Counted from the stretch's first letter, positions 1 to 64,000 are shown. The stretch is 64,000 nucleotides of DNA from Acidimicrobiia bacterium (GCA_036555105.1 DATBMA010000114.1:869-64868); one strand, 5' to 3'. Notes: generated by a model not told the origin, from the letters alone. Numbers and translations are program-made.

Positions 1-180
1 GCATCTCAGGGTTGGACAGTGCGATCGGGAACCACTTGGTGGTAAGCCCGGGGGGAGGGAAGGTGAACGTCGCCGCTTCGGAGGTGAAGGCGTAGAGAAA
101 CACCAGCAAAATTGGGACGTGCAGGAACAGCAGGACGAGGGTGGATGTCGCCTTCAACCCGAAGCCTGCCCGCTCCCTCA
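1..180 (-). CDS. ABC transporter permease, PotC-like (N-terminal part; gene runs past the window start)
   Basis: Reading the minus strand from the ATG at 178-180 gives MRERAGFGLKATSTLVLLFLHVPILLVFLYAFTSEAATFTFPPPGLTTKWF..., a typical first TM helix plus periplasmic loop of polyamine-type ABC permeases. Its ATG overlaps the TGA of the upstream permease (ATGA). It is absent from the ORF track because no stop falls inside the window. Confidence 0.55.
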
Positions 181-1119
181 TCAGAGGTTCTCGAAAGCCC
201 CGGTCCGTCTGGCGAAGGCAAGGTAGATGGCCATGATCACCATCGGGACGAAAGAAAAGGCGGCAGCCTGGGGGAGGTCGCCGGCCACCCCCTGGTAGGC
301 GTAGATGGCGAGCCCGATGAAGGGACTCGAGTTGCCGATGATCTGCGGAATGATGTAATCACCCAGAGTCAGGGCGAAGGTGAAGATCGACCCTGCCACC
401 ACGCCGGGAATCGCCAGAGGCCATATCACCTTTCTGAATGTCATCGGTCCCTTCGCCCCCAGGTCGGCCGAGGCCTCCATCAGGCTGCGGGGGATCTTCT
501 CGAGTGCGGTGACTATCGGCAGGATCATGTACGGCAGCCAGATGTACACGAACACCACGAACTGACCCAGGTAAGAGGCTGAGAGGCTGGGCCCGCCAAC
601 AACAGGGGTTGCCAGTACACCTTCGAGCAGCGCGGTGAGATTGAGCTTGGTGAGGAACCAATTGATCACGCCTTCGTTCGCCAGGATCGTCTTCCAGGCA
701 TAGACCCTGACCAAGTAGCTGGACCAGAGCGGAAGGATGACCGCCAGCACCAGCCAAGCTTTGGATCGGCCTCTGGTGTAGCGAGCGATCAGGTAGGCCA
801 ACGGGAAGGCGAGGATGGCTGCGGCAATAGTGACCGCCGCCGCCATCGCCACGGTGCGAAAAGTGGTGACCCAGTTGGCCGGGTTGCTGAGGAATCGTTT
901 CCAGGTGTCGAGTGTGAACGTGCGCTCGACCACGCCGGTGAACTCGTCGAGACGAAAGAAGCTCTGGACCAGCAGAGCGAACAACGAACCGAGATAGACG
1001 ACGATCAGCCACAGTGCGGGGGGTCCCAGCAGCAGCCCGAGCCGAAGCCGAGGGCGGCGCGCCAGACTCGCCGACAAGCGGACCGATCTCGATCTGGAGG
1101 CAGTGGCAGGAGAGGCCAT
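181..1119 (-). CDS. ABC transporter permease, PotB-like (spermidine/putrescine-type)
   Basis: 312 aa with multiple TM segments. It carries the EAA-loop motif region (...KIPRSLMEASADLGAKGPMTFRKVIWPLAIPG...) typical of PotB/PotH permeases. Confidence 0.85.
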   Translation of the reverse strand: MASPATASRSRSVRLSASLARRPRLRLGLLLGPPALWLIVVYLGSLFALLVQSFFRLDEFTGVVERTFTLDTWKRFLSNPANWVTTFRTVAMAAAVTIAAAILAFPLAYLIARYTRGRSKAWLVLAVILPLWSSYLVRVYAWKTILANEGVINWFLTKLNLTALLEGVLATPVVGGPSLSASYLGQFVVFVYIWLPYMILPIVTALEKIPRSLMEASADLGAKGPMTFRKVIWPLAIPGVVAGSIFTFALTLGDYIIPQIIGNSSPFIGLAIYAYQGVAGDLPQAAAFSFVPMVIMAIYLAFARRTGAFENL

Positions 1120-1129
1120 GGGGGTGGAA

Positions 1130-1158
1130 CGGGGGGGCGGGGAAACCCGCCCCCCCGG
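1130..1158 (-). promoter_or_regulatory. Intercistronic GC-rich stem-loop between the substrate-binding-protein gene and the permease genes
   Basis: cgggggggcgggg-aaa-cccgcccccccgg: an inverted repeat of about 11 bp made only of G/C with an AAA loop. It lies in the 45 bp gap between the potD-like stop (1165) and the potB-like start (1119) on the transcribed minus strand. Confidence 0.5.
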
Positions 1159-1164
1159 TTCAAC

Positions 1165-2346
1165 TCATTGTCCGCCCAGGATGGCGGTGTACGTACTCAC
1201 CCATTGCGAGTAGGGCACGCACTCCCCGCCCATGCCGAAGCAGTCGGCCTGCGGGGTTTTCCAGAACGCGATCTTGTCGAAGCTGTCGAATCCGTTCGTG
1301 GCGCAGCCCGTGTCGGTGAGCAGTTCATTTCCGGTGCACGCAGCCGGTACCGATGGGACCGCTCCGAACCAGGCAGCGACATCACCCTGCACTTTCGGAT
1401 CCAGCGAGTGCTCCATCCACTTGTATGCACAATTGGGGTGCTGCGACTGCGAGTGCAGCATGGTGGTGTCGGCCCAGGCCGTCACGCCTTCGGAGGGAAA
1501 CACGCTCGCTATCGGCTCCCCCGCCGCTTGCAACAAGTTCACCTGGAACGGCCACGACGACGAAGCAACCACACCCTCGTTCGTAATGTCATCCATGTGG
1601 ATCGTGGTGTCATGCCAGTACCGGAAAGCGAGCTCGCGCTGGCCCTGCAGCAACGTCTTCACCGCCGCGAACTGATCGGCAGTGAGGGCGTAGGGGTCGT
1701 CAATGCCGAGGGATGGGTCCTTGGCCTTTAGGTAGAGAGCCCCGTCTGCGATTGCGATGGCGCCGTCGTACGCCTCGATCCTTCCGGCGTTCGACTGGCC
1801 GTCTCCAAGGGTCTGCTCCTCGAAGATCACGCTCCAACTGGTAGGTGCCTCGGTGAACACCTCGGTGTTGTACAGGAGCACATTGGCGCCCCATACATAC
1901 GGAGTGCCGTAGTGCTTGCCATCCACGGTGTGCCAGGGGGCGTCCTTGAGCCGGTCATCAACGGTTCCGTAACTGGGGATGAGGTCGATGTTGACTTCCT
2001 GCACCGTCCCGCCCTTGATCAGTCGGAGGGAGGCATCCCCGGAGGCGGTGACGAGATCGTACTGGCCCCCACCTTCGGTCATCAGCGACACCATTTCGTC
2101 GGATGTGCCGGCTACCTTGACTGAGACCTTGCATCCGGTTTCATCTTCGAATCCGGTCACCCAGTCGTATTCCGGATAGCCCGGCGTCTCGCCTCTCTCG
2201 ATATAGCCCGCCCAGGCGACGATGCTCAGTGCACCCTCGCCGTCACCCACCTCGGTGAGCGGGCCCTCTGTCTCGCCGCCGCCCGAAGTGCAGGCGGCCG
2301 CCAGGACGGCCATCACGCTCAATGTGGCGAATCTCCTCTTGTTCAT
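1165..2346 (-). CDS. ABC transporter substrate-binding lipoprotein, PotD/PotF family
   Basis: Start chosen at MNKRRFATLSVMAVLAAAC (signal peptide plus lipobox Cys). A GGAGGAGG Shine-Dalgarno lies 10 nt upstream on the coding strand. The body matches spermidine/putrescine-binding proteins (...GTPYVWGANVLLYNTEVF...). Its ATG overlaps the potA-like stop (ATGA). Confidence 0.85.
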   Translation of the reverse strand: MNKRRFATLSVMAVLAAACTSGGGETEGPLTEVGDGEGALSIVAWAGYIERGETPGYPEYDWVTGFEDETGCKVSVKVAGTSDEMVSLMTEGGGQYDLVTASGDASLRLIKGGTVQEVNIDLIPSYGTVDDRLKDAPWHTVDGKHYGTPYVWGANVLLYNTEVFTEAPTSWSVIFEEQTLGDGQSNAGRIEAYDGAIAIADGALYLKAKDPSLGIDDPYALTADQFAAVKTLLQGQRELAFRYWHDTTIHMDDITNEGVVASSSWPFQVNLLQAAGEPIASVFPSEGVTAWADTTMLHSQSQHPNCAYKWMEHSLDPKVQGDVAAWFGAVPSVPAACTGNELLTDTGCATNGFDSFDKIAFWKTPQADCFGMGGECVPYSQWVSTYTAILGGQ

Positions 2347-3407
2347 TCGGGGGTCTCCTCCTCCGTTGTGACCTCTTCCTGCTCCGCGTCGGCCAGCGGC
2401 CGGCACGAATCCTTGCTCCAGCTCAACCTGACCGCCCTGCCCACCATCTCGCCCAGGTCACGATGGCCGATCTCGAGGTTCTGACTTGCAACCTCGAGCA
2501 AGGTGTCTTCGACCTCGACCTGGTATCGGCTGTACATGCCCAGGTAGAGGGCCTCCTTCACCGTCCCATCGACGGTCACCTCGTCCGCGCCGGGCATGCG
2601 GTCGCGTGACGTGAGCCGTATCTTCTCGGGACGCACGGTAAACGCACGGCTCGAGCCGCGTATGGAAGCTGCCAGCTCTCCCGTGATGAGGTTGGAGGTG
2701 CCGACGAACCCGGCGACGAATGAATTGCGCGGGCTCTCATAGACCTCGGCCGGTGTCCCGATCTGCTCGACCCGCCCATGGCTGAAAACAGCCATACGGT
2801 CGCTCATTGTGAGGGCCTCTTCCTGATCGTGGGTGACGAAGACGAAGGTGATGCCAACCTCTCGATGTAGTGACTTGAGCTCGATCTGCATCGCCTGACG
2901 GAGCTTGAGGTCGAGGGCTCCCAACGGCTCGTCCAACAGGAGCACTGACGGCCGGTTGATCAGGGCACGGGCCAGGGCGACTCGTTGACGCTGGCCGCCC
3001 GAGAGCTGGCTCGGCCTGCGCTCGCCGAAACCGCCCAGTCGCACGAGATCGAGTGCCTCGGCCACGCGCTCGGCGCGTTCTCGCCCCTCCACACCCTTGA
3101 CCATCAGGCCGTAGGCGACGTTCTCCGCCACGTTCATGTGCGGAAATAGCGCATAGTCCTGGAAGACCGTGTTGACGTCTCGCTCGTACGGCGCCTGCCC
3201 GGTCACGTCTTGTCCGTGCAGGAGAATCCGCCCGACGGTCGGCTGTTCGAAGCCGGCGATCATTCGCAGGCAGGTGGTCTTGCCGGAGCCCGACGGCCCT
3301 AGCATCGAGAAGAACTCGCCGTCGAGGATCTCCATTTCCACGTTTTCGACGGCACGGACCGAACCGAAGTCCTTGCTCACCTCCTCGAAAACGACGGCTG
3401 TGGTCAT
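2343..3407 (-). CDS. ABC transporter ATP-binding protein, PotA-like
   Basis: Walker A GPSGSGKTT, signature LSGGQRQRVALARAL, Walker B LLLDEP, and a C-terminal TOBE-like domain. It is the first gene of a potA-D-B-C operon on the minus strand. Confidence 0.9.
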   Translation of the reverse strand: MTTAVVFEEVSKDFGSVRAVENVEMEILDGEFFSMLGPSGSGKTTCLRMIAGFEQPTVGRILLHGQDVTGQAPYERDVNTVFQDYALFPHMNVAENVAYGLMVKGVEGRERAERVAEALDLVRLGGFGERRPSQLSGGQRQRVALARALINRPSVLLLDEPLGALDLKLRQAMQIELKSLHREVGITFVFVTHDQEEALTMSDRMAVFSHGRVEQIGTPAEVYESPRNSFVAGFVGTSNLITGELAASIRGSSRAFTVRPEKIRLTSRDRMPGADEVTVDGTVKEALYLGMYSRYQVEVEDTLLEVASQNLEIGHRDLGEMVGRAVRLSWSKDSCRPLADAEQEEVTTEEETPE

Positions 3408-3467
3408 TAGGCCGGGGGAGTGTATGCGGGGTCTTCCCTCCCGAGCCTGGCTGGAGAAGGGGTTGTC

Positions 3468-5435
3468 TCAGTCGCCTGCCCTGGTCACCACCACCAGGGT
3501 CTGACCGGCTTCGACCTGGGATCCCTGCGAGATCTGAACCTGCGAAACCACACCGGCGTGGGGAGAGCGGAGGCTGTGCTCCATCTTCATGGCCTCGATC
3601 ACGACCAGCACCTGGCCCTCTTCGACCTCTGCCCCATCCTCGGTCAGGACCCGGGCGATCCTGCCCGGCATCGGCGAGATCAGGGAGCCTGGCGCGTCGA
3701 TCGAGGTCGGGTCGGGAAACCGTGGTTCTTCGATCAGCCGGCTGTAACCGCTCGGACCGTCGACGTGGTGCACGAGCCCTGATCGAGATACCTCGTATGA
3801 CCGTAAGAGCCCGTCGAGTTCCAAACCGACCCTGTCCGGGGTGAGGCCGCGCAGGGACGGTCCCTCCCACGGCACCCGATCTACCTCGATCTCCACCGTG
3901 CCGTTGGGCCGGAACAGGTAGCCGACTTCGGTCGGGCCGTGGGCCCCGGCAAACGACACCCGCTGGGGCTGGCTCGGGTTGTTGCGCCACCCACTTGGGA
4001 ACCTGGAGCCGAACGCCCGCCCGGCCTGCGCGCAGATGGCGGCCGCCACCGCCGCCATCTGCTCCTCCTCTCGATCAGGGAGTGGAGCCGCGAGGTCGGC
4101 GATCGGTTGCCGCTCCAGGAATCCGATGTCAACTCGTCCTGCCTTGAAATCAGGGTGGCGAAGGAGGCGCACCAGCAGATCCCGGTTGGTGGCAGGCCCG
4201 TGGATCCTCGTCCGCTCGAGGCTCGCCACCAACAGCGCAGCCGCCTCGGCCCGGCTCGGAGCCCAGGCGATCAGCTTGGCCACCATCGAGTCATAGAACG
4301 TCGATTGCTCCGATCCGTCCTCGATGGCGGAGTCAACCCGAAGCCCCGAAGCCTCCGGCACCTGGAAGCGCTCGAACCTGCCGAAAGAGGGGACAAAGCC
4401 ATGGAGAGGATCCTCTGCATATAGCCGCGCCTCGATGGCGTGCCCGAACGGCTCCGGATCGAGCGCCTCCTCCGGCAATGGCTGCCCCGCAGCCACCAGC
4501 AATTGCAGCCGCACCAGGTCGAGGCCGGTGGTCTCCTCGGTGACGCCATGCTCGACCTGCAAACGGGTGTTCACCTCCAGGAACCAGAAGTCCTTCCCCG
4601 CGAGGAGGAACTCGACGGTCCCTGCCCCGACGTAGCGGGCTGCTCTGGCCACTGCCACCGCCGCCTCCCCCATCTGCGCTCGGAGGCCGTCGTCGATGGC
4701 CGGTGACGGCGACTCCTCTATGAGCTTCTGAAAGCGGCGTTGGAGGGAGCATTCGCGCTCGCCCAGAGACACCACGTTGCCGTGGAGGTCGGCCATGACC
4801 TGGATCTCCACGTGCCGGCTCCCGGTCAGCCCCTTCTCGAGGAAGAGGCTGCCATCACCGAACGCTGCCGCGGCTTCAGATGACGCTCCCTCCACTTCCG
4901 CCGCCAACTGGGAGGGGTCGTCGATCAGCCGCATCCCCCGCCCGCCTCCCCCGGCCACTGCTTTGATCAGGATCGGATAGCCGAGGCGGTTCGCCTCCGA
5001 TTGCAGAGCCTCACCGGCGAGGTCTTTCGACGACACCGAAGGGAGGGATCGAACCCCCGCGGAGTCGGCTATCTCCTTCGCTCTCAGCTTCGATCCGAGG
5101 GTGGCGATGACTTCCGGGGGAGGTCCGACCCAGATGAGCCCGGCCTCGATGACGGCTCGGGCAAAGGCCGGGCTCTCGGCAAGGAAGCCGTATCCAGGAT
5201 GAACCGCATCTGCTCCGGTCCTCCTGGCCCCCTCGATGATCCTGTCCACCGCCAGGTAGGACTCCGATGGAAGTCCCCCACCAAGGCGATAGGCGAAATC
5301 GGCCTCTGTCACGAACCTCGAGCCGGCGTCGGCGTCCGAATACACGGCAATTGGGACGATCCCCATCTCCCGGCAGGTGCGAAAGATGCGGCGGGCGATC
5401 TCGCCTCGATTGGCGACCAGCAGGCGCTCGATCAC
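3468..5435 (-). CDS. Acyl-CoA carboxylase alpha subunit (biotin carboxylase + biotin carboxyl carrier domain)
   Basis: N-terminus MIERLLVANRGEIARRI matches the biotin carboxylase N-terminus. ATP-grasp core is present, and the C-terminal biotinyl domain has EAMKME. Confidence 0.9.
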   Translation of the reverse strand: MIERLLVANRGEIARRIFRTCREMGIVPIAVYSDADAGSRFVTEADFAYRLGGGLPSESYLAVDRIIEGARRTGADAVHPGYGFLAESPAFARAVIEAGLIWVGPPPEVIATLGSKLRAKEIADSAGVRSLPSVSSKDLAGEALQSEANRLGYPILIKAVAGGGGRGMRLIDDPSQLAAEVEGASSEAAAAFGDGSLFLEKGLTGSRHVEIQVMADLHGNVVSLGERECSLQRRFQKLIEESPSPAIDDGLRAQMGEAAVAVARAARYVGAGTVEFLLAGKDFWFLEVNTRLQVEHGVTEETTGLDLVRLQLLVAAGQPLPEEALDPEPFGHAIEARLYAEDPLHGFVPSFGRFERFQVPEASGLRVDSAIEDGSEQSTFYDSMVAKLIAWAPSRAEAAALLVASLERTRIHGPATNRDLLVRLLRHPDFKAGRVDIGFLERQPIADLAAPLPDREEEQMAAVAAAICAQAGRAFGSRFPSGWRNNPSQPQRVSFAGAHGPTEVGYLFRPNGTVEIEVDRVPWEGPSLRGLTPDRVGLELDGLLRSYEVSRSGLVHHVDGPSGYSRLIEEPRFPDPTSIDAPGSLISPMPGRIARVLTEDGAEVEEGQVLVVIEAMKMEHSLRSPHAGVVSQVQISQGSQVEAGQTLVVVTRAGD

Positions 5436-5442
5436 ACCTGCC

Positions 5443-7044
5443 TCACATCCTGAACACGCCGAACCGGTCGGTCCCCACCACCGGTGCCGAATGAACCGCG
5501 GAAAGAGCGATCCCGAGCGCCGTGCGGGTTTGGCGAGGATCGATCAGGCCGTCATCCCGGACGCGGGCGGTGGAGAAGTAGGCCTGCTCCTCGTAGCCGA
5601 TCTGCCCCTCGATCGCCTCGGTGCGACGAGCATCTTCCTCCTCGTCGAATTCGCGGCCCGACTCGGCGGCAGCAGAGCGGGCGATGATCGACATGACCCC
5701 GGCCAGCTGGCGCGGCCCCATCACCGCCACCTTGTGGCCAGGCCAGCCGAAAACGAATCGCGGGTTGTACGAGCGCCCAGACATCCCGTAATTGCCGGCC
5801 CCGTAGGACACACCGGCCATCAACGCCAGGTGTGGCACGGCCGAGTTGGCGACGGCATTGATCATCTTCGCCCCGTCTTTGATGATCCCCGCCTGCTCGT
5901 AGTCCCGGCCGACCATGTATCCGGTGGTGTTGTGGACGAAGAGGATCGGCTGGTCGTAGCGGTTGCACAATTGGATGAACTCGGTGGCTTTCTGGGCCTC
6001 GGCCGAAAAGATCACTCCTTGTTGGTTCGCCACCACCCCGATCGGGAAACCGTGGACGGAGCCCCAACCCGTGAGCATCGAAGGGCCATAGAGCGGCTTG
6101 TACTCCTCGAAGCGAGAGCCATCGAGCACCCGTCCCAAGACCTCGCGCATGTCGAAGGGCACCCGCAGGTCGGCCGGTATCAGCCCGAGCAGGTCTTCGA
6201 GGTCGTGAACCGGCTCATCGGCAGGCTGGGTCGGTCCGTAGCCGAGTTTGCGCCAGTTCAGATGTCCGATGATCTGGCGCCCGATGCGGATGGCGTCGAG
6301 CTCGTCCTCGGCGAAGTAGTCGGAAAGGCCGGAGATCCGGGAGTGCATCTCCGCCCCACCCAGCTCCTCGTCTGTCGACTCCTCCCCGGTGGCCATCTTG
6401 ACCAAAGGCGGCCCTCCCAAGAACACCTTGGCCTGGCCTTTCACCATCACCGCGTAATCGCACATCGCCGGCACATATGCCCCACCGGCCGTCGAGCTGC
6501 CGAACACCAGGGCCACCGTCGGGATCCCGAGGCGGGACAGCTGGGTCAGGTTCCTGAACCACTTACCCCCGCTGATGAAGACCTCGGCCTGGTCTGGGAG
6601 GTCGGCCCCGCCCGACTCGACCAGGTTGATCAGAGGGAGCCGGTTCTCCCTGGCGATGTCCTGGGCGCGCAGGGTCTTCGCCAGCGAGTAGCGATTCGAT
6701 GAGCCCGCCTGGCTGGTGGGGTCGTTGGCGGAGAGCACGCACTCAACTCCATTCACAACCCCGATCCCGGTGACGGCATTGGCTCCGAGGTTCTTGTCCG
6801 TCCCCCAGGCTGCGAGGGTGGACAGCTCGAGGAAGTAGCTATCGGGGTCGAGGAGGAGCTCGATTCGCTCCCGTGCGAGCAGCTTGCCGCGGCGGTGATG
6901 GCGCTCCACGTATTTCTCTCCACCTCCCATCCGAGCAGCCGCTTGGAGCTGTTCGAATTCGGCGAGCTTTTCCAACATGGCCGATCGATTGGCCTGGAAT
7001 TCGGGTGCGCTGCGATCGATGCGGGTGGGGAGGGTTGGCATCAC
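5443..7044 (-). CDS. Acyl-CoA carboxylase beta subunit (carboxyltransferase; propionyl/methylcrotonyl-CoA carboxylase type)
   Basis: 533 aa carboxyl transferase with N- and C-terminal crotonase-fold halves. It lies immediately upstream of the alpha subunit on the same strand. Confidence 0.9.
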   Translation of the reverse strand: MMPTLPTRIDRSAPEFQANRSAMLEKLAEFEQLQAAARMGGGEKYVERHHRRGKLLARERIELLLDPDSYFLELSTLAAWGTDKNLGANAVTGIGVVNGVECVLSANDPTSQAGSSNRYSLAKTLRAQDIARENRLPLINLVESGGADLPDQAEVFISGGKWFRNLTQLSRLGIPTVALVFGSSTAGGAYVPAMCDYAVMVKGQAKVFLGGPPLVKMATGEESTDEELGGAEMHSRISGLSDYFAEDELDAIRIGRQIIGHLNWRKLGYGPTQPADEPVHDLEDLLGLIPADLRVPFDMREVLGRVLDGSRFEEYKPLYGPSMLTGWGSVHGFPIGVVANQQGVIFSAEAQKATEFIQLCNRYDQPILFVHNTTGYMVGRDYEQAGIIKDGAKMINAVANSAVPHLALMAGVSYGAGNYGMSGRSYNPRFVFGWPGHKVAVMGPRQLAGVMSIIARSAAAESGREFDEEEDARRTEAIEGQIGYEEQAYFSTARVRDDGLIDPRQTRTALGIALSAVHSAPVVGTDRFGVFRM

Positions 7045-7114
7045 GAATGCACGGCGGGGCAGTCGATGACCAGCGATCGCACACCCGACCTTCGCATGGG
7101 GCGGAGGTTATACG

Positions 7115-7687
7115 GTGGCTAGGTTGGCCGACATGGGCCGGCCCGAATCGCTGCCGTGGACCGAGGACGAGCAGGCCAACCGCCTGCTGGCCGGCAGCGG
7201 CCTCGCCCTCCTCATCGGCATGCTGCTCGACCAACAGTTCCCGATGGAGCGAGCCTTCTTCGGCCCCTACCTCCTATCCACTCGCCTCGGTGCGCCGTTG
7301 GACGCCGCAGCTCTGGCCCGCCATGACCCCGAGGACCTGGCAGAGGTCTTTCGCGGCCCACCCGCGATCCATCGTTACCCGGCCTCGATGGCGGCGAGGA
7401 CGCAGGAGGTGTGCGCCGCCATCGTGACGGATTACGACGGCCGAGCCGAGAACTTGTGGGAGACGGCCGATACCGGCGACGAGCTCTACCGGAGGTTGCG
7501 GGCGCTGCCCGGATTCGGCGAGGCCAAGAGCCGGATCTTCGTCGGGGTGCTCGGCAAGAGGCTGGGGGTCACTCCTCCCGGGTGGGAGGAGCGGGCCGCC
7601 GACTGGGCTTCGATCGCAGATGTGGCTGCCTGGGAGGACATCTTCACCCTCCGTGAGAAGAAAAAGGCCGCCAAGAGAACTACCTAG
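7115..7687 (+). CDS. HhH-GPD family protein (putative base-excision-repair-like)
   Basis: 190 aa resembling the short actinobacterial HhH-GPD proteins. It is divergent from the carboxylase operon across a 70 bp gap. Confidence 0.5.
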   Translation: MARLADMGRPESLPWTEDEQANRLLAGSGLALLIGMLLDQQFPMERAFFGPYLLSTRLGAPLDAAALARHDPEDLAEVFRGPPAIHRYPASMAARTQEVCAAIVTDYDGRAENLWETADTGDELYRRLRALPGFGEAKSRIFVGVLGKRLGVTPPGWEERAADWASIADVAAWEDIFTLREKKKAAKRTT

Positions 7688-7774
7688 CCGGGTATGCCGA
7701 GCGGCCGGAGGCCCCTCGGCTCAACTTCTGGGCCCGACTGCCGATACAGAAGCACTAGTGGTGTGGAGGGCCAC

Positions 7775-8554
7775 ATGATCCTTTCCGGCAGCCTGAGCGA
7801 CTGGAGCGTCCCTGAACTGCTCCAGATCATGCGGGTAACCGACAAAACCGCGACGCTCAGGGTGGAAGGCCCCCGATCCGGCGTGGTCAGCTTCCTGTCG
7901 GGTGCGATCGCCGGCGGCCGGGTGTCCGGCCTCCAGGCCTCGAACGACTCCAGGCAGGGGGCCATCGACGCGGTCTACTTCCTCCATGACGCCCAGGAGG
8001 GCTCGTTCTTCGTCGGCAATGCCGAGGCCGAGGAAGGCGACACGGTCTTCAGCGTCGAGGAGATCCTGGCCGAGGTCGGCCACCTTCGTGATCTGGAGGC
8101 CGACGTCGGCCGGTTGGGTGCCAAGGAGGACTCGGTGCTCACACTGGTCACCTCTCCCGGCGGCGCGGTGACACTCGACCCTCGAGACTGGGATGCGCTG
8201 GCCGCACTGGTGCCGGGCTTCACGATGGACGACCTCAGTGCCAGCGGCGGTCGCAGCAAGGCCCTTCAAGTCGTCCACGCCCTCCTCCAGCGCGGGCTGG
8301 TCGAAGTCGGTGCTGCCCGGCCCGAGGGTGAGCCCTCGCCGGTCCGCGACCGCCTCGGTGAGGCGCCCCTCGAGAAGGCGGTCGATCTGAGCACGGACAT
8401 CCCGGTACAGCCCGATCCGCGTGCCCAGGGCGAAGAGACCGATGACGACACCCACCGACTGCGCCGAGGGGTCGCCTCCAACCCTTCGACGACTCTGGTC
8501 AGCGGTGTGCTTGACGAGATGAGGCGCCTCCGCACCTCCAGCGGCGGCAACTGA
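7775..8554 (+). CDS. DUF4388 domain protein (receiver-like N-terminal domain)
   Basis: N-terminus MILSGSLSDWSVPELLQIMRVTDKTATLRV is characteristic of DUF4388. Start taken at the internal ATG, 27 codons into the track ORF. Confidence 0.5.
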   Translation: MILSGSLSDWSVPELLQIMRVTDKTATLRVEGPRSGVVSFLSGAIAGGRVSGLQASNDSRQGAIDAVYFLHDAQEGSFFVGNAEAEEGDTVFSVEEILAEVGHLRDLEADVGRLGAKEDSVLTLVTSPGGAVTLDPRDWDALAALVPGFTMDDLSASGGRSKALQVVHALLQRGLVEVGAARPEGEPSPVRDRLGEAPLEKAVDLSTDIPVQPDPRAQGEETDDDTHRLRRGVASNPSTTLVSGVLDEMRRLRTSSGGN

Positions 8555-8585
8555 AGCTGAGATCGGCAGGGGTTATCGTCGGCTG

Positions 8586-9245
8586 GTGCCGGCGTCCCCC
8601 GTTGGTTGGAGCCCGGGCAACCCGCTTTTCATAGGGATCGCCGGGGGCTCAGGCTCGGGCAAGACCACCATCGCCGAGGCGGTCACCGCCGCGATCCCGG
8701 GCGTGACCATCATCCAGCACGACTCCTATTACCGCCACCTGCCCGACATGAGCCTTGAGGATCGGGCCAGGGTCAACTACGACCATCCGGCCTCACTCGA
8801 GACCGAGTTGCTGGTGGCCCACCTGCAGGCGCTGCGTGCCGGCGTCGGATTCCACCGGCCCGTCTATGACTTCACCCTGCATCTGCGATCCGAGGACACA
8901 GTTCAGGTGGAGCCGGCCCCCGTACTCATCGTCGAAGGCATCCTGGTCCTCTCCGAGCCCGGGCTGAGGTCAATGTTCGACCTCAAGATCTTCGTCGACA
9001 CCGACTCAGACATCCGGCTCGGGCGGCGCCTCGAACGTGACATCGCCGAGCGCGGGCGCAGTGTCACATCGGTGCTCGAGCAGTACTTCCAGACGGTTCG
9101 GCCGATGCACATCGAGTTCGTGGAGCCTTCCAAGCGGCATGCCGACATGATCATCCCCGAGGGCTACAACCCAGGCGCGGTGGCGATGGTCGTTGAGGTC
9201 ATCAGGTCCCGCCTTCAGCACCCTTCCATATACTCGACCCCATGA
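8586..9245 (+). CDS. udk: Uridine kinase
   Basis: P-loop GIAGGSGSGKTT, and high similarity to Udk across its full length. Its stop overlaps the proC start (ATGA). Confidence 0.85.
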   Translation: MPASPVGWSPGNPLFIGIAGGSGSGKTTIAEAVTAAIPGVTIIQHDSYYRHLPDMSLEDRARVNYDHPASLETELLVAHLQALRAGVGFHRPVYDFTLHLRSEDTVQVEPAPVLIVEGILVLSEPGLRSMFDLKIFVDTDSDIRLGRRLERDIAERGRSVTSVLEQYFQTVRPMHIEFVEPSKRHADMIIPEGYNPGAVAMVVEVIRSRLQHPSIYSTP

Positions 9246-10048
9246 GTGGTCCCACCGTGGCGATCCTCGGCGTCGGTGCAATCGGCGAGGCCATGCTGCG
9301 CAGGCTTTTGAAGGCGGGTTGGACATCCGACGAGATCTCAGGCAGTGCTCGTCGCCAGGACCGAGCCAGGCAAATCGAGGCGGCAACCGGCTGCCAGATC
9401 CACCTGGACCCGCTCGACGCGATCAAGGGCCGCCAGGTGGTGGTGATCGCCGTCAAGCCCCGCGACGTTCCCGCCCTCTTGCCCGCCTTGGCGGGATCGG
9501 TCGAGCCGGACCAGGTCATCCTCTCGGTGGCGGCAGGAGTGCCTACCACCACCTTCGAGGCGGCCCTGGGTGAGTGCCAGGTCGTGCGAGCCATGCCCAA
9601 CACCCCCGCATTGGTTGGCGAGGGCGTCACCGGCGTCGCGGCCGGGAGCAATGTGTCGAGTGAGGCCCTGGCCGCGGCGGTGTCCGTGCTGGAGGCGGTT
9701 GGTCACGTTCAGGTCATGGACGAGACCCTCCTCGACGCGGTCACCGCGGTCTCGGGCACGGGCCCGGCCTATGTGTTCCTGCTGGCCGAGGCCCTCACCG
9801 AGGCCGCGATCAGAGAGGGCCTATCCAGGGACATTGCCGAGTCATTCGTCCACCAGACCATTCGCGGCTCGGGTCACCTGCTCACCGAGACCGGCAAGGG
9901 GCCTTCAGAGCTGAGGGCGCAAGTGACCTCACCCGGAGGTACCACCGCCGCGGCGGTCCACGTGCTCGAGGAGCGCGGCTTCAGGGCACTGGTGGAGGAC
10001 GCCGTGAGGGCAGCCGCCCAGCGCTCGCGTGAGTTGGGAGGCGGGTGA
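9242..10048 (+). CDS. proC: Pyrroline-5-carboxylate reductase
   Basis: NADP Rossmann motif VAILGVGAIGEAM, and the conserved C-terminal TSPGGTT dimerisation motif of ProC. Confidence 0.9.
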   Translation: MSGPTVAILGVGAIGEAMLRRLLKAGWTSDEISGSARRQDRARQIEAATGCQIHLDPLDAIKGRQVVVIAVKPRDVPALLPALAGSVEPDQVILSVAAGVPTTTFEAALGECQVVRAMPNTPALVGEGVTGVAAGSNVSSEALAAAVSVLEAVGHVQVMDETLLDAVTAVSGTGPAYVFLLAEALTEAAIREGLSRDIAESFVHQTIRGSGHLLTETGKGPSELRAQVTSPGGTTAAAVHVLEERGFRALVEDAVRAAAQRSRELGGG

Positions 10049-10959
10049 GCGCTTTCTCCCGGCTGGTCATGGCCACCACGCAGGCCGGCCCGGTTCGCAA
10101 GCTCATCACCGACACCCGACCAGGCAAGGCACTCGCTCATCGATTCGTGGCCGGTGACGACGTCGGCGCCGCCATCGAGATAGCCCGGTCGCTTGGGGAG
10201 AGCAAGATCGCCGTCTCGCTGGACCTGCTGGGAGAGGACGTCTCCAAAGAGGAGGAGATCGAGCAGGCGGTACAAGGTTACGTCGAGTGCCTGCAGGCCA
10301 TCGAGGCCTCCGGGGTCGAAGGCAACATCTCGGTGAAGCTGACCCAGCTCGGGCTCGAGGTCGATCCGGGCCTGGCAGCCAACACGCTCGACCTGCTCGC
10401 CATAGATGCGGCGGCGCTCGGTTTGACCGTCACGATCGATATGGAGAGCTCGGAGCACACCGATGCCACCGTGTCGATCTACGAGGCCGCCCAGGGGCGG
10501 CACGGCAACCTCGGCATCTGCCTGCAGGCATACCTCCATCGGACGCCGGAGGACCTGCGCAGGCTGATGCCACTGGGCGGGCTGATCCGGCTTTGCAAGG
10601 GTGCCTACGTCGAGCCCGCCGAGGTCGCATTGCAGGGTCGGGAGGAGGTCGATCGGGCATTCGCCCGCCTGCTCGATGAGCTCATGCACAGCGAGGAATG
10701 CCATCCCGCGATCGCAACCCATGACCCTGCCCTCATCGCCCAGGCCAAGTCACTGGCCGGTGCCAGGCAGGCGTCGTTCGAGTTCCAGATGCTCTTTGGG
10801 GTCAGGCCGGAGGAGCAGCGGGCCCTGGCCGGGGAGGGATATGCGGTGAGGGTCTACGTCCCTTACGGCTCGAACTGGTACGCGTACCTGACCCGCCGGC
10901 TGGCGGAGCGCCCCGCCAATCTGGGGCTCTTCGCGCGAGCCTTGGTCGGCAAGAGGTAG
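10045..10959 (+). CDS. Proline dehydrogenase (monofunctional PRODH, no P5C dehydrogenase domain)
   Basis: 304 aa with a PRODH-like TIM-barrel sequence. Its GTG start overlaps the proC stop (GTGA). Confidence 0.8.
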   Translation: MSAFSRLVMATTQAGPVRKLITDTRPGKALAHRFVAGDDVGAAIEIARSLGESKIAVSLDLLGEDVSKEEEIEQAVQGYVECLQAIEASGVEGNISVKLTQLGLEVDPGLAANTLDLLAIDAAALGLTVTIDMESSEHTDATVSIYEAAQGRHGNLGICLQAYLHRTPEDLRRLMPLGGLIRLCKGAYVEPAEVALQGREEVDRAFARLLDELMHSEECHPAIATHDPALIAQAKSLAGARQASFEFQMLFGVRPEEQRALAGEGYAVRVYVPYGSNWYAYLTRRLAERPANLGLFARALVGKR

Positions 10960-10970
10960 TCGCGGCCTCA

Positions 10971-11029
10971 GAGTCTCAAGGTCTCACGGCTCAGGTCTCA
11001 CGTAAGACGTAAGACGTAAGACGTTCTTA
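10971..11029. repeat. GTCTCAC-family intergenic element R1
   Basis: agtctca-aggtctcacgg-ctcaggtctcacg, then (taagacg)x3 and the hairpin cgtaaga-cgtt-cttacg. It lies between convergent PRODH (+) and pspA (-), and the pspA stop TAA sits inside the terminal hairpin. Confidence 0.8.
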
Positions 11030-11776
11030 CGAGGTTTCCAGGCCAAGCTCCCTGCGGAGCTCCTCCAGCTTGGCGTCGGCCTGGCTGATGGAGATGGCCT
11101 CCCGCAACTCGGCCACCGAGCCCTCCGGTGTGGCCTCGCGCAGCTCGGCGTGAGCCTGCGCCTCCGACAGCCTGCTCTGGATCTTCTCCTCGACCCTCGC
11201 CAGTGAGGGCGCTTCGTTCTCCATCGTGGCGGAGATCGAGGCGACTGCCGAGTTCACGGCTTCCTGCATCTTCGCCTGCTCGAGCTGGCCAAGCAGCTGC
11301 ATCCGCTTCGCCGCCAGTTCCTGGAGCCGCATTGCATTCTGCCCAACGGCCTGTTTGGCCTCCTCCGCCTGCTTGATGGCGATTTCATACTGGTCCTTGA
11401 GGCTGTTGAGGTTGTTCTCAGCCCCTTGCAGCCTGAGGGCCATCGCCTGGGCGGCTTGAGTCCACTTTGCCTGGTCGGCGGTGTTGCCCGCGTTCTTGGC
11501 AGCATCGGCCTTCAGCAGTGCTTGTTTGGCCATCTCCCGTGCCTCGCCCACGGCCTTGGCGGCGTCCTCGATCTTTGCCTCGAGCTGGGTGCGATGGGCG
11601 ATGACCTTCGCCGCCTGAGTGCGCAATGCCTGGTCGCGCTGTTTGGCCTGATAGATGGCCTGCTCGATCTCCACGGCCGGATCCATCGCTTTCTCGGCCG
11701 CTCCCCGGAAGAGTTGTTTGATGTACTCCCAGATCCGTCTGAACAACTTGGGCTCCCGCCTATTTGGGAGCGGCAA
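11027..11776 (-). CDS. pspA: PspA/IM30 family protein (phage-shock protein A-like)
   Basis: Coiled-coil protein. Its N-terminus ...KLFRRIWEYIKQLFRGAAEKAMDPAVEIEQAI aligns to PspA ...[27 protein letters not shown].... The start codon at 11776 is TTG. Confidence 0.8.
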   Translation of the reverse strand: MPLPNRREPKLFRRIWEYIKQLFRGAAEKAMDPAVEIEQAIYQAKQRDQALRTQAAKVIAHRTQLEAKIEDAAKAVGEAREMAKQALLKADAAKNAGNTADQAKWTQAAQAMALRLQGAENNLNSLKDQYEIAIKQAEEAKQAVGQNAMRLQELAAKRMQLLGQLEQAKMQEAVNSAVASISATMENEAPSLARVEEKIQSRLSEAQAHAELREATPEGSVAELREAISISQADAKLEELRRELGLETS

Positions 11777-11785
11777 GCTTAGGAA

Positions 11786-11818
11786 AGTCTCGAGTCTCGA
11801 GTCGCAAGACGTAAGACT
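11786..11818. repeat. GTCTCAC-family intergenic element R2
   Basis: agtctcg-agtctcg-agtcgca-agacgta-agact, lying between the bcp stop and the pspA start. Confidence 0.7.
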
Positions 11819-11824
11819 TGGGAC

Positions 11825-12289
11825 CTAAGAAGTGGCGCCCAGCAGGTCGGCGGTCAGCCTGGCCACGTGCCCTTTTGCCTTGACGTTGCGGAAAGCGTGC
11901 TCGATCTCACCGTCCGGGCCGATCACGAAGGTCGATCTGATCAGCCCCTCATAGGACTTCCCGTAGTTGGTCTTGGTGCCCCATGCTCCCAACTCTTCGG
12001 CCAGGGCATGGTCCTGGTCGGATAGGAGGGGGAAGGGGAGGCCCTCCTGCTCCTTGAACTTGGCGTTCTTGGCGGGTCGGTCGGGGCTCACGCCCACCAC
12101 CTGGTAACCGGCCTCCAGCAGCCCCCGATAGTTGTCCCGGAAGTCGCAGGCTTCGAGCGTGCAGCCCGGGGTCATCGCCGCCGGATAGAAGAACATGATG
12201 AGCGAGCGCCCGGCGAAGTCGGCGTTGGTGACGACGTTGCCGTCTTGGTCAGGAAGCGAAAACGTGACGATGCGCCCGAGGGTAACCCC
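11825..12289 (-). CDS. bcp: Thioredoxin-dependent peroxiredoxin Bcp
   Basis: ...FSLPDQDGNVVTNADFAGRSLIMFFYPAAMTPGCTLEACDFRD... aligns closely to E. coli Bcp. Start trimmed to a GTG, since the track ORF extends upstream through the divergent promoter. Confidence 0.8.
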   Translation of the reverse strand, partial: GVTLGRIVTFSLPDQDGNVVTNADFAGRSLIMFFYPAAMTPGCTLEACDFRDNYRGLLEAGYQVVGVSPDRPAKNAKFKEQEGLPFPLLSDQDHALAEELGAWGTKTNYGKSYEGLIRSTFVIGPDGEIEHAFRNVKAKGHVARLTADLLGATS

Positions 12290-12305
12290 GTGGCCCCAAG
12301 AGGCC

Positions 12306-12340
12306 AGTCGTGAGACCGCGCGACCGTCCGACCGTGCGTC
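12306..12340. repeat. GTCTCAC/GCGACCGT-family element R3 in a divergent promoter
   Basis: agtcgtgagaccgcgcgaccgtccgaccgtgcgtc, between the bcp start and the Fe-S oxidoreductase start. Confidence 0.6.
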
Positions 12341-12356
12341 ATTACCCTCGCCGCCG

Positions 12357-14492
12357 ATGTCGGATCCGCGCCGCCCGCAGGCATCGAAGCTGCTCGTCTG
12401 GCTGGGAGTGGCCCTGGGGCTGGGGACGCTGGTCCTCGGATGGCTGGGCACCCTCCCGGCCGAGCCCGATCCCGAGGTCGGTCGCCGGGTCTTCGAAAAC
12501 GTCCCGGAAGGGCTACAGGCCGTGTTCTACGTAGCGGTCGCCACTTTCGTCGTCCTCGCATTGTTCTTCTTCGCACGGCGCGCACGCACGTGGGAACAGG
12601 GGGCGGCTGAGCCTCGCCTTGGAGACTGGGGGCGAAGGCTTCGCAGCTTTGGCCGCGGGGTCGGGATGGTGACCGTGATGCGGGACCGGCGGGCCGGCGT
12701 CATGCATGCCGCCATCTACTACGGCTTCATCGTGCTGTTCCTTGGCACGGTCACCCTCGAGTTGGACCACATCGCCCCGACCCAGCTCAAGTTCCTGCAC
12801 GGGGTCGTTTATCAGGGCTACTCGGCGATCCTGGACGCGGCCGCCTTGCTCTTCCTCGGGGGCCTCGCCCTTGCAGCGCTTCGCCGCTATGGCGAGCGGC
12901 CTCCCCGGATCAGGACCAAGACCAAGCCGGAGGATGCTTGGATCCTCGGGCTGCTGGCCCTGATCGGGGTCACCGGCCTCCTGACCGAAGCGGCCCGCAT
13001 CTCGCTCGCAGGGAGACCCGACTTCGAGATGTGGTCGTTCGTCGGCTATCCCCTGTCGGCTCTGGTACCGGCGGCCGGCGCTTCCACGATCCATCTCGGG
13101 TCGTGGATCGTGCACGCAGCAGCCTTCTTGGCGTTCCTGGTGGTGCTGCCCGTCACCAAGCTGCGCCACATGATCACCTCGCCGGCCAATCTCTTCCTCG
13201 CCCCGAGGCGGCGGCCGGTGGGAGCCATGCGGCCGGTGGTCAACCTCCTCGAGGCCGAAGACATCGACCAGATCGGGGCAGCGGTGGTCTCCGATCTCAC
13301 GTGGAAGCAGCTTCTCGACACCGATGCCTGCACGATCTGCGGCCGCTGTACCTCGGTCTGCCCGGCCAACCTCACCGGCAAGCCGCTCGACCCTCGGGAG
13401 ATGGTGCTGAAGACGGGCGAGGTGGCTTCGATGGCCGCCGGAGTGGGGCCCCCGGTCAGCCTGGCGCCGGGAATCGACGTGCTCTCTGACCGGCTGTTCG
13501 AGCGGGTCGCCGCCGAGGAGGTGTGGGCCTGCACCACCTGCCGGGCTTGCGATGAGATCTGCCCGGTGGGGATCGAGATCCTCGACCGCATCCTCGACAT
13601 GCGCCGCTACCTGACGATGATGGAGTCTGACTTCCCGCCCGAGCTTGCCAAGGCCTTCGTGGCGATGGAGAACCAAGGCAACCCGTGGGGGCTTGGCCGT
13701 CAGCAGCGGGCGGCTTGGACGGCCAAACTCGACTTTCCGGTCAGGGTGCTCGGAGAGCCGGGGAGCGAGGCGGCGGAGTACCTCTGGTTCGTCGGTTGCG
13801 CCGGCTCGTACGACGACCGCAATGCGAGCGTTTCAGTGGCACTGGCCAGGCTGCTTCACCGAGCCGGCATCGACTTCGCCATTCTCGGCCCCCGCGAGTC
13901 GTGCAACGGCGACCCGGCCAGGCGGGCGGGGAACGAGTACCTGTGGCAACAGCTGGCCACGGACAACATCCGCACCTTGGGCGAATTCGGAGTGAAGAAA
14001 GTGATCACCCAGTGCCCGCATTGCTTCAACACCCTGGCCAATGAGTACCCCCAGCTGGGCGGCGACTACGAGGTGGTCCACCACAGCCAGCTACTGGCCG
14101 AGTTGCTGCGTCAGGGAAGGCTTGAGGCCCCGGAGCCAGACAACGCCACCGTCACGTATCACGACCCGTGCTACCTGGGCAGGCACAACGACGTCTACCT
14201 CGCCCCTCGTGAAGTGGTGGCTGCCGGCGGCGGGGAGATGCGAGAAATGGAGAGGCACGGCACCAAGGCGATGTGCTGTGGGGCCGGCGGGGCCCGCTTC
14301 TGGATGGAGGAGCCAACCGGCAAGAAGATCAACCTCGAGCGCACGGAGCAGGCTCTGGCGACAGGTGCCACCGAGGTGGCCGTGGCCTGCCCCTTCTGTT
14401 ACGTGATGCTGGACGACGCCGTCCGCGAGCTGGGCAGGGATGGAGAAATCAGGGTTCGGGACGTGGCGGTGAGGTTGCTGGGAGAGGACTAG
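12357..14492 (+). CDS. Membrane-anchored Fe-S oxidoreductase (HdrD/GlpC-like; two 4Fe-4S motifs plus two CCG domains)
   Basis: An N-terminal polytopic membrane domain is followed by CTICGRCTSVCP and CTTCRACDEICP, then CCG-domain cysteines (CPHCFNTL, CCGAGG). The architecture matches mycobacterial Rv0338c-type reductases. Start set at the ATG at 12357, 54 codons into the track ORF. Confidence 0.8.
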   Translation: MSDPRRPQASKLLVWLGVALGLGTLVLGWLGTLPAEPDPEVGRRVFENVPEGLQAVFYVAVATFVVLALFFFARRARTWEQGAAEPRLGDWGRRLRSFGRGVGMVTVMRDRRAGVMHAAIYYGFIVLFLGTVTLELDHIAPTQLKFLHGVVYQGYSAILDAAALLFLGGLALAALRRYGERPPRIRTKTKPEDAWILGLLALIGVTGLLTEAARISLAGRPDFEMWSFVGYPLSALVPAAGASTIHLGSWIVHAAAFLAFLVVLPVTKLRHMITSPANLFLAPRRRPVGAMRPVVNLLEAEDIDQIGAAVVSDLTWKQLLDTDACTICGRCTSVCPANLTGKPLDPREMVLKTGEVASMAAGVGPPVSLAPGIDVLSDRLFERVAAEEVWACTTCRACDEICPVGIEILDRILDMRRYLTMMESDFPPELAKAFVAMENQGNPWGLGRQQRAAWTAKLDFPVRVLGEPGSEAAEYLWFVGCAGSYDDRNASVSVALARLLHRAGIDFAILGPRESCNGDPARRAGNEYLWQQLATDNIRTLGEFGVKKVITQCPHCFNTLANEYPQLGGDYEVVHHSQLLAELLRQGRLEAPEPDNATVTYHDPCYLGRHNDVYLAPREVVAAGGGEMREMERHGTKAMCCGAGGARFWMEEPTGKKINLERTEQALATGATEVAVACPFCYVMLDDAVRELGRDGEIRVRDVAVRLLGED

Positions 14493-14865
14493 ACCCCCGG
14501 CGTCGGCCCATCATGGCCCCGCTCAGTGGTGGCTCACCACCTAGAGTGGTGGATGGAGGCGATAGGAAAGGGCGCAGGAGTGGGGCTTTTCGAACGATGC
14601 CGTGACGACCGGCACGAATTCTCGCCGTCGTCGGCCGCAGCGGGCATGACTCGGAATGTCTGTGAGCGTTGCGGTCTGGTGCTGATCGACATGGACGGCA
14701 GGGCGCTGAGCAAGTCGGGCTTGTTCATGCCGTCCAAGCCCTCCCTGTTCTCGCTCCGCCACGAGCTGGACTTGTCCCAGCTCGAGGTGGCGGCCGCCCC
14801 GCGGAGCAGGCGGCACTGGAGAACACGAGGCTCGACCACCGCCGTGGCGTAATCTCCCTCGCCGG

Positions 14866-15384
14866 ATGGCGGCGCGGGTATGGATCGTTGCCTTGCTGGT
14901 CGGGGTTGCCGCCTGTTCGGGCGGGGAAGCGAGCCCCACAATGCCCGATCCTTCATCGCCGACCACCAGCGGACCGGTCGAAGCAGCAGCCGCCATCACG
15001 GCCTTTCGCGAGTGTCTTGCCCAGCACGGGGTGGAAGCTCCCGAGATCACCACGAGCGGCGCCGGCTCTCTGCAACTCTCCGAGCTGGCGGCGGCCGACT
15101 TGGCTCGACAGCCTTCGCTGCTGGGGCTGTGCGGAGCACCAGTCGTTGATGCCGGGCTGCTCGATCTGACCAGCCGGCCGGAGCTGGCAGCCGCTGTGCT
15201 CGCCGACCTGCAGGCCTTTGCCGAGTGCATGCGCTCGCACGGGATCGAGGGGTTCCCGGACCCGGTGCCCGGCTTCACAGGGATCGGCGATGCCTTCGAC
15301 CGCGATGAGGTTCCGTTCGGGCTGGACGGATACGCCGATGCCTTCAACGCCTGCAGTGAGGCGATGCCGGCCTCCGCCGGTTGA
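14866..15384 (+). CDS. Secreted lipoprotein, function unknown
   Basis: Signal peptide with lipobox LVGVAAC, a low-complexity Ser/Pro linker, and four Cys in two pairs. Confidence 0.45.
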   Translation: MAARVWIVALLVGVAACSGGEASPTMPDPSSPTTSGPVEAAAAITAFRECLAQHGVEAPEITTSGAGSLQLSELAAADLARQPSLLGLCGAPVVDAGLLDLTSRPELAAAVLADLQAFAECMRSHGIEGFPDPVPGFTGIGDAFDRDEVPFGLDGYADAFNACSEAMPASAG

Positions 15385-15424
15385 CCCGTAACCGTACGCG
15401 CTGGCACGGGCATAGCATCGGCCT

Positions 15425-15625
15425 ATGGAGCCGATCAATGTCCCCGGCGACAAGGAATGGCTCTCAGTGGCCGACATCTGCGACTACATGGGAGTGTCTG
15501 CCTATGTGGTCACTTCTGTGCTTCGCAGCGGCGAACTGACCGGTGTCAAGTTCGGGCGGGAGTGGAGGGTGGCTCGAGCCGATCTGGAGGACTGGATCAA
15601 CCGCCGGCGGGAGGCTTCCACCTGA
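15425..15625 (+). CDS. Helix-turn-helix DNA-binding protein (excisionase/MerR-like HTH_17 family)
   Basis: 66 aa, [37 protein letters not shown]. Its stop overlaps the clpS start (TGATG). Confidence 0.7.
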
Positions 15626-15900
15626 TGGTCGCCCCCGCCAGGATCGAGGTCCCCGACGAGGTCAGAGAGGTCGACGTCCCATGGAACGTGGTGGTATGGA
15701 ATGACCCCGTCAACCTGATGGACTACGTGGTCTGGGTGCTGCGCAAGCTCTTTGGGCACCCGCTCGAGGAGGCCACGAGGCTGATGCTGCTCGTACACAA
15801 CGAGGGGAGGGCCGTTGTGTCGTCGGGGCGGCGGGAGTCCGCCGAGATGGACTGTTACCGCCTCCATCAACACGGTCTGTGGGCGACACTAGAGCAGTGA
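15625..15900 (+). CDS. clpS: ATP-dependent Clp protease adaptor ClpS
   Basis: [65 protein letters not shown] is the canonical ClpS core. Confidence 0.85.
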
Positions 15901-16379
15901 GTCCCGAGGACCCGCCCCCGCCACCGTTCGAGCAGGTCGATGGTGGAGTTCGCATGAAGCTCGAACCGGATGAGGTGGAGTTCCTCGCTCAGGTGCCGTT
16001 GCTCCTGGCCGATGTGGCCTCGTTCGCCGAGGATCCGGCGGCGGCCCGTCTCGAAGTGCCCGTCTACCTGGATGATCCCGAGGCAAATACCGATTGGTGG
16101 CGGCTCATGAAGGGGGAGCTGGTTTCGTCGCGGAATGCCGACCGGTCGGCGTTTGCCCTCCTGGTCGAGGCGGCCGCCGAGGGGACGGTCGCCTCACGAT
16201 TGGAGGCCGAAGCGTTCTTGCGGGTCCTGGTCGAGGGACGGCTCGCCCTCGGCGCCAGGCTCGGTGTTGACACCGACGACGACTACGAAAAGCTGGACCC
16301 AGCCGATCTCGGGGCACTCGACTATCTCGCGCAAATGCAGGTGCTCCTGCTCGCCTGTCTCGACCTGCCGGACGCCTGA
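15879..16379 (+). CDS. DUF2017 domain protein (the conserved actinobacterial partner of clpS)
   Basis: An acidic helical protein directly downstream of, and overlapping, clpS, as in other actinobacteria. An alternative start is the ATG at 15954. Confidence 0.65.
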
Positions 16380-16456
16380 GCCGACCAATCCCCTTCCCGG
16401 CGACACGCAGCCCGCCATCGTGAGTAGCTTCGGCCCTCAGTGTCGGCCGAGGAGGA

Positions 16457-16963
16457 TTGATGGAGGTTTCCTTGACTGTGAACGGCCGGGCCGTCCAGTC
16501 CGATGTCGAGCCCCGGACTCTGCTCGTGCACTTTCTGCGGGAGAATCTGAACCTCACCGGCACCCATGTGGGCTGTGAGACCGGCTACTGCGGGGCATGC
16601 ACAGTCATGGTCGACGGCCGCACCGCCAAGTCGTGCACCCTTCTCGCCGTCCAGGCCGACGGCCGCGACATCACCACCATCGAGGGCCTGGCCGTGAACG
16701 GCGAGCTCCATGCCGTGCAGGAGGGATTCTGGGAGAGGCACGGGCTCCAGTGCGGCTACTGCACGCCCGGCATGATCATGTCGGCGGTTGGCCTCCTGCA
16801 GGAGAACCCCGATCCCACGGAGGACGAGATCCGGCACGGCATAGAGGGCAACCTCTGCCGCTGCACGGGGTACCACAACATCGTCAAGGCCATTGAGTAC
16901 GCCGCCGCCAGGTTGCAGGGGAAGACACCGCCACCGGCCGAATGGGAGGAGGTGTCGGCATGA
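16457..16963 (+). CDS. coxS: Mo-hydroxylase small subunit, (2Fe-2S)-binding (CoxS/CutS-like)
   Basis: Plant-type ferredoxin motif [11 protein letters not shown] and a second cluster motif CGYCTPGM...CRCTGY. Confidence 0.9.
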
Positions 16964-19344
16964 GCACCACCAGCGTTCTCGGCGGCGTCGTCAAGCGGCG
17001 CGAGGACCCGGCACTGGTCCGCGGCAAGGGGCTGTTTGTCGACGACCTCAAGGTGGCCGGCCTGGCCCACGTGGCCTTCGTCCGCAGTCCCCTGGCCCAC
17101 GCCAAGATCAAGTCGATCGACACCACGGCCGCCATCGCCATGCCCGGGGTGCTCGCTGTCTACACCGCGGCCGAGGTCAACCACCTTGGGCCGCTGGTCG
17201 CGCAGGTGGCGGTCGGAAAGCTCCGGCCGCTGCTGGCAGACGGCGTCGTGAAGCACGTTGGCGAGGCAGTGGCGATGGTGGTGGCCGACAACCGCTATCA
17301 AGCGGCCGATGCCGCCGAGGCGGTAGAGGTGGACTACGAGGCCTTGCCCGCAATAGTCGATCTCAAAGAGGCCCTGTCCGACAAGGCCAAGGTGCACGAC
17401 GACCTCGATTCGAACGTCCTGATCACCTGGGAGGCGGGACCTTGGGGCAATGCCGAGGGGATCGCCGAGACCCAGGAGAAGATCAAGGCCGCCAAGGAGC
17501 AAGAGGGGGCGGTGGTGGTCTCCCTCGAGATGGTCAACCAGCGCCTGATCCCCACGGCCATCGAGCCCAGATCGGTGGTGGCGGATTGGAACAGCGGCTA
17601 CGAGCGGTTCACAGTCCACTCCTCGACCCAGATTCCCCATGCGCTGGCAGGTGCGCTGGCCAAGACCTTCGGGCTGGCCTCGAACGCCGTGCGGGTGATC
17701 GCCCCGGAGGTGGGAGGCGGGTTCGGCTGCAAGCTCAACGTCTACAACGACGAGGTGCTGGTCTGCTTCGCCTCCCAGCAATTGGGCAGGCCGGTCAAGT
17801 TCACCGAGACCCGCCGCGAGTCGCCCAACTCGACGATTCAGGGTCGGGGTTGGATCGGCACCGCGACCATCACGGGAACGGCTGATGGGGAGATCCTCGG
17901 CTTCGAGCTCGTGGGCATCGCCGACATGGGTGCCTACACCCAGAACTTCACAGTCGCCATCCCCTTTCTCGGGACCTTCGTCGGCTCGGGCCAGTACGGC
18001 TTCCCCACCTATTGGAAGATCGACTGTGTGACCACACACACGATGACCACCGACGCCTACCGGGGGGCAGGCCGGCCCGAGGCGATGTACTACCTCGAGC
18101 GAATCGTCGACGCCTACGCCCGCAAGATCGGGATGGATGGGGCCGATGTGAGGAAGAGGAACTTCATCCCCGCCGAGGCGTTCCCCAACGCGGTGTCACC
18201 CATCGGCTTCGCGATGGACACTGGCCGTTACAACGAGAACCTCGAAGCACTGGTGGCGCTGCCCGCCTATGCCGACATGCTGGCGGAGCGGGATGCAGCT
18301 CGAGCCGAGGGGAAGCTGGCGGGGTTCGGCCTCTCCAGCTATGTGGAGGTGTGTGGGTTCGGCCCCTCGGCACTGACCGGCCTCGGGTTCTCATGGTCGG
18401 CCTACGGCCTGCCTTCGGCCTTCAACGGATCCGGTCTGGTGCGGGTGAACCCCGACGGCACTGCAACGGTGATCATCGGGACCGGGCCCTCGGGCCAGGG
18501 GCACGAGACCACGTGGGCGCAGATCGTCGCGGAGCAGCTGGGGATGTCCGTCGATCAGATCAGGGTGACTCACGGTGACTCCGCCGAGTCGCCTTTTGGG
18601 GTCGGCACCTTCGGCTCCCGCTCGGCGGCAGTCGATGGGTCGGCCACCTATGAGGCCGCCCTGAAGGTCAAAGACAAGGCCTCGAAGATCGCGGCACACA
18701 TGTTGGAGGCGAGCGAGAGCGATATTCGCTTTGAGGCAGGCGGCGCCCATGTGGCGGGCTCGCCCGAGAGCGCGGTGCCGTGGTCGGAGATCGCCCTCAG
18801 GGCCTACCAACCGCACACGCTGCCAGAAGGGATGGAGGGTGGGCTGGAGGCCCACGCCATCTTCAGCCCCGGCAACGCCACCTGGCCCTTCGGTGCCCAC
18901 GCCGCACTGGTGGAGGTTGACGCCGACACAGGTGACGTCCGGCTGCGCCGCTATCTGACGATGGACGACTGCGGCAACGTGATCAACCCGATGATCGTCG
19001 ACGGGCAGCTGCATGGAGGCCTGGCCCAAGGGGTCGGGCAGGCGATGTTCGAGGAAGCCATCTATGACGATGACGGCAATCTGCTGACCACGTCGCTGAT
19101 GGACTACCTGCTCCCCACCGCGGCCGACTTGCCGAACTGGGAGCTGCATCGGACCGTTACCCCGAGCAACGTCAACCCGCTCGGGGTCAAGGGGATCGGA
19201 GAGGCGGGAACTATCGGCTCGGCGCAGACAATCGTCAACGCCGTGGTCGATGCCCTTTCTCCCCTCGGGGTCGAGCACGTCGAGATGCCGGTGCGGCCGC
19301 GGCGGGTGTGGGAAGCGATTCAGGCAGCCAAGGGAGGTAACTGA
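16960..19344 (+). CDS. coxL: Mo-hydroxylase large subunit, form-II CoxL-like (molybdopterin-binding)
   Basis: 800 aa xanthine-DH-family large subunit. The active-site loop reads [10 protein letters not shown] (form II) rather than VAYRCSFR (form I CO dehydrogenase). Its ATG overlaps the coxS stop. Confidence 0.85.
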
Positions 19345-20186
19345 TGTACCCGCGCAAGTTCGATTACGCGGCGCCGACCACCCTGGCCGAGGCCCTGTCC
19401 GCGCTCTCGGGCGAAAACGCCAAGGTCATGGCCGGCGGGATGAGCCTGATCCCTCTGCTGAAGCTCCGCCTGCTGTCACCGGCTCTGGTCGTCGACCTCG
19501 GCCGGCTCGAGGGCCTCGACAGCATCGATGACCGCGGCGACCACCTGGCGATCGGGGCGCTGGTTCGCCATTACCAGACGGCTGGAGCCGAATCGTTGCC
19601 GGCAGCCCTGCGGACTGCGGCGGGCTGGACCGGGGACGTCCAGGTCCGCAATCGCGGCACCACCTGCGGCTCGGTTGCCCACGCCGATCTGGCCTCCGAC
19701 CAGCCCGGTGCCATCCTGGCGCTCGGAGGGACCATGGTCGCTCAGGGCCCCGGCGGCACCAGGGAGATCGCGGCCGACGACTTCTTCGTCGACGCCATGA
19801 CCACCGCACTCGGAGCTGATGAAATCCTGACCGAGATCAGAGTCCCGAAGAAGGAGGGCTCGTCGGCCTACGACAAGCTCGGCCGGAGGGGAGGGCACAC
19901 CGACTACGCGGTGGCGGGGGCGGCGGCCTGGGTGGCCAAGTCGAACGGTGCCATTTCGGACTGCCGGGTGGCGCTGACCGGCGTCAGCACCAAGCCGACG
20001 CTGGCCACCGCTGTGGCTGAGGCCGTGATCGGGACCGATGGCTCGGGCAAGGCGATCGAAGCCGCAGCGGCCAAGGCGGCTGACGGGATCCCGATTCTCG
20101 AGGACCTTTACGGCACCGTCGCATACAAGACCCATCTCGCCCAGGTCTTCACCAGGCGTGCCCTGACTGCCGCATTGGCAGGCTGA
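19344..20186 (+). CDS. coxM: Mo-hydroxylase medium subunit, FAD-binding (CoxM/CutM-like)
   Basis: FAD-binding PCMH-type domain and a CO_deh_flav_C domain; adjacent to coxL. Confidence 0.9.
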   Translation: MYPRKFDYAAPTTLAEALSALSGENAKVMAGGMSLIPLLKLRLLSPALVVDLGRLEGLDSIDDRGDHLAIGALVRHYQTAGAESLPAALRTAAGWTGDVQVRNRGTTCGSVAHADLASDQPGAILALGGTMVAQGPGGTREIAADDFFVDAMTTALGADEILTEIRVPKKEGSSAYDKLGRRGGHTDYAVAGAAAWVAKSNGAISDCRVALTGVSTKPTLATAVAEAVIGTDGSGKAIEAAAAKAADGIPILEDLYGTVAYKTHLAQVFTRRALTAALAG

Positions 20187-20190
20187 AGAG

Positions 20191-20226
20191 AGTCTCACGT
20201 CTCACGACCAAGACGTGAGTAGTGAG
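20191..20226. repeat. GTCTCAC-family intergenic element R4
   Basis: agtctcacgtctcacg-accaa-gacgtgag-ta-gtgag, an inverted array, lying between coxM and coxD. Confidence 0.75.
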
Positions 20227-20299
20227 CCTCGAGCCTCTGGACTCGCGACCCTCTCCTAGCCTGTCCCCAAATGTCCGAAGTCACCCGATCCGGCTCCAG

Positions 20300-21181
20300 A
20301 TGATCGAATCCATCGAGGACGTGGCCGAGCAGCTGGCCGGAAAGCAATACGTGGCCGATCGGGGGCTGGCGGTGGCCGTCTACCTGGCGCTGCGGCTGGG
20401 ACGTCCCCTGTTTCTCGAAGGTGAGGCGGGAGTCGGCAAGACCGAGGTCGCCAAGGTCCTCGCTGCTTGCCTGGATGCCGAGCTCATACGCCTGCAGTGC
20501 TACGAGGGCCTCGATATCGCCCACGCGGTATACGAGTGGGACTACCCGCGGCAGATGCTGGCAATACGCCTGATCGAAGCAGGCGGCACGCCGGAGAAGC
20601 TGGAAGTCGACGACATCATGAGCCGCGACTACCTGATTGCCCGTCCCCTCCTGCGAGCCGTCGAGGAGTCGGCGGCAGGGCGACGGCCAGTGCTCCTGAT
20701 CGATGAGATCGATCGTGCCGACGAGGAGTTCGAGGCCTATCTCCTCGAGCTCCTGTCGGACTTCCAGGTGACGATCCCCGAGATCGGGACCATTGCAGCT
20801 GGAGAGCCTCCGGTCGTTGTCATCACCTCAAACCGCACCAGGGAGATCCACGACGCCCTCAAGCGTCGCTGCATCTATCACTGGATCGACTATCCCGACC
20901 TCGAACGAGAGATCGAGATCGTCAAGCGCAAGGTCCCCGACCTGGAGGGGCGGCTGGCGCGCCAGCTGGCGCTGGCGATGGCCGATCTCCGGTCGTTCGA
21001 GCTCTTCAAACCACCGGGTGTGGCGGAGACCTTGGATTGGGCGTCAGCACTCAAGGTGCTGGATGCGGCCAGGCTCGATGCCGGGATTGTGAATGAGACC
21101 CTCGGCGTCGTCCTGAAGTACCGGGAGGACGTCGACTCGGTTCGCCGGCGGGGCCCCGAGCTTCTTGTGCACGAGGCGTAG
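20300..21181 (+). CDS. coxD: MoxR-type AAA+ ATPase (CoxD-like)
   Basis: Walker A GEAGVGKTE; an AAA_3/MoxR family member in the cox accessory position. Start taken at MIESIEDV; the upstream ATG at 20222 is possible. Confidence 0.8.
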   Translation: MIESIEDVAEQLAGKQYVADRGLAVAVYLALRLGRPLFLEGEAGVGKTEVAKVLAACLDAELIRLQCYEGLDIAHAVYEWDYPRQMLAIRLIEAGGTPEKLEVDDIMSRDYLIARPLLRAVEESAAGRRPVLLIDEIDRADEEFEAYLLELLSDFQVTIPEIGTIAAGEPPVVVITSNRTREIHDALKRRCIYHWIDYPDLEREIEIVKRKVPDLEGRLARQLALAMADLRSFELFKPPGVAETLDWASALKVLDAARLDAGIVNETLGVVLKYREDVDSVRRRGPELLVHEA

Positions 21182-21190
21182 CCCGGCTCG

Positions 21191-22300
21191 ATGCCCGCCT
21201 CATCGCTGTTGGTCGAGTTCACCCAAGAGTTGCGCGAGGGCGGCCTGCCGGTGCCATCTTCCACCGCGGCCGATCTCTCGACCGCGGCGGATCTGGTCGG
21301 CCTCGCCCGGCCGGCGGACGTCTACTTCGCCTTCCGCTCCCTGGTGGTTTCCCGGCACGAGGAGATCGCCGTCTTCAACCGGGTCTTCGTCGAGTTCTTC
21401 GGCACCAGAGGGCACATCGGCGACATCAGGGTCGGCGCTCCCGAGCCGGGCCGGCCCTGGGCTGTGTCTGCCAGGAAGGGGTTGATGGGAGGGGCTCCCG
21501 ACAACGTCGAGACAGAGGCGACCGCGGTGGGGGCTTCCAGCCGAGAGCGCCTGCGGCGCCGTGACTTCGCGGAGCTCAGCCCGGACGAGGTGAGAGAGCT
21601 GCGGTCCCTCGTCTCCCGGATGCTCTGGGAGCCGGGTTGGGTGCGCAGCCGTCGATACCGCCCATCCCGAGGGGGTGATCGCCCTGATCTGCGGAGGACC
21701 TTGCGCCAGGCCACGGGCCCGGAGGGGGACCTGATGCAGCTGGCCCGCTCCGAGCGGAAGCTCAAGCGCAGGCCGTTGATCTTCATCGCCGACGTGTCCG
21801 GGTCGATGGAGCGCTACTCGGAGATGTTGCTCTATTTCGCCCACGCTGCCAACGGGCGCCTCGGGAGGCTGGAGGCATTTGTCTTCGGCACGCGCCTGAC
21901 CCGCATCACCCGCCAGCTCGGTACCCGCGACCCGGCAGTGGCAGTGGCCGAGGTGGCCAGGGCCGTTCTCGACTGGTCGGGGGGCACTCGTATCGGGGAG
22001 TCGCTCGCCACGTTCAACCGCGAGTGGTCGCGGCGAGTCACCCGGGGTGGGGCTGTGGCCGTGCTCATCTCGGACGGCTGGGATCGAGGCAATCCCGAGC
22101 TCCTGGCAGATGAGCTCGCCCGCCTTCGACGCTCGGTGCACCGGCTCATATGGCTCAACCCCCTGGCCGGGAGGCCCGGCTACGAGCCGGTCACGCTGGG
22201 GATGAACGCAGCGCTCCCTTATGTCGACGACTTCCTCCCGGCTGCCACCTTCGATGACATGGTGGGGCTGGTCGACCTGCTGGAGTCGATCAAGCCGTGA
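21191..22300 (+). CDS. coxE: VWA domain protein (CoxE-like)
   Basis: MIDAS-containing VWA (...[14 protein letters not shown]...) in the usual position after the MoxR ATPase. Confidence 0.85.
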
Positions 22301-22301
22301 G

Positions 22302-22339
22302 GGAGTCGTGAGACGTGAGACGCGAGACGTGAGGACTCC
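22302..22339. repeat. GTCTCAC-family intergenic element R5
   Basis: GGAGTC-gtgagacgtgagacgcgagacgtgag-GACTCC. Three to four GTGAGAC units are closed by a 6 bp inverted repeat. The GTG start of the next ORF lies inside it. Confidence 0.75.
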
Positions 22340-22664
22340 TAGGCTTTTCCCCGTGCTCTCTGAGGCTCTCGACATCCGGCGCCGGTGGCAGTCAGAGGGA
22401 AAGGACGTTGCCGCCGCCACCGTGGTGAGGGTCTCCGGCAGCGCTCCCCGCCCGCTCGGATCCCGCTTTCTGGTGTCCTCCGCCGGCGACATGGAAGGCT
22501 CGGTCTCGGGGGGATGCGTGGAGAACGACGTGTTCGTTCATGCTCAGGAGGTGATCTCCTCGGGCCGGCCCAGGTTGGTGACCTACGGGATCGCCGACGA
22601 TGACGCCATGGCGGTGGGGCTGGCCTGCGGCGGAACCATCCAGGTGTTCATCGAGCCCTGGTGA
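22329..22664 (+). CDS. XdhC/CoxI N-terminal-domain-only protein
   Basis: About 112 aa containing only the XdhC_CoxI domain (...[39 protein letters not shown]...). The GTG start is embedded in repeat R5. Its stop overlaps the GTG of the full-length xdhC. Confidence 0.55.
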
Positions 22665-23422
22665 CGGGAGTCCTCGATGCGGCGGCCGCCCTCGTAGCCG
22701 CCGAGCGATTCGGAGCCCTGGCCACGGTCGTGGCCGGGCCCGACCTGGGAGCCAGTGCCCTCCTGGATATCGACCGTGGCTGGGAGGCCGGCAGCCTTCC
22801 GGTTGCGCTCGCGGATCCGGTTGCCGCCGACGCCGTCGCCCTCGTGTCCCGTGAGCTCAGTCGCACCCTTGCATATGACGACTACGACGTGTTCATCGAA
22901 GCGATCGTTCCCCGACCCCACCTGGTCATCTTCGGGGCAGTCCACATCGGCCAGGAATTGTGTGCGATTGGTCGCCGCATGGGATTCCATGTGACGGTGG
23001 CCGACGCCCGCCCTGCCTTCACCACCCCGGAGAGGTTCCCCGAGGCCGATGTGCTCCTGGTCGGCTGGCCCGACCAGGTCGAGGTGGAGTTCGATCGGAG
23101 AACCCATGTCGTGGTTCTCTCCCATGACGCCCGTTTCGAGGATCCCTTGTGGCCGCGGGTCCTCGACTCCCCAGCTGCCTATGTGGGGGCAATGGGTAGC
23201 AGGAAGACAGTGGCCAGACGGAGACGAAAGCTCGAGGCGGCCGGGTTCACGGAAGCGGCGATAGACCGTATCCATGGCCCGATCGGCCTCCCCATCGGGG
23301 CGGAGACACCGGCCGAGGTGGCGGTTGCGATCCTCGCCGAGATCACCGCCAATCGGTACCGGCCGGACCAGCCCCTCGAGTTGATCGGACAGGATCGGCC
23401 CGGAGCGCTGGGCGGCGGCTAG
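22661..23422 (+). CDS. XdhC/CoxF family Mo-cofactor insertion chaperone (full length: N-terminal domain plus Rossmann-like C-domain)
   Basis: N-terminal domain ...[20 protein letters not shown]... followed by the XdhC_C region ...[28 protein letters not shown].... Confidence 0.8.
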
Positions 23423-23431
23423 AAACCACAC

Positions 23432-24418
23432 ATGCGATTCGGCGCCTTCGTTCCACAGGGCTGGCAGCTCGACCTGGCCGGCATTCCCACAGACCGCCAC
23501 TGGGAGACCATCTCCGGCGTGGCCTCCCGGTTGGAGGCGAACGGATTCGAGAACGCCTTCGTCTTCGACCATTTCCACACCACTCCGATCCCCACCCAAG
23601 AGGTGACTTACGAGGCGTGGACGCTGATGGGTGCCCTCTCTGTGGTCACCAGCACGATCAGGCTCGGCCAGATGTGCACATGCAACTCCTACCGCCCACC
23701 TGCCTATCTGGCCAAGGTCGCCGCCTCGATCGATGTCCTCTCGGGAGGGCGCCTCGACATGGGGATCGGGGCCGGCTGGTACGAGCACGAGTACCTCGGC
23801 TACGGCTTCGAGTTCCCGCGCCCATCTGTCCGCATCGGCCAGCTGGAGGAGGCAGTCCAGATCATGGAGAAGATGTGGACCGAGGACGAGGTGCATTTCG
23901 ACGGCAAGCACTACCAATTGCGGGGTGCCATCTGCCAGCCCAAGCCGGTGCAGAAGCCCCACATCCCGCTGTGGATCGCGGGAGGGGGAGAGGAGAAGAC
24001 CCTGAGAGTGGCCGCCCGCCACGCGGCCTACACCAACTTCGGGATCACGGTGGAGGAGTTCGCGCGCAAGTCGGGGATCCTGGCCGGGCATTGCCAGGAG
24101 GCCGGGACGGACTTCGATCAAATCGTCCGTTCCGCCAGCTTTCGGATCGTGATCGCCGAGTCGGAGGCGGGAGTGTCCGAGAAGCTCGAGGCGATCCGCT
24201 CCCACTACGGGCAATTCGTGGACGGGGAGGAGTTGGAGAAGCGGATGCGCTTCTACGGGCACATGGCCGGCACTCCCGACCAGCTCATCGAACGACTCCA
24301 GCCATGGATCGAGGCTGGGGCTTCGTATGCGGTCTGTTACTTCCCGCTGGCTGCATACGACTCTTCCGGGATCGACCTGTTCGGAAAGACGGTCCTCCCC
24401 TCCCTGGCCGGGACGTGA
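23432..24418 (+). CDS. LLM-class (luciferase-like) F420-dependent oxidoreductase family protein
   Basis: MRFGAFVPQGW... is a TIM-barrel LLM. It has the form typical of F420-dependent actinobacterial members. Confidence 0.75.
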   Translation: MRFGAFVPQGWQLDLAGIPTDRHWETISGVASRLEANGFENAFVFDHFHTTPIPTQEVTYEAWTLMGALSVVTSTIRLGQMCTCNSYRPPAYLAKVAASIDVLSGGRLDMGIGAGWYEHEYLGYGFEFPRPSVRIGQLEEAVQIMEKMWTEDEVHFDGKHYQLRGAICQPKPVQKPHIPLWIAGGGEEKTLRVAARHAAYTNFGITVEEFARKSGILAGHCQEAGTDFDQIVRSASFRIVIAESEAGVSEKLEAIRSHYGQFVDGEELEKRMRFYGHMAGTPDQLIERLQPWIEAGASYAVCYFPLAAYDSSGIDLFGKTVLPSLAGT

Positions 24419-25002
24419 CCGCCGCCGCCCTGGTGCTGGCGGGAGGGGGTTCCCGCCGGCTGGGACGCCCGAAACAGCTTGAGAAATGGGGCGAAACCAC
24501 CCTCCTCGGACATGTGCTCTCCCAGGCCGCCGCCCTCCCGGTCGAACAGGTGTGGGTGGTGCTCGGCGCCAATACCGACCTGGTCCTTGAACAGGTCGAT
24601 TTGGGAAGTGCCATGGTCGTCGAGAACCCCGAGTGGCAGGAGGGGATCGCATCCTCGTTGCGGGTGGGTCTCGACGCCATCATGCGCCTGTCCCGGGCCG
24701 AGGTGGTTGTGATCCTGCTGGGTGACCAGCCCGACATCGACCCGACGCTGGTTGATCGCCTGCTGGATGCGCGCAAGAAAGCCGGCCGTCCGGTCGCGGT
24801 CCCCAAGTACCGCTACTCGTGGGGCAACCCGGTGGTGGTCGATCGCACTCTCTGGCCGCGGCTGATGTCACTCGAGGGTGATCAGGGTGCCAAGCAGCTC
24901 TTCCGGGCGCATCCGGAGTGGGTCACTGAGGTGTGGCTCGAAGGACGGCCGCCGCGCGACGTCGACACCGTTGCCGACGTCGAGAGCATGCGCCCACGCT
25001 GA
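24415..25002 (+). CDS. mocA: MobA-like nucleotidyltransferase (molybdenum cofactor cytidylyltransferase MocA-like)
   Basis: VTAAALVLAGGGSRRLGRPKQL... is an NTP_transf_3 family member. Its GTG start overlaps the LLM stop (GTGA). It fits with the Mo-hydroxylase cluster. Confidence 0.75.
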   Translation: MTAAALVLAGGGSRRLGRPKQLEKWGETTLLGHVLSQAAALPVEQVWVVLGANTDLVLEQVDLGSAMVVENPEWQEGIASSLRVGLDAIMRLSRAEVVVILLGDQPDIDPTLVDRLLDARKKAGRPVAVPKYRYSWGNPVVVDRTLWPRLMSLEGDQGAKQLFRAHPEWVTEVWLEGRPPRDVDTVADVESMRPR

Positions 25003-25112
25003 ATCGCACAACGTGAAAAGTGAATGCGATCGCGGTTGGCCGCGGACGAACACTGCTGAGTAGAGTCGCCCACCGGTCCGTTCCGAGCAGCCTAGGAGGA
25101 GGGAGGTTCGCG

Positions 25113-25514
25113 TTGGCCCGCATCGACGAGCTCACAAACATCGACGTGCGCGAGGCGACACGTCTTCGTAAGGCAGGGGTGCGAACGTCGGAGGCGCTTC
25201 TGCGACGATCTACGAGCCGGACGGGGCGGGATCAGCTGGCCAACGCGTGCAGTGTCGATGCTGACGCCATACTCGCCTGGGCATCGCGGGCCGACTTGCT
25301 TAGGGTCAAGGGAGTTGGGGGCGAGTACGCAGCGTTGTTGGAGGCCGCCGGGGTTGCCACGATCCGCGATCTGCGGCGACGCAACCCCAAGGCCCTGACC
25401 GCCCGGTTATCGGAGGTCAACGACCACACGCGCCTCGTGCGTCGGCTTCCCACCGAGGGAATGGTGGCCGAATGGGTCGACGGGGCGAAAGTGATCGAGC
25501 CGGTCGTCCGCTGA
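25113..25514 (+). CDS. DUF4332 domain protein
   Basis: A TTG start preceded by AGGAGGAGGGAGG. ARIDELTNIDVREATRLRKAGVRTSEALL plus a later HhH-like segment (LLRVKGVGGEYAALLEAAGV). Confidence 0.55.
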   Translation: MARIDELTNIDVREATRLRKAGVRTSEALLRRSTSRTGRDQLANACSVDADAILAWASRADLLRVKGVGGEYAALLEAAGVATIRDLRRRNPKALTARLSEVNDHTRLVRRLPTEGMVAEWVDGAKVIEPVVR

Positions 25515-25533
25515 CAAACCCCAGGTCAGATAG

Positions 25534-25563
25534 GTGGAAGGGCCCCGACAGGGGCCCTTCCAC
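25534..25563. terminator. Bidirectional intrinsic terminator hairpin
   Basis: gtggaagggcccc-gaca-ggggcccttccac: a perfect 13 bp stem with a 4 nt loop, between convergent genes. Confidence 0.8.
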
Positions 25564-25581
25564 GTTGGCGCCTGTGGGGTC

Positions 25582-26055
25582 TCAGCCCGCCTGGGTGGCC
25601 GGCTTGGGGGTGGTGGCCGGCTTTGAAACAGCGGGTTTCGCCGCCGCCGGCTTCTTGGCCGCCGGCTTCGCCTTGGAGGCTTGGGCCGTTACCGCGTCCA
25701 CCGCATCTTCGCCGTCGATCTCGACCTTCTCGATCTCGACCTTCTCAGGCCGGAACGACGACTTCCAGGTGGCCAGCATCTTCTCGAGCTGGTCGCGCAG
25801 CTTGCTCACCTGCTCCTGCACGGAGTCGAAGTCGACACGGGAAGCGATCTCGTCCACGACCTTGCCGTCGGCGATCCGCTTGTAGACCTGCTCGCCTTCT
25901 ACGGCCCAGCCGTCGACCTTCTCGTTCGCAGCCTTCCCGAGCCCATCGGCCCCGGTCTGCACCCTGGTCTTCACCTCGCCGGCCCAGGCAGAGATCGCTT
26001 TGCCGATCGAGACCGGCGCACCCAGCGCCGCGTATCCAACTTTCTTAGCTTCCAT
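25582..26055 (-). CDS. HbhA-like protein with a Lys/Ala/Pro-rich C-terminal tail
   Basis: Helical N-domain, then a C-terminus KAKPAAKKPAAAKPAVSKPATTPKPATQAG resembling the heparin-binding repeats of mycobacterial HbhA. It lies downstream of an XRE regulator, as in the Rv0474-Rv0475 arrangement. Confidence 0.5.
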   Translation of the reverse strand: MEAKKVGYAALGAPVSIGKAISAWAGEVKTRVQTGADGLGKAANEKVDGWAVEGEQVYKRIADGKVVDEIASRVDFDSVQEQVSKLRDQLEKMLATWKSSFRPEKVEIEKVEIDGEDAVDAVTAQASKAKPAAKKPAAAKPAVSKPATTPKPATQAG

Positions 26056-26449
26056 CTTCGTTTTCCTTTCTCTGGAATTGTTGCCCCACCAGATCTCCTG
26101 CCGCGATCAGGCTGCGGTAGAGGTCACGCATCACCTGCTTGTGCCTTGCCGACAATTGTGAGTCGGCATCGATCGCTTCTATGACCGTGGTCGTGGTCAT
26201 CCCGTCCTCCATCCATCCTGCGCGGGAGTAGAGAGTCTCGGCCGAGATCTGCAATGCCCGTGACAGCTGCTTGAGGATCTGGGCCGAGGGGCGCTTGACG
26301 CCACGCTCGATCTGGCTGAGGTACGGGTTGGAGATGCCTGCTCTCTCCGCCAGACGGCGCAGGGATAGGTCGGCCCGCTCCCTTTGCTGGCGGATGAACT
26401 CGCCAACCCCACTGGTCGTGTCGGCACTTGCCGTCAACACCTCGGTCAC
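26045..26449 (-). CDS. XRE-family helix-turn-helix transcriptional regulator
   Basis: LSLRRLAERAGISNPYLSQIERGVKRPSAQILKQLSRAL is a classic HTH_XRE. Confidence 0.75.
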   Translation of the reverse strand: MTEVLTASADTTSGVGEFIRQQRERADLSLRRLAERAGISNPYLSQIERGVKRPSAQILKQLSRALQISAETLYSRAGWMEDGMTTTTVIEAIDADSQLSARHKQVMRDLYRSLIAAGDLVGQQFQRKENEDGS

Positions 26450-26510
26450 AGCCGAATTCTATCTCGCTGTGCTTGCTATAGCAAGCAGGGTGCCAGCCAG
26501 TGGCTAGCGC

Positions 26511-27233
26511 TCAGGCGAGGCTGGACCCGACCAGCCGCCCGATCAACCAGGCGGCAACTCCGCCAAGTGCCGCAATCAGGAGGTTCTCGAAGCCGGAGGC
26601 AAGCGGGTTGGTCCTGGTCACCCTGGTCTTCATCACCCCTACCGCGAACAACGCGCTGGTGCTGAGGATCGCCGACCAGATCAACGCCTGACCCGGACTG
26701 ACGTCGGCGAAGAAGGGGACGATGGGGGGGATGGCGCCGATGAAGAAGAGGATCCCCGACATGAGCATGGCCCGCACAGGGGAACGGCGCTCATCGTCCA
26801 CCACCCCAAACTCCAGGACCTTCATGGCCTTCAGGAGGGTCTGGTCGTTGCGGCTGCAGGCGGCGACCACGGTCTCGAGGTCGTCTTCGGCAACTCCCAT
26901 TTCCCTGAAATAGTCGTACAACTGGTCGACCTCGCTCTGGCGGAAATGGGCGATGTGCTTCCTCTCCAAGGCAAGCTCGGAGTCGAGCACCTGTTCCTGT
27001 GACTTGGTGGCGAGATATTCGCCTGCGGCCATGGAGAGGGCACCGGCCAGAGCCCCGGCGATGCCTGTGATCAACACGTCGCTGCGGTCGAGCCCGCCTC
27101 CGACCACTCCGGCCACGAGCAAGAAGACCGAAACCAGGCCGTCGTTGAGGCCGAGGATGATGTCCCGCCAATACGGACGGCTGCTGCCTACATGCTCCTC
27201 GTAGACCACCGTCTCGGCACGTTTGTCATCCAT
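26511..27233 (-). CDS. VIT1/CCC1-family iron/manganese transporter
   Basis: LGLNDGLVSVFLLVAGV... plus C-terminal TM helices, as in the VIT family. Confidence 0.8.
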   Translation of the reverse strand: MDDKRAETVVYEEHVGSSRPYWRDIILGLNDGLVSVFLLVAGVVGGGLDRSDVLITGIAGALAGALSMAAGEYLATKSQEQVLDSELALERKHIAHFRQSEVDQLYDYFREMGVAEDDLETVVAACSRNDQTLLKAMKVLEFGVVDDERRSPVRAMLMSGILFFIGAIPPIVPFFADVSPGQALIWSAILSTSALFAVGVMKTRVTRTNPLASGFENLLIAALGGVAAWLIGRLVGSSLA

Positions 27234-27323
27234 TTCCGGGAACCGTAGTGGCGTGTCTTTGGCACGGATGTGGTCGGGACCGGCTTGGGTCGTGACTGGC
27301 GGCCCCTCTACTGTCGCGTCGCC

Positions 27324-28340
27324 ATGGCCAACGTGATCGTCGAGATGGAGCCGGGTGCGACCGCCGAGCAGACAGGGGCTGTTCTGACTGCCCTCGACGA
27401 GCTCGGATTCGAGGCGCGGCTCTCCTCGGGCCGGGTCCCGGACGTGGTGGGAGCGGTCGGCAGCGCAGGCCAGATCGACCAGGAAGACCTGGCGGGCCTG
27501 GCCGGAGTCGCACGAGTCGTCATTCCGGAGTCGCCATTCACCTTCGTGAGCCGCGAGTTCCAGCCGGTGGACACCCGGATCGAGGTCGGGCCGGTCGTCA
27601 TCGGCGGCGGGATGCTGGTCGTCGCCGCCGGTCCTTGCGCGGTGGAGAGCCGGGAACAGTTATGGGAGACCGCGGCTGCGGTGAAGGCGGCCGGCGCCCA
27701 GCTATTGAGGGGCGATGCGTACAAGCCTCGCACCTCGCCTTACTCGTTCCAGGGTCTCGGTGAGGAGGCGCTCAAGCTGCTGGCCGACGCCAGGGCGGAG
27801 TTCGGCCTGCCGGTCATCGCCGAGGTGCTCGACCCCCGCCACGTCGAGTTGGTGGCTGGATACGTCGACATGCTGCGGGTGGGGACTCGCAACATGTCCA
27901 ACTACCCGTTGCTGGCCGAGGTGGGAAGGCAGGCCAAGCCGGTGCAGCTGAAACGCGGCTTCAATGCGACGGTTGACGAGTGGCTGACTGCCGCCGAGTA
28001 CATCTACAAGGAGGGCAATCCCCGCATCGTCCTGGTCGAGCGAGGGATCCGCACCTTCGAGACCGCTGCCAGGAACACCCTCGACCTCACCGCGGTGGCG
28101 GTGGCCAAGCGGCTGTCGCACTTGCCGGTGATGGTCGATCCCTCCCATGCCTCCGGCCGGAGGGAGTTGGTCGGGCCCCTGGCCCTGGCGGCGGTGGCTG
28201 CCGGGGCGGATGGGGTGATGATCGACGTCCATCCCCATCCCGAGGAGGCCAAGGTGGACGGGCCTCAGGCGCTGCTGCCTGCCGAATTCGCCGACCTGGC
28301 GGCAAGGATGTTCAGGGTCAAGGAAGCCCTCGGCGCCTGA
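27324..28340 (+). CDS. aroG: 3-deoxy-7-phosphoheptulonate (DAHP) synthase, type I-beta, with an N-terminal regulatory domain
   Basis: GPCAVES...KPRTSPYSFQG...DPSHA are the motifs of the KDSA-like DAHP synthase. An extra N-terminal domain of about 95 aa is present. Start at MANVIV, 18 codons into the track ORF. Confidence 0.85.
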   Translation: MANVIVEMEPGATAEQTGAVLTALDELGFEARLSSGRVPDVVGAVGSAGQIDQEDLAGLAGVARVVIPESPFTFVSREFQPVDTRIEVGPVVIGGGMLVVAAGPCAVESREQLWETAAAVKAAGAQLLRGDAYKPRTSPYSFQGLGEEALKLLADARAEFGLPVIAEVLDPRHVELVAGYVDMLRVGTRNMSNYPLLAEVGRQAKPVQLKRGFNATVDEWLTAAEYIYKEGNPRIVLVERGIRTFETAARNTLDLTAVAVAKRLSHLPVMVDPSHASGRRELVGPLALAAVAAGADGVMIDVHPHPEEAKVDGPQALLPAEFADLAARMFRVKEALGA

Positions 28341-28344
28341 CCCT

Positions 28345-29502
28345 TCACTGGTGGCCGTGCTGGAGCAGGCCGACCAGTCCGGCTAGCCCCCCTTTGATGC
28401 CGGTTTCGATGGCTCTCTCATCCACCCGGAAGGAAGCCGAGTGGAGATCCGCGGCCAGCCCGGATGGCTGCCCTCCCAGGCGCAGGAGGGCCCCGGGCAC
28501 CTTCTCTGTGAAGTTGGCGAAGTCCTCTCCGCCCATGCTGGTCGGAGTGGGGGCCACGGCCTCGACCCCGAGGGCGACACCGACTGCCTCGCGCAGGACC
28601 GCCACCACGTGCTCGTCGTTGACGACCGGGGGGATCCCCCGCTGGTAGTCGAGGAAAGCCTTCGCCCCGGTGGGTGCGACGATCTCTTGCAGCAGACGGT
28701 CGATCAATACCGGCGCCTCCGCCCACAACCCGTGGTCGAGGGTTCGGAAGGTGCCGGCAATTTCCGCAGAGGTCGGGATCACGTTGAACGCCGAGCCCGA
28801 GGTCACCCTCCCGAACACCAAGGCGGCCGGGAGCCTGGCATCGATGGTCCGATCGAGGATGGCGGGCAGATCGGTGATGACTTTGCCGGTGGCGTAGACC
28901 AGGTCGACGCTGCGATGAGGCCGAGCGGTGTGGCCGCCGGGCCCCTCGAGCTTGATCACAAGGCGGTCAGCGGAGGCCGTGATCGGCCCGGAACGGAATC
29001 CGATCCGCCCCGGCTCCAGAGTGGGGTCGACGTGGAACGCAACGATTGCTTCGAGACCTTCGGCCATCCCCTCGGCCACCAGGTCCTCGGCCCCACCGGG
29101 GAAGGTTTCCTCGGCCGGCTGGAAAATGAAACGGATCCTCCCCGGCAGCTCGGTCCGGGAGGCGGCGACCGCCATTCCGGCGGCCACGGAGGCATGGATG
29201 TCGTGTCCGCACGCGTGCATCACCCCCGGGACCTGCGAGCGGAACTCGAGCCCATCTGGCTCCTGGATCGGCAAGGCGTCCAGATCAGCCCTGAAGCCGA
29301 CCAAGCGCTCTCCTGATCCCACCATCACCGTCAGCCCGGTCGCCTTCCTCAGTTCAGGGGACAGCCCTTGTTGGGTCAAAAAGGTGCTGATCAGCGCGGT
29401 GGTGTTCGACTCCGCATGGGCGAGCTCGGGGTGGCTGTGAATGGCGCGCCGGAGATCGATCACCGAGGGGAGGATCGCGGCGACCACCTCTGAGGTGGAC
29501 AT
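28345..29502 (-). CDS. M20D-family amidohydrolase (N-acyl-amino-acid amidohydrolase/hippurate hydrolase-like)
   Basis: ...HACGHDIHASVAAG... metal-binding motif. Start at MSTSEV. A TACAAT lies 8 nt upstream of the ATG. Confidence 0.8.
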   Translation of the reverse strand: MSTSEVVAAILPSVIDLRRAIHSHPELAHAESNTTALISTFLTQQGLSPELRKATGLTVMVGSGERLVGFRADLDALPIQEPDGLEFRSQVPGVMHACGHDIHASVAAGMAVAASRTELPGRIRFIFQPAEETFPGGAEDLVAEGMAEGLEAIVAFHVDPTLEPGRIGFRSGPITASADRLVIKLEGPGGHTARPHRSVDLVYATGKVITDLPAILDRTIDARLPAALVFGRVTSGSAFNVIPTSAEIAGTFRTLDHGLWAEAPVLIDRLLQEIVAPTGAKAFLDYQRGIPPVVNDEHVVAVLREAVGVALGVEAVAPTPTSMGGEDFANFTEKVPGALLRLGGQPSGLAADLHSASFRVDERAIETGIKGGLAGLVGLLQHGHQ

Positions 29503-29555
29503 TGAGGAGAATTGTACTGGCCGGGTCACAAGCTTCAGCCACCAGCGTGGCAAGG

Positions 29556-29658
29556 AGTCTCACGCCTCACGTCTCACGTCTCGACAAGCAACTGTGCGAC
29601 CGTAGGACCGTGCGACCGTAGGACCGTGCGACCGCGAGGCGGTGCGACCGTGGGACTG
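29556..29658. repeat. GTCTCAC-family compound intergenic element R6
   Basis: gagtctcacgcctcacgtctcacgtctcg, then about four tandem copies of a related 16 nt unit (ccgtgcgaccgtagga / ccgtgcgaccgcgagg / cggtgcgaccgtggga). It lies between the glnE stop and the M20 gene start. Confidence 0.8.
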
Positions 29659-32364
29659 TCAGACATCTTCGAAGAAGCGCTTTTCGAACACCTGGCGGGC
29701 TCGGCGGGTCAGGCGACGGTGTTCTTCCCGTAGATCTGCCCGGCTCTGGTAGCCGAGCGAGCGGGCGAGCCTGGCTCCCTCCTTCAGGTCGACCGGCAGG
29801 GAGTCCCCGGCCCTTCCCGACTGCAGGAAGAGCCGGTTGCGGACCCGGGAGCAGAATGTCCAGGCCTCCTCCAGTAGATCGCACTCACTCGCCGGGAGGA
29901 TCGCTGCCTGACGCAGGGCGTCGAGCGCCCCCAGCGTGGAAGGCGTCCTCAGGCTCTCGACCTCGTGGCCGTGTCGGAGCTGCATCAGCTGGACGAGGAA
30001 CTCCACGTCGTTGAGCCCGCCGCGTCCCAGCTTGAGGTGGAAGTCCGGGTCCTCTCCCGTCGGAATCCGCTCCTTCTCGATTCGGGCCTTGATCTGGCGG
30101 ATCTCCCGCGCGTCATCTGCCGGCAGCGGTCGATAGATGATCCCGGCGATCAGCTGCTCGAAGGCGGCGCACACGGCCGGATCACCCGTCGCCGGCCGCG
30201 CTCGCAGCAACGCGAGCCGCTCCCATCCTTCGCCCCATTTCTCGTGGTAGTTGGCAAAGGCATCCAGAGAGCGTGCGATCGGCCCCCGCCTGCCTTCCGG
30301 CATGAGCTCGGTGTCGATGCGGTAAGCGACGCCATCAGCGGTTGGCGCGCTGAGAGTGGAGATGGCCTCGGTCGCGAGCCGCAAGGCGTCGGCTTGCTGC
30401 TCGCCTTCGGCGAAGACGAACAGGAGGTCGAGGTCCGAGCCATAGCCGAGCTCGCCACCGCCCCAACGGCCCACGGCGATCACCGCCAGCGGCGTCGGCC
30501 CCGCCTGTTGGGCTGCCACCCAGAGCGCCGCCTCCACGGCCGCATCGGCGGTAGCAGTGAGAGAGGCCTGCACACCCAACAGGTCGACCTGATCGAGCAG
30601 GTCGGCGGCGGCGATGCGCAGACGCCGCCTGCGAACGAACCGCCGCAGGGAGCCGAGCCGCTCGTCGTTGGTCTGACGGACCTTGACCCGTTCGAGGGCG
30701 GTCGTGGCGAGCTCCGGGCCAGGGAGGTCGGCCAAAGTGGCCTCATCGGCCAGGCGCGGCATGAACTCCGGTATCCGGTCGAGGTACTCGCCCACCATTC
30801 GGCTCGAGCCGAGCAGCAGGCACAGCCGTTGGCCTGCGGCGGGCCGGTCGCGCAGATGGGAGACGAGTTGGGCGCTGTCGGCATTGGCCACCAACAGGCG
30901 CAGCTGCTCCAAGCCCAGGTCCGGGTTCGGGCTGGCGGCCATCCAGTCGAGCATCAACGGGAGGAGTTGGGTCATCAACCTCGACCGCCGCGACAGCCCG
31001 TGGGTGAGCTCGTCGAATGCTCGGGCCGCCCCGTCGACGTCGTCATATCCGAGGGCACGCAGCCGCCTGGCGGCCATTTCGGGAGTCATCGCTCCCGGTG
31101 ATGAGGCGAATGCCTCGAGCAACGGGCGAAAGAAGATCGCCTCGTGCAGGCCCCTCACCGAGGCCCGGTGGCGACCCAGGTCCTGATCCAGTCGATCTGT
31201 GGGTGAGATACCGCCGGCCGGCCGATATCCCAGCGCTCGGGCGAGGCGCTCCCTGGCAGGCCCGGTCCCGGGCAGCAGGTGGGTCTGGGTGAGGTTGGCG
31301 AGTTGGAGCCGGTGCTCGACGGTTCGCCAGAAGACATACGAGTCCCGCAGCGAGTCGGCGTCCTCATCGCGGATGTAGCCGCCTTCGGTCAGGGCAGCGA
31401 TGGCGGCTTCGGTTCCGCCACGTCGCAGGCCGGGGTCGTGACGCCCGTGAATCAGCTGCAAGAGCTGGACGGAGAACTCGATGTCTCGGATGCCGCCCGG
31501 GCTCCGCTTGATGTCGGCCGGATCGGCCTCCTGCTCGGCCCGGCTTTTCAACTCCCGCAACGTCCTGATCTCGTCGGCCCCGAGATTCTCACCCCACACG
31601 ATCGGGCCCACCATGTCCATGAACCCGGCCCCAACGGAAGGATCGCCGGCAGCCGGCCTGGCTTTGAGCAGCGCCTGGTACTCCCAGGTCGCCGCCCATC
31701 TGCGGTAGTACGACCCATAGGAGTCGAGTGATCTGGTGAGAGGTCCGGTCGACCCTTCCGGTCGGAGGTCGGCATCGACCCTGAAGGCAAAGCCATCCGG
31801 CCCAACCGCAGACACCGAGGTCATGAAGGCAGCCGCGAGACGTCCCGCCGCCTCGGCTCCTTCCTCCGAACCGTCCGAGCCGTGAACGAAGAGAAGGTCG
31901 ATGTCGGAGGCGTAGTTCAGCTCCGCGCCGCCCCACTTGCCGAGGGCGATGACCGCGAAAGGGAGGTCGGTTGCGGCTGGAAACCGCCCTGAGACCGAGG
32001 TGCGGGCCTGGCTGAGGGCGGCCTCGGCGACCTCGTCGGCGAGGTCGCTCAACCGCTTGGTTGTGATCGTCAGGGGATCGCGCCCTGCGACGTCGTCAAG
32101 GGCGATGCGAGCCATCCTGGCGCGGGTCGCCCCGGCCAGCCCGGCATGGAACTCGGGAGGGTTGGACCACCATTCGGGATGTCGAGCGAGGCCATCGAAG
32201 AGCGGAGGGCTTATCCCAGCCAGGAGGGCCAAGGCTTCAGGTTGGGCTCCGACCGTGGCGAGGGCGCCGCTGTCGGCCAGAGCCTGGAACCTGCCCAGAG
32301 TCTCGTCGGGTTCGGGCCCGGAGCGGATCAGGCTGCGAAGGTGGTCGGGAATCAACGGTCTCAC
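29659..32364 (-). CDS. glnE: Bifunctional glutamine synthetase adenylyltransferase/adenylyl-removing enzyme
   Basis: 901 aa with two nucleotidyltransferase/GlnE domains. The annotated GTG start is the first unit of repeat R7, so the true start may be slightly downstream. Confidence 0.85.
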   Translation of the reverse strand: MRPLIPDHLRSLIRSGPEPDETLGRFQALADSGALATVGAQPEALALLAGISPPLFDGLARHPEWWSNPPEFHAGLAGATRARMARIALDDVAGRDPLTITTKRLSDLADEVAEAALSQARTSVSGRFPAATDLPFAVIALGKWGGAELNYASDIDLLFVHGSDGSEEGAEAAGRLAAAFMTSVSAVGPDGFAFRVDADLRPEGSTGPLTRSLDSYGSYYRRWAATWEYQALLKARPAAGDPSVGAGFMDMVGPIVWGENLGADEIRTLRELKSRAEQEADPADIKRSPGGIRDIEFSVQLLQLIHGRHDPGLRRGGTEAAIAALTEGGYIRDEDADSLRDSYVFWRTVEHRLQLANLTQTHLLPGTGPARERLARALGYRPAGGISPTDRLDQDLGRHRASVRGLHEAIFFRPLLEAFASSPGAMTPEMAARRLRALGYDDVDGAARAFDELTHGLSRRSRLMTQLLPLMLDWMAASPNPDLGLEQLRLLVANADSAQLVSHLRDRPAAGQRLCLLLGSSRMVGEYLDRIPEFMPRLADEATLADLPGPELATTALERVKVRQTNDERLGSLRRFVRRRRLRIAAADLLDQVDLLGVQASLTATADAAVEAALWVAAQQAGPTPLAVIAVGRWGGGELGYGSDLDLLFVFAEGEQQADALRLATEAISTLSAPTADGVAYRIDTELMPEGRRGPIARSLDAFANYHEKWGEGWERLALLRARPATGDPAVCAAFEQLIAGIIYRPLPADDAREIRQIKARIEKERIPTGEDPDFHLKLGRGGLNDVEFLVQLMQLRHGHEVESLRTPSTLGALDALRQAAILPASECDLLEEAWTFCSRVRNRLFLQSGRAGDSLPVDLKEGARLARSLGYQSRADLREEHRRLTRRARQVFEKRFFEDV

Positions 32365-32407
32365 CGTCTCACAGTCTCACGGTCGCACCTTGCACGTTGC
32401 ACGGTCG
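32357..32407. repeat. GTCTCAC-family intergenic element R7
   Basis: ggtctcac-cgtctcac-agtctcac-ggtcgcac-cttgcacg-ttgcacgg-tcgg, lying over the glnE start region. Confidence 0.75.
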
Positions 32408-32415
32408 GCCGAGGA

Positions 32416-32700
32416 CTAGTTGTGTGGTGTCGGATCGGTGTCCGGGGTGTCGTCTTCGGCCGGCTCCACCGGTTGATCCGTGGTCTGAGACGGCAGACCG
32501 ATCTCTTTCTGGAACTCGATGACATGCTCGGCCGGCGGGTTGTAGATGGACTCGAACTCGAGCATGGCGCCGGCGGCGGCGCCCATCGGGGGCCGGTGCG
32601 TTCGGTAATAGATCCACCCGCGGCCCTCCAACCATGTCAGCAACAGGTGGATGAGGAAGATGGCCACGGCCAGGATGACGATGATCCGAATCCAACCCAT
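32416..32700 (-). CDS. Small membrane protein, function unknown
   Basis: 94 aa with one N-terminal TM helix (WIRIIVILAVAIFLIHLLLTWL) and an acidic Pro/Thr-rich tail. It is divergent from nadE. Confidence 0.4.
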   Translation of the reverse strand: MGWIRIIVILAVAIFLIHLLLTWLEGRGWIYYRTHRPPMGAAAGAMLEFESIYNPPAEHVIEFQKEIGLPSQTTDQPVEPAEDDTPDTDPTPHN

Positions 32701-32778
32701 TCGTTCAGCCTAGGACCAGGGCTTCCAGTTCTTCATCAGGCTCCCGAGGTGGATTGGCCGTCTGACTACCTTGATGGT

Positions 32779-34416
32779 GTGCGCGTCGCAGGGGCCCAAC
32801 TCAACCTGACGGTGGGCGATCTCGAAGGCAACGAGAGCCGGATCGCCGAGGCGATGGCCTGGGCCGAGGCCGAGCAGGCGGATGTACTGCTACTCCCGGA
32901 GCTGGCCGTGACCGGATATCCGCCCGAGGACCTGCTTCTGCGCGATGACTTCGTCGATGCCAACGTCGAGGTGGTAAGGCGCCTAGCGGCAGGGTCGGGC
33001 CATACCACGGTGGTGGTGGGGTTCGCGGCGCCGGCGCTAGGCCCCCCCCGTGGTGCGCCCGACGCCATGAGTCGCAACGTCGCCAATGCCGCCGCCATCA
33101 TCGGCAACGGCCAGTGGCTGGGGACCTACAACAAGGTGCTCCTGCCCAACTATGGAGTCTTCGACGAGGACCGCTACTTCGTGGCCGGTGACCGGCCCGA
33201 TGCGCTTTGGGACATGGCGGATTCGAAGGTCGGTGTCTCGATATGTGAGGACATCTGGCTCCCGGACGGCCCCCCTGCCAAGCAGGCGGCGGCTGGAGCG
33301 CAGTTACTGCTCAACATCAACGCCTCGCCGTTTCATCGGGGCAAGGCCGTCGAGCGGGAGGCGATGCTGACCGAGCGAGCCAAGTCGGCAGATAGCCCGC
33401 TGGTCTACCTGAACACGGTGGGAGGGCAGGACGAGCTGGTCTTCGACGGCGCCTCGGTGACCATCGATCGCGACGGCACGCTGCTGCACCGCTCCCCCCA
33501 GTTTGCCGAGGACCTCTTCGTGGTCGACGTAGGTGAAGGATCGGGCAGGGCGAGGGGCACGGCCGAGCTGCTGGCAGGTGAGGCCGAGATCTACCCGGCG
33601 CTGGTCACGGGTCTGCGCGACTACGTCCGCAAGAACGGGTTCAACGGGGTGGTGATCGGGCTATCGGGAGGCATCGACTCTGCCCTGACCGCCGTCATCG
33701 CGGTTGATGCCCTCGGGGCCGATGCGGTGTGGGGGGTGGGCATGCCGACCCGTTACAGCTCCGAGCACTCCGTGACCGATGCCCGTGACCTGGCTGCCCG
33801 GCTTGGGATCCGCTTCGACCTTGTGCCGATCGACCCGGTCTTCGCCTCTCATCTGGAAAGCCTCGACCCGCTGTTTGCCGGTACCGAGTTCGGGGTGGCC
33901 GAGGAGAACTTGCAGGCCCGGATCCGGGGGGCACTTCTGATGGCGGTATCGAACAAGTTCGGTCCGATGGTCGTCGCCACCGGCAACAAGTCGGAGATGG
34001 CGGTCGGCTACTCCACCATCTATGGCGACATGGTCGGCGGCTTCGCGGTCCTCAAGGACGTCTTCAAGACAGAGGTGTATCGGCTGGCCGAGTGGCGGAA
34101 CCGCGAGACGGAGATGATCCCCCGGTCGACGATCGCCAAGCCGCCCTCTGCCGAGCTACGGCCGGACCAGAAAGACTCCGACTCTCTGCCTCCATACCCA
34201 GAGCTCGATGCGATCCTGGAGCGATACGTCGAGGACGACCTGTCTCCACTCGCCATCATCGAGGCCGGCTTCGACGAAGCCACCGTCAGGAGGGTCGTTC
34301 GGATGGTCGATCGCAACGAGTACAAGCGCAGGCAGGCTGCCCCGGGTGTGAAGATCACCACCAAGGCGTTCGGGCGTGATCGCCGACTCCCCATCACCAA
34401 CGGGTACGGACGATGA
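32779..34416 (+). CDS. nadE: Glutamine-dependent NAD+ synthetase
   Basis: N-terminal CN-hydrolase domain (...LLLPELAVTGYPPEDLL...) and a C-terminal NAD synthetase with PP-loop GLSGGIDSAL. Start taken at a GTG 211 codons into the track ORF. Confidence 0.85.
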   Translation: MRVAGAQLNLTVGDLEGNESRIAEAMAWAEAEQADVLLLPELAVTGYPPEDLLLRDDFVDANVEVVRRLAAGSGHTTVVVGFAAPALGPPRGAPDAMSRNVANAAAIIGNGQWLGTYNKVLLPNYGVFDEDRYFVAGDRPDALWDMADSKVGVSICEDIWLPDGPPAKQAAAGAQLLLNINASPFHRGKAVEREAMLTERAKSADSPLVYLNTVGGQDELVFDGASVTIDRDGTLLHRSPQFAEDLFVVDVGEGSGRARGTAELLAGEAEIYPALVTGLRDYVRKNGFNGVVIGLSGGIDSALTAVIAVDALGADAVWGVGMPTRYSSEHSVTDARDLAARLGIRFDLVPIDPVFASHLESLDPLFAGTEFGVAEENLQARIRGALLMAVSNKFGPMVVATGNKSEMAVGYSTIYGDMVGGFAVLKDVFKTEVYRLAEWRNRETEMIPRSTIAKPPSAELRPDQKDSDSLPPYPELDAILERYVEDDLSPLAIIEAGFDEATVRRVVRMVDRNEYKRRQAAPGVKITTKAFGRDRRLPITNGYGR

Positions 34417-35246
34417 CGGTGCTGGTCGACGGCATTCCCGGCGAGGGGAGCATCCCCGCCGGTGACGGGGCGGTCCTGCGGGGAGACGGCTGCTTCGAGG
34501 TGCTTCACGCCTACGGAGGGCGAGCCTTCGAGCTGGACGCCCATCTGCAACGGCTGGAGTCCAGTGCCGAGATGCTCCGGATCGAACTGCCCCCGCGGGC
34601 CACAATCGGGCAGTGGGTTGAGAGAGCGGCGAGGGAAGCCGGTGACGGAGCGGTGCGGATCGTGGTGACTCGGGGAGGGTCAATCCCGGGATGGGACGTT
34701 CCGTCGCAAGTCCTGGTGTTCCCGCATGAGCTGCCACCGGCGCCGGACAGGCTGAAGCTGCGCCCGGTGCGGGCTCCTTGGCACGCGGCTGGTGAGGCCT
34801 GGGAGCTGGCGGGCGCCAAGACCCTGTCGTACGCGCCGAACCAGGCGGCCACTCGATTGGCGGTGTCGGAAGGGTTCGACGATGCCTTGTTGATCTCTCG
34901 TCGGGGGGAGTTGCTGGAAGGGCCGACGTTCTCGGTGGCCTGGGTTGTGGATGGGCGGCTCGAGACGCCGGCGCTGGATCTCGGCATCCTCGACTCCATC
35001 ACCCGCCGGCTGGTCCTCTCCGATGCCAGGTCCGAGGGCATAGAAGTGGTCGAAGACTCCTTCGAAGAAGCGCGCCTGTCCCAGGCCGCTGAAGTCATCG
35101 CCATGTCGACGGTCAAGGAGGTGAGCCCGGTAAGGGCAGTCGGCGAGATCTCGTTTGACGTCGGTCCGGTGACGAAGACTTTGGCGGAGGCCTTCGGCCG
35201 CCGAACTCAGCTGACGGCGTCGCAGGCGGCGGCTGGAGACGGGTAA
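34413..35246 (+). CDS. Class IV aminotransferase family protein (aminodeoxychorismate lyase/BCAT-like)
   Basis: 277 aa with fold-type IV PLP enzyme features. Its ATG overlaps the nadE stop. Confidence 0.7.
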   Translation: MTVLVDGIPGEGSIPAGDGAVLRGDGCFEVLHAYGGRAFELDAHLQRLESSAEMLRIELPPRATIGQWVERAAREAGDGAVRIVVTRGGSIPGWDVPSQVLVFPHELPPAPDRLKLRPVRAPWHAAGEAWELAGAKTLSYAPNQAATRLAVSEGFDDALLISRRGELLEGPTFSVAWVVDGRLETPALDLGILDSITRRLVLSDARSEGIEVVEDSFEEARLSQAAEVIAMSTVKEVSPVRAVGEISFDVGPVTKTLAEAFGRRTQLTASQAAAGDG

Positions 35247-36529
35247 CCGACCATCCGAGCCAGGATCGTCAGAACGCTCGCCCTGGTGACCTCCGGATCG
35301 CCTGCCGGAACCGGGCAGTTCTCCAAGATGCCGGCTTCGATCAGGTGCTTGCGCGCCTCGTCGCCTGGAATGCTCCAAGGCTCCAAGGCCAGCTCGGTAG
35401 GGAGTGCCGCATCGTCTTCCTCGACCTCTGTTTGGTGGGTCATGGCCCAGTCGATGATCTGCCAAACCTTCGACTCGGTGAGGGCCTCTGAAGGACACCC
35501 TCCCTCCAGGCACTTCAAGGCGGAGGCGAGGGAAACGTCTTCAGGCGGAACCGTGACCTTGGGCTCGCGGCGCGGCAGCGGGGTCTCCAGGGGCTCGGCT
35601 TCCTCCGGCTCGAATGAGGGGACCTCGACGCCGATCGAGAGCTCGAGCCAAAGCGCCAGATCGGCCTGGGTGATCGGCTGGTCCGGGCAGATACCAGCTC
35701 CCAGCTCGCAGGGCACGATATAGCCCTTGGTCAGGAGCCATCCATACATCTTCTCGTCTGCCAGGCCATCGTCGTCGAAGAAAGGCCCTTGGAAGTCCCC
35801 CTCCCAATCGGCAGGGAGGGCCAGAGGGGCTTCTTTGGCTGCAGCCTTCAATGAAGGCTGAGGGTCCACTGGTCGATCTGAGCGGTTGCGCAACTCGAAG
35901 TGGAGATGGTCGACGGTGTCCTCGGCGTTGCTGCTGTCCCCGACCCAGCCGATGACCTCGCCGGCTCGCACCCTGTCACCCAGTTCGAGGTCGGCCCGGA
36001 CTCCTTTGGAGCGGCCGTCATCTGTGCCGTAGGTGTCGTTGTTGAGGTGGATGTAGACCGAATACCAGCCGTCGTCGTGGCGGATCTTGACGAAACAGCA
36101 GCGATCGTTCTTGGGGTTGTTCTCCATCTTGACGACTTCGCCGGCTGCCACTGCCACCACCGGGGTGAGACGAGGCATGGGGATGTCGTTGCCGGCATGC
36201 AGCCTCCGTCCCCCATCCCGGAACTCGCCGAACAGCGAAGTCACTCTCCCTACCTCCAGCAGCGGGTACTCCATGGGGTACACGAAGCAGGTGGCGACGT
36301 GCCGATAGATGCGCGACCGGTCGACCGTGGGGGGCGGAGGGGGAGCGAGGTCCTCTCCTGCCACGGGAGCGGCCGTGGTCGTGGTGGTCACCGGTTTGGG
36401 AGGGCCGGGAGGCGGTGGATAGGAGGAGAGGGTCACCGGACGGCAGCGGGCGGCGTCGGCTGGGGCCACCACGAATACGGAGGCCAGGACGAAGGCCAGC
36501 GCCAGGCCGGCGAATAGCTTTCCCCGCAT
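35207..36529 (-). CDS. M23-family metallopeptidase with a Pro-rich linker and C-terminal SLH-like repeats
   Basis: Signal peptide, a PPPPGPPKPVTTTTT linker, M23 catalytic motifs (HAGNDI...DHLHFE), and two C-terminal segments resembling SLH motifs (ITQADLALWLELSIG and VTRASVLTILARMVG). Confidence 0.75.
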   Translation of the reverse strand: MRGKLFAGLALAFVLASVFVVAPADAARCRPVTLSSYPPPPGPPKPVTTTTTAAPVAGEDLAPPPPPTVDRSRIYRHVATCFVYPMEYPLLEVGRVTSLFGEFRDGGRRLHAGNDIPMPRLTPVVAVAAGEVVKMENNPKNDRCCFVKIRHDDGWYSVYIHLNNDTYGTDDGRSKGVRADLELGDRVRAGEVIGWVGDSSNAEDTVDHLHFELRNRSDRPVDPQPSLKAAAKEAPLALPADWEGDFQGPFFDDDGLADEKMYGWLLTKGYIVPCELGAGICPDQPITQADLALWLELSIGVEVPSFEPEEAEPLETPLPRREPKVTVPPEDVSLASALKCLEGGCPSEALTESKVWQIIDWAMTHQTEVEEDDAALPTELALEPWSIPGDEARKHLIEAGILENCPVPAGDPEVTRASVLTILARMVGYPSPAAACDAVS

Positions 36530-36577
36530 CGTGGTTTGATCGGCCGGCCAGGCCCCGCCCTAGAGCGCGAAAAGCAG

Positions 36578-36666
36578 GAAGTCTCACGGTCTCAGGGTCT
36601 CGAGGTCTCACGTTGGGCCGTAAAACCGCGCGACCGTGAGACGTGAGACGTGAGACGTGAGACTTC
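36578..36666. repeat. GTCTCAC-family intergenic element R8 (largest; palindromic array)
   Basis: gaa-(gtctcacg gtctcagg gtctcgag gtctcacg)-ttgggccgtaaaaccgcgcgac-c(gtgagac)x4-ttc. It lies between the mgtE stop and the M23-peptidase start. Confidence 0.85.
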
Positions 36667-38067
36667 CTATGTCAGCAGTGCCGTGGCGACCGCCAGGAAG
36701 CCGGCGAAGCCGAGCAAATCGGTGATCGTGGTTAGGAAGAGGTTGGAGCCGAGGGCGGGGTCGACCCCCATTCGGCGCAGCAGGAGGGGGATGCCGGAGC
36801 CCGCCAGTCCAGCGATCACCAGGTTGGCCCAGGCGGCCAGCGCCATGGCGAGCCCGACCCGGGCGGGATCCGGGCCACCGTTGACCGATTGCATGACGAA
36901 TCCCAGGGCTCCCGAGAGGAAGCCGATGAACAACCCGTTGATGGCGCCGATGGCGGTCTCCCTGACCAGGATCCGGCCGGTGCTGCCCTGGATGGGGATG
37001 TCGTCGAGGGCGAGGCCCCTGATCACCACGGCCAGGCTCTGTGCTCCCGAGTCTCCTCCGATCCTCGCCACCAGTGGCATGAGCGCGGCCAGCACCACAA
37101 ACGCATCGAGGATCGGCGAGAACTGACTGACCGCGATCACGACCGCGGACGAGATGACCACGTCGAATGCGATCCAGGGCAGGCGGCTTCGGATCGAGCG
37201 CCGGATGGGGCTGCGCACGCTCTCTCCGGTCCCGGCCCCCACTGCGACCGCGAAGTCCTCGCTGGCTTCCTCCTGCACCGCCTCGATGACGGCATCGGTC
37301 GTGACCATTCCCAGCAAGCGGCCATGGTCATCGACCACCGGCAGCCCGAACAGGTGATAGCGCTGGATCAGCTCTGCCACCTCTTCACGGTCGGTGTTGG
37401 CTTCGACCGTCAGCACATCCGGCACCATGACCTCGTCGAGCCCGACTCCGGGCCGGTTGAAGACCAGATCCCGGAAGGAGACCACTCCTTTGAGCGCCCG
37501 GTTGTCATCGACGACGTAGACGTATGAGAGGTCCTCGAGCTCCTCATGCAGTGAGCGAATGCGCTCGATCGCCTCGCCTGCGCTGAGTCCCAAGGGCAGG
37601 GCGGCGATGTCGGTCGTCATCAGGCCCCCGGCCGAGTCGGGTGGATAGAGGAGGAGCCGGCGGACTTCGTCGGCAGCCTCTTGATCCATGAGGTCGAGGA
37701 GGGACACAGCGGTGTCGTCCTCGAACTCGCCGAGGAGGTCGGCGGCATCCTCCGGGTCCATCTCGGCCAGGAGGCCGGCTGCAGCCTCCACCGTGTAGTC
37801 CTCGAGCATCCCGACCGCCAGCTCGGGCTGCATCTCAACCAGCACGTCGGCCGCCTCCGCCGGTTCCAGGTCCGAGAGCAACTCGGTCATCGCCTCGTCG
37901 GACAGCTCCTCGAGGATGTCGGCGGCTGCCCCGGGGGCGGCTTCGGCCAGCGCCTCCCATGCCTCGCCATGGGTGTCCAGGAACTCCTCGACCTCCTCTG
38001 GGCGACGGCGCGCTTGAGCAAGCAGGAGACGCGCCAGATGGCGCGGGCTACGAAGTCGGAGTTTCAC
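36667..38067 (-). CDS. mgtE: Magnesium transporter MgtE
   Basis: N-terminal MgtE_N domain, tandem CBS domains, and a C-terminal TM domain. Confidence 0.9.
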   Translation of the reverse strand: MKLRLRSPRHLARLLLAQARRRPEEVEEFLDTHGEAWEALAEAAPGAAADILEELSDEAMTELLSDLEPAEAADVLVEMQPELAVGMLEDYTVEAAAGLLAEMDPEDAADLLGEFEDDTAVSLLDLMDQEAADEVRRLLLYPPDSAGGLMTTDIAALPLGLSAGEAIERIRSLHEELEDLSYVYVVDDNRALKGVVSFRDLVFNRPGVGLDEVMVPDVLTVEANTDREEVAELIQRYHLFGLPVVDDHGRLLGMVTTDAVIEAVQEEASEDFAVAVGAGTGESVRSPIRRSIRSRLPWIAFDVVISSAVVIAVSQFSPILDAFVVLAALMPLVARIGGDSGAQSLAVVIRGLALDDIPIQGSTGRILVRETAIGAINGLFIGFLSGALGFVMQSVNGGPDPARVGLAMALAAWANLVIAGLAGSGIPLLLRRMGVDPALGSNLFLTTITDLLGFAGFLAVATALLT

Positions 38068-38154
38068 CGGGGCACCTCCCGACCGGGCAGGCCGGGCACA
38101 GGGTACCGCGCCCGTTACCTGGGCTCGACCATCGATTCAGTCGGGGGAGCCAGA

Positions 38155-38631
38155 TCAGCCCCGGTACGGGCGGACCGACACCACCTTCACGCCAAAGTTG
38201 CCGCCGGGCGCCCGATAGGTCACCTCGTCGCCAACTCGAGCACCGAGCAGCGCCTTGCCGAGGGGACCGGAGGGTGAGGCCAGCAGATGCCCCGGCACTT
38301 TGTTCTCGGGCGTCGCCACGAGGTACTCGGCCTCCTCGCCCTCGCCATCGATCAAGGTGACGATGGAGCCGATCTCCACCCGACCAGTGTCCTTGGCCTC
38401 CCGCACCTGTGCCCCAGCCAGGATGTGCTCGATCTGGCGGATGCGAGCTTCCATGAGCCCCTGGTCGTTCTTGGCGGCGTCGTAGTCGGCGTTCTCCCTG
38501 ATGTCGCCATGGGAGCGGGCTTCGGCCAGACGTGCTTCGAGCTCCTGCCTCCCCGCGGTCTGCAGGTTGTCGAGCTCGTCCTTCAACTTGGCGTAGGCCT
38601 CGGCAGTGAGCCAGGTCGGCTGATCGGTCAT
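38155..38631 (-). CDS. greA: Transcription elongation factor GreA
   Basis: N-terminal coiled coil carrying the acidic tip (…DIRENADYDAAKN…), plus the C-terminal FKBP-like domain. Confidence 0.9.
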   Translation of the reverse strand: MTDQPTWLTAEAYAKLKDELDNLQTAGRQELEARLAEARSHGDIRENADYDAAKNDQGLMEARIRQIEHILAGAQVREAKDTGRVEIGSIVTLIDGEGEEAEYLVATPENKVPGHLLASPSGPLGKALLGARVGDEVTYRAPGGNFGVKVVSVRPYRG

Positions 38632-38686
38632 GGCGCCGGAGCTTAGGTAGGGGTGAGAGCCTTTCCGGAAAGCTGGCTGAGGGCCC

Positions 38687-39259
38687 TCAGAGTTGCAGGC
38701 GCATCAGCCAGCGCCGCCGGCCGGCGCTTCTGGCCGGAGTCTCCAGCACCCGTGCGAAGCCGGCCCGCTCGAACATCGAAGTGAAGCCGACGTACCCGAA
38801 CGCAACATCGACCCGCTGTCCCTCCGGGTCGATGGGGTACGCCTCCAAAGCGGGAACCCCGACCGATCTTGCGTGCTCAACAGCCCCATGCAGCAGTCCT
38901 TCGGCCACACCCTTACGACGGAACCCAACCCGGATCTGGAAACACACGATCGACCACACCGGGACCTCGTCGACCTTCGGGATCGTGCGCGAGCGGACCA
39001 GACGCTCCAACCTCTCACGTGGCCAGAAGCCCAGCCAGCCGGCCGGCTCCCCGTCCAGGTATCCGATCAGGCCAGGAGGGGGGCCCTTCTCCACCTCCGA
39101 CTCGAGGCTGGCTTCGCCAGAGCCGGGGCCACCCTTCCGATAGTCGGATGAGGATCGCCGCCAGTACTGACACCAGCATCCGAGCGGTCCGTGGCCTTCG
39201 AACAACTGAATGATGTCGGGCCAGCGATCGCTGGTGGCGGGGACCACCTCGAGGGCCAT
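38687..39259 (-). CDS. GNAT-family N-acetyltransferase
   Basis: About 190 aa from MALEVVP, with the acetyl-CoA binding segment (...IRVGFRRKGVAEGLL...). It is divergent from selD. Confidence 0.65.
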   Translation of the reverse strand: MALEVVPATSDRWPDIIQLFEGHGPLGCWCQYWRRSSSDYRKGGPGSGEASLESEVEKGPPPGLIGYLDGEPAGWLGFWPRERLERLVRSRTIPKVDEVPVWSIVCFQIRVGFRRKGVAEGLLHGAVEHARSVGVPALEAYPIDPEGQRVDVAFGYVGFTSMFERAGFARVLETPARSAGRRRWLMRLQL

Positions 39260-39310
39260 CCGATGGTTGTACCAGGATTGGCTCGATCCCCGACTCGTAA
39301 CATCGCCGCC

Positions 39311-40348
39311 ATGGCGAACGACTCGGAGAGGCTTCGCCTGACCCGCTTCAGCCACGGGGCCGGCTGTGCCTGCAAGCTGGGCCAAGCCGAGCTCGCCCGG
39401 ATACTGGAGCCCATCCGCGAACACCCGGCGGTGAGCCACCCGGACCTGCTGGTGGGCTTTGGGCTGGCGGACGACGCCGGGGTGTTCGATCTGGGCAACG
39501 GCACCGCCCTGGTACAGACCGTCGACTTCTTCACGCCGGTGGTGGACGAGCCGTATGAATGGGGCAGGATTGCCGCGGCCAACGCCCTCAGCGACGTTTA
39601 TGCGATGGGAGGACAGCCGCTGACTGCGCTCCAGCTGCTTGGCTGGCCGCGGGACGTGCTCTCATGGGAGACGGCCGGCGAGGTCCAGCGGGGGGGAGCT
39701 GACGTGGCCGCCAAAGCGGGCTGCACCCTGGTAGGTGGACATTCAGTCGATCTACCTGAGCCCGTCTACGGACTGGCGGTCACCGGGCTGGTGGATCCGG
39801 CCCGCATGCTGACCAATGCCGGGGCCCGGCCCGGGGACGCGCTTGTCCTCACCAAGCCGCTCGGAATCGGGATCATCACGACCGCGATCAAGCGGGAGAT
39901 CTGCCCTCCCGGCCTGGCTAGGCAGGCTATCGATCAGATGGCCACTCTCAACGAACAGGCCGCCGGCGCCGCGTTGGAGTGCGGCGCCCACGCCGCCACC
40001 GATGTGACCGGTTTCGGTCTGCTCGGGCACTTACGGGAGATGCTCCTTGCTTCAGGGGCCGCCGCCAGCATCGACGCTGGCGCGGTTCCGGTGCTGGATG
40101 GGACCTGGGACCTGCTCGCGGCCGGTGCATTCTCGGGAGGCAGCGGTCGCAATCTCGCCGCCGTCCGTCCCCATGTGGCCGGCGCCGTCGACGAACCGAC
40201 ATTGCGCGTGCTGGCGGACGCACAGACGAGTGGCGGCCTGCTGGTGGCTCTTCCGCTCGATCGGCTGGCGGAAATGCACGCACGGCTGCCGCAGGCGATC
40301 GAAGTCGGGCGGATCACTCAGGGCGATGGGACCATCGAAATCACTTGA
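39311..40348 (+). CDS. selD: Selenide, water dikinase (selenophosphate synthetase), Cys-type
   Basis: ...RLTRFSHGAGCACKLG... aligns to E. coli SelD ...RLTQYSHGAGCGCKIS..., with Cys (not Sec/TGA) at the catalytic position. The AIRS and AIRS_C domains align over the full length. Confidence 0.85.
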   Translation: MANDSERLRLTRFSHGAGCACKLGQAELARILEPIREHPAVSHPDLLVGFGLADDAGVFDLGNGTALVQTVDFFTPVVDEPYEWGRIAAANALSDVYAMGGQPLTALQLLGWPRDVLSWETAGEVQRGGADVAAKAGCTLVGGHSVDLPEPVYGLAVTGLVDPARMLTNAGARPGDALVLTKPLGIGIITTAIKREICPPGLARQAIDQMATLNEQAAGAALECGAHAATDVTGFGLLGHLREMLLASGAAASIDAGAVPVLDGTWDLLAAGAFSGGSGRNLAAVRPHVAGAVDEPTLRVLADAQTSGGLLVALPLDRLAEMHARLPQAIEVGRITQGDGTIEIT

Positions 40349-40372
40349 CCGCCAGGAGTAGCCTTCCCCTCG

Positions 40373-41260
40373 ATGAGCATATGGGAAGAACTCCTCGCCA
40401 AGCCCGGCCCCATCATCGCCGATGGGGCGATGGGGACAATGCTGATGTCGGAGGGCCTCCAGTTCGGCGACCCGCCTGAGCTTTGGAACGTGCTCTATCC
40501 GGATCGAGTGCGGGCCATACACCGCGGTTACATAGATGCCGGGTCAGACATCGTCCTCACCAACACTTTCGGGGGGACCCGCTTCCGGCTGGCCATGCAC
40601 AACCTCGAGAGCCGGGTCGACGAGCTCAACCGCACCGCCGCCATCATGTTGCGGGCCGAAGTCGATCTCTCCGGGCGGAGCGTGGTGGTGGCCGGCGACA
40701 TCGGTCCCTCCGGTCAGATCCTGGCTCCTTTGGGCACGCTCGACTACTACGAGGCCGTGGACGGATTCGCCGAACAGGCCGCTGCACTTGTGGCAGGCAG
40801 GGTCGATGTCATCTGGATCGAGACCATGTCGGCCCTGGAGGAGATGAGGGCCGCATTCGAAGGAGTGAGACGAGCTTCCCCCGACATCCCGATCATCGCC
40901 ACTATGACCTTCGATACCCGAGGTAGGACGATGATGGGGATCACACCCGAGCAGGCGGCCGTCGAGTTGCTGGCGCTCGGCGCCGCCGCCATCGGCGGCA
41001 ACTGTGGCAATGGACCCGATGAGCTACTCGGCGTGGTCGAGAAGATGCGTGAGGTGGCTCCGGACGCGCTGATCGTGGCCAAGTCGAATGTGGGGATGCC
41101 GCAGCTGATCGACGGCCGCGCCGCGTACCTCACCACTCCCGAGGACATGACCAAGTACGCATCGGAGGCCCACCACCTCGGGGCCGGGATCATCGGGGCT
41201 TGCTGCGGGTCGACCCCGACGCTGCTGGCCGACATGGCCGAGGCGCTCCGAGCAGATTGA
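40373..41260 (+). CDS. Homocysteine S-methyltransferase-domain protein (Pfam S-methyl_trans; MmuM/BHMT/MetH-Hcy-domain-like)
   Basis: 295 aa with the Zn-binding Cys motifs GGNCGNGP and GACCGSTP. It is convergent with metF across a 7 bp gap. Confidence 0.8.
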   Translation: MSIWEELLAKPGPIIADGAMGTMLMSEGLQFGDPPELWNVLYPDRVRAIHRGYIDAGSDIVLTNTFGGTRFRLAMHNLESRVDELNRTAAIMLRAEVDLSGRSVVVAGDIGPSGQILAPLGTLDYYEAVDGFAEQAAALVAGRVDVIWIETMSALEEMRAAFEGVRRASPDIPIIATMTFDTRGRTMMGITPEQAAVELLALGAAAIGGNCGNGPDELLGVVEKMREVAPDALIVAKSNVGMPQLIDGRAAYLTTPEDMTKYASEAHHLGAGIIGACCGSTPTLLADMAEALRAD

Positions 41261-41267
41261 GGGGGCT

Positions 41268-42104
41268 CTAGCCGGCCAGGCCGGTCCGCCACCTCTCTAC
41301 CGCGTCCACTTCATTGAAGGTGAACACGTGGAAGCCGGCGATGCCTAGTTCGGGGTCCACTGCCTGTGCCTCGGCCAGGCCGGATAGGATGGGATCGGGG
41401 TTGAAGCCCCCACCCTTGGCTAGCCCGCCTATCAGCCCCTGCTGCTTGGAGAGGTAGCGCATCGAGTCGCCGATCCCGATGCGGGTGGCGATCCGGGTCA
41501 GCTTTACCACTCCAACCGGGGCAGGAAGGCCAACCCGCACCGGCAGGGTGATGCCGCGGGAACGGGCTGCCCTGATCCAGCCCACGATCGCGTCGGGGTC
41601 GAAACAGAGCTGGGTGGCGACATAGGCGGCATATCGCTGCTTGGCCGCCAACGCCTCCCACAGCTTGTCCTCGGGGATATAGGCGTGACCCTCCGGGTAA
41701 CCGGGGACTCCAAGTGTGGAAGGGGCCCCTTCCAGACCGGTGAGGTCCTGGAGGAGCGAGAGCCCGTCTGGATATTCCCCTGGCTCCTGCGCATCCCCTC
41801 CCACCACGAACGCCCGGGTGATGCCGGCGGCCTGAACCCGCTCGACCACTTCGACCAGGTGGGCGTGATCGCGGGTCTGGCGGGCGGAGATGTGGGGGAC
41901 AGCATCCAATCCACGCCCTGCCAACCCCACCGCCAGGTCGATCGTGTGGTCGAGGCCCTTGCTCGGCGAGCAGGTGACCGTGACCTTCGCCGCTTGCGGT
42001 AGGTGTCCGACCTGCTCGTCGAGGTTGGAGAGGGGGATGACCTCATACAGGGGGTCCGCCAGCATCTGGCGGGCAGCAGCAGCCGCGGGCCCGGTGAGCT
42101 TCAT
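41268..42104 (-). CDS. metF: 5,10-methylenetetrahydrofolate reductase
   Basis: 278 aa of the MTHFR family (...VTCSPSKGLDHTIDL...GGDAQEPG...). Its ATG overlaps the stop of the upstream MttB-family gene (ATGA). Confidence 0.8.
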   Translation of the reverse strand: MKLTGPAAAAARQMLADPLYEVIPLSNLDEQVGHLPQAAKVTVTCSPSKGLDHTIDLAVGLAGRGLDAVPHISARQTRDHAHLVEVVERVQAAGITRAFVVGGDAQEPGEYPDGLSLLQDLTGLEGAPSTLGVPGYPEGHAYIPEDKLWEALAAKQRYAAYVATQLCFDPDAIVGWIRAARSRGITLPVRVGLPAPVGVVKLTRIATRIGIGDSMRYLSKQQGLIGGLAKGGGFNPDPILSGLAEAQAVDPELGIAGFHVFTFNEVDAVERWRTGLAG

Positions 42105-43627
42105 ACGTTGGAGTCCGGGAACGAGGCCTTGCGCTGCTCGACGAACTCGGTCAGCTCCAGCTCGGTGGCCGGATCCATCGGGGGCGCTTCGTAGTCCTCG
42201 AGGGTCTTCTTCCAAATCCGGTTGGCGCGGGCGGCGGCGTCGAGGGCTCCCTCCTCGCTCCATTGCTCGAAGCTGGAGTTGTCGGCCACCTGCGACCTCC
42301 AGAAGGCAGTCTCGAAGTTGGCGAGGGTGTGCTCGCTGCCCAGGTAGTGCTGGCCCGGCTCGTTGGCGAGGATGGCGGCTAGGGCCTGGCCGTTGTCGGA
42401 GAGGTCCACACCAGAGGCGAACGCCTCCCACCCTGCGCATTGATCGGCGTCCAGCACGAACTTCTCGTACCCGACGCAGAGCCCCCCTTCCAGCCAGCCG
42501 GCTGCATGGAGGACGAAGTTGACCCCGCCCAGCATCGTGGGCCCCATCGTGTTGGCGCTCTCGTAGGCGGCCTGAGCGTCCGGGATCTTCGATGCGCACA
42601 GTGCTCCACCCGACCTGAAGGGAACCCCGAGCCTCCTGGCCAGCTGGCCCATCACAAACAGCACCAGTGCCGGCTCGGGCGTCCCGAAGCTGGGGGCGCC
42701 GGTCTGCATCGACATCGAGGAGGCGAAGGAACCCAGCACGACCGGTGCCCCGGGCCGTACCAGCTGGGTGAAGGCCATGCCGGACAGCGCTTCGGCCAGG
42801 GTCTGGGTGGCGGTCCCGGCCACGGTCACCGGACTCATCGCCCCGGCGATGATGAACGGCGTGATGAGCGTCGCCTGATTGTTCTCGGCGTAGACCTTGG
42901 CCGCTCCGAGCATCGTGGAGTCCCAGACCAGCGGCGAGTTGGCGTTGATCAACGAGAGAATGACGGTGTTGGACTCGAGGAAGTCGGGGCCGAACAGGAT
43001 CTTGGCCATGTCGACCGTGTCTTGGGCGCGCAGCGGGTGGGTGACCGAGCCCATGAAGGGCTTGTCCGAGTACAGCATGTGGGCGAGGACCATGTCGTAG
43101 TGGCGCTTGTTGACCGGCAGGTCGACCGGCTCGCAAACGGTCCCACCCGAGTGGTGGATGTGGGGATTGGCGTAGGCGAGCTTCACGAAGTTGCGGAAGT
43201 CCTCGATGGTGCCGTAGCGACGCCCGCCGTCGAGATCGCGCACGAATGGGGAGCCGTAAGCAGGTGCGAACACGGTGTTGCGCCCCCCGATCTCGACCGA
43301 GCGAGCCGGGTTGCGAGCGCGCTGGATGAATGCAGCAGGAGCCGTGGCCTTGACCAGCTGGCGGCACAATCCACGGGGGAATCGAACCCGCTCACCGTCG
43401 ACATCCGCTCCGGCCTCCCGCCAGAGGTCGAGGGCCTCGGGTATGCCCCTGAACTCGATACCCACCTGCTCGAGGATGGTGTCGGCGTTCTCCTCGATCA
43501 GAGACAGCCCCTCCTCCGACAGCACTTCAAGGGGGGCAAGAGCGCGGGTGATGAATGGAACCGACTCGGCTATCTGGGCCGCCCGGGCTGCCATTCTTGC
43601 CTCCCGTCCCCTCCTGCGGTCGCTCAT
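42101..43627 (-). CDS. MttB-superfamily (COG5598) substrate:corrinoid methyltransferase, non-pyrrolysine type (quaternary-amine/glycine-betaine methyltransferase MtgB-like)
   Basis: 508 aa continuous ORF with no in-frame TAG. It resembles the trimethylamine methyltransferase MttB family over its full length. Its ATG overlaps the stop of the RamA-like gene (ATGA). Confidence 0.8.
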   Translation of the reverse strand: MSDRRRGREARMAARAAQIAESVPFITRALAPLEVLSEEGLSLIEENADTILEQVGIEFRGIPEALDLWREAGADVDGERVRFPRGLCRQLVKATAPAAFIQRARNPARSVEIGGRNTVFAPAYGSPFVRDLDGGRRYGTIEDFRNFVKLAYANPHIHHSGGTVCEPVDLPVNKRHYDMVLAHMLYSDKPFMGSVTHPLRAQDTVDMAKILFGPDFLESNTVILSLINANSPLVWDSTMLGAAKVYAENNQATLITPFIIAGAMSPVTVAGTATQTLAEALSGMAFTQLVRPGAPVVLGSFASSMSMQTGAPSFGTPEPALVLFVMGQLARRLGVPFRSGGALCASKIPDAQAAYESANTMGPTMLGGVNFVLHAAGWLEGGLCVGYEKFVLDADQCAGWEAFASGVDLSDNGQALAAILANEPGQHYLGSEHTLANFETAFWRSQVADNSSFEQWSEEGALDAAARANRIWKKTLEDYEAPPMDPATELELTEFVEQRKASFPDSNV

Positions 43628-45627
43628 CCGGTCCTCCCTCTGCGGCCCCTTCGGGCTCCCGTCATCTCCGCCCTGGCCGGCAGCTCGACTTCCGCCGCCA
43701 GATGGCGGTAATCGTCGATCCGGTGTGGGAATGCCATGGCGTTGACAAAGTGCTCCTGGAAGCGCGGTTCCACCGCCGTCTCGACCTTCTCAATCGTCCG
43801 CACCACCTGCTCGATCTCGGCCCGCTTGTCCCGGTTGAGCAGCGTCATCAACGCCCCGGTCCCGGCCGCATTGCCGGCGGCGCCCACCGCTTCGAGGTCG
43901 CAGTCGGGCACCAGCCCCAGCACCAGGGCGTAGAGAGGGTCGATGTGTGATCCAAAGGCGCCGGCCAGGCGGATCCGATCCACCGTGGTCGTCCCCATGT
44001 GGTCCATCAGGAGCTTGCAGCCGGCGTGGAGGGCAGCTTTGGCCAGCTGGATCGCGCGTACGTCGTTTTGGGTGATCCATATGTCGGGCTCCCCCTCCCA
44101 CAACAGGTAGGAGAAGGTTCGATCGTCACGACGGACTCGCGCTGTCCGGTCTGATTCAATGATCACACCGTCGGGGGAGATGATCCCGGCGAGGAAAAGC
44201 TCGGCGATGGCCTCGATGATCCCCGAGCCACAGATCCCGGTCGGCACCATGCTGAAGCCCGGCTCGTCCGACCAGTGGCGGTCGCCAATGGCTCTGATCC
44301 GCGGCTCCAGAGTCGTCCGATCGATGCGGACGCGCTCGATTGCACCCGGGGCTGCTCGCTGTCCCGATGAGATCTGGGCGCCCTCGAAGGCCGGCCCGGT
44401 AGGAGAGGAGGCGGCGAGGAGCCGGTGACGGTTCCCGAGCACGATCTCGGCATTGGTGCCGACATCCACGGCCAGAGTCAGCTCGTCCCGTCGATATGGC
44501 CCTTCTGCCAGCACCATCCCGGCCGCGTCCGCACCGACGTGGCCGGCGATGCACGGCAAGACGTAGATGCGGGCGGAAGGCAGCAGGTCTAGCGCGAGGT
44601 CGGCTGCCCGACGCTCCACCGCGAGGTCTGTCACCAGCGCGAAAGGGGCCCCGCCCAGCTCGATCGGATCGAATCCGAGGAAAAGGTGGTGCATGATCGG
44701 GTTGCCGACGGCAGTCATTGCCAGCACGTCATCCCGCTCCACTCCGGCCGCCTCGACCAACTCACCGATCAGGCCGTTGATGCAGTCCCGCACCGCCGCG
44801 GTCAGGTCGGCGGCTCCGCCCGGGTTCATCATCACGTAGGAGACCCGGCTCATGAGGTCCTCACCGAAGCGGATCTGCGGGTTCATGGCTCCGGCCGACG
44901 CCAGTACCTCGCCGGTGTGGAGGTCGGCCAGGTGCCCGGCCACCGTGGTGGACCCGATGTCGAAGGCGACCCCGTAGGCGTAGTCCTGGAAGCCGGGCCG
45001 GACCGAGACGATGACGCCGCCAGATCGCGCCAGAACAGGGGGATGCGGGTTGGAGACGGCGGCGGTCACCTTCCAGTCGCCGGCCCTGAGAGCAGCCTGC
45101 AGGCCGGGCAGGACGGCCGGGTCGACGTCGAGGCCGGTGAGGTCCCACTGCTGCTCGAGGGCGGCAAGCAGCCGCCTGAGGTCGGACGAAGGGTCTGCCA
45201 GGTCGGGCGCCGCCACCTCGACGTAGTGCTGGGTGATGACCGGGTCGATCTCGAGCTCGAGCGGCAGGGCTTCCTTCCTCACCACCTGGCGATGCACTTG
45301 GCTCTCGGCAGGCACATCCACCAGCAGGTCGCCTCGCAACCGGGCGGTGCAACCAAGGCGATGCCCATCTGCCAGCCCCCTGCGCTGGGCGAAGTCGAGC
45401 TCAACCGGGCCTATCGGCGACAGGTGGGCGGCTTCCGAGTGGATGCCGTGTTTCGGAAAGTCCCCTTCCATGACCTCCACCCGACAGCGGCCACATATGC
45501 CGCGGCCCCCGCACACCGAGTCCAGATCCACTCCCAGTTGGCGGGCGGCGTCGAGCAGGGTCGTTTCGTCGGGAAAGCGACCCCGCCGGCCGGAAGGGGT
45601 GAATACGAGCAAGCTCTCTCGGGTCAC
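43624..45627 (-). CDS. Corrinoid reductive activase (RamA/RACE type: N-terminal plant-type 2Fe-2S ferredoxin + ASKHA/DUF4445 ATPase)
   Basis: From the GTG (VTRESLLVFTPSG...): a ferredoxin motif CGGRGICGRCRV, then an ASKHA-fold region (FDIGSTTVAGHL...). Its GTG overlaps the stop of the MtgA-like gene (GTGA). Confidence 0.8.
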   Translation of the reverse strand: MTRESLLVFTPSGRRGRFPDETTLLDAARQLGVDLDSVCGGRGICGRCRVEVMEGDFPKHGIHSEAAHLSPIGPVELDFAQRRGLADGHRLGCTARLRGDLLVDVPAESQVHRQVVRKEALPLELEIDPVITQHYVEVAAPDLADPSSDLRRLLAALEQQWDLTGLDVDPAVLPGLQAALRAGDWKVTAAVSNPHPPVLARSGGVIVSVRPGFQDYAYGVAFDIGSTTVAGHLADLHTGEVLASAGAMNPQIRFGEDLMSRVSYVMMNPGGAADLTAAVRDCINGLIGELVEAAGVERDDVLAMTAVGNPIMHHLFLGFDPIELGGAPFALVTDLAVERRAADLALDLLPSARIYVLPCIAGHVGADAAGMVLAEGPYRRDELTLAVDVGTNAEIVLGNRHRLLAASSPTGPAFEGAQISSGQRAAPGAIERVRIDRTTLEPRIRAIGDRHWSDEPGFSMVPTGICGSGIIEAIAELFLAGIISPDGVIIESDRTARVRRDDRTFSYLLWEGEPDIWITQNDVRAIQLAKAALHAGCKLLMDHMGTTTVDRIRLAGAFGSHIDPLYALVLGLVPDCDLEAVGAAGNAAGTGALMTLLNRDKRAEIEQVVRTIEKVETAVEPRFQEHFVNAMAFPHRIDDYRHLAAEVELPARAEMTGARRGRRGRTG

Positions 45628-46526
45628 TGTCCGGCCACGGCCCGGCGGCGGGGGCGGTCCCGTCGCCCGCCTTCCGCCGGGCTTTCGACCCGGTACGCCC
45701 TGATCCAGCGGCCGCACTCGGGGTCATGACCGCTGAGGACATCCGCAGCCAGGACCGCTTGGCGGATCTCCGGCTCGATCGGGTTGGTGATGGCCGAGGT
45801 CATCCCGGCGGCGATTGCCATCGCCAGGAAGGTGGCGTTGATGCCGGCTCGATTGGGAAGGCCGAAGCTGACGTTCGAGGCCCCGCAGGTGGTGTTGACC
45901 CCGAGCTCCTCGCGGAGGCGGCGGACCAGGTGGAAGACCTGGCGACCAGCCGTTGCCATTGCCCCCACCGGCATGAGGAGGGGATCCACCACGACGTCCT
46001 CCTTGGGGATGCCGTGATCGGCGGCTGCCGAAATGATCTTGCGCGCCACCTCGAAGCGGACATCGGGATCCTCCGATATACCCGTCTCGTCGTTGGTGAT
46101 CGCAACCACCGCCGCCCCATGCCGTGCCACCAGCGGCAGCACCGCTTCGATCCTCTCGTCCTCGCCGGTGACGGAGTTGACGAGGGCCTTGCCTTGGTAG
46201 ACGGAGAGCCCGGCCTCCAGGGCTTCCACGATGGAGGAGTCGATTGACAGCGGCACGTCGGTGAGGCTTTGCACCAGCTTGACCGTCTCGGCCAGGATCG
46301 CCGGCTCGTCGGCCAGCGGGATCCCGGCGTTGACGTCGAGCATCTGGGCGCCGGCCTCGACCTGGCGAGCAACATCGGCGATGACCGTCGAGAAGTCACC
46401 CTCGGCCATCTCGGCGGCCAGCTTCTTGCGGCCGGTGGGGTTTATGCGCTCCCCGATGATCACGAAGGGCCGCTCGAACCCGATCACCACCTCTCTGGTC
46501 CCGGAGGAAACGACGGTGTTAACCAT
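45624..46526 (-). CDS. Pterin-binding methyltransferase (methylcorrinoid:tetrahydrofolate methyltransferase, MtgA/MtrH/MeTr-like)
   Basis: 300 aa from MVNTVVSSG. The signature FVIIGERINPTG is that of the pterin-binding (DHPS-like) domain found in methionine synthase, MtrH and AcsE. The 70 upstream codons in the track ORF (MRPRDFETSRPQ...) are a translation of repeat R9 and are excluded. Confidence 0.8.
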   Translation of the reverse strand: MVNTVVSSGTREVVIGFERPFVIIGERINPTGRKKLAAEMAEGDFSTVIADVARQVEAGAQMLDVNAGIPLADEPAILAETVKLVQSLTDVPLSIDSSIVEALEAGLSVYQGKALVNSVTGEDERIEAVLPLVARHGAAVVAITNDETGISEDPDVRFEVARKIISAAADHGIPKEDVVVDPLLMPVGAMATAGRQVFHLVRRLREELGVNTTCGASNVSFGLPNRAGINATFLAMAIAAGMTSAITNPIEPEIRQAVLAADVLSGHDPECGRWIRAYRVESPAEGGRRDRPRRRAVAGQ

Positions 46527-46529
46527 CTG

Positions 46530-46608
46530 CGGTCTCGAGGTCTCGAAGTCTCGAGGTCGCATGGTGAGACCCCGCGACTGTGAGACCGTGCGATCGTGGG
46601 ACCTCACA
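46530..46608. repeat. GTCTCAC-family intergenic element R9 (5' leader of the MtgA-like/RamA/MttB/MetF transcript)
   Basis: ggtctcga-ggtctcga-agtctcga-ggtcgca-tggtgagac-cccgcgac-tgtgagac-cgtgcgat-cgtgggac-ctcacac. Confidence 0.8.
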
Positions 46609-46900
46609 CATATGCGCCTCCGGTTCGCACCAGGCCGGCCAGGGCGTCGTCGGTGAACTCGGCCTCCAGCCGGGCGGCTTCGGCCGAGGCCACTGTCTCC
46701 AGATCGGCATCGCAGGGACGGGTCACTCGCCTCCACTGAGCCAGGTAATCGTCGGTCCCGATGAGCCCCACCCTGGTGGCGGCGGCATCTATCGCCTCCT
46801 GGAACCGCTCCGAGAGGACCGCCTTGCTGGTCTGACGGCCCTCTCTGGCCGTCACCTGGGCGGGGATGTCCCGCCAGTAGATGACGGTGAGCTCAGCCAT
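46604..46900 (-). CDS. Small hypothetical protein co-transcribed with the corrinoid module
   Basis: 98 aa from MAELTVIYWRDIPAQV.... Its start overlaps the DUF1638-like stop by 8 nt. I cannot assign a family with confidence. Confidence 0.4.
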   Translation of the reverse strand: MAELTVIYWRDIPAQVTAREGRQTSKAVLSERFQEAIDAAATRVGLIGTDDYLAQWRRVTRPCDADLETVASAEAARLEAEFTDDALAGLVRTGGAYV

Positions 46901-47540
46901 CGTTTGCTCCCGCGAAGCGGGCCAGGGAGGTTTCCAGGTCTCCCATCCCGGTGGCGACCCGCTCGTAGCCGAGGCCCAGGTAGGCAGCCGCCTCCTGCCC
47001 TCGGCGATCGAGCTCCGGATCGTCGGTCTGGGCAAGGAATACCAGGCGCAGGTAGTTGCCGAAGTATTGGGGGAGGAGCTCAGGATGGCGGTCGAGGCCG
47101 AGGCCCCTGACCACGAACAGGTCGAAGTGCCGGCAGAGGAAGTCGGTCAGATAGAACGTGGCGGGCTCGGCATCGTGCATCGCCAGGAATTCGGCCCCTC
47201 CGGCGAAGAACTGATAGCAGTGGGCGCCGGGGATCCTTTCGATTCCACGCTCGGCCAGCAGCCGGTCGAGGTCCCCCCCGGTGCCGCAGTCGGCGTAACC
47301 GACGAAGACCCGCTGGTAGCGGCCTTCCGCCCGATCGAGGCGCTGCCTGACGGCGTCGGTGATGAGTCCCGGTGTGTTGTGAAGCTTGGCCGGGAGGCAC
47401 TCGATGATCAGATGATCCCAGCCATTGAGGCGACGCAACTCGATCAGTTCCCGGGCGATGGCGCCACAGGCGATCACCAGTATCTCGGCTTCCAGCTCCG
47501 GTGCGAAGGTCGCTTCCTGATCGAAGAGAGCGACGGCCAT
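46893..47540 (-). CDS. DUF1638-like protein (conserved accessory gene of MttB/corrinoid gene clusters)
   Basis: 215 aa from MAVALFDQE.... Conserved blocks ILVIACGAIARE, VGYADCGTGG and GAHCYQF. It lies 1 nt downstream of the corrinoid protein stop. Confidence 0.55.
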   Translation of the reverse strand: MAVALFDQEATFAPELEAEILVIACGAIARELIELRRLNGWDHLIIECLPAKLHNTPGLITDAVRQRLDRAEGRYQRVFVGYADCGTGGDLDRLLAERGIERIPGAHCYQFFAGGAEFLAMHDAEPATFYLTDFLCRHFDLFVVRGLGLDRHPELLPQYFGNYLRLVFLAQTDDPELDRRGQEAAAYLGLGYERVATGMGDLETSLARFAGANDG

Positions 47541-47541
47541 G

Positions 47542-48243
47542 TCAGTCCTCGCCGGAGACGAGGCGTCTGGCCTTGACCAGTGCTTGTGCGGTCTCGGCGG
47601 CGATGGCGGCATCGCGGCAATAGGCATCTGCCCCCACCGCTTGGGCGAACTCCTCGTTCAGGGGCGCGCCGCCTACGAGGACGATGTAGTCATCTCTGAT
47701 GCCCTTCTCCTTGAGGGTGTCGATGACCACTTTCATGTACGGCATCGTCGTGGTCAGCAAAGCCGACATGCCGAGGATGTCGGGCTTGTGCTCCTCGAGG
47801 GCTGCCAGGTACTTCTCGACCGGGTTGTTGATGCCGAGGTCGATCACTTCGAACCCGGCTCCTTCCAGCATCATCGCCACGAGGTTCTTGCCGATGTCGT
47901 GGATGTCGCCCTTGACGGTCCCGATCACGACTTTCCCGACCGGCTCGGCCCCGGTTTCGGCCAGGAGCGGGCGCAGGATCTCCATGGCGGCCTTCATGGC
48001 GTTGGCTGCCATCAGCACCTCCGGCACGAAGAGGATGCCGTCTCGGAAGTCGATGCCCACGATACGCATCCCTTCCACCAGAGCGTCATTGAGCACACGG
48101 TCCGGCGGCCAGCCCCGCTGCAACAGGATGTTGGTGCCCTGGACCAGCTCTTCCTTCAGCCCGTCGTAGAGGTCGTCATGCATCTGCTCGACCAACTCGG
48201 GGTCGGCGAGGGATGAGAGATCAAGTTCTTGATCGTCTGGCAT
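47542..48243 (-). CDS. Corrinoid (cobalamin-binding) protein, MtgC/MttC-like
   Basis: B12-binding_2 helical cap followed by a Rossmann B12 domain with the DxHxxG motif (GDIHDIGKNLV). Confidence 0.85.
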   Translation of the reverse strand: MPDDQELDLSSLADPELVEQMHDDLYDGLKEELVQGTNILLQRGWPPDRVLNDALVEGMRIVGIDFRDGILFVPEVLMAANAMKAAMEILRPLLAETGAEPVGKVVIGTVKGDIHDIGKNLVAMMLEGAGFEVIDLGINNPVEKYLAALEEHKPDILGMSALLTTTMPYMKVVIDTLKEKGIRDDYIVLVGGAPLNEEFAQAVGADAYCRDAAIAAETAQALVKARRLVSGED

Positions 48244-48244
48244 C

Positions 48245-49060
48245 TTGTTCGATCCTCATGGGTTCCGTATGATGGAACTGTATCGGATAGTGGAACAGGA
48301 TACTCCAGTGGTGCAAACGGTGTCGAGCGTGCATTCCATCGAACGGGCCTTCGCCATCCTGGATGCCCTGCGATCCGGCCCGGCCCGCGTGACCGATCTG
48401 GCGAGAAGAGTCGACCTGCCCAAGAGCACCGTCGCCAGGCTGCTGGCAACCCTGCAGTCGGTCGGGGCGGTCGAGCGTGACCCCGATGGTGTCCGCTACC
48501 GCGCGTGCCGCGAGTGGGCGCAATCGGCCGGTCCTGGCGGGGGCATCGAGACCATCGTGGCGATGGCCCGCCCGAGCTTGGTGGGATTGGTGGAACGGCT
48601 GGGCGAGTCGGCCGGGCTCTCGGTGCCGGACGGCTACCTGGCCCACTACGTCGCCCAGGTCGACTCGGGCAACCCTGTGCAGGTGCGGGACTGGACGGGG
48701 GAGAGGATCCCCATGCACGCGGTCTCGTCGGGCCTGGTGTTCTTGGCCGATCTCCCGCGGGAGGCGCTGTCCGACTTCCTGCGGCATCCGCTGAGCGAGT
48801 TCACGTCCCACACGGTGACCTCTCCTGCCCAGCTGAGAAGGCGTCTGCAGCAGGTGCGGGCCGACGGCTACGCCTGGGTGGAAGAAGAGTTCGCCGAGGG
48901 GATCAACTCGGTGGCGGCCCCGGTGAGGAGGGTTGACGGGAGAACCCTCGCCGCCTTGCACGTGCATGGCCCTTCTTACCGTTTCCCCGGCAGGCGAGCC
49001 CGAGCCGCATCCAACCAGGTTGTGGCGGCCGCCGATGCACTGTCTGCCCAGCTGACCTGA
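48245..49060 (+). CDS. IclR-family transcriptional regulator
   Basis: N-terminal wHTH (SIERAFAILDALRSGPARVTDLARRVDLPKSTVARLL) and a C-terminal IclR effector domain. It is divergent from the corrinoid operon. An alternative start is MMELY at 48269. Confidence 0.8.
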   Translation: MFDPHGFRMMELYRIVEQDTPVVQTVSSVHSIERAFAILDALRSGPARVTDLARRVDLPKSTVARLLATLQSVGAVERDPDGVRYRACREWAQSAGPGGGIETIVAMARPSLVGLVERLGESAGLSVPDGYLAHYVAQVDSGNPVQVRDWTGERIPMHAVSSGLVFLADLPREALSDFLRHPLSEFTSHTVTSPAQLRRRLQQVRADGYAWVEEEFAEGINSVAAPVRRVDGRTLAALHVHGPSYRFPGRRARAASNQVVAAADALSAQLT

Positions 49061-49062
49061 CC

Positions 49063-49407
49063 TCAGGCGGGGGCCAACTCCGCTCGCTGACCGAAGAAGA
49101 TGCCGGGGACCGCCATCGCCACCACTGCGAGCTGGATCATCCAGACCGTGGTGGGAAGGAGCAGGGCGGTACCGAACAGCACGAATCCCCCCACTCTTGC
49201 CCTGAATCCCTTGGTCCCGCGCCATCGCATCAGGCCGAGCAGGTAGAGGATCCCGCCGGCCACCGCCGCCACCGATAGCAAGAAGATCGGGTGTATGCCG
49301 GAGATCGGAGTGACGTTGAAGTAGGCGATCACGGCGCCGACCATCACCCACATTCCGAACAGGATCGCCAGCCCGGCACCGGCCATGCCGAGGACGCCGG
49401 CAACCAT
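49063..49407 (-). CDS. Small polytopic membrane protein, function unknown
   Basis: Three predicted TM helices from [12 protein letters not shown].... It is divergent from betB. The longer track ORF is probably an over-extension. Confidence 0.4.
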
Positions 49408-49477
49408 GCGCAAGCCTTGTTTGGGCACGGCGGGCGAGCGTACCTGGGCAGCCGGACCTCTACACTCCTCCGGCCCC

Positions 49478-50932
49478 ATGGACACCATTCGCCTCTTCAT
49501 TGACGGTGCCCTGACCGATGCCACCTCCGCCGAGGTTTTCGACAACGTCAACCCGGCCACCGGCATGGTCATCTCGCAGGTTCAGCAGGCAAGCGACGCC
49601 GACGTCGACCGAGCAGTGGTTTCCGCTGCGGCGGCCTTCGAAGAGTGGAGCCAGTGGTCGGGGACCCAAAGGGGACGGGTGCTCAATCAGGCGGGCCGCC
49701 TCCTCCGGGAGCGGAATCAGGAACTGGCCGAGCTCGAGGTCATCGACACCGGCAAGCCGATCGGCGAGGCGATGTCAGTGGACATCCTCTCCGGGGCGGA
49801 CTGCATCGAGTACTACGCCGGCCTGGCTCCGGCGGTGCATGGTGAGCATTTCGACCTTGGTGGGTCTTGGGCCTACACGAGGCGGGAGCCGCTCGGGGTC
49901 TGTGTTGGGATCGGAGCGTGGAACTACCCGATCCAGATCGCATGCTGGAAGTCGGCGCCCGCCCTTGCATGCGGCAACACGATGGTGTTCAAGCCCGCAG
50001 AGCTGACCCCGACCACAGCTCTCAAGCTGGCCGAGATCTACTACGAGGCGGGTGTGCCGGCCGGTGCCTTCAACGTCGTCCAGGGAGATGAGCGGACCGG
50101 CCGAGCCCTCACCCTCCATCCGCGGGTCGCCAAGGTGTCGCTGACGGGCGAGGTAGGCACCGGGGTGAAGGTGATGGAGCAAGCGGCTGCCACCCTCAAG
50201 CACATCACCCTCGAGCTTGGCGGCAAGTCCCCTCTCATCGTCTTCGAGGACGCCGACCTCGACAATGCCGTGTCTGCCGCTCTGATGGGCAACTTCTACA
50301 CCCAGGGCGAGATCTGCTCGAACGGGACCCGCGTGTTCGTGCACTCCTCGATCCACGATCAGTTCGTCGAGCGGCTGGCGGCGAGGACCGAGAAGATCAG
50401 GGTCGGGGACCCGATGGACCCTGAGACCCATGCCGGGGCGTTGATCTCGGCTAGCCACCTCGAGAAGGTGATGGGTTACATCGAGCAAGGGAAAGAGGAG
50501 GGAGCCCGGCTGGTGACCGGCGGTTCCCGCCCGTCCGATCCGGAGCTGGCGGACGGCTTCTTCGTGCTGCCGACGATCTTCGACGAGTGCCGCGATGACA
50601 TGACGATCGTCCAGGAGGAGATATTCGGCCCGGTCATGGCGGTTCTCACGTTCGAGAGCGAGGACGAGGTAGTGGATCGGGCCAACGCCACCGAATATGG
50701 GCTGGCGGCTGGGGTGTTCACCAACGATCTGCAGCGCGCCCATCGAGTTGTGGCCCGCCTCGAAGCGGGGACGATCTGGATCAACAACTACAACCTCACT
50801 CCTGTCGAGATCCCGTTCGGTGGCTACAAAAGGTCAGGGATGGGGCGGGAGAACAGCCTGACCACCATCAACCACTACACGCAATTGAAGACAGTCTTCG
50901 TCGAAATGGGGGATGTGGAGGCTCCGTACTGA
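49478..50932 (+). CDS. betB: Betaine-aldehyde dehydrogenase
   Basis: Aligns block-for-block with E. coli BetB ([34 protein letters not shown]..., [11 protein letters not shown]..., EEIFGPVM..., [11 protein letters not shown]). Start at [10 protein letters not shown]. Confidence 0.9.
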
Positions 50933-51762
50933 TGGAGCAGTTCCTGGCGGGCCGGGTGGCGGTGGTAACCGGGGGAGCGTCGGGCATGGGCAGGGCGATG
51001 GCTCTCGCCTTCGCCTCCGCCGGGGCCGATGTCGCCATCGGGTCCTTGCTGGCCGAGGCTGCCGCGGCCCGGCCCGATGGCGAGCTCGGCTTCCTGCCGG
51101 GACAGGACCAGCTCAGTCAGACCGGGGCCGAGATCGAAGCCCATGGGGTCCGAAGCCTGGCAATGGGCCTCGACGTCACCTCGGATCAGTCGATGGACGA
51201 GTTCTTCGCTGCTGTCGAGTCCAAGCTGGGGCCGGTCGACATTCTTGCCAATGCCGCCGGCATCACCGCCGAGCAAACCATCACCGGCCACCCGGACCCT
51301 CTATGGCACAAGGTCATCGACGTCAACCTCAACGGGACCTACAGGGCGATCCGCCGTGCCCTGCCGGGCATGCTCGAGCGCAATTGGGGGCGTGTCATCA
51401 ACATCGCCTCTACTGCTGCCACCGTCGGCGCGGCTACTTCCGGCGCTTACTGCGCTTCCAAGGCCGGGGTGGTCGGCCTGACCAGGGCGGTGGCGCTGGA
51501 AGGCGCCCCGCACGGAGTCACCTGCAATGCCATCTCGCCCACCTGGGTCGACACCGCCTTCGCCCGCGACTGGATGAGCGAGATCGCCGAGCACGAGCAC
51601 CGCACCGGCGACGAGTACGTGGCAGACGTCAAGAAGTCGAACCCCCAGGGCCGGTTGATCGCCCCCTCCGAGATCGGGGCACTGGCCCTGTTCCTGTGCC
51701 GGGAGGAGGCTCTCGGGATCACGATGGAGGACCTCCGGGTCTCGGCCGGCAGCCTCTGGTGA
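50932..51762 (+). CDS. SDR-family NAD(P)-dependent oxidoreductase
   Basis: TGGASGMG Rossmann motif and a YxxxK catalytic motif (YCASK). Its ATG overlaps the betB stop (TGATG). Confidence 0.85.
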   Translation: MEQFLAGRVAVVTGGASGMGRAMALAFASAGADVAIGSLLAEAAAARPDGELGFLPGQDQLSQTGAEIEAHGVRSLAMGLDVTSDQSMDEFFAAVESKLGPVDILANAAGITAEQTITGHPDPLWHKVIDVNLNGTYRAIRRALPGMLERNWGRVINIASTAATVGAATSGAYCASKAGVVGLTRAVALEGAPHGVTCNAISPTWVDTAFARDWMSEIAEHEHRTGDEYVADVKKSNPQGRLIAPSEIGALALFLCREEALGITMEDLRVSAGSLW

Positions 51763-51765
51763 ACA

Positions 51766-51804
51766 GTCTCGAAGTCGCACAGTCGCACAGTCGCACGGTG
51801 AGAC
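51766..51804. repeat. GTCTCAC-family intergenic element R10
   Basis: agtctcga-agtcgcac-agtcgcac-agtcgcac-ggtgagac, immediately after the SDR stop. Confidence 0.75.
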
Positions 51805-51810
51805 TGAAAG

Positions 51811-51836
51811 GAAGGCCCCCGTTGCCGGGGGCCTTC
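51811..51836. terminator. Bidirectional intrinsic terminator hairpin
   Basis: gaaggcccccg-ttgc-cgggggccttc, between the convergent SDR gene and the betaine-binding-protein gene. Confidence 0.8.
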
Positions 51837-51862
51837 GGGTTGTCAATCGGCTGGAGTTCAGA

Positions 51863-52798
51863 TCAGGGCAGCCATGAGTCGACGACGGACTGGTTTGCCG
51901 CCACCCAGTCGGACGCCGCCTGCTCGAGGGTCTTTCCATCGAAGGCCACCGCGCCGAGCATCTCGATCTGATCATCGTTGGTCAGTTTCATGTTCGACAG
52001 GATCGTGTACGCGTCCGGCGCTTCTTCCTGCAGGCCCGACCACGCAGCCTTGAACAGCACATCCTCCGGGTAGTCACAGTCGATCGCCGCCGGGTCGGCA
52101 TAGCAATCGGCCGTGTAATCCGGCAGGGTCACGTTGACGAGGTCGTACTTGGCGAAGGCTGAATGCGGCGTCCAGAAGTAAAATACCGTCGGCTCCTGGT
52201 TCTCGTACTTGGTGTCGAGATCGGCGAGGATCGCTTCCTCGGATCCGGCGAACACCACTTGCATCGGCATTGCGAGGTTGGTGATTATCTGCTCGTCGTA
52301 CTGGGACCAGGACGAGTCGCCACCCAGGAATCGGCCGTTGTCGCCGGTGTCCGGAGTCGCGAACAGGCTAGCGAGTGCAGGATCCTGGAACCCTTCGTAC
52401 GTCGCCAGCTCCGGGTGCTCGTCGACCATGTACTTCGGCATGAACCAGCCGATCTTGCCGATTACGCCTAGCTCGCCGATATTGACGACGCTGCCGTCGT
52501 CGATGTATGCCTGCTCCGCGGCCACCACTCCGGAAGGCCAGATCTCAAGAACGGCATCGAGGGTTCCGTCCGAGAGCCCCGTGAACATCGTGTTCTCGTC
52601 GATCTCGGTTATCTCCACGGTGGTATCCGTGTTGGCTTCGATCACTTCTTTGGCGATCAGTGAGTTGAGGGCAGAGGCATCCCAGGGGTTGGTCACGAGC
52701 GAAATCGTGCCGCTGCCGCCTCCTCCCTGCGCACAGGCAGAAGCGAGCAGGCCCAACAGCCCTCCCACCGCCGCCATGGTCAGCACCTTGCGATTCAT
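51863..52798 (-). CDS. Glycine betaine/proline betaine ABC transporter substrate-binding lipoprotein (OpuAC/ProX family)
   Basis: Lipobox LLASAC. OpuAC-fold signature residues are present, including the Trp-rich ligand cage (WDAS..., IWPSG, WFMPKY). Confidence 0.85.
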   Translation of the reverse strand: MNRKVLTMAAVGGLLGLLASACAQGGGGSGTISLVTNPWDASALNSLIAKEVIEANTDTTVEITEIDENTMFTGLSDGTLDAVLEIWPSGVVAAEQAYIDDGSVVNIGELGVIGKIGWFMPKYMVDEHPELATYEGFQDPALASLFATPDTGDNGRFLGGDSSWSQYDEQIITNLAMPMQVVFAGSEEAILADLDTKYENQEPTVFYFWTPHSAFAKYDLVNVTLPDYTADCYADPAAIDCDYPEDVLFKAAWSGLQEEAPDAYTILSNMKLTNDDQIEMLGAVAFDGKTLEQAASDWVAANQSVVDSWLP

Positions 52799-52865
52799 CC
52801 GTTAGCTCCTCCTCGAAAACAGCCAGTCCAGGCACTGGAATTGGCCTGCGGTCTACATTACCGAC

Positions 52866-53906
52866 ATGGTGACCGCCCTTGGGGAGGCCAGCCCGTCCAG
52901 CCTCTTGGTGGACCACCTTTGGAAAGTGTTCGGCGACAGCCCTGGCAAGGCAATCGAGATGGCGGACAAAGGCCTCTCCCGGTCGGAGATCCTGGCCGCC
53001 ACCGGCTGCACGGTGGGAGTTCGGGACATCTCCTTCGACGTCTCCCCGGGAGAAACGTTCGTCGTCATGGGCCTCTCCGGAAGCGGCAAGTCCACACTGA
53101 TCAGATGCGCCGCCAGGCTGATAGAGCCCACCAAAGGGAGGGTCATCATCGACGGCGCCGATCTTCTCACCATGAGTGATGACGACCTCCGTCAGGTCCG
53201 ACGAAACAAGCTGTCGATGGTGTTCCAACATTTCGGGCTGTTTCCCCACCGTCGGGTCATCGACAACGTCGCGTTTGGCCTCGAAGTTCAGGGCATGTCG
53301 AAGTCCGAGAGGCACGAACGTGCCGAAGCTGTCATCAAGGTCGTGGGGCTCGAAGGCTGGGAAACCCACTATCCCCAGCAGCTCTCAGGTGGGATGCAGC
53401 AGCGCGTCGGCCTCGCCAGGGCGCTGGCCCTCGATCCACAGGTGCTGTTCTTCGATGAGCCGTTCTCGGCCTTGGATCCGCTGATCAGACGGGACATGCA
53501 GGACGAGCTGATTCGACTTCAGGCGGAGCTGCACTGCACGATCGTCTTCATCACCCATGACTTCGCCGAGGCGCTGAAGCTGGGCGACCGGATCGCCATC
53601 ATGAAGGATGGTGCATTCGATCAGATTGGCACTCCCGTCGAGATCGTCACCAAGCCCGCCACCGACTACGTTCGCGAGTTCACCAAAGATGTTCCGAAGG
53701 CCAAGGTGATCACAGCCTCTGCTGTGATCGATGCGGGAGTGGTGGCCGCACCGAATGCTCCCCGCCTGCACATGAACACACCGGTGGAGCAGTTGGTTCC
53801 GCACCTCCTTCACAGTGGCGACGCGGTGGCGATCTTCGACGACGCCGGCCGCATCCTCGGCGCGGTCGACCGGGAGAGCGTGGCCCGGGTCCTGACGGAG
53901 GGTTGA
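52866..53906 (+). CDS. Glycine betaine/proline ABC transporter ATP-binding protein (ProV/OpuAA) with a C-terminal CBS-like region
   Basis: Walker A GLSGSGKST, signature LSGGMQQRVGLARAL, and a Walker B region. The N-terminal extension is typical of ProV. Confidence 0.9.
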   Translation: MVTALGEASPSSLLVDHLWKVFGDSPGKAIEMADKGLSRSEILAATGCTVGVRDISFDVSPGETFVVMGLSGSGKSTLIRCAARLIEPTKGRVIIDGADLLTMSDDDLRQVRRNKLSMVFQHFGLFPHRRVIDNVAFGLEVQGMSKSERHERAEAVIKVVGLEGWETHYPQQLSGGMQQRVGLARALALDPQVLFFDEPFSALDPLIRRDMQDELIRLQAELHCTIVFITHDFAEALKLGDRIAIMKDGAFDQIGTPVEIVTKPATDYVREFTKDVPKAKVITASAVIDAGVVAAPNAPRLHMNTPVEQLVPHLLHSGDAVAIFDDAGRILGAVDRESVARVLTEG

Positions 53907-55852
53907 TGGCGACAGCCACTGCCACCCCAGCCGCCCTGCCACTCAGGCGAAGCCGGACCTGGCTGTGGGTCGTGGTCGTCATTCTGTTGTTGGTGGGTGT
54001 CCAGCTCGCCTTCTCGCGAACCTCCGGATTCCCCACCGGATGGAGGCTCGGGATCGAGAACACCATCGACCAGATTCCGGGTTGGCTGCGGTCCAACCGA
54101 CGCACCCACCCGATGTTCGTCTACTTTCTCCAGCCCCTCAGTGCTGGAATCAACGGGGGGCTCGAGCTGGTCGAGTCTGTTCTCAAGGCCATTCCATGGT
54201 TCGTCTTCTGCGCCATCGCCGCCTTCATCCTTCTTCGGGCCGGCCGGGTTTGGGCGGCGCTCCTGGCGATAGTTGGTGTCCTCTACTTCGGTGTGGTGGG
54301 CCTGTGGGAGGAGGGCTTGGAGACGCTGGCGTTGATGGGTGTCGCGGTCGCCATCGCGCTCCTGATCGGGATTCCCTTAGGGATATGGGCGGCTTTCAAC
54401 CGGAGGGTCGAGCGGGCGCTACGACCGATCCTCGACAGCATGCAGGTGCTGCCGGCTTTCGTCTATTTGATACCGGTCGTCCTGCTCTTTGGCATTGCCC
54501 GGGTGCCGGCGACCATCGCCACCGTGATCTTTGCGCTCGCACCGGCTGTACGGCTCACGACCCTCGGGATCAAGCAAGTGCCGCAAGCGGTGCTGGAAGC
54601 CGCCGAGATGATGGGGACCACACGCCGCCAGAAGCTCTTCAAGGTCCAGATCCCGATCGCGATGCCAACCATCCTGGCCGCTGTCAACCAGACGATCATG
54701 CTGGCACTCGGCATTGTGATCATCGCTTCGTTGATCGGTGCGGGGGGCCTCGGCACGCAGGTCTTGAACTCCCTCCAGAGGTTCCAGGTGGGCCAGGCAT
54801 TCGAGGCGGGCATAGCTGTGGTCGTGATGGCGATCTTGCTGGACCGGCTGAGCCGTACCTTCGTGGAGCGGCCCGAGCCCGGGCAAATCCCTTGGTATCG
54901 AAGCCGGAGGGTTCTGTGGATCGGGCTGGGGATCATCGTCCTGCTGGCCTTGGCGGGGCTCGTCGCCGGAGTCCGCGAGTTCCCTGACCAGTGGCGGGTC
55001 TCGTTCGCGCGCCCGATCGACTCCGCGGTCGACTGGGCGCAGAACAACCTTTACCTGATCGGGAATACCGGCCTCGGGACCAAGGCACTCAACGAGTTCT
55101 TGAACGTGTCGATCCTCAACCCGTTGCGTGACCTGCTTACCTTTCTGGCCTGGCCCGTTCTGATCCTCTTCACGGGATTCATCTGCTGGAAGGCGGGGGG
55201 CGGGTTGCTAGCCGTCTTCGCCATGATCTCCCTATTCGTAATCGGGGTCCTCGGAATGTGGGAGCTTGCTTTGGACACTCTCACCCAAGTGCTCGTGGCA
55301 GTGGTCCTTGCCCTGGCCATCGCCATCCCAGTCGGCGTCTGGTCAGCTCGGAGCAACAGGGTGAGAACGCTGCTTACGCCACTCCTTGACACGCTTCAGA
55401 CGATTCCGAGCTTCGTCTTTCTCGTTCCGGTGATCATGCTCTTCAGCGCCGGACGGGTGCCGGGGATCATTGCCAGCGTGTTGTATGCAATCCCTCCCGG
55501 TATCCGGCTGACGGACCTCGGCCTGAGAAGCGTTCCTGCCGAGACCCTCGAGGCTGCCGAATGCTTTGGGTCAACGCCTAGGCAGATGCTGTGGAAGGTC
55601 CAAGTCCCACTGGCGATGCCGACCATCATGGCGGGGGTCAACCAGGTCGTCATGCTGGCCTTGTCGATGGTCGTGGTCGGTGGCTTGGTCGGAGGGGGTG
55701 GCCTGGGATTCGAAAGCGTGCGTGCCCTCACTCGGGGTGAGACGGCTCTCGGCGTCAAGGCCGGCTTGGCGATCGTCCTCATGGCGATGATCCTCGATCG
55801 GTTGACCCAGGCGTGGGCAGCCAGGATGCAGCCGACGCCGGCGGCGGCCTGA
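53903..55852 (+). CDS. Glycine betaine ABC transporter permease (fused tandem ProW/OpuAB domains)
   Basis: 649 aa with two homologous permease halves, each carrying an EAA-like loop (EAAEMMGTTRRQ and EAAECFGSTPRQ). Confidence 0.85.
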   Translation: MMATATATPAALPLRRSRTWLWVVVVILLLVGVQLAFSRTSGFPTGWRLGIENTIDQIPGWLRSNRRTHPMFVYFLQPLSAGINGGLELVESVLKAIPWFVFCAIAAFILLRAGRVWAALLAIVGVLYFGVVGLWEEGLETLALMGVAVAIALLIGIPLGIWAAFNRRVERALRPILDSMQVLPAFVYLIPVVLLFGIARVPATIATVIFALAPAVRLTTLGIKQVPQAVLEAAEMMGTTRRQKLFKVQIPIAMPTILAAVNQTIMLALGIVIIASLIGAGGLGTQVLNSLQRFQVGQAFEAGIAVVVMAILLDRLSRTFVERPEPGQIPWYRSRRVLWIGLGIIVLLALAGLVAGVREFPDQWRVSFARPIDSAVDWAQNNLYLIGNTGLGTKALNEFLNVSILNPLRDLLTFLAWPVLILFTGFICWKAGGGLLAVFAMISLFVIGVLGMWELALDTLTQVLVAVVLALAIAIPVGVWSARSNRVRTLLTPLLDTLQTIPSFVFLVPVIMLFSAGRVPGIIASVLYAIPPGIRLTDLGLRSVPAETLEAAECFGSTPRQMLWKVQVPLAMPTIMAGVNQVVMLALSMVVVGGLVGGGGLGFESVRALTRGETALGVKAGLAIVLMAMILDRLTQAWAARMQPTPAAA

Positions 55853-55916
55853 CTGCCGAAGCACGGGAAGTCGCCGGTGAGGGCTTGTTAGCCTCGCCGC
55901 CCGTGAGAGGACTCAG

Positions 55917-58421
55917 GTGAGCGATCTTCCCCAGAGCGTGCGGGTCGTCGTCATCGGGGCCGGCATCAACGGCAACTCGCTGGTCGGCCACCTGGCCGAG
56001 CTCGGCTGGAAGGACATCCTCCAGATCGACAAGGGGCCGTTGCCCAACCCGGGCGGGTCCACAGGCCATGCCTCCAACTTCATCTTCCCGGTCGACCACT
56101 CCAAGGAGATGGCGATGCTGACGCTCGACAGCCAGCGTCAGTACGCCGACATGGGGGTCAACACGGTTTCGGGCGGGATCGAGGTCGCCCGCACTGCGGA
56201 GCGCATGGAAGAGCTGCGCCGCCGTATGACCAGCGCCACCTCTTGGGGGATCGAGGCCGAGCTGATCTCGCCCAGCCAGGTCAAGGAGCTGGTGCCGTTC
56301 ATCAACCAGGACATCGTGCTCGGCGGCTTCTACACACCAAGCGTCTCCGTGGTCGACTCATTGCGGGCCGGGACCCTGTTCAGGGAACGGGCCCAGGCCC
56401 TGGAGGCCCTCACGGTCTCGCCGAACACCGAGGTGCTCGGCATCGAGGTCGAGCGGGGCCGGGTCAGAGCGGTGGTCACCGATCGTGGCCGTGTGGAGGC
56501 CGAGTACGTGATCATCGCCTGCGGGGTTTGGAGCCCGCGGCTGGCTGAAATGGCCGGCGCCACCATCCCGCTGACCCCGGCGGTCCATCAGATGATCGAC
56601 GTCGGGCCGATCCCGATCCTGCAGGAGACCGGGGGCGAGATCGCATTCCCGATCGTTCGTGACATGGACACCTTCATGTACGAACGGCAGACGGCGGGAT
56701 CGATGGAGGTGGGGTCGTACGCCCACCGCCCGATCTTCCACGATCCCGACGACATCCCCTCCCTCAAGGAGGCCCGCCTCTCGCCGACCGAGCTCCCTTT
56801 CACTGCCGATGACTTCGACCCGCAGATGGAGGACGCGCTCGAGCTGATGGGCGACATATTGGGCGGGGCCGAGATCCGATACGCCATCAACGGCCTGCTC
56901 TCGCTCACCCCGGACGGGATGCCCCTCCTGGGGGAGACGGTGGAGGTCCGCAACCTGTGGTCGGCGTCGGCCGTGTGGATCAAAGAGGGCCCGGGAGTCG
57001 GTCGGATGTTGGCCGAGTGGATGACCGACGGATACCCCGAGCTTGATCCGCACTCCTCCGACATCGCCCGCTTCTACGACTACGGCCGGACCATGCATCA
57101 CATCCGGGCGCGATGCTCGGAGCACTTCAACAAGACCTACGGGATCATCCACCCCCGAGAGCAGTGGGCCACTGACCGCAACTTCCGGCTGGCCCCTTTC
57201 CATGCCCGAACCCAGGCATTGGGCGCCGTCTACTTCCAAGCAGGTGGCTGGGAGCGTCCTCACTGGTACGAGTCGAACGCCGGCCTCGTCTCCGACTACG
57301 GCGTCGAGGATCGGCCCCACGAGTGGGACGCCCGCTGGTGGTCGCCGATCATCAACGCCGAGCATCTGGCCATGCGGGAGCGGGTGGGGATGATCGACCT
57401 CTCTCCTTTCGTCATCTTCGATCTGACCGGGCCCGGGGTCTTCGACTACGTGCAACGGATGGCGGTCAACTCACTCGACGTGGCGGTCGGGCGGTCGGTC
57501 TACACGCCGCTGCTGACGCCTCAGGGAGGGTTCAAGGCCGACCTCACGATCATGCGGCTGGGAGAGGAGCACTTCCGGGTGGTGACCGGGGCCTTCGACG
57601 GCCCCCGTGACAAGCACTGGTTCCGCAAGCACCTCCCGGAAGACGGGTCCGTGCAGTTCGTCGACAACACCGGCGCCATCTGCACCATCGGCGTTTGGGG
57701 GCCGAAGGCACGCAACTTCCTGCAATCACTCACCGGCGACGACCTCTCCGATGATGGCTTCCCATACGGGTCGGTGCGCACGGTCGGCTTCGGGCCCCTC
57801 ATCACCCGCATGTTCCGCATCTCATATGTCGGTGAGCTCGGGTGGGAGATCTACTGCCCGATGGAAGGGGGGCTCGCCCTCTGGGACATGCTGTGGGAGG
57901 CCGGAGTGGGCCATGACCTGGTGGCGGTCGGAGCGGGCGTCTACGGCACCACCGGTCGGATGGAGAAGGGCTACCGCCTATTCGGGTCCGAGCTCGACAG
58001 TGAGTACACCCCGGTCGAGGCCGGCCTGGCCCGACCAAGGGTGAAGTCGGCCGACTTCGTCGGCAAGGAGGCGTACCTGGCGGCGCGGAAGGAGGAGCCG
58101 GCTGCGGTTCTCTGCACGCTGACAGTCGAGGACCACACCTCGGCGGCGGGAATCCCTCGTTACATGACCGGGCGGGAGCCGGTCCTCACGCTCGACGGCA
58201 AGCGGATCGTCGACCGCAAGGACAGGCCCTCTTACGTGACCAGCGCCGGCTCGGGCCCCTCGGTCGGCAAGTACCTGTTGATGGCCTACCTGCCGCCCGA
58301 GCAGGCGGTGGTTGGCACCGAGCTGCGGGTCATGTACATGAACGAGCAGTTCCCGGTCCAGGTGGCGGTGGCAGGCAGCACCCCGTTGTTCGACCCCGAC
58401 GACCGGCGGATGAAGGCTTAG
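55917..58421 (+). CDS. FAD-dependent oxidoreductase with a C-terminal GcvT (aminomethyltransferase) domain: dimethylglycine/sarcosine dehydrogenase family
   Basis: 834 aa. An N-terminal DAO domain (VVVIGAGINGNSLVGHLAELG) is followed by a GCV_T folate-binding domain and a GCV_T_C domain. The architecture is that of DMGDH/SarDH/DMG oxidase. Confidence 0.85.
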   Translation: MSDLPQSVRVVVIGAGINGNSLVGHLAELGWKDILQIDKGPLPNPGGSTGHASNFIFPVDHSKEMAMLTLDSQRQYADMGVNTVSGGIEVARTAERMEELRRRMTSATSWGIEAELISPSQVKELVPFINQDIVLGGFYTPSVSVVDSLRAGTLFRERAQALEALTVSPNTEVLGIEVERGRVRAVVTDRGRVEAEYVIIACGVWSPRLAEMAGATIPLTPAVHQMIDVGPIPILQETGGEIAFPIVRDMDTFMYERQTAGSMEVGSYAHRPIFHDPDDIPSLKEARLSPTELPFTADDFDPQMEDALELMGDILGGAEIRYAINGLLSLTPDGMPLLGETVEVRNLWSASAVWIKEGPGVGRMLAEWMTDGYPELDPHSSDIARFYDYGRTMHHIRARCSEHFNKTYGIIHPREQWATDRNFRLAPFHARTQALGAVYFQAGGWERPHWYESNAGLVSDYGVEDRPHEWDARWWSPIINAEHLAMRERVGMIDLSPFVIFDLTGPGVFDYVQRMAVNSLDVAVGRSVYTPLLTPQGGFKADLTIMRLGEEHFRVVTGAFDGPRDKHWFRKHLPEDGSVQFVDNTGAICTIGVWGPKARNFLQSLTGDDLSDDGFPYGSVRTVGFGPLITRMFRISYVGELGWEIYCPMEGGLALWDMLWEAGVGHDLVAVGAGVYGTTGRMEKGYRLFGSELDSEYTPVEAGLARPRVKSADFVGKEAYLAARKEEPAAVLCTLTVEDHTSAAGIPRYMTGREPVLTLDGKRIVDRKDRPSYVTSAGSGPSVGKYLLMAYLPPEQAVVGTELRVMYMNEQFPVQVAVAGSTPLFDPDDRRMKA

Positions 58422-58423
58422 GA

Positions 58424-58474
58424 CGGTCTCGCGGTCTCACGGTCTCACTGTGAGGCCTCGAAACCATGAGACCG
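58424..58474. repeat. GTCTCAC-family intergenic element R11
   Basis: cggtctcg-cggtctcac-ggtctcac-tgtgaggcc-tcgaaacc-atgagaccgg. The termini are inverted (cggtctc...gagaccg). Confidence 0.75.
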
Positions 58475-58523
58475 GCCGGGCCGCTCGGGGATCGGCCATG
58501 GGTCGTAAGCTCTGGCCGCCCCT

Positions 58524-59294
58524 ATGAGCCTGCGTGTACTCGTCTGCGTCAAGCGCGTCCCCGCGCCCGGAGCTGAAATCGTCCTCACCGATGACCGGAA
58601 GCGGCTGGACACCGAGTTCCTCGGCTTCACCACCAGCCCCCACGAGGAGTGTGCGGTGGAGGAGGCGGTAAGAATCAAAGAGAGTTCCGGCGGCACGGTC
58701 ACTGTTCTGACCCTTGGTCCCGAGGAGGCCGAAGAGCAGCTGCGTTACGCGGTGTCGGTGGGGGCCGACCAAGCCGTGCTGATCGTCAACCAGGGCGACG
58801 ACCTCGATCCGCAGGCGACGTCGAGTGCAGTCGCGGCGGCGATCCGGTCGCTCGAGGAAGCCGAGGGCCCTTTCAACCTGATCCTCTTCGGCAACGAGTC
58901 CGCGGACTCCGGCGGGTACCAGGTAGGTGTGAGAGTCGCATTCGCCCTCGGTCGGCCGATGGTCAACGGCATCAAGGGGATCGAGGTGGAGCAGGGATCG
59001 ATCACCGCCCGCCGCGCCACCGACGCGGGCTTCGAGGTGTACCGGCTGCCTATGCCGGCGGTGCTCGGAGTGAAGGAGGGCATCAACCTTCCTCGTTATC
59101 CGACGCTGACCGGTCGCCTTGCTTCCAAGAAGGTGGTGATCGAGAGACGTGAGCTCACCCCCGAGCGGGGCGGATTGGAGCTGGTCGAGCTCTCGAGGCC
59201 GGTTCAGCAGAAGGTCGACACCGTCATGCTTGGCCGGGGGGCGGATGCCGCCCCCCGGGTGGTCGACACGCTGGTCGAATTGGGAGTCTTGTGA
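58524..59294 (+). CDS. etfB: Electron transfer flavoprotein beta subunit
   Basis: MSLRVLVCVKRVP... is the canonical EtfB N-terminus. Confidence 0.9.
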   Translation: MSLRVLVCVKRVPAPGAEIVLTDDRKRLDTEFLGFTTSPHEECAVEEAVRIKESSGGTVTVLTLGPEEAEEQLRYAVSVGADQAVLIVNQGDDLDPQATSSAVAAAIRSLEEAEGPFNLILFGNESADSGGYQVGVRVAFALGRPMVNGIKGIEVEQGSITARRATDAGFEVYRLPMPAVLGVKEGINLPRYPTLTGRLASKKVVIERRELTPERGGLELVELSRPVQQKVDTVMLGRGADAAPRVVDTLVELGVL

Positions 59295-60253
59295 GCGTCC
59301 TGGTATTGGTCGATCACGACCGCGGGACCGTCACCGTCGAGACCTATGAGGCACTCAACCTCGCCCGGTCGGTCATCGCCGAAGGGGAGCCGCTCGAGGC
59401 GGCCCTGATCGGCACCGGCCTGCGAGGTCTGGCCGCCGACCTGGGCGGCAGGGGGGTGAGCAAGGTGCACCTGGTCGATGACCCGATCCTGGACGACTAC
59501 GGACCGGAGGCCTGGGGGGAGGCCCTGGCCCAGCTGGTGGTGAGCAGCGGCCCGGCTGTGGTCATCGCTCCCGGCACCGACCGCGGCAATGAGGTCATGG
59601 CTCAGATGGCAGCCCGTGCCGAGCTCCCTCTGGCCGTCAATGTTGTGGCCTACGACCGAGCGGCGGGGAACCTCACCCGTCTCCGCTGGGGAGGCAGTCT
59701 GCTGGAGAACGCGGTGCTCAACTCACCCCTCCCCTTCCTGACCGTGGCCCCACACGCATTGGACCCGGTCGAGCCAGGGTCAGGCGAGTCCGAGGCCATC
59801 GAGTTCTCGCCGCTGCTCGATGCGGGTCTGGCCCGCACCAAGGTGGTGGATCGGGTCACCCTTTCTGCCGGGGCCACCCTGGCGACCGCGCCGGTGGTGG
59901 TGAGCGGCGGCCGCGGGGTGGGTGGATCAGAGGGATTCGCGGTGCTCGAGGAGCTGGCCTCGCTGCTGGGAGGGGTGGTCGGTTGCTCGCGGGTGGTCAC
60001 CAACAACGGATGGCGGCCCCACGCCGACCAGGTCGGTCAAACCGGGACCAGGGTCGCCCCCACCCTCTACATGGCCTGCGGCATCTCCGGGGCAATCCAG
60101 CACTGGGTCGGGTGCATGGCCGCGAAGAACATCATGGCGATCAATATCGACCCCGAGGCCCCGATGGTCTCCAAGGCCGACTACGCGGTGATCGGCGACC
60201 TCCACGAGGTGCTGCCTGCCGTCGTCGCCGAGATCAAGCGCCGACAGGGCTGA
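59291..60253 (+). CDS. etfA: Electron transfer flavoprotein alpha subunit
   Basis: EtfA N-domain plus the FAD-binding C-domain (...GISGAIQHWVG...). Its start overlaps the etfB stop. Confidence 0.9.
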   Translation: MSVLVLVDHDRGTVTVETYEALNLARSVIAEGEPLEAALIGTGLRGLAADLGGRGVSKVHLVDDPILDDYGPEAWGEALAQLVVSSGPAVVIAPGTDRGNEVMAQMAARAELPLAVNVVAYDRAAGNLTRLRWGGSLLENAVLNSPLPFLTVAPHALDPVEPGSGESEAIEFSPLLDAGLARTKVVDRVTLSAGATLATAPVVVSGGRGVGGSEGFAVLEELASLLGGVVGCSRVVTNNGWRPHADQVGQTGTRVAPTLYMACGISGAIQHWVGCMAAKNIMAINIDPEAPMVSKADYAVIGDLHEVLPAVVAEIKRRQG

Positions 60254-60273
60254 AGCAGAGGAGAATCACCGAC

Positions 60274-61971
60274 ATGGCCTTTCCCACCGATCTCGAGATC
60301 GCACGCCGCGCGGAGTTGAAGCCGATCGCCGAGATCGCGATGGGGATGGGGATACCAGGCGAGCACCTGGTCCCCTACGGGTCCGGCGTCGCCAAGGTCA
60401 GGTTGGAGGCAGTGGAGGCGATGTCCGACCGCCCGGCCGCCAAGTACGTGGTGGTCACCGCCATCACTCCCACCCCGCTGGGTGAGGGCAAGACCACCAC
60501 CACCGTCGGGCTGGGCCAGGCCTTTCGCCACGTCGGCATGGAGGCCACCGTCGCCATCCGCCAGCCGTCGATGGGCCCCACCTTCGGGATCAAGGGAGGG
60601 GCCGCCGGGGGCGGCTTCAGCCAGGTGGTCCCGATGGAGCTGCTCAACCTCCACCTCACAGGTGACATGCATGCAGTGACCGCTGCCCACAACCTGCTGG
60701 CCGCGGTCATCGACAACCATCTCTTCCAGGGCAACCAGCTCTCGATCGTGCGCGACGATGTGACCTGGCGGCGGGTGTTGGATGTGAACGACCGCTCCCT
60801 TCGCAACGTCGTCATCGGGCTGGGCGCCAAGGCGGACGGGGTACCCCGTCAGACCGGCTTCGACATCACCGCTGCCTCCGAGGTGATGGCCATCCTGGCC
60901 CTCTCGACCTCCCTGCAGGACATGCGGGCGCGACTGGGCCGCATCGTCATCGGGGTCGACCGGCGGGGCGAGACCATCACCGCCGAAGACCTCAGGGGGG
61001 CCGGGGCCATGGCGGTGATCATGCGGGAGGCGATAAAGCCCAACCTGATGCAGACCCTCGAGAACACCCCGGTCCTGGTGCACGCCGGGCCTTTTGGCAA
61101 CATCGCCCACGGGAACTCATCCGTGGTGGCCGACCTGATAGGCATCAGGTCTGGCGACTTCCTCGTCACCGAGGCCGGGTTCGGGGCCGACATGGGGGCG
61201 GAGCGCTTCTTCAACATCAAGTGCCGCAACTCGGGCCTGGCCCCCGATGCCGCAGTGGTGGTGGCGACGGTGCGAGGGCTCAAGGCCCACTCTGGCAACC
61301 ACCGGATCATCGCAGGCAGGCCGCTGCCCGAGGCATTGCTGGTGGAGAACCCGGACGAGGTGCACATGGGAGGGGAGAACCTCGCCAAGCAGATCGACAA
61401 CGTCCGGCTGCACGGTGTGACTCCGGTGGTGGCGATCAACGCTTTCCCGGATGACCACCCCTCCGAGCACGAGGCGATCAAGCAGATCGCGGCTGAGGCC
61501 GGGGCGAGGGTGGCGGTCTCGACCCACTTCGCCGAGGGCGGGAAGGGGGCGGCCGAGCTGGCCGAGGCGGTGGCGGAGGCAGCGGCCGAGCCCTCCGAGT
61601 TCAAGATGCTCTACCCGGACACGGCCACGCTGCGGGAGAAGGTCGAGGCCGTTGCCACCAAGGTCTACGGGGCGGCCAAGGTCCGTTACGACTTGGAGGC
61701 GGCGCGGCGGATCGACTACTACCAACAGAAAGGGTTCGGGCACCTACCGGTCTGTATCGCCAAGACCCATCTTTCGATCTCGTCGGATGCAACTTTGAAG
61801 GGCGCACCGACGGGTTGGACGTTGCCGGTGCGGGAGGTGAGGGCCTCGGTAGGGGCGGGGTTCATCTATCCCATCTGCGGGGACATGCGCACCATGCCAG
61901 GGCTGTCCGCAACGCCGGCGGCCTTCTCGATCGACGTCGACGAGTTCGGGGAGATCGTCGGGCTCAGCTAG
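60274..61971 (+). CDS. fhs: Formate--tetrahydrofolate ligase
   Basis: PTPLGEGKTTTTVGL P-loop and full-length FTHFS similarity. An AGAGGAG Shine-Dalgarno lies 10 nt upstream of the ATG at 60274. Confidence 0.9.
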   Translation: MAFPTDLEIARRAELKPIAEIAMGMGIPGEHLVPYGSGVAKVRLEAVEAMSDRPAAKYVVVTAITPTPLGEGKTTTTVGLGQAFRHVGMEATVAIRQPSMGPTFGIKGGAAGGGFSQVVPMELLNLHLTGDMHAVTAAHNLLAAVIDNHLFQGNQLSIVRDDVTWRRVLDVNDRSLRNVVIGLGAKADGVPRQTGFDITAASEVMAILALSTSLQDMRARLGRIVIGVDRRGETITAEDLRGAGAMAVIMREAIKPNLMQTLENTPVLVHAGPFGNIAHGNSSVVADLIGIRSGDFLVTEAGFGADMGAERFFNIKCRNSGLAPDAAVVVATVRGLKAHSGNHRIIAGRPLPEALLVENPDEVHMGGENLAKQIDNVRLHGVTPVVAINAFPDDHPSEHEAIKQIAAEAGARVAVSTHFAEGGKGAAELAEAVAEAAAEPSEFKMLYPDTATLREKVEAVATKVYGAAKVRYDLEAARRIDYYQQKGFGHLPVCIAKTHLSISSDATLKGAPTGWTLPVREVRASVGAGFIYPICGDMRTMPGLSATPAAFSIDVDEFGEIVGLS

Positions 61972-63178
61972 CCGCCAGCCGCAGGGGGCCCGGCGCGGCG
62001 TCGTCGTCGAGCAGGATGAAGGCACCCAGACCGAGCAGGAGTCGGGGAACCAGGGCAATCCAGGCGTCGGCGGCGACGCCCCCTGCGGCGAGCTGGATCC
62101 AAGGCGCGGAGACCCAGATGGCGAGCACCATCCACCCGATGAGCAGCCGCCGCCGCGCACCCGCGGCCGCCAGGGTGAGGGCCAGCGGGACCAGCACCAC
62201 GTCGTAGCTCGGCCAGGAGATCGGGATCGCCAGCAGGCCGGCGATGATCCACAGCCACGGCTGGTCGAGCGTGCGGCGCCGGAATCGGAGCCAGCACAGT
62301 GCCAATGACAGGCCCAGGAGCAGTGAGGAGGCCGCGATCGCCCAGGGTACCGGGGCGCCAAGGTCGTAGATGAGTGATGGCAGCGAAGCGTTCGAAGGCC
62401 ATCCGATCCAACCCTCGGCCACCTGTCCGAACGCCCCGGCGGCAATCGAGAGCGAAACACCCGGAAGCACCATGCCCGCCGCGTTCAGGAGAAGCGCCAC
62501 CCCGATGGCAGCAAGGGCGGGGCGATATCGCCTCGAGGCAAGAAGTGGGACGAGTAGGGCGGCCGGCCAGAGCTTGAGGCAAATCGCTGCCGCCAGCAGA
62601 GCACCGGAGGCGAGCTCGCGGCGTTCGAGGAGGGCCCAGCTCCCGAGGACCAGGAGCGCCACGAGCGCGCTCTGGCTCCCGATGTAGGCGGTCTGGAGGA
62701 CCGGCATCGACAGCCCGGCCAGGGTCCACCAGCGCCACCTGGGGCCATCCACCAAGGACGCGCTCCAGCCGATCAGGACGGTGAGGAGTGCGACGTTGAC
62801 GCCGAACCAGACGAAATAGACGGCATCGAAAGGCACCAGGGCCAGCGGCAGAGCGAGCAACAGGGCGCCCGGGGTGCGGGGGTGGGGGGTGTCGGTGGCA
62901 CCGACCATGAGGATGAGGTCCACCGGGGGGTCGAGCTGGCGAGCGAGCTCAGTCGGTGACAGGTAGGCGTTGCTGGTCAGAGCACCATGGACGGCCAGCC
63001 AGTCGTGTTCGATGTCGGTGACGTCGGGCGGCCGCGAGTTGGTCAGCCAGGCCGCCACTCCGACCAGCACCCCGACGCCAAGGGCGAAACCGATCCAGGC
63101 GGCATTCGACCGCGGGACTGAGGTGCCACTCCGGCTTGTGTCTGGATCCCGATCGAGGGCGGGCTGTCTGGTGCGCAC
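61964..63178 (-). CDS. GT87/DUF2029-family integral membrane glycosyltransferase-like protein
   Basis: 404 aa, polytopic, with the conserved LKLWPA-type motif region of the DUF2029/GT87 mannosyltransferase family. Confidence 0.65.
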   Translation of the reverse strand: MRTRQPALDRDPDTSRSGTSVPRSNAAWIGFALGVGVLVGVAAWLTNSRPPDVTDIEHDWLAVHGALTSNAYLSPTELARQLDPPVDLILMVGATDTPHPRTPGALLLALPLALVPFDAVYFVWFGVNVALLTVLIGWSASLVDGPRWRWWTLAGLSMPVLQTAYIGSQSALVALLVLGSWALLERRELASGALLAAAICLKLWPAALLVPLLASRRYRPALAAIGVALLLNAAGMVLPGVSLSIAAGAFGQVAEGWIGWPSNASLPSLIYDLGAPVPWAIAASSLLLGLSLALCWLRFRRRTLDQPWLWIIAGLLAIPISWPSYDVVLVPLALTLAAAGARRRLLIGWMVLAIWVSAPWIQLAAGGVAADAWIALVPRLLLGLGAFILLDDDAAPGPLRLAAS

Positions 63179-63190
63179 CCTTCGAGCAAG

Positions 63191-64000
63191 CTACCCGACC
63201 GAGCTTCGTGCCTCCATGCTCCGCGAGGGCATCGGGCTGCTGTCACCTCTCAACACCGCCATGCGCAACGCCCCCGACATCAGCACGACCCGCACAGCCA
63301 GTTCCAGCCAACCCGTGTGCATCTCGACTCCGTAGATGAGGTGCAGCCCGGGCAGGAGGATCCAGGCGAGGAGGGCGCCCAGGCCCGCCAAGTGCAGACG
63401 GGCGTCGGCCGAAATAGCCAGGGCGATGGCCAGCGGGAGCAGGATCACGTCGTAGCTCGCCCACGAGAGAGGCACGATCAACAGACCGCCGATCAGCCAC
63501 GGCCATGGCGAGGCAAGCGAGCGGGGGTAGGTCCGATGCAGCCACCAGAACCCGAGCCCGATGGCGGCTGCCGCCGCTGCCGTCGCCATGAGAGCCGGCA
63601 CTCCTGCCATCGACAGCAGCGCGGGCAGGGAGGCATTGGCGCCGAGCCCGATCCAGGTACCGGCCCCGTTGCCGAGAGCCTCGAGCGCGCTCACAAGGTC
63701 CACTCCGGGGAGGGCCAGGCCCGCCAGGGTCAGCCCGGCGATCCCGGCCAGGCCATACATGACCGCTCGCCGGCGTCGGTGGACCAGCCACGCCACCAGG
63801 AAGACAGCCGGCCATACCTTCAGGCAGACGGCGGCAGCCAGCATCAGCCCGGCCAGCAGATCCTGGTCACCCTCGGCCGCGAGCCATGCTCCAAGGACGA
63901 GCAGGGCAACGAACGTCGCCTGGCCGCCGAAGTAGAGGGTCGAGATCATCGGCATGGAGACTGCGGCTGTCATGCCCCATATCCAGCTCCGCCGCACGCC
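63191..64000 (-). CDS. GT87/DUF2029-family paralog (C-terminal part; N-terminus lies beyond the window end)
   Basis: Aligns to residues of about 150 to the end of the preceding paralog (…CLKVWPAVFLVAWL… against …CLKLWPAALLVPLL…). The frame is open to the window edge. Confidence 0.6.
   Translation of the reverse strand, partial: GVRRSWIWGMTAAVSMPMISTLYFGGQATFVALLVLGAWLAAEGDQDLLAGLMLAAAVCLKVWPAVFLVAWLVHRRRRAVMYGLAGIAGLTLAGLALPGVDLVSALEALGNGAGTWIGLGANASLPALLSMAGVPALMATAAAAAAIGLGFWWLHRTYPRSLASPWPWLIGGLLIVPLSWASYDVILLPLAIALAISADARLHLAGLGALLAWILLPGLHLIYGVEMHTGWLELAVRVVLMSGALRMAVLRGDSSPMPSRSMEARSSVG

Follow-up and report, generated by a model that had tools for sequence, protein, structure and literature searches.

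A complete seven-gene corrinoid methyltransferase operon of the aerobic MtgBCD type, probably specific for glycine betaine, in an Acidimicrobiia genome

The closest described systems are the MtgBCD(E) systems known from the aerobes Ruegeria pomeroyi, Phaeobacter inhibens and Sinorhizobium meliloti (PMC12478193, PMC5764234). The aerobic system comprises MtgB, MtgC, MtgD, MetF2, RamA and a DUF1638 protein, with MtgC and MtgD doubling as components of a split methionine synthase (Mausz et al. PNAS 2025, PMC12478193). In R. pomeroyi, glycine betaine induces MtgB1/2, MtgC, MtgD, MetF2, RamA and DUF1638, with MtgBCD going up and MtgE going down, and mutants in mtgC and mtgD lose both growth on glycine betaine and methionine prototrophy (PMC12478193). 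The genetically validated MtgB1 proteins are SPO2108 of R. pomeroyi and PGA1_RS07270 of P. inhibens; aerobes often have several MttB paralogues with unassigned specificities. The split methionine synthase of P. inhibens consists of separate homocysteine (Hcy) methyltransferase, pterin-binding and B12-binding proteins, together with RamA-like and DUF1638 proteins (PMC5764234). [quoted passage not shown] The glycine-betaine-binding motif of D. hafniense MtgB consists of Tyr97, Arg312, His348 and Phe356, and the F356L mutation raises the Km several hundred-fold (PMC13080624).

We analysed a window of 64,000 nucleotides from an Acidimicrobiia metagenome-assembled genome (MAG) of an uncultured soil actinobacterium. 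Seven tightly packed genes occupy the minus strand at 41268-48243, in the order MtgC, DUF1638, PF13769 protein, MtgD, RACo/RamA-type activase, MttB-family protein and a divergent methylenetetrahydrofolate reductase (MTHFR). The operon and its neighbours are as follows.

40373-41260, plus strand: mtgE-like gene, stand-alone homocysteine S-methyltransferase, 295 aa (PF02574, 217 bits)
41268-42104, minus strand: metF2-like MTHFR gene, 278 aa (PF02219, 34 bits, cut-off 24)
42101-43627, minus strand: mtgB, non-pyrrolysine MttB-family substrate:corrinoid methyltransferase, 508 aa (PF06253, 754 bits)
43624-45627, minus strand: RACo/RamA-type ATP-dependent reductive activase, 667 aa (Fer2, RACo_linker, Raco_middle, RACo_C_ter)
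45624-46607, minus strand: mtgD, pterin-binding methyl-THF:corrinoid methyltransferase, 327 aa from GTG 46607 (PF00809, 108 bits)
46604-46900, minus strand: PF13769 ('Virulence_fact') small protein, 98 aa (78 bits)
46893-47540, minus strand: DUF1638 protein, presumed corrinoid reactivation accessory, 215 aa (PF07796, 99 bits)
47542-48243, minus strand: mtgC, corrinoid (cobalamin-binding) protein, 233 aa (PF02310, 103 bits; PF02607 cap, 64 bits)
47890-47907, minus strand: DIHDIG, the DxHxxG lower-ligand His motif of MtgC, aa 113-118 (regular expression on the translation)
48269-49060, plus strand: IclR-family regulator, divergent from mtgC (PF09339, PF01614)
49385-50932, plus strand: betaine-aldehyde dehydrogenase, BetB (NF009725, 801 bits, cut-off 593; TIGR01804, 698 bits, cut-off 669)
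50932-51762, plus strand: short-chain dehydrogenase (PF00106, PF13561)
51863-52798, minus strand: OpuAC/ProX-type betaine/choline substrate-binding protein (PF04069, 152 bits)
52866-55852, plus strand: ProV-type ATPase (52866-53906) and fused double ProW/ChoW-type permease (53903-55852)
55917-58421, plus strand: dimethylglycine/sarcosine dehydrogenase (DMGDH)-type enzyme, 834 aa (Pfam DAO, FAO_M, GCV_T)
58524-60253, plus strand: electron-transfer flavoprotein (ETF) beta (58524-59294) and alpha (59291-60253) (PF01012, PF00766)
60274-61971, plus strand: formate-tetrahydrofolate ligase, FTHFS (PF01268, 819 bits; start ATG 60274, GAGGAG upstream)

This vitamin-B12-dependent methyl-transfer operon is real and complete. 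All seven ORFs lie where the preliminary description had placed them, and in the HMM searches that it had proposed every operon protein, including the small ORF and the DUF1638-like protein, matched its expected family above the Pfam cut-off; its inventory overlooked the convergent mtgE-like gene. Its account of genes joined by ATGA/GTGA overlaps was borne out at three junctions and conditionally at a fourth: ATGA overlaps join activase to MttB and MttB to MTHFR, a GTGA overlap joins MtgD to the activase, and a second GTGA, between the PF13769 gene and mtgD, holds only with the start GTG 46607, which has GGAGG 7 nt upstream. Alternative mtgD starts are ATG 46562 and ATG 46526, and the latter, used in the JGI annotation of an identical locus, leaves a 77-nt gap to the PF13769 gene. 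The two remaining junctions differ, with an 8-nt overlap between DUF1638 and PF13769 and a 1-nt spacer, without overlap, between MtgC and DUF1638. The packing is therefore tight, with overlaps at most junctions, though not uniformly, and the seven genes are probably read as one transcript. All operon ORFs are intact, and their GC (0.66-0.68) and GC3 (0.78-0.84) match those of the neighbours. The gene order is common, being the same in 23 of 82 related loci (Actinomycetota, Chloroflexota, Acidobacteriota); cultured Gaiella occulta, which we take to be a strict aerobe, and one Acidimicrobiia MAG have the same seven-gene order.

MtgC is a stand-alone protein of B12-cap and B12-binding domains with DxHxxG, and MtgD a stand-alone pterin-binding methyltransferase, as the aerobic MtgBCD(E) system requires; both had been recognised in the preliminary description, by their DxHxxG and GERINPTG motifs. 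The best NCBIfam match of MtgC is MtgC_2 (212 bits, under the cut-off), and its identity to orthologues in 50+ loci is 79-89%. MtgD scores 361 bits against NF005719 (cut-off 259), with GERINPTG at aa 52-59.

The third component, MtgB, covers PF06253 model positions 1-500 of 500 in an uninterrupted frame, without an in-frame stop or the amber codon, as had been claimed. It shares PF06253 membership with the pyrrolysine MttB of Methanosarcina barkeri (7XCL), which it matches with 94 bits only; in place of pyrrolysine 334 of that enzyme it has Leu343, with no UAG in its gene, and its score against TIGR02369 (239 bits, cut-off 525) indicates that it is not of the pyrrolysine-dependent MttB type. 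The anaerobic MtgB of D. hafniense (2QNE) is nearer, with the same TIM-barrel MttB-superfamily fold (380 bits), Leu at the pyrrolysine position and a three-component logic with corrinoid protein and activase, but identity to it is only 42%, compared to 65% for S. meliloti 4YYC. A 65.6%-identical S. meliloti homologue, which we take to be the 4YYC gene, is divergent to mtgC and DUF1638 and lies near an operon of PF13769, MTHFR, mtgD and ASKHA genes, with bmt (mtgE) ~6 kb off; we take this locus to be the colocalised mtgBCDE cluster reported in PMC12478193. The locus has orthology-level similarity to this S. meliloti MtgB cluster; orthology to the validated MtgB1 proteins would be indirect, by way of the 65% identity to the homologue in the mtgC/DUF1638/mtgD/ASKHA/bmt cluster.

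The Fer2 plus RACo-type activase and DUF1638 (PF07796), the reactivation pair of the aerobic system, are both present. The activase had been described as a RamA-type 2Fe-2S/ASKHA protein; the N-terminal 2Fe-2S ferredoxin domain (Cys39, Cys45, Cys48 and Cys93 present) and the ASKHA part stood, whereas the protein proved to be RACo/AcsV-like, with RACo linker, middle and C-terminal domains (301 bits), a best PDB match to RACo of Carboxydothermus hydrogenoformans (3ZYY, 329 bits, residues 6-636) that shares its complete architecture, and 389 bits against AcsV (cut-off 800). Membership in the RamA subfamily was rejected on 114 bits against TIGR04270 (cut-off 500) and on the N-terminal position of the 2Fe-2S domain, as in RACo; the C-terminal 4Fe-4S domain of methanogen RamA is absent. 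Unlike RACo, which serves CoFeSP, the operon activase has a methyltransferase corrinoid protein as its partner. The DUF1638 protein is 100% identical to one annotated as DUF1638 by NCBI in an Acidimicrobiia MAG (P0121). Across divergent homologues Cys25, His54, His107 and Cys108 never vary, while the conservation of Cys85 is at least 90%; the AF2 model (pLDDT 87.7) has two alpha/beta lobes, and the location of the conserved Cys/His set at strand ends suggests a metal or Fe-S site.

The MTHFR, last gene of the operon and recognised as MetF in the preliminary description, fits the MetF2 paralogue of the aerobic system. Its best PDB match is the CH3-THF-oxidising S6MTHFR of Sphingobium lignivorans SYK-6 (7XG9, 107 bits, vs. 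26-32 bits for canonical MTHFRs), which likewise adjoins a demethylase that produces CH3-THF (PMC11868366). Type-4 MTHFRs carry Leu48-Pro49, Arg78, Cys219 in helix alpha-8 and the loop Pro268-Phe269-Gly-Gly-Leu, motifs that obstruct NADH binding and favour oxidation (PMC11868366). Most of these signature residues differ in the alignment of the operon MTHFR to 7XG9 (L48S, R78Q, C219I and P268T, the loop reading T-F-N-E-V), with Pro49 and Phe269 kept. Oxidation of methyl-THF is the direction in which MetF2 probably works.

The locus therefore shares with the aerobic MtgBCD(E) systems a pfam06253 MtgB without pyrrolysine, an MtgC of cap and B12 domains, a pterin-binding MtgD, a MetF2 paralogue, a Fer2 plus DUF4445/RACo activase, DUF1638, MtgE and adjacent downstream betaine catabolism. 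It differs in its host, an Acidimicrobiia (Actinomycetota) MAG rather than a proteobacterium; in having one seven-gene operon with abutting mtgE, in contrast to the dispersed genes of R. pomeroyi; in its S6MTHFR-like MTHFR, where S. meliloti has a pair of MTHFR and MTHFR C-terminal domain proteins; and in the PF13769 gene, which is absent from the published model (PMC12478193). With this system already reported from aerobes in 2025, the locus is a new example of a known system and not a new kind, contrary to the novelty implied in the preliminary description, and its remark that the characterised non-pyrrolysine MttB homologues act for the most part in anaerobes has been overtaken (PMC12478193). 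Its proposal of an oxygen-tolerant, THF-linked demethylation route agrees with the genetics and proteomics of R. pomeroyi (PMC12478193) and with the complete chain in an aerobe-like setting, in which the form-II CoxL (with the AYRGAGR motif), LLM, ETF and betaine genes that it had listed were all found.

That description had also held that the substrate of the MttB homologue cannot be read from sequence. The flanks, however, form a glycine betaine island, with the BetB equivalog, a ProVWX-type transporter (TIGR01186, 359 bits, cut-off 327; TIGR03416, 502, cut-off 363; NF008196, 465, cut-off 439), the DMGDH-like enzyme, ETF and FTHFS within 14 kb, and the substrate can be inferred from this context. 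We consider it probable that the locus encodes an aerobe-type, cobalamin-dependent MtgBCD quaternary-amine demethylase, most likely specific for glycine betaine and wired to a split methionine synthase. MtgB, with Leu for pyrrolysine, would bind glycine betaine and pass one N-methyl group to the Co(I) corrinoid of MtgC, yielding dimethylglycine and CH3-Co(III)-MtgC; MtgD would transfer the methyl group to tetrahydrofolate, and the MetF2-like MTHFR would convert CH3-THF to CH2-THF for C1 oxidation, with formate-THF ligase nearby. The DMGDH-like enzyme and ETF would strip the remaining methyl groups. Co(II) arising by oxidation would be re-reduced by the RACo-type activase, aided by DUF1638 and perhaps also the PF13769 protein. 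The divergent IclR gene, which is adjacent to the operon in 33 of the 82 related loci and lies 25 bp from mtgC with the start ATG 48269 (alternative start TTG 48245), is the probable regulator of the operon.

The same machinery might instead act on another substrate (proline betaine, choline, carnitine, gamma-butyrobetaine or trimethylamine), glycine betaine being handled elsewhere, which we regard as unlikely. Of the four residues through which D. hafniense MtgB contacts glycine betaine, Tyr97, Arg312 and His348 have their equivalents in the operon's MtgB (Y124, R338 and H374); the D. hafniense protein is the sole glycine betaine enzyme for which both biochemical proof and a structure exist. 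The full motif is broken by Gly382 in place of Phe356, likewise in 4YYC and five orthologues, and Trp378 is the sole neighbouring residue able to replace the missing Phe. This change and the 42% identity favour a different substrate, as do the diversification of the family (MtpB, MtcB, MtyB, MthB), the transporter's additional score as a choline ABC permease, and ProDH and P5CR in the window, though these lie ~31 kb from the operon. On the other hand, the carboxylate-binding Arg338 and His374 are conserved, which argues against non-acidic substrates such as trimethylamine and choline; immediately beside the operon are genes for BetB, by which glycine betaine is made, and for the DMGDH-type enzyme, which consumes the demethylation product dimethylglycine; no glycine betaine monooxygenase (gbcAB) was seen in the window; and the orthologue group is that of the S. 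meliloti mtgBCDE cluster.

The mtgE-like gene, convergent with the operon and 7 nt past the metF2 end, provides a homocysteine module, which indicates that the locus also makes a split methionine synthase: 40373-48243 contains all five domain types of Price 2018 (Hcy-methyltransferase, pterin-binding, B12-binding, RamA-like and DUF1638). Its best PDB match is the Hcy domain of MetH (1Q7M, 185 bits, vs. 72 bits for BHMT), it scores 332.7 bits against NF005718 'bmt' (cut-off 338), and it carries the zinc-ligand cysteines GNCG and GACCG. With glycine betaine demethylation as the preferred reading, MtgD run in reverse together with MtgE would yield methionine on the same MtgC/MtgD core; this dual role is probable, as is oxygen tolerance. 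A cluster that is mainly an anabolic split methionine synthase (MtgC, MtgD, MtgE, activase and DUF1638), with the MttB homologue feeding betaine methyl groups to methionine rather than to catabolism, is improbable. MtgE adjoins the operon both here and, 80% identical, in the closest relative (L001), methionine synthesis in P. inhibens requires the same modules, and metH is missing from many mtgBCD genomes; but the mtgE-like gene has the opposite orientation and occurs in 3 of the 82 related loci, being absent from most, whereas mtgB and metF2 belong to the operon itself, the CH3-THF-oxidising-type MTHFR, DMGDH, ETF and FTHFS indicate bulk C1 oxidation, MtgE and MtgBCD respond oppositely to glycine betaine in R. 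pomeroyi, and the anabolic and catabolic roles are compatible with each other. An anaerobic-type operon working only in anoxia or microoxia, or a recently transferred non-functional relic, is highly implausible: Co(I) corrinoids are sensitive to oxygen and the 67-80% identity at which the orthologue group is common to several phyla suggests horizontal transfer, but the ORFs are intact with native composition, the operon is conserved in the presumably strictly aerobic Gaiella occulta, aerobic function was demonstrated in Ruegeria and Phaeobacter, and a dedicated reductive activase is encoded.

In 50 of 53 loci the PF13769 gene is placed between mtgC and mtgD, and it stays in the cassette more consistently than DUF1638, being kept in seven loci whose cassette lost DUF1638; it is also the first gene of the S. 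meliloti MTHFR-mtgD-activase operon. The protein's fold is predicted confidently and has no relative among solved structures; we found no mention of it in the MtgBCD literature examined, and a full-text search for 'PF13769' gave no paper. We tentatively suggest that the aerobic corrinoid methyltransferase/reactivation cassette may have this protein as a core subunit overlooked so far, DUF1638 and PF13769 both having putative roles in reactivation. If so, the two proteins could let a Co(I) enzyme run and be repaired in oxygen-respiring cells.

Pfam and NCBIfam searches confirmed the seven minus-strand ORFs claimed at 41268-48243, and the functional reading in the preliminary description, a corrinoid-dependent methyl-transfer operon, proved right. 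The GC3 of the seven ORFs is 0.78-0.84, and their composition is native. The operon and the gene that converges on its end are as follows:

47542-48243, minus strand: corrinoid protein (mtgC), PF02607 and PF02310
46893-47540, minus strand: DUF1638 protein, PF07796
46604-46900, minus strand: PF13769 'Virulence_fact' protein, 98 aa
45624-46607, minus strand: pterin-binding methyl-THF:corrinoid methyltransferase (mtgD), PF00809; NF005719 at 361 bits (cut-off 259)
43624-45627, minus strand: RACo-type reductive activase, Fer2 and three RACo domains
42101-43627, minus strand: MttB-family protein (mtgB), 508 aa; PF06253 at 754 bits over the full model length
41268-42104, minus strand: MTHFR-like protein, PF02219 at 34 bits
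40373-41260, plus strand: stand-alone homocysteine S-methyltransferase (MtgE/'Bmt'-like), 295 aa; PF02574 at 217 bits; convergent, 7 nt past the operon end

The PF06253 match places the 508-aa ORF in the MttB superfamily, as had been claimed, and the absence of an amber codon was borne out, with no internal stop in the ORF and Leu343 aligned to pyrrolysine 334 of M. barkeri MttB. Against the equivalog model for true MttB the protein falls far short (239 bits vs. a cut-off of 525). The B12-binding motif DxHxxG expected in the corrinoid protein is present as DIHDIG at residues 113-118.

The genes correspond to a system known from aerobes. In R. pomeroyi growing on glycine betaine, MtgB1/2 (pfam06253), MtgC, MtgD, MetF2, a RamA-like protein and a DUF1638 protein are induced, and mutation of mtgC or mtgD abolishes growth on glycine betaine as well as methionine prototrophy; elsewhere among bacteria these genes form clusters or operons, and Actinomycetota account for 5% of the mtgC reads from the ocean (Mausz et al., PNAS 2025, PMC12478193). 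A P. inhibens double mutant lacking mtgB1 and gbcAB does not grow on glycine betaine (2025 preprint). What the window carries is this published MtgBCD system, at its most compact and in another phylum. The preliminary description overlooked the homocysteine methyltransferase and under-used the gene context. Because the MtgE-like gene adjoins the operon, the locus makes up a complete split methionine synthase. The MtgE-like protein is closest to the homocysteine domain of T. maritima MetH (185 bits, compared with 72 bits for BHMT) and scores 332.7 bits against the NCBIfam 'bmt' model, just below the cut-off of 338. The convergent arrangement recurs in the closest relative locus, and adjacency of mtgE is rare (3 of 82 related loci).

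The wider context that had been claimed (form-II CoxL, LLM, ETF and betaine genes) is correct. It comprises a glycine betaine/choline catabolic island and two further features:

49385-61971: glycine betaine/choline catabolic island
in the island: betaine-aldehyde dehydrogenase equivalog (BetB), 801 bits (cut-off 593)
in the island, after BetB: SDR
in the island: ProX/ProV/ProW-type betaine/choline ABC transporter with a fused double permease
in the island: DAO-FAO_M-GCV_T enzyme of the dimethylglycine/sarcosine dehydrogenase type, 834 aa
in the island: ETF beta and alpha
in the island: formate-THF ligase
16457-24418: form-II CoxSLM cluster (CoxL AYRGAGR) with CoxD-like AAA, CoxE-like VWA and XdhC, then a luciferase-like monooxygenase (LLM)
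12195-14492, plus strand: membrane Fe-S protein, 765 aa, with a nitrate-reductase-gamma-like domain, a 4Fe-4S dicluster and two CCG domains

The 765-aa membrane protein resembles EtfD-type ETF:quinone oxidoreductases. At the Gaiella occulta locus, a related Fer4/CCG gene follows ETF, and a molybdenum hydroxylase cluster similar to that of the window lies near the operon. Genes for a biotin carboxylase/BCCP (methylcrotonyl-CoA carboxylase alpha-like) and a carboxyltransferase at 3468-7044 (minus strand) have no relation to the operon finding.

The window MtgB is 65% identical to PDB entry 4YYC, which we take to be an S. meliloti protein, and shares 42% identity with the MtgB of D. hafniense (DhMtgB). 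The glycine betaine contacts of DhMtgB are Tyr97, Arg312, His348 and Phe356 (Picking et al., PMC13080624). Alignment to DhMtgB shows that the first three are kept in the window protein, as Tyr124, Arg338 and His374, and that Phe356 is replaced by Gly382, a change that 4YYC and five orthologues share. Trp378 lies one turn of the helix away and may possibly replace the lost aromatic residue. The carboxylate-binding pair, as aligned, argues for an acidic quaternary amine as the likely substrate, and the context of BetB, transporter and dimethylglycine dehydrogenase argues for glycine betaine specifically, so that glycine betaine is probably the substrate of MtgB. The Phe-to-Gly change bears on this assignment, and another betaine-like amine would be a rather unlikely substrate. 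Genes for pyrroline-5-carboxylate reductase and proline dehydrogenase lie side by side at 9242-10959 (plus strand); because this pair lies approximately 31 kb from the operon, proline betaine is a weakly supported alternative.

Among solved structures, the operon MTHFR is most similar to S6MTHFR (7XG9; 107 bits, vs. 26-32 bits for canonical enzymes), a type-4 enzyme that oxidises the CH3-THF produced by THF-dependent demethylases (PMC11868366), and a role like that of S6MTHFR fits the operon enzyme. Assignment to type 4 itself was rejected, as the diagnostic residues are mostly replaced (Leu48 by Ser, Arg78 by Gln, Cys219 by Ile and Pro268 by Thr, with Pro49 and Phe269 kept), and we infer the oxidative direction from context only. 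Of solved structures, RACo (3ZYY) is the best relative of the activase, at 329 bits over the full length. The four N-terminal cysteines of the activase are Cys39, Cys45, Cys48 and Cys93. Membership in the RamA subfamily was rejected in favor of a RACo-like assignment, the protein falling under both the AcsV and the RamA NCBIfam cut-offs.

In S. meliloti, the gene whose product is 65.6% identical to the window MtgB, and presumably is 4YYC, is divergent to genes for a cobalamin-binding protein and DUF1638, beside an operon encoding PF13769, an MTHFR-C-domain protein, MTHFR, a methyl-THF cobalamin methyltransferase, a hypothetical protein and ASKHA; bmt lies approximately 6 kb away, and we take these genes to be the colocalised MtgBCDE cluster of PMC12478193. 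The S. meliloti cluster has a MetF/MetV-like pair, made up of an MTHFR and a distinct 'MTHFR C-terminal domain' protein (8446-10121 of the S. meliloti record, L088), whereas the window encodes a single S6MTHFR-like enzyme, and the methyl-THF-oxidising partner thus differs between lineages. That record (CP090106.1, PLSDB) is labelled 'S. meliloti plasmid pSymB' at 3.72 Mb, and the replicon may be mislabelled. The pSymB of strain 1021 is approximately 1.7 Mb, so that 3.72 Mb is more than twice that length and nearer to chromosome size.

Gene junctions were taken directly from the DNA sequence. The claim that all of them are ATGA/GTGA overlaps holds for activase/MttB and MttB/MTHFR (ATGA) and for MtgD/activase (GTGA); it fails for DUF1638/PF13769, which overlap by 8 nt, and for MtgC/DUF1638, which have a 1-nt spacer between them. 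PF13769 and MtgD share a GTGA overlap if MtgD starts from GTG 46607, which is preceded by GGAGG, and are 41-77 nt apart if MtgD begins at a downstream ATG, as in the JGI call on an identical metagenomic contig (L084). On that contig, the JGI starts for MtgB and MtgD disagree with the homologue-supported starts, and the activase call (615 aa from an internal ATG, 6464-8311) was rejected because it loses three of the four 2Fe-2S cysteines, which explains why Fer2 is missing from its precomputed Pfam list. A sequence scan found no convincing internal terminators or promoters in the operon, at chance level overall (1 promoter-like site vs. 1.0 expected). A scan of the entire window against Rfam returned 0 matches, and a cobalamin riboswitch is therefore absent. 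An IclR regulator gene is divergent, upstream of mtgC, across a gap of approximately 25 bp, so that either the promoters extend into coding sequence or the transcripts have no leader; a look for inverted repeats or an operator in this intergenic region found none. The gap between the two start codons (48243-48269 in the window) is 38 bp in the closest relative locus.

For DUF1638, no solved homologue was found by sequence. Its AF2 model is a two-lobed alpha/beta fold (pLDDT 87.7) with the conserved Cys and His residues at or just after strand ends. Across homologues as distant as 36% identity, Cys25, His54, His107 and Cys108 never vary and Cys85 is kept in at least 90%; Cys48 is invariant in close homologues. 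This set suggests a putative metal or Fe-S/cluster site, which, if real, may bear on corrinoid reactivation. The PF13769 protein has a confident predicted fold (pLDDT 95.6), for which no solved structural relative was found. A full-text literature search for 'PF13769' returned no paper, and the word 'virulence' is absent from PMC12478193 and from the 2025 P. inhibens preprint on MtgBCD. The PF13769 gene is a near-constant cassette member that stays where DUF1638 is missing (window 46604-46900; L001-L083 among the related loci; L088 10114-10416).

The locus of the window is also found on three contigs from JGI and one from Logan. A search for the exact sequence of the MttB-family protein gave no match; the DUF1638 protein is 100% identical to a protein in the NCBI annotation of an Acidimicrobiia MAG. 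Among GTDB species representatives, MtgB identity reaches only 79%, in MAGs of Gaiellales, Thermoleophilia and 'Actinomycetes', with Chloroflexota, Acidobacteriota and Proteobacteria next; MtgB matches at least 8000 90%-identity clusters (E ≤ 1e-30) and has relatives in more than 579 GTDB species genomes. In a tblastn survey of gene order, 23 of 82 loci had the identical seven-gene order, including Gaiella occulta and MAGs of Gaiellales, Chloroflexota, Polarisedimenticolia and Sulfotelmatobacter, 7 had the same order minus DUF1638 only, and 18 had the five-gene mtgC-DUF1638-PF13769-mtgD-activase cassette otherwise arranged; in Gammaproteobacteria this cassette is typically divergent from mtgB. 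Of 53 loci, 50 had PF13769 between mtgC and mtgD, and 45 had DUF1638 there.

The system was published in 2025 and is widespread; the window is a further instance, as a specialist aware of that work would expect, and leaves the concept unchanged. The cassette draws attention to two conserved proteins without an assigned role, DUF1638 and PF13769, and its compact seven or eight genes are suited to heterologous reconstitution. The glycine betaine demethylase/split methionine synthase was described in marine Proteobacteria, and the locus widens its range to Actinomycetota, Chloroflexota and Acidobacteriota of soil and freshwater, where the system is a self-contained, regulator-linked operon, implying a large, unappreciated cobalamin demand and route of osmolyte turnover in terrestrial aerobes.
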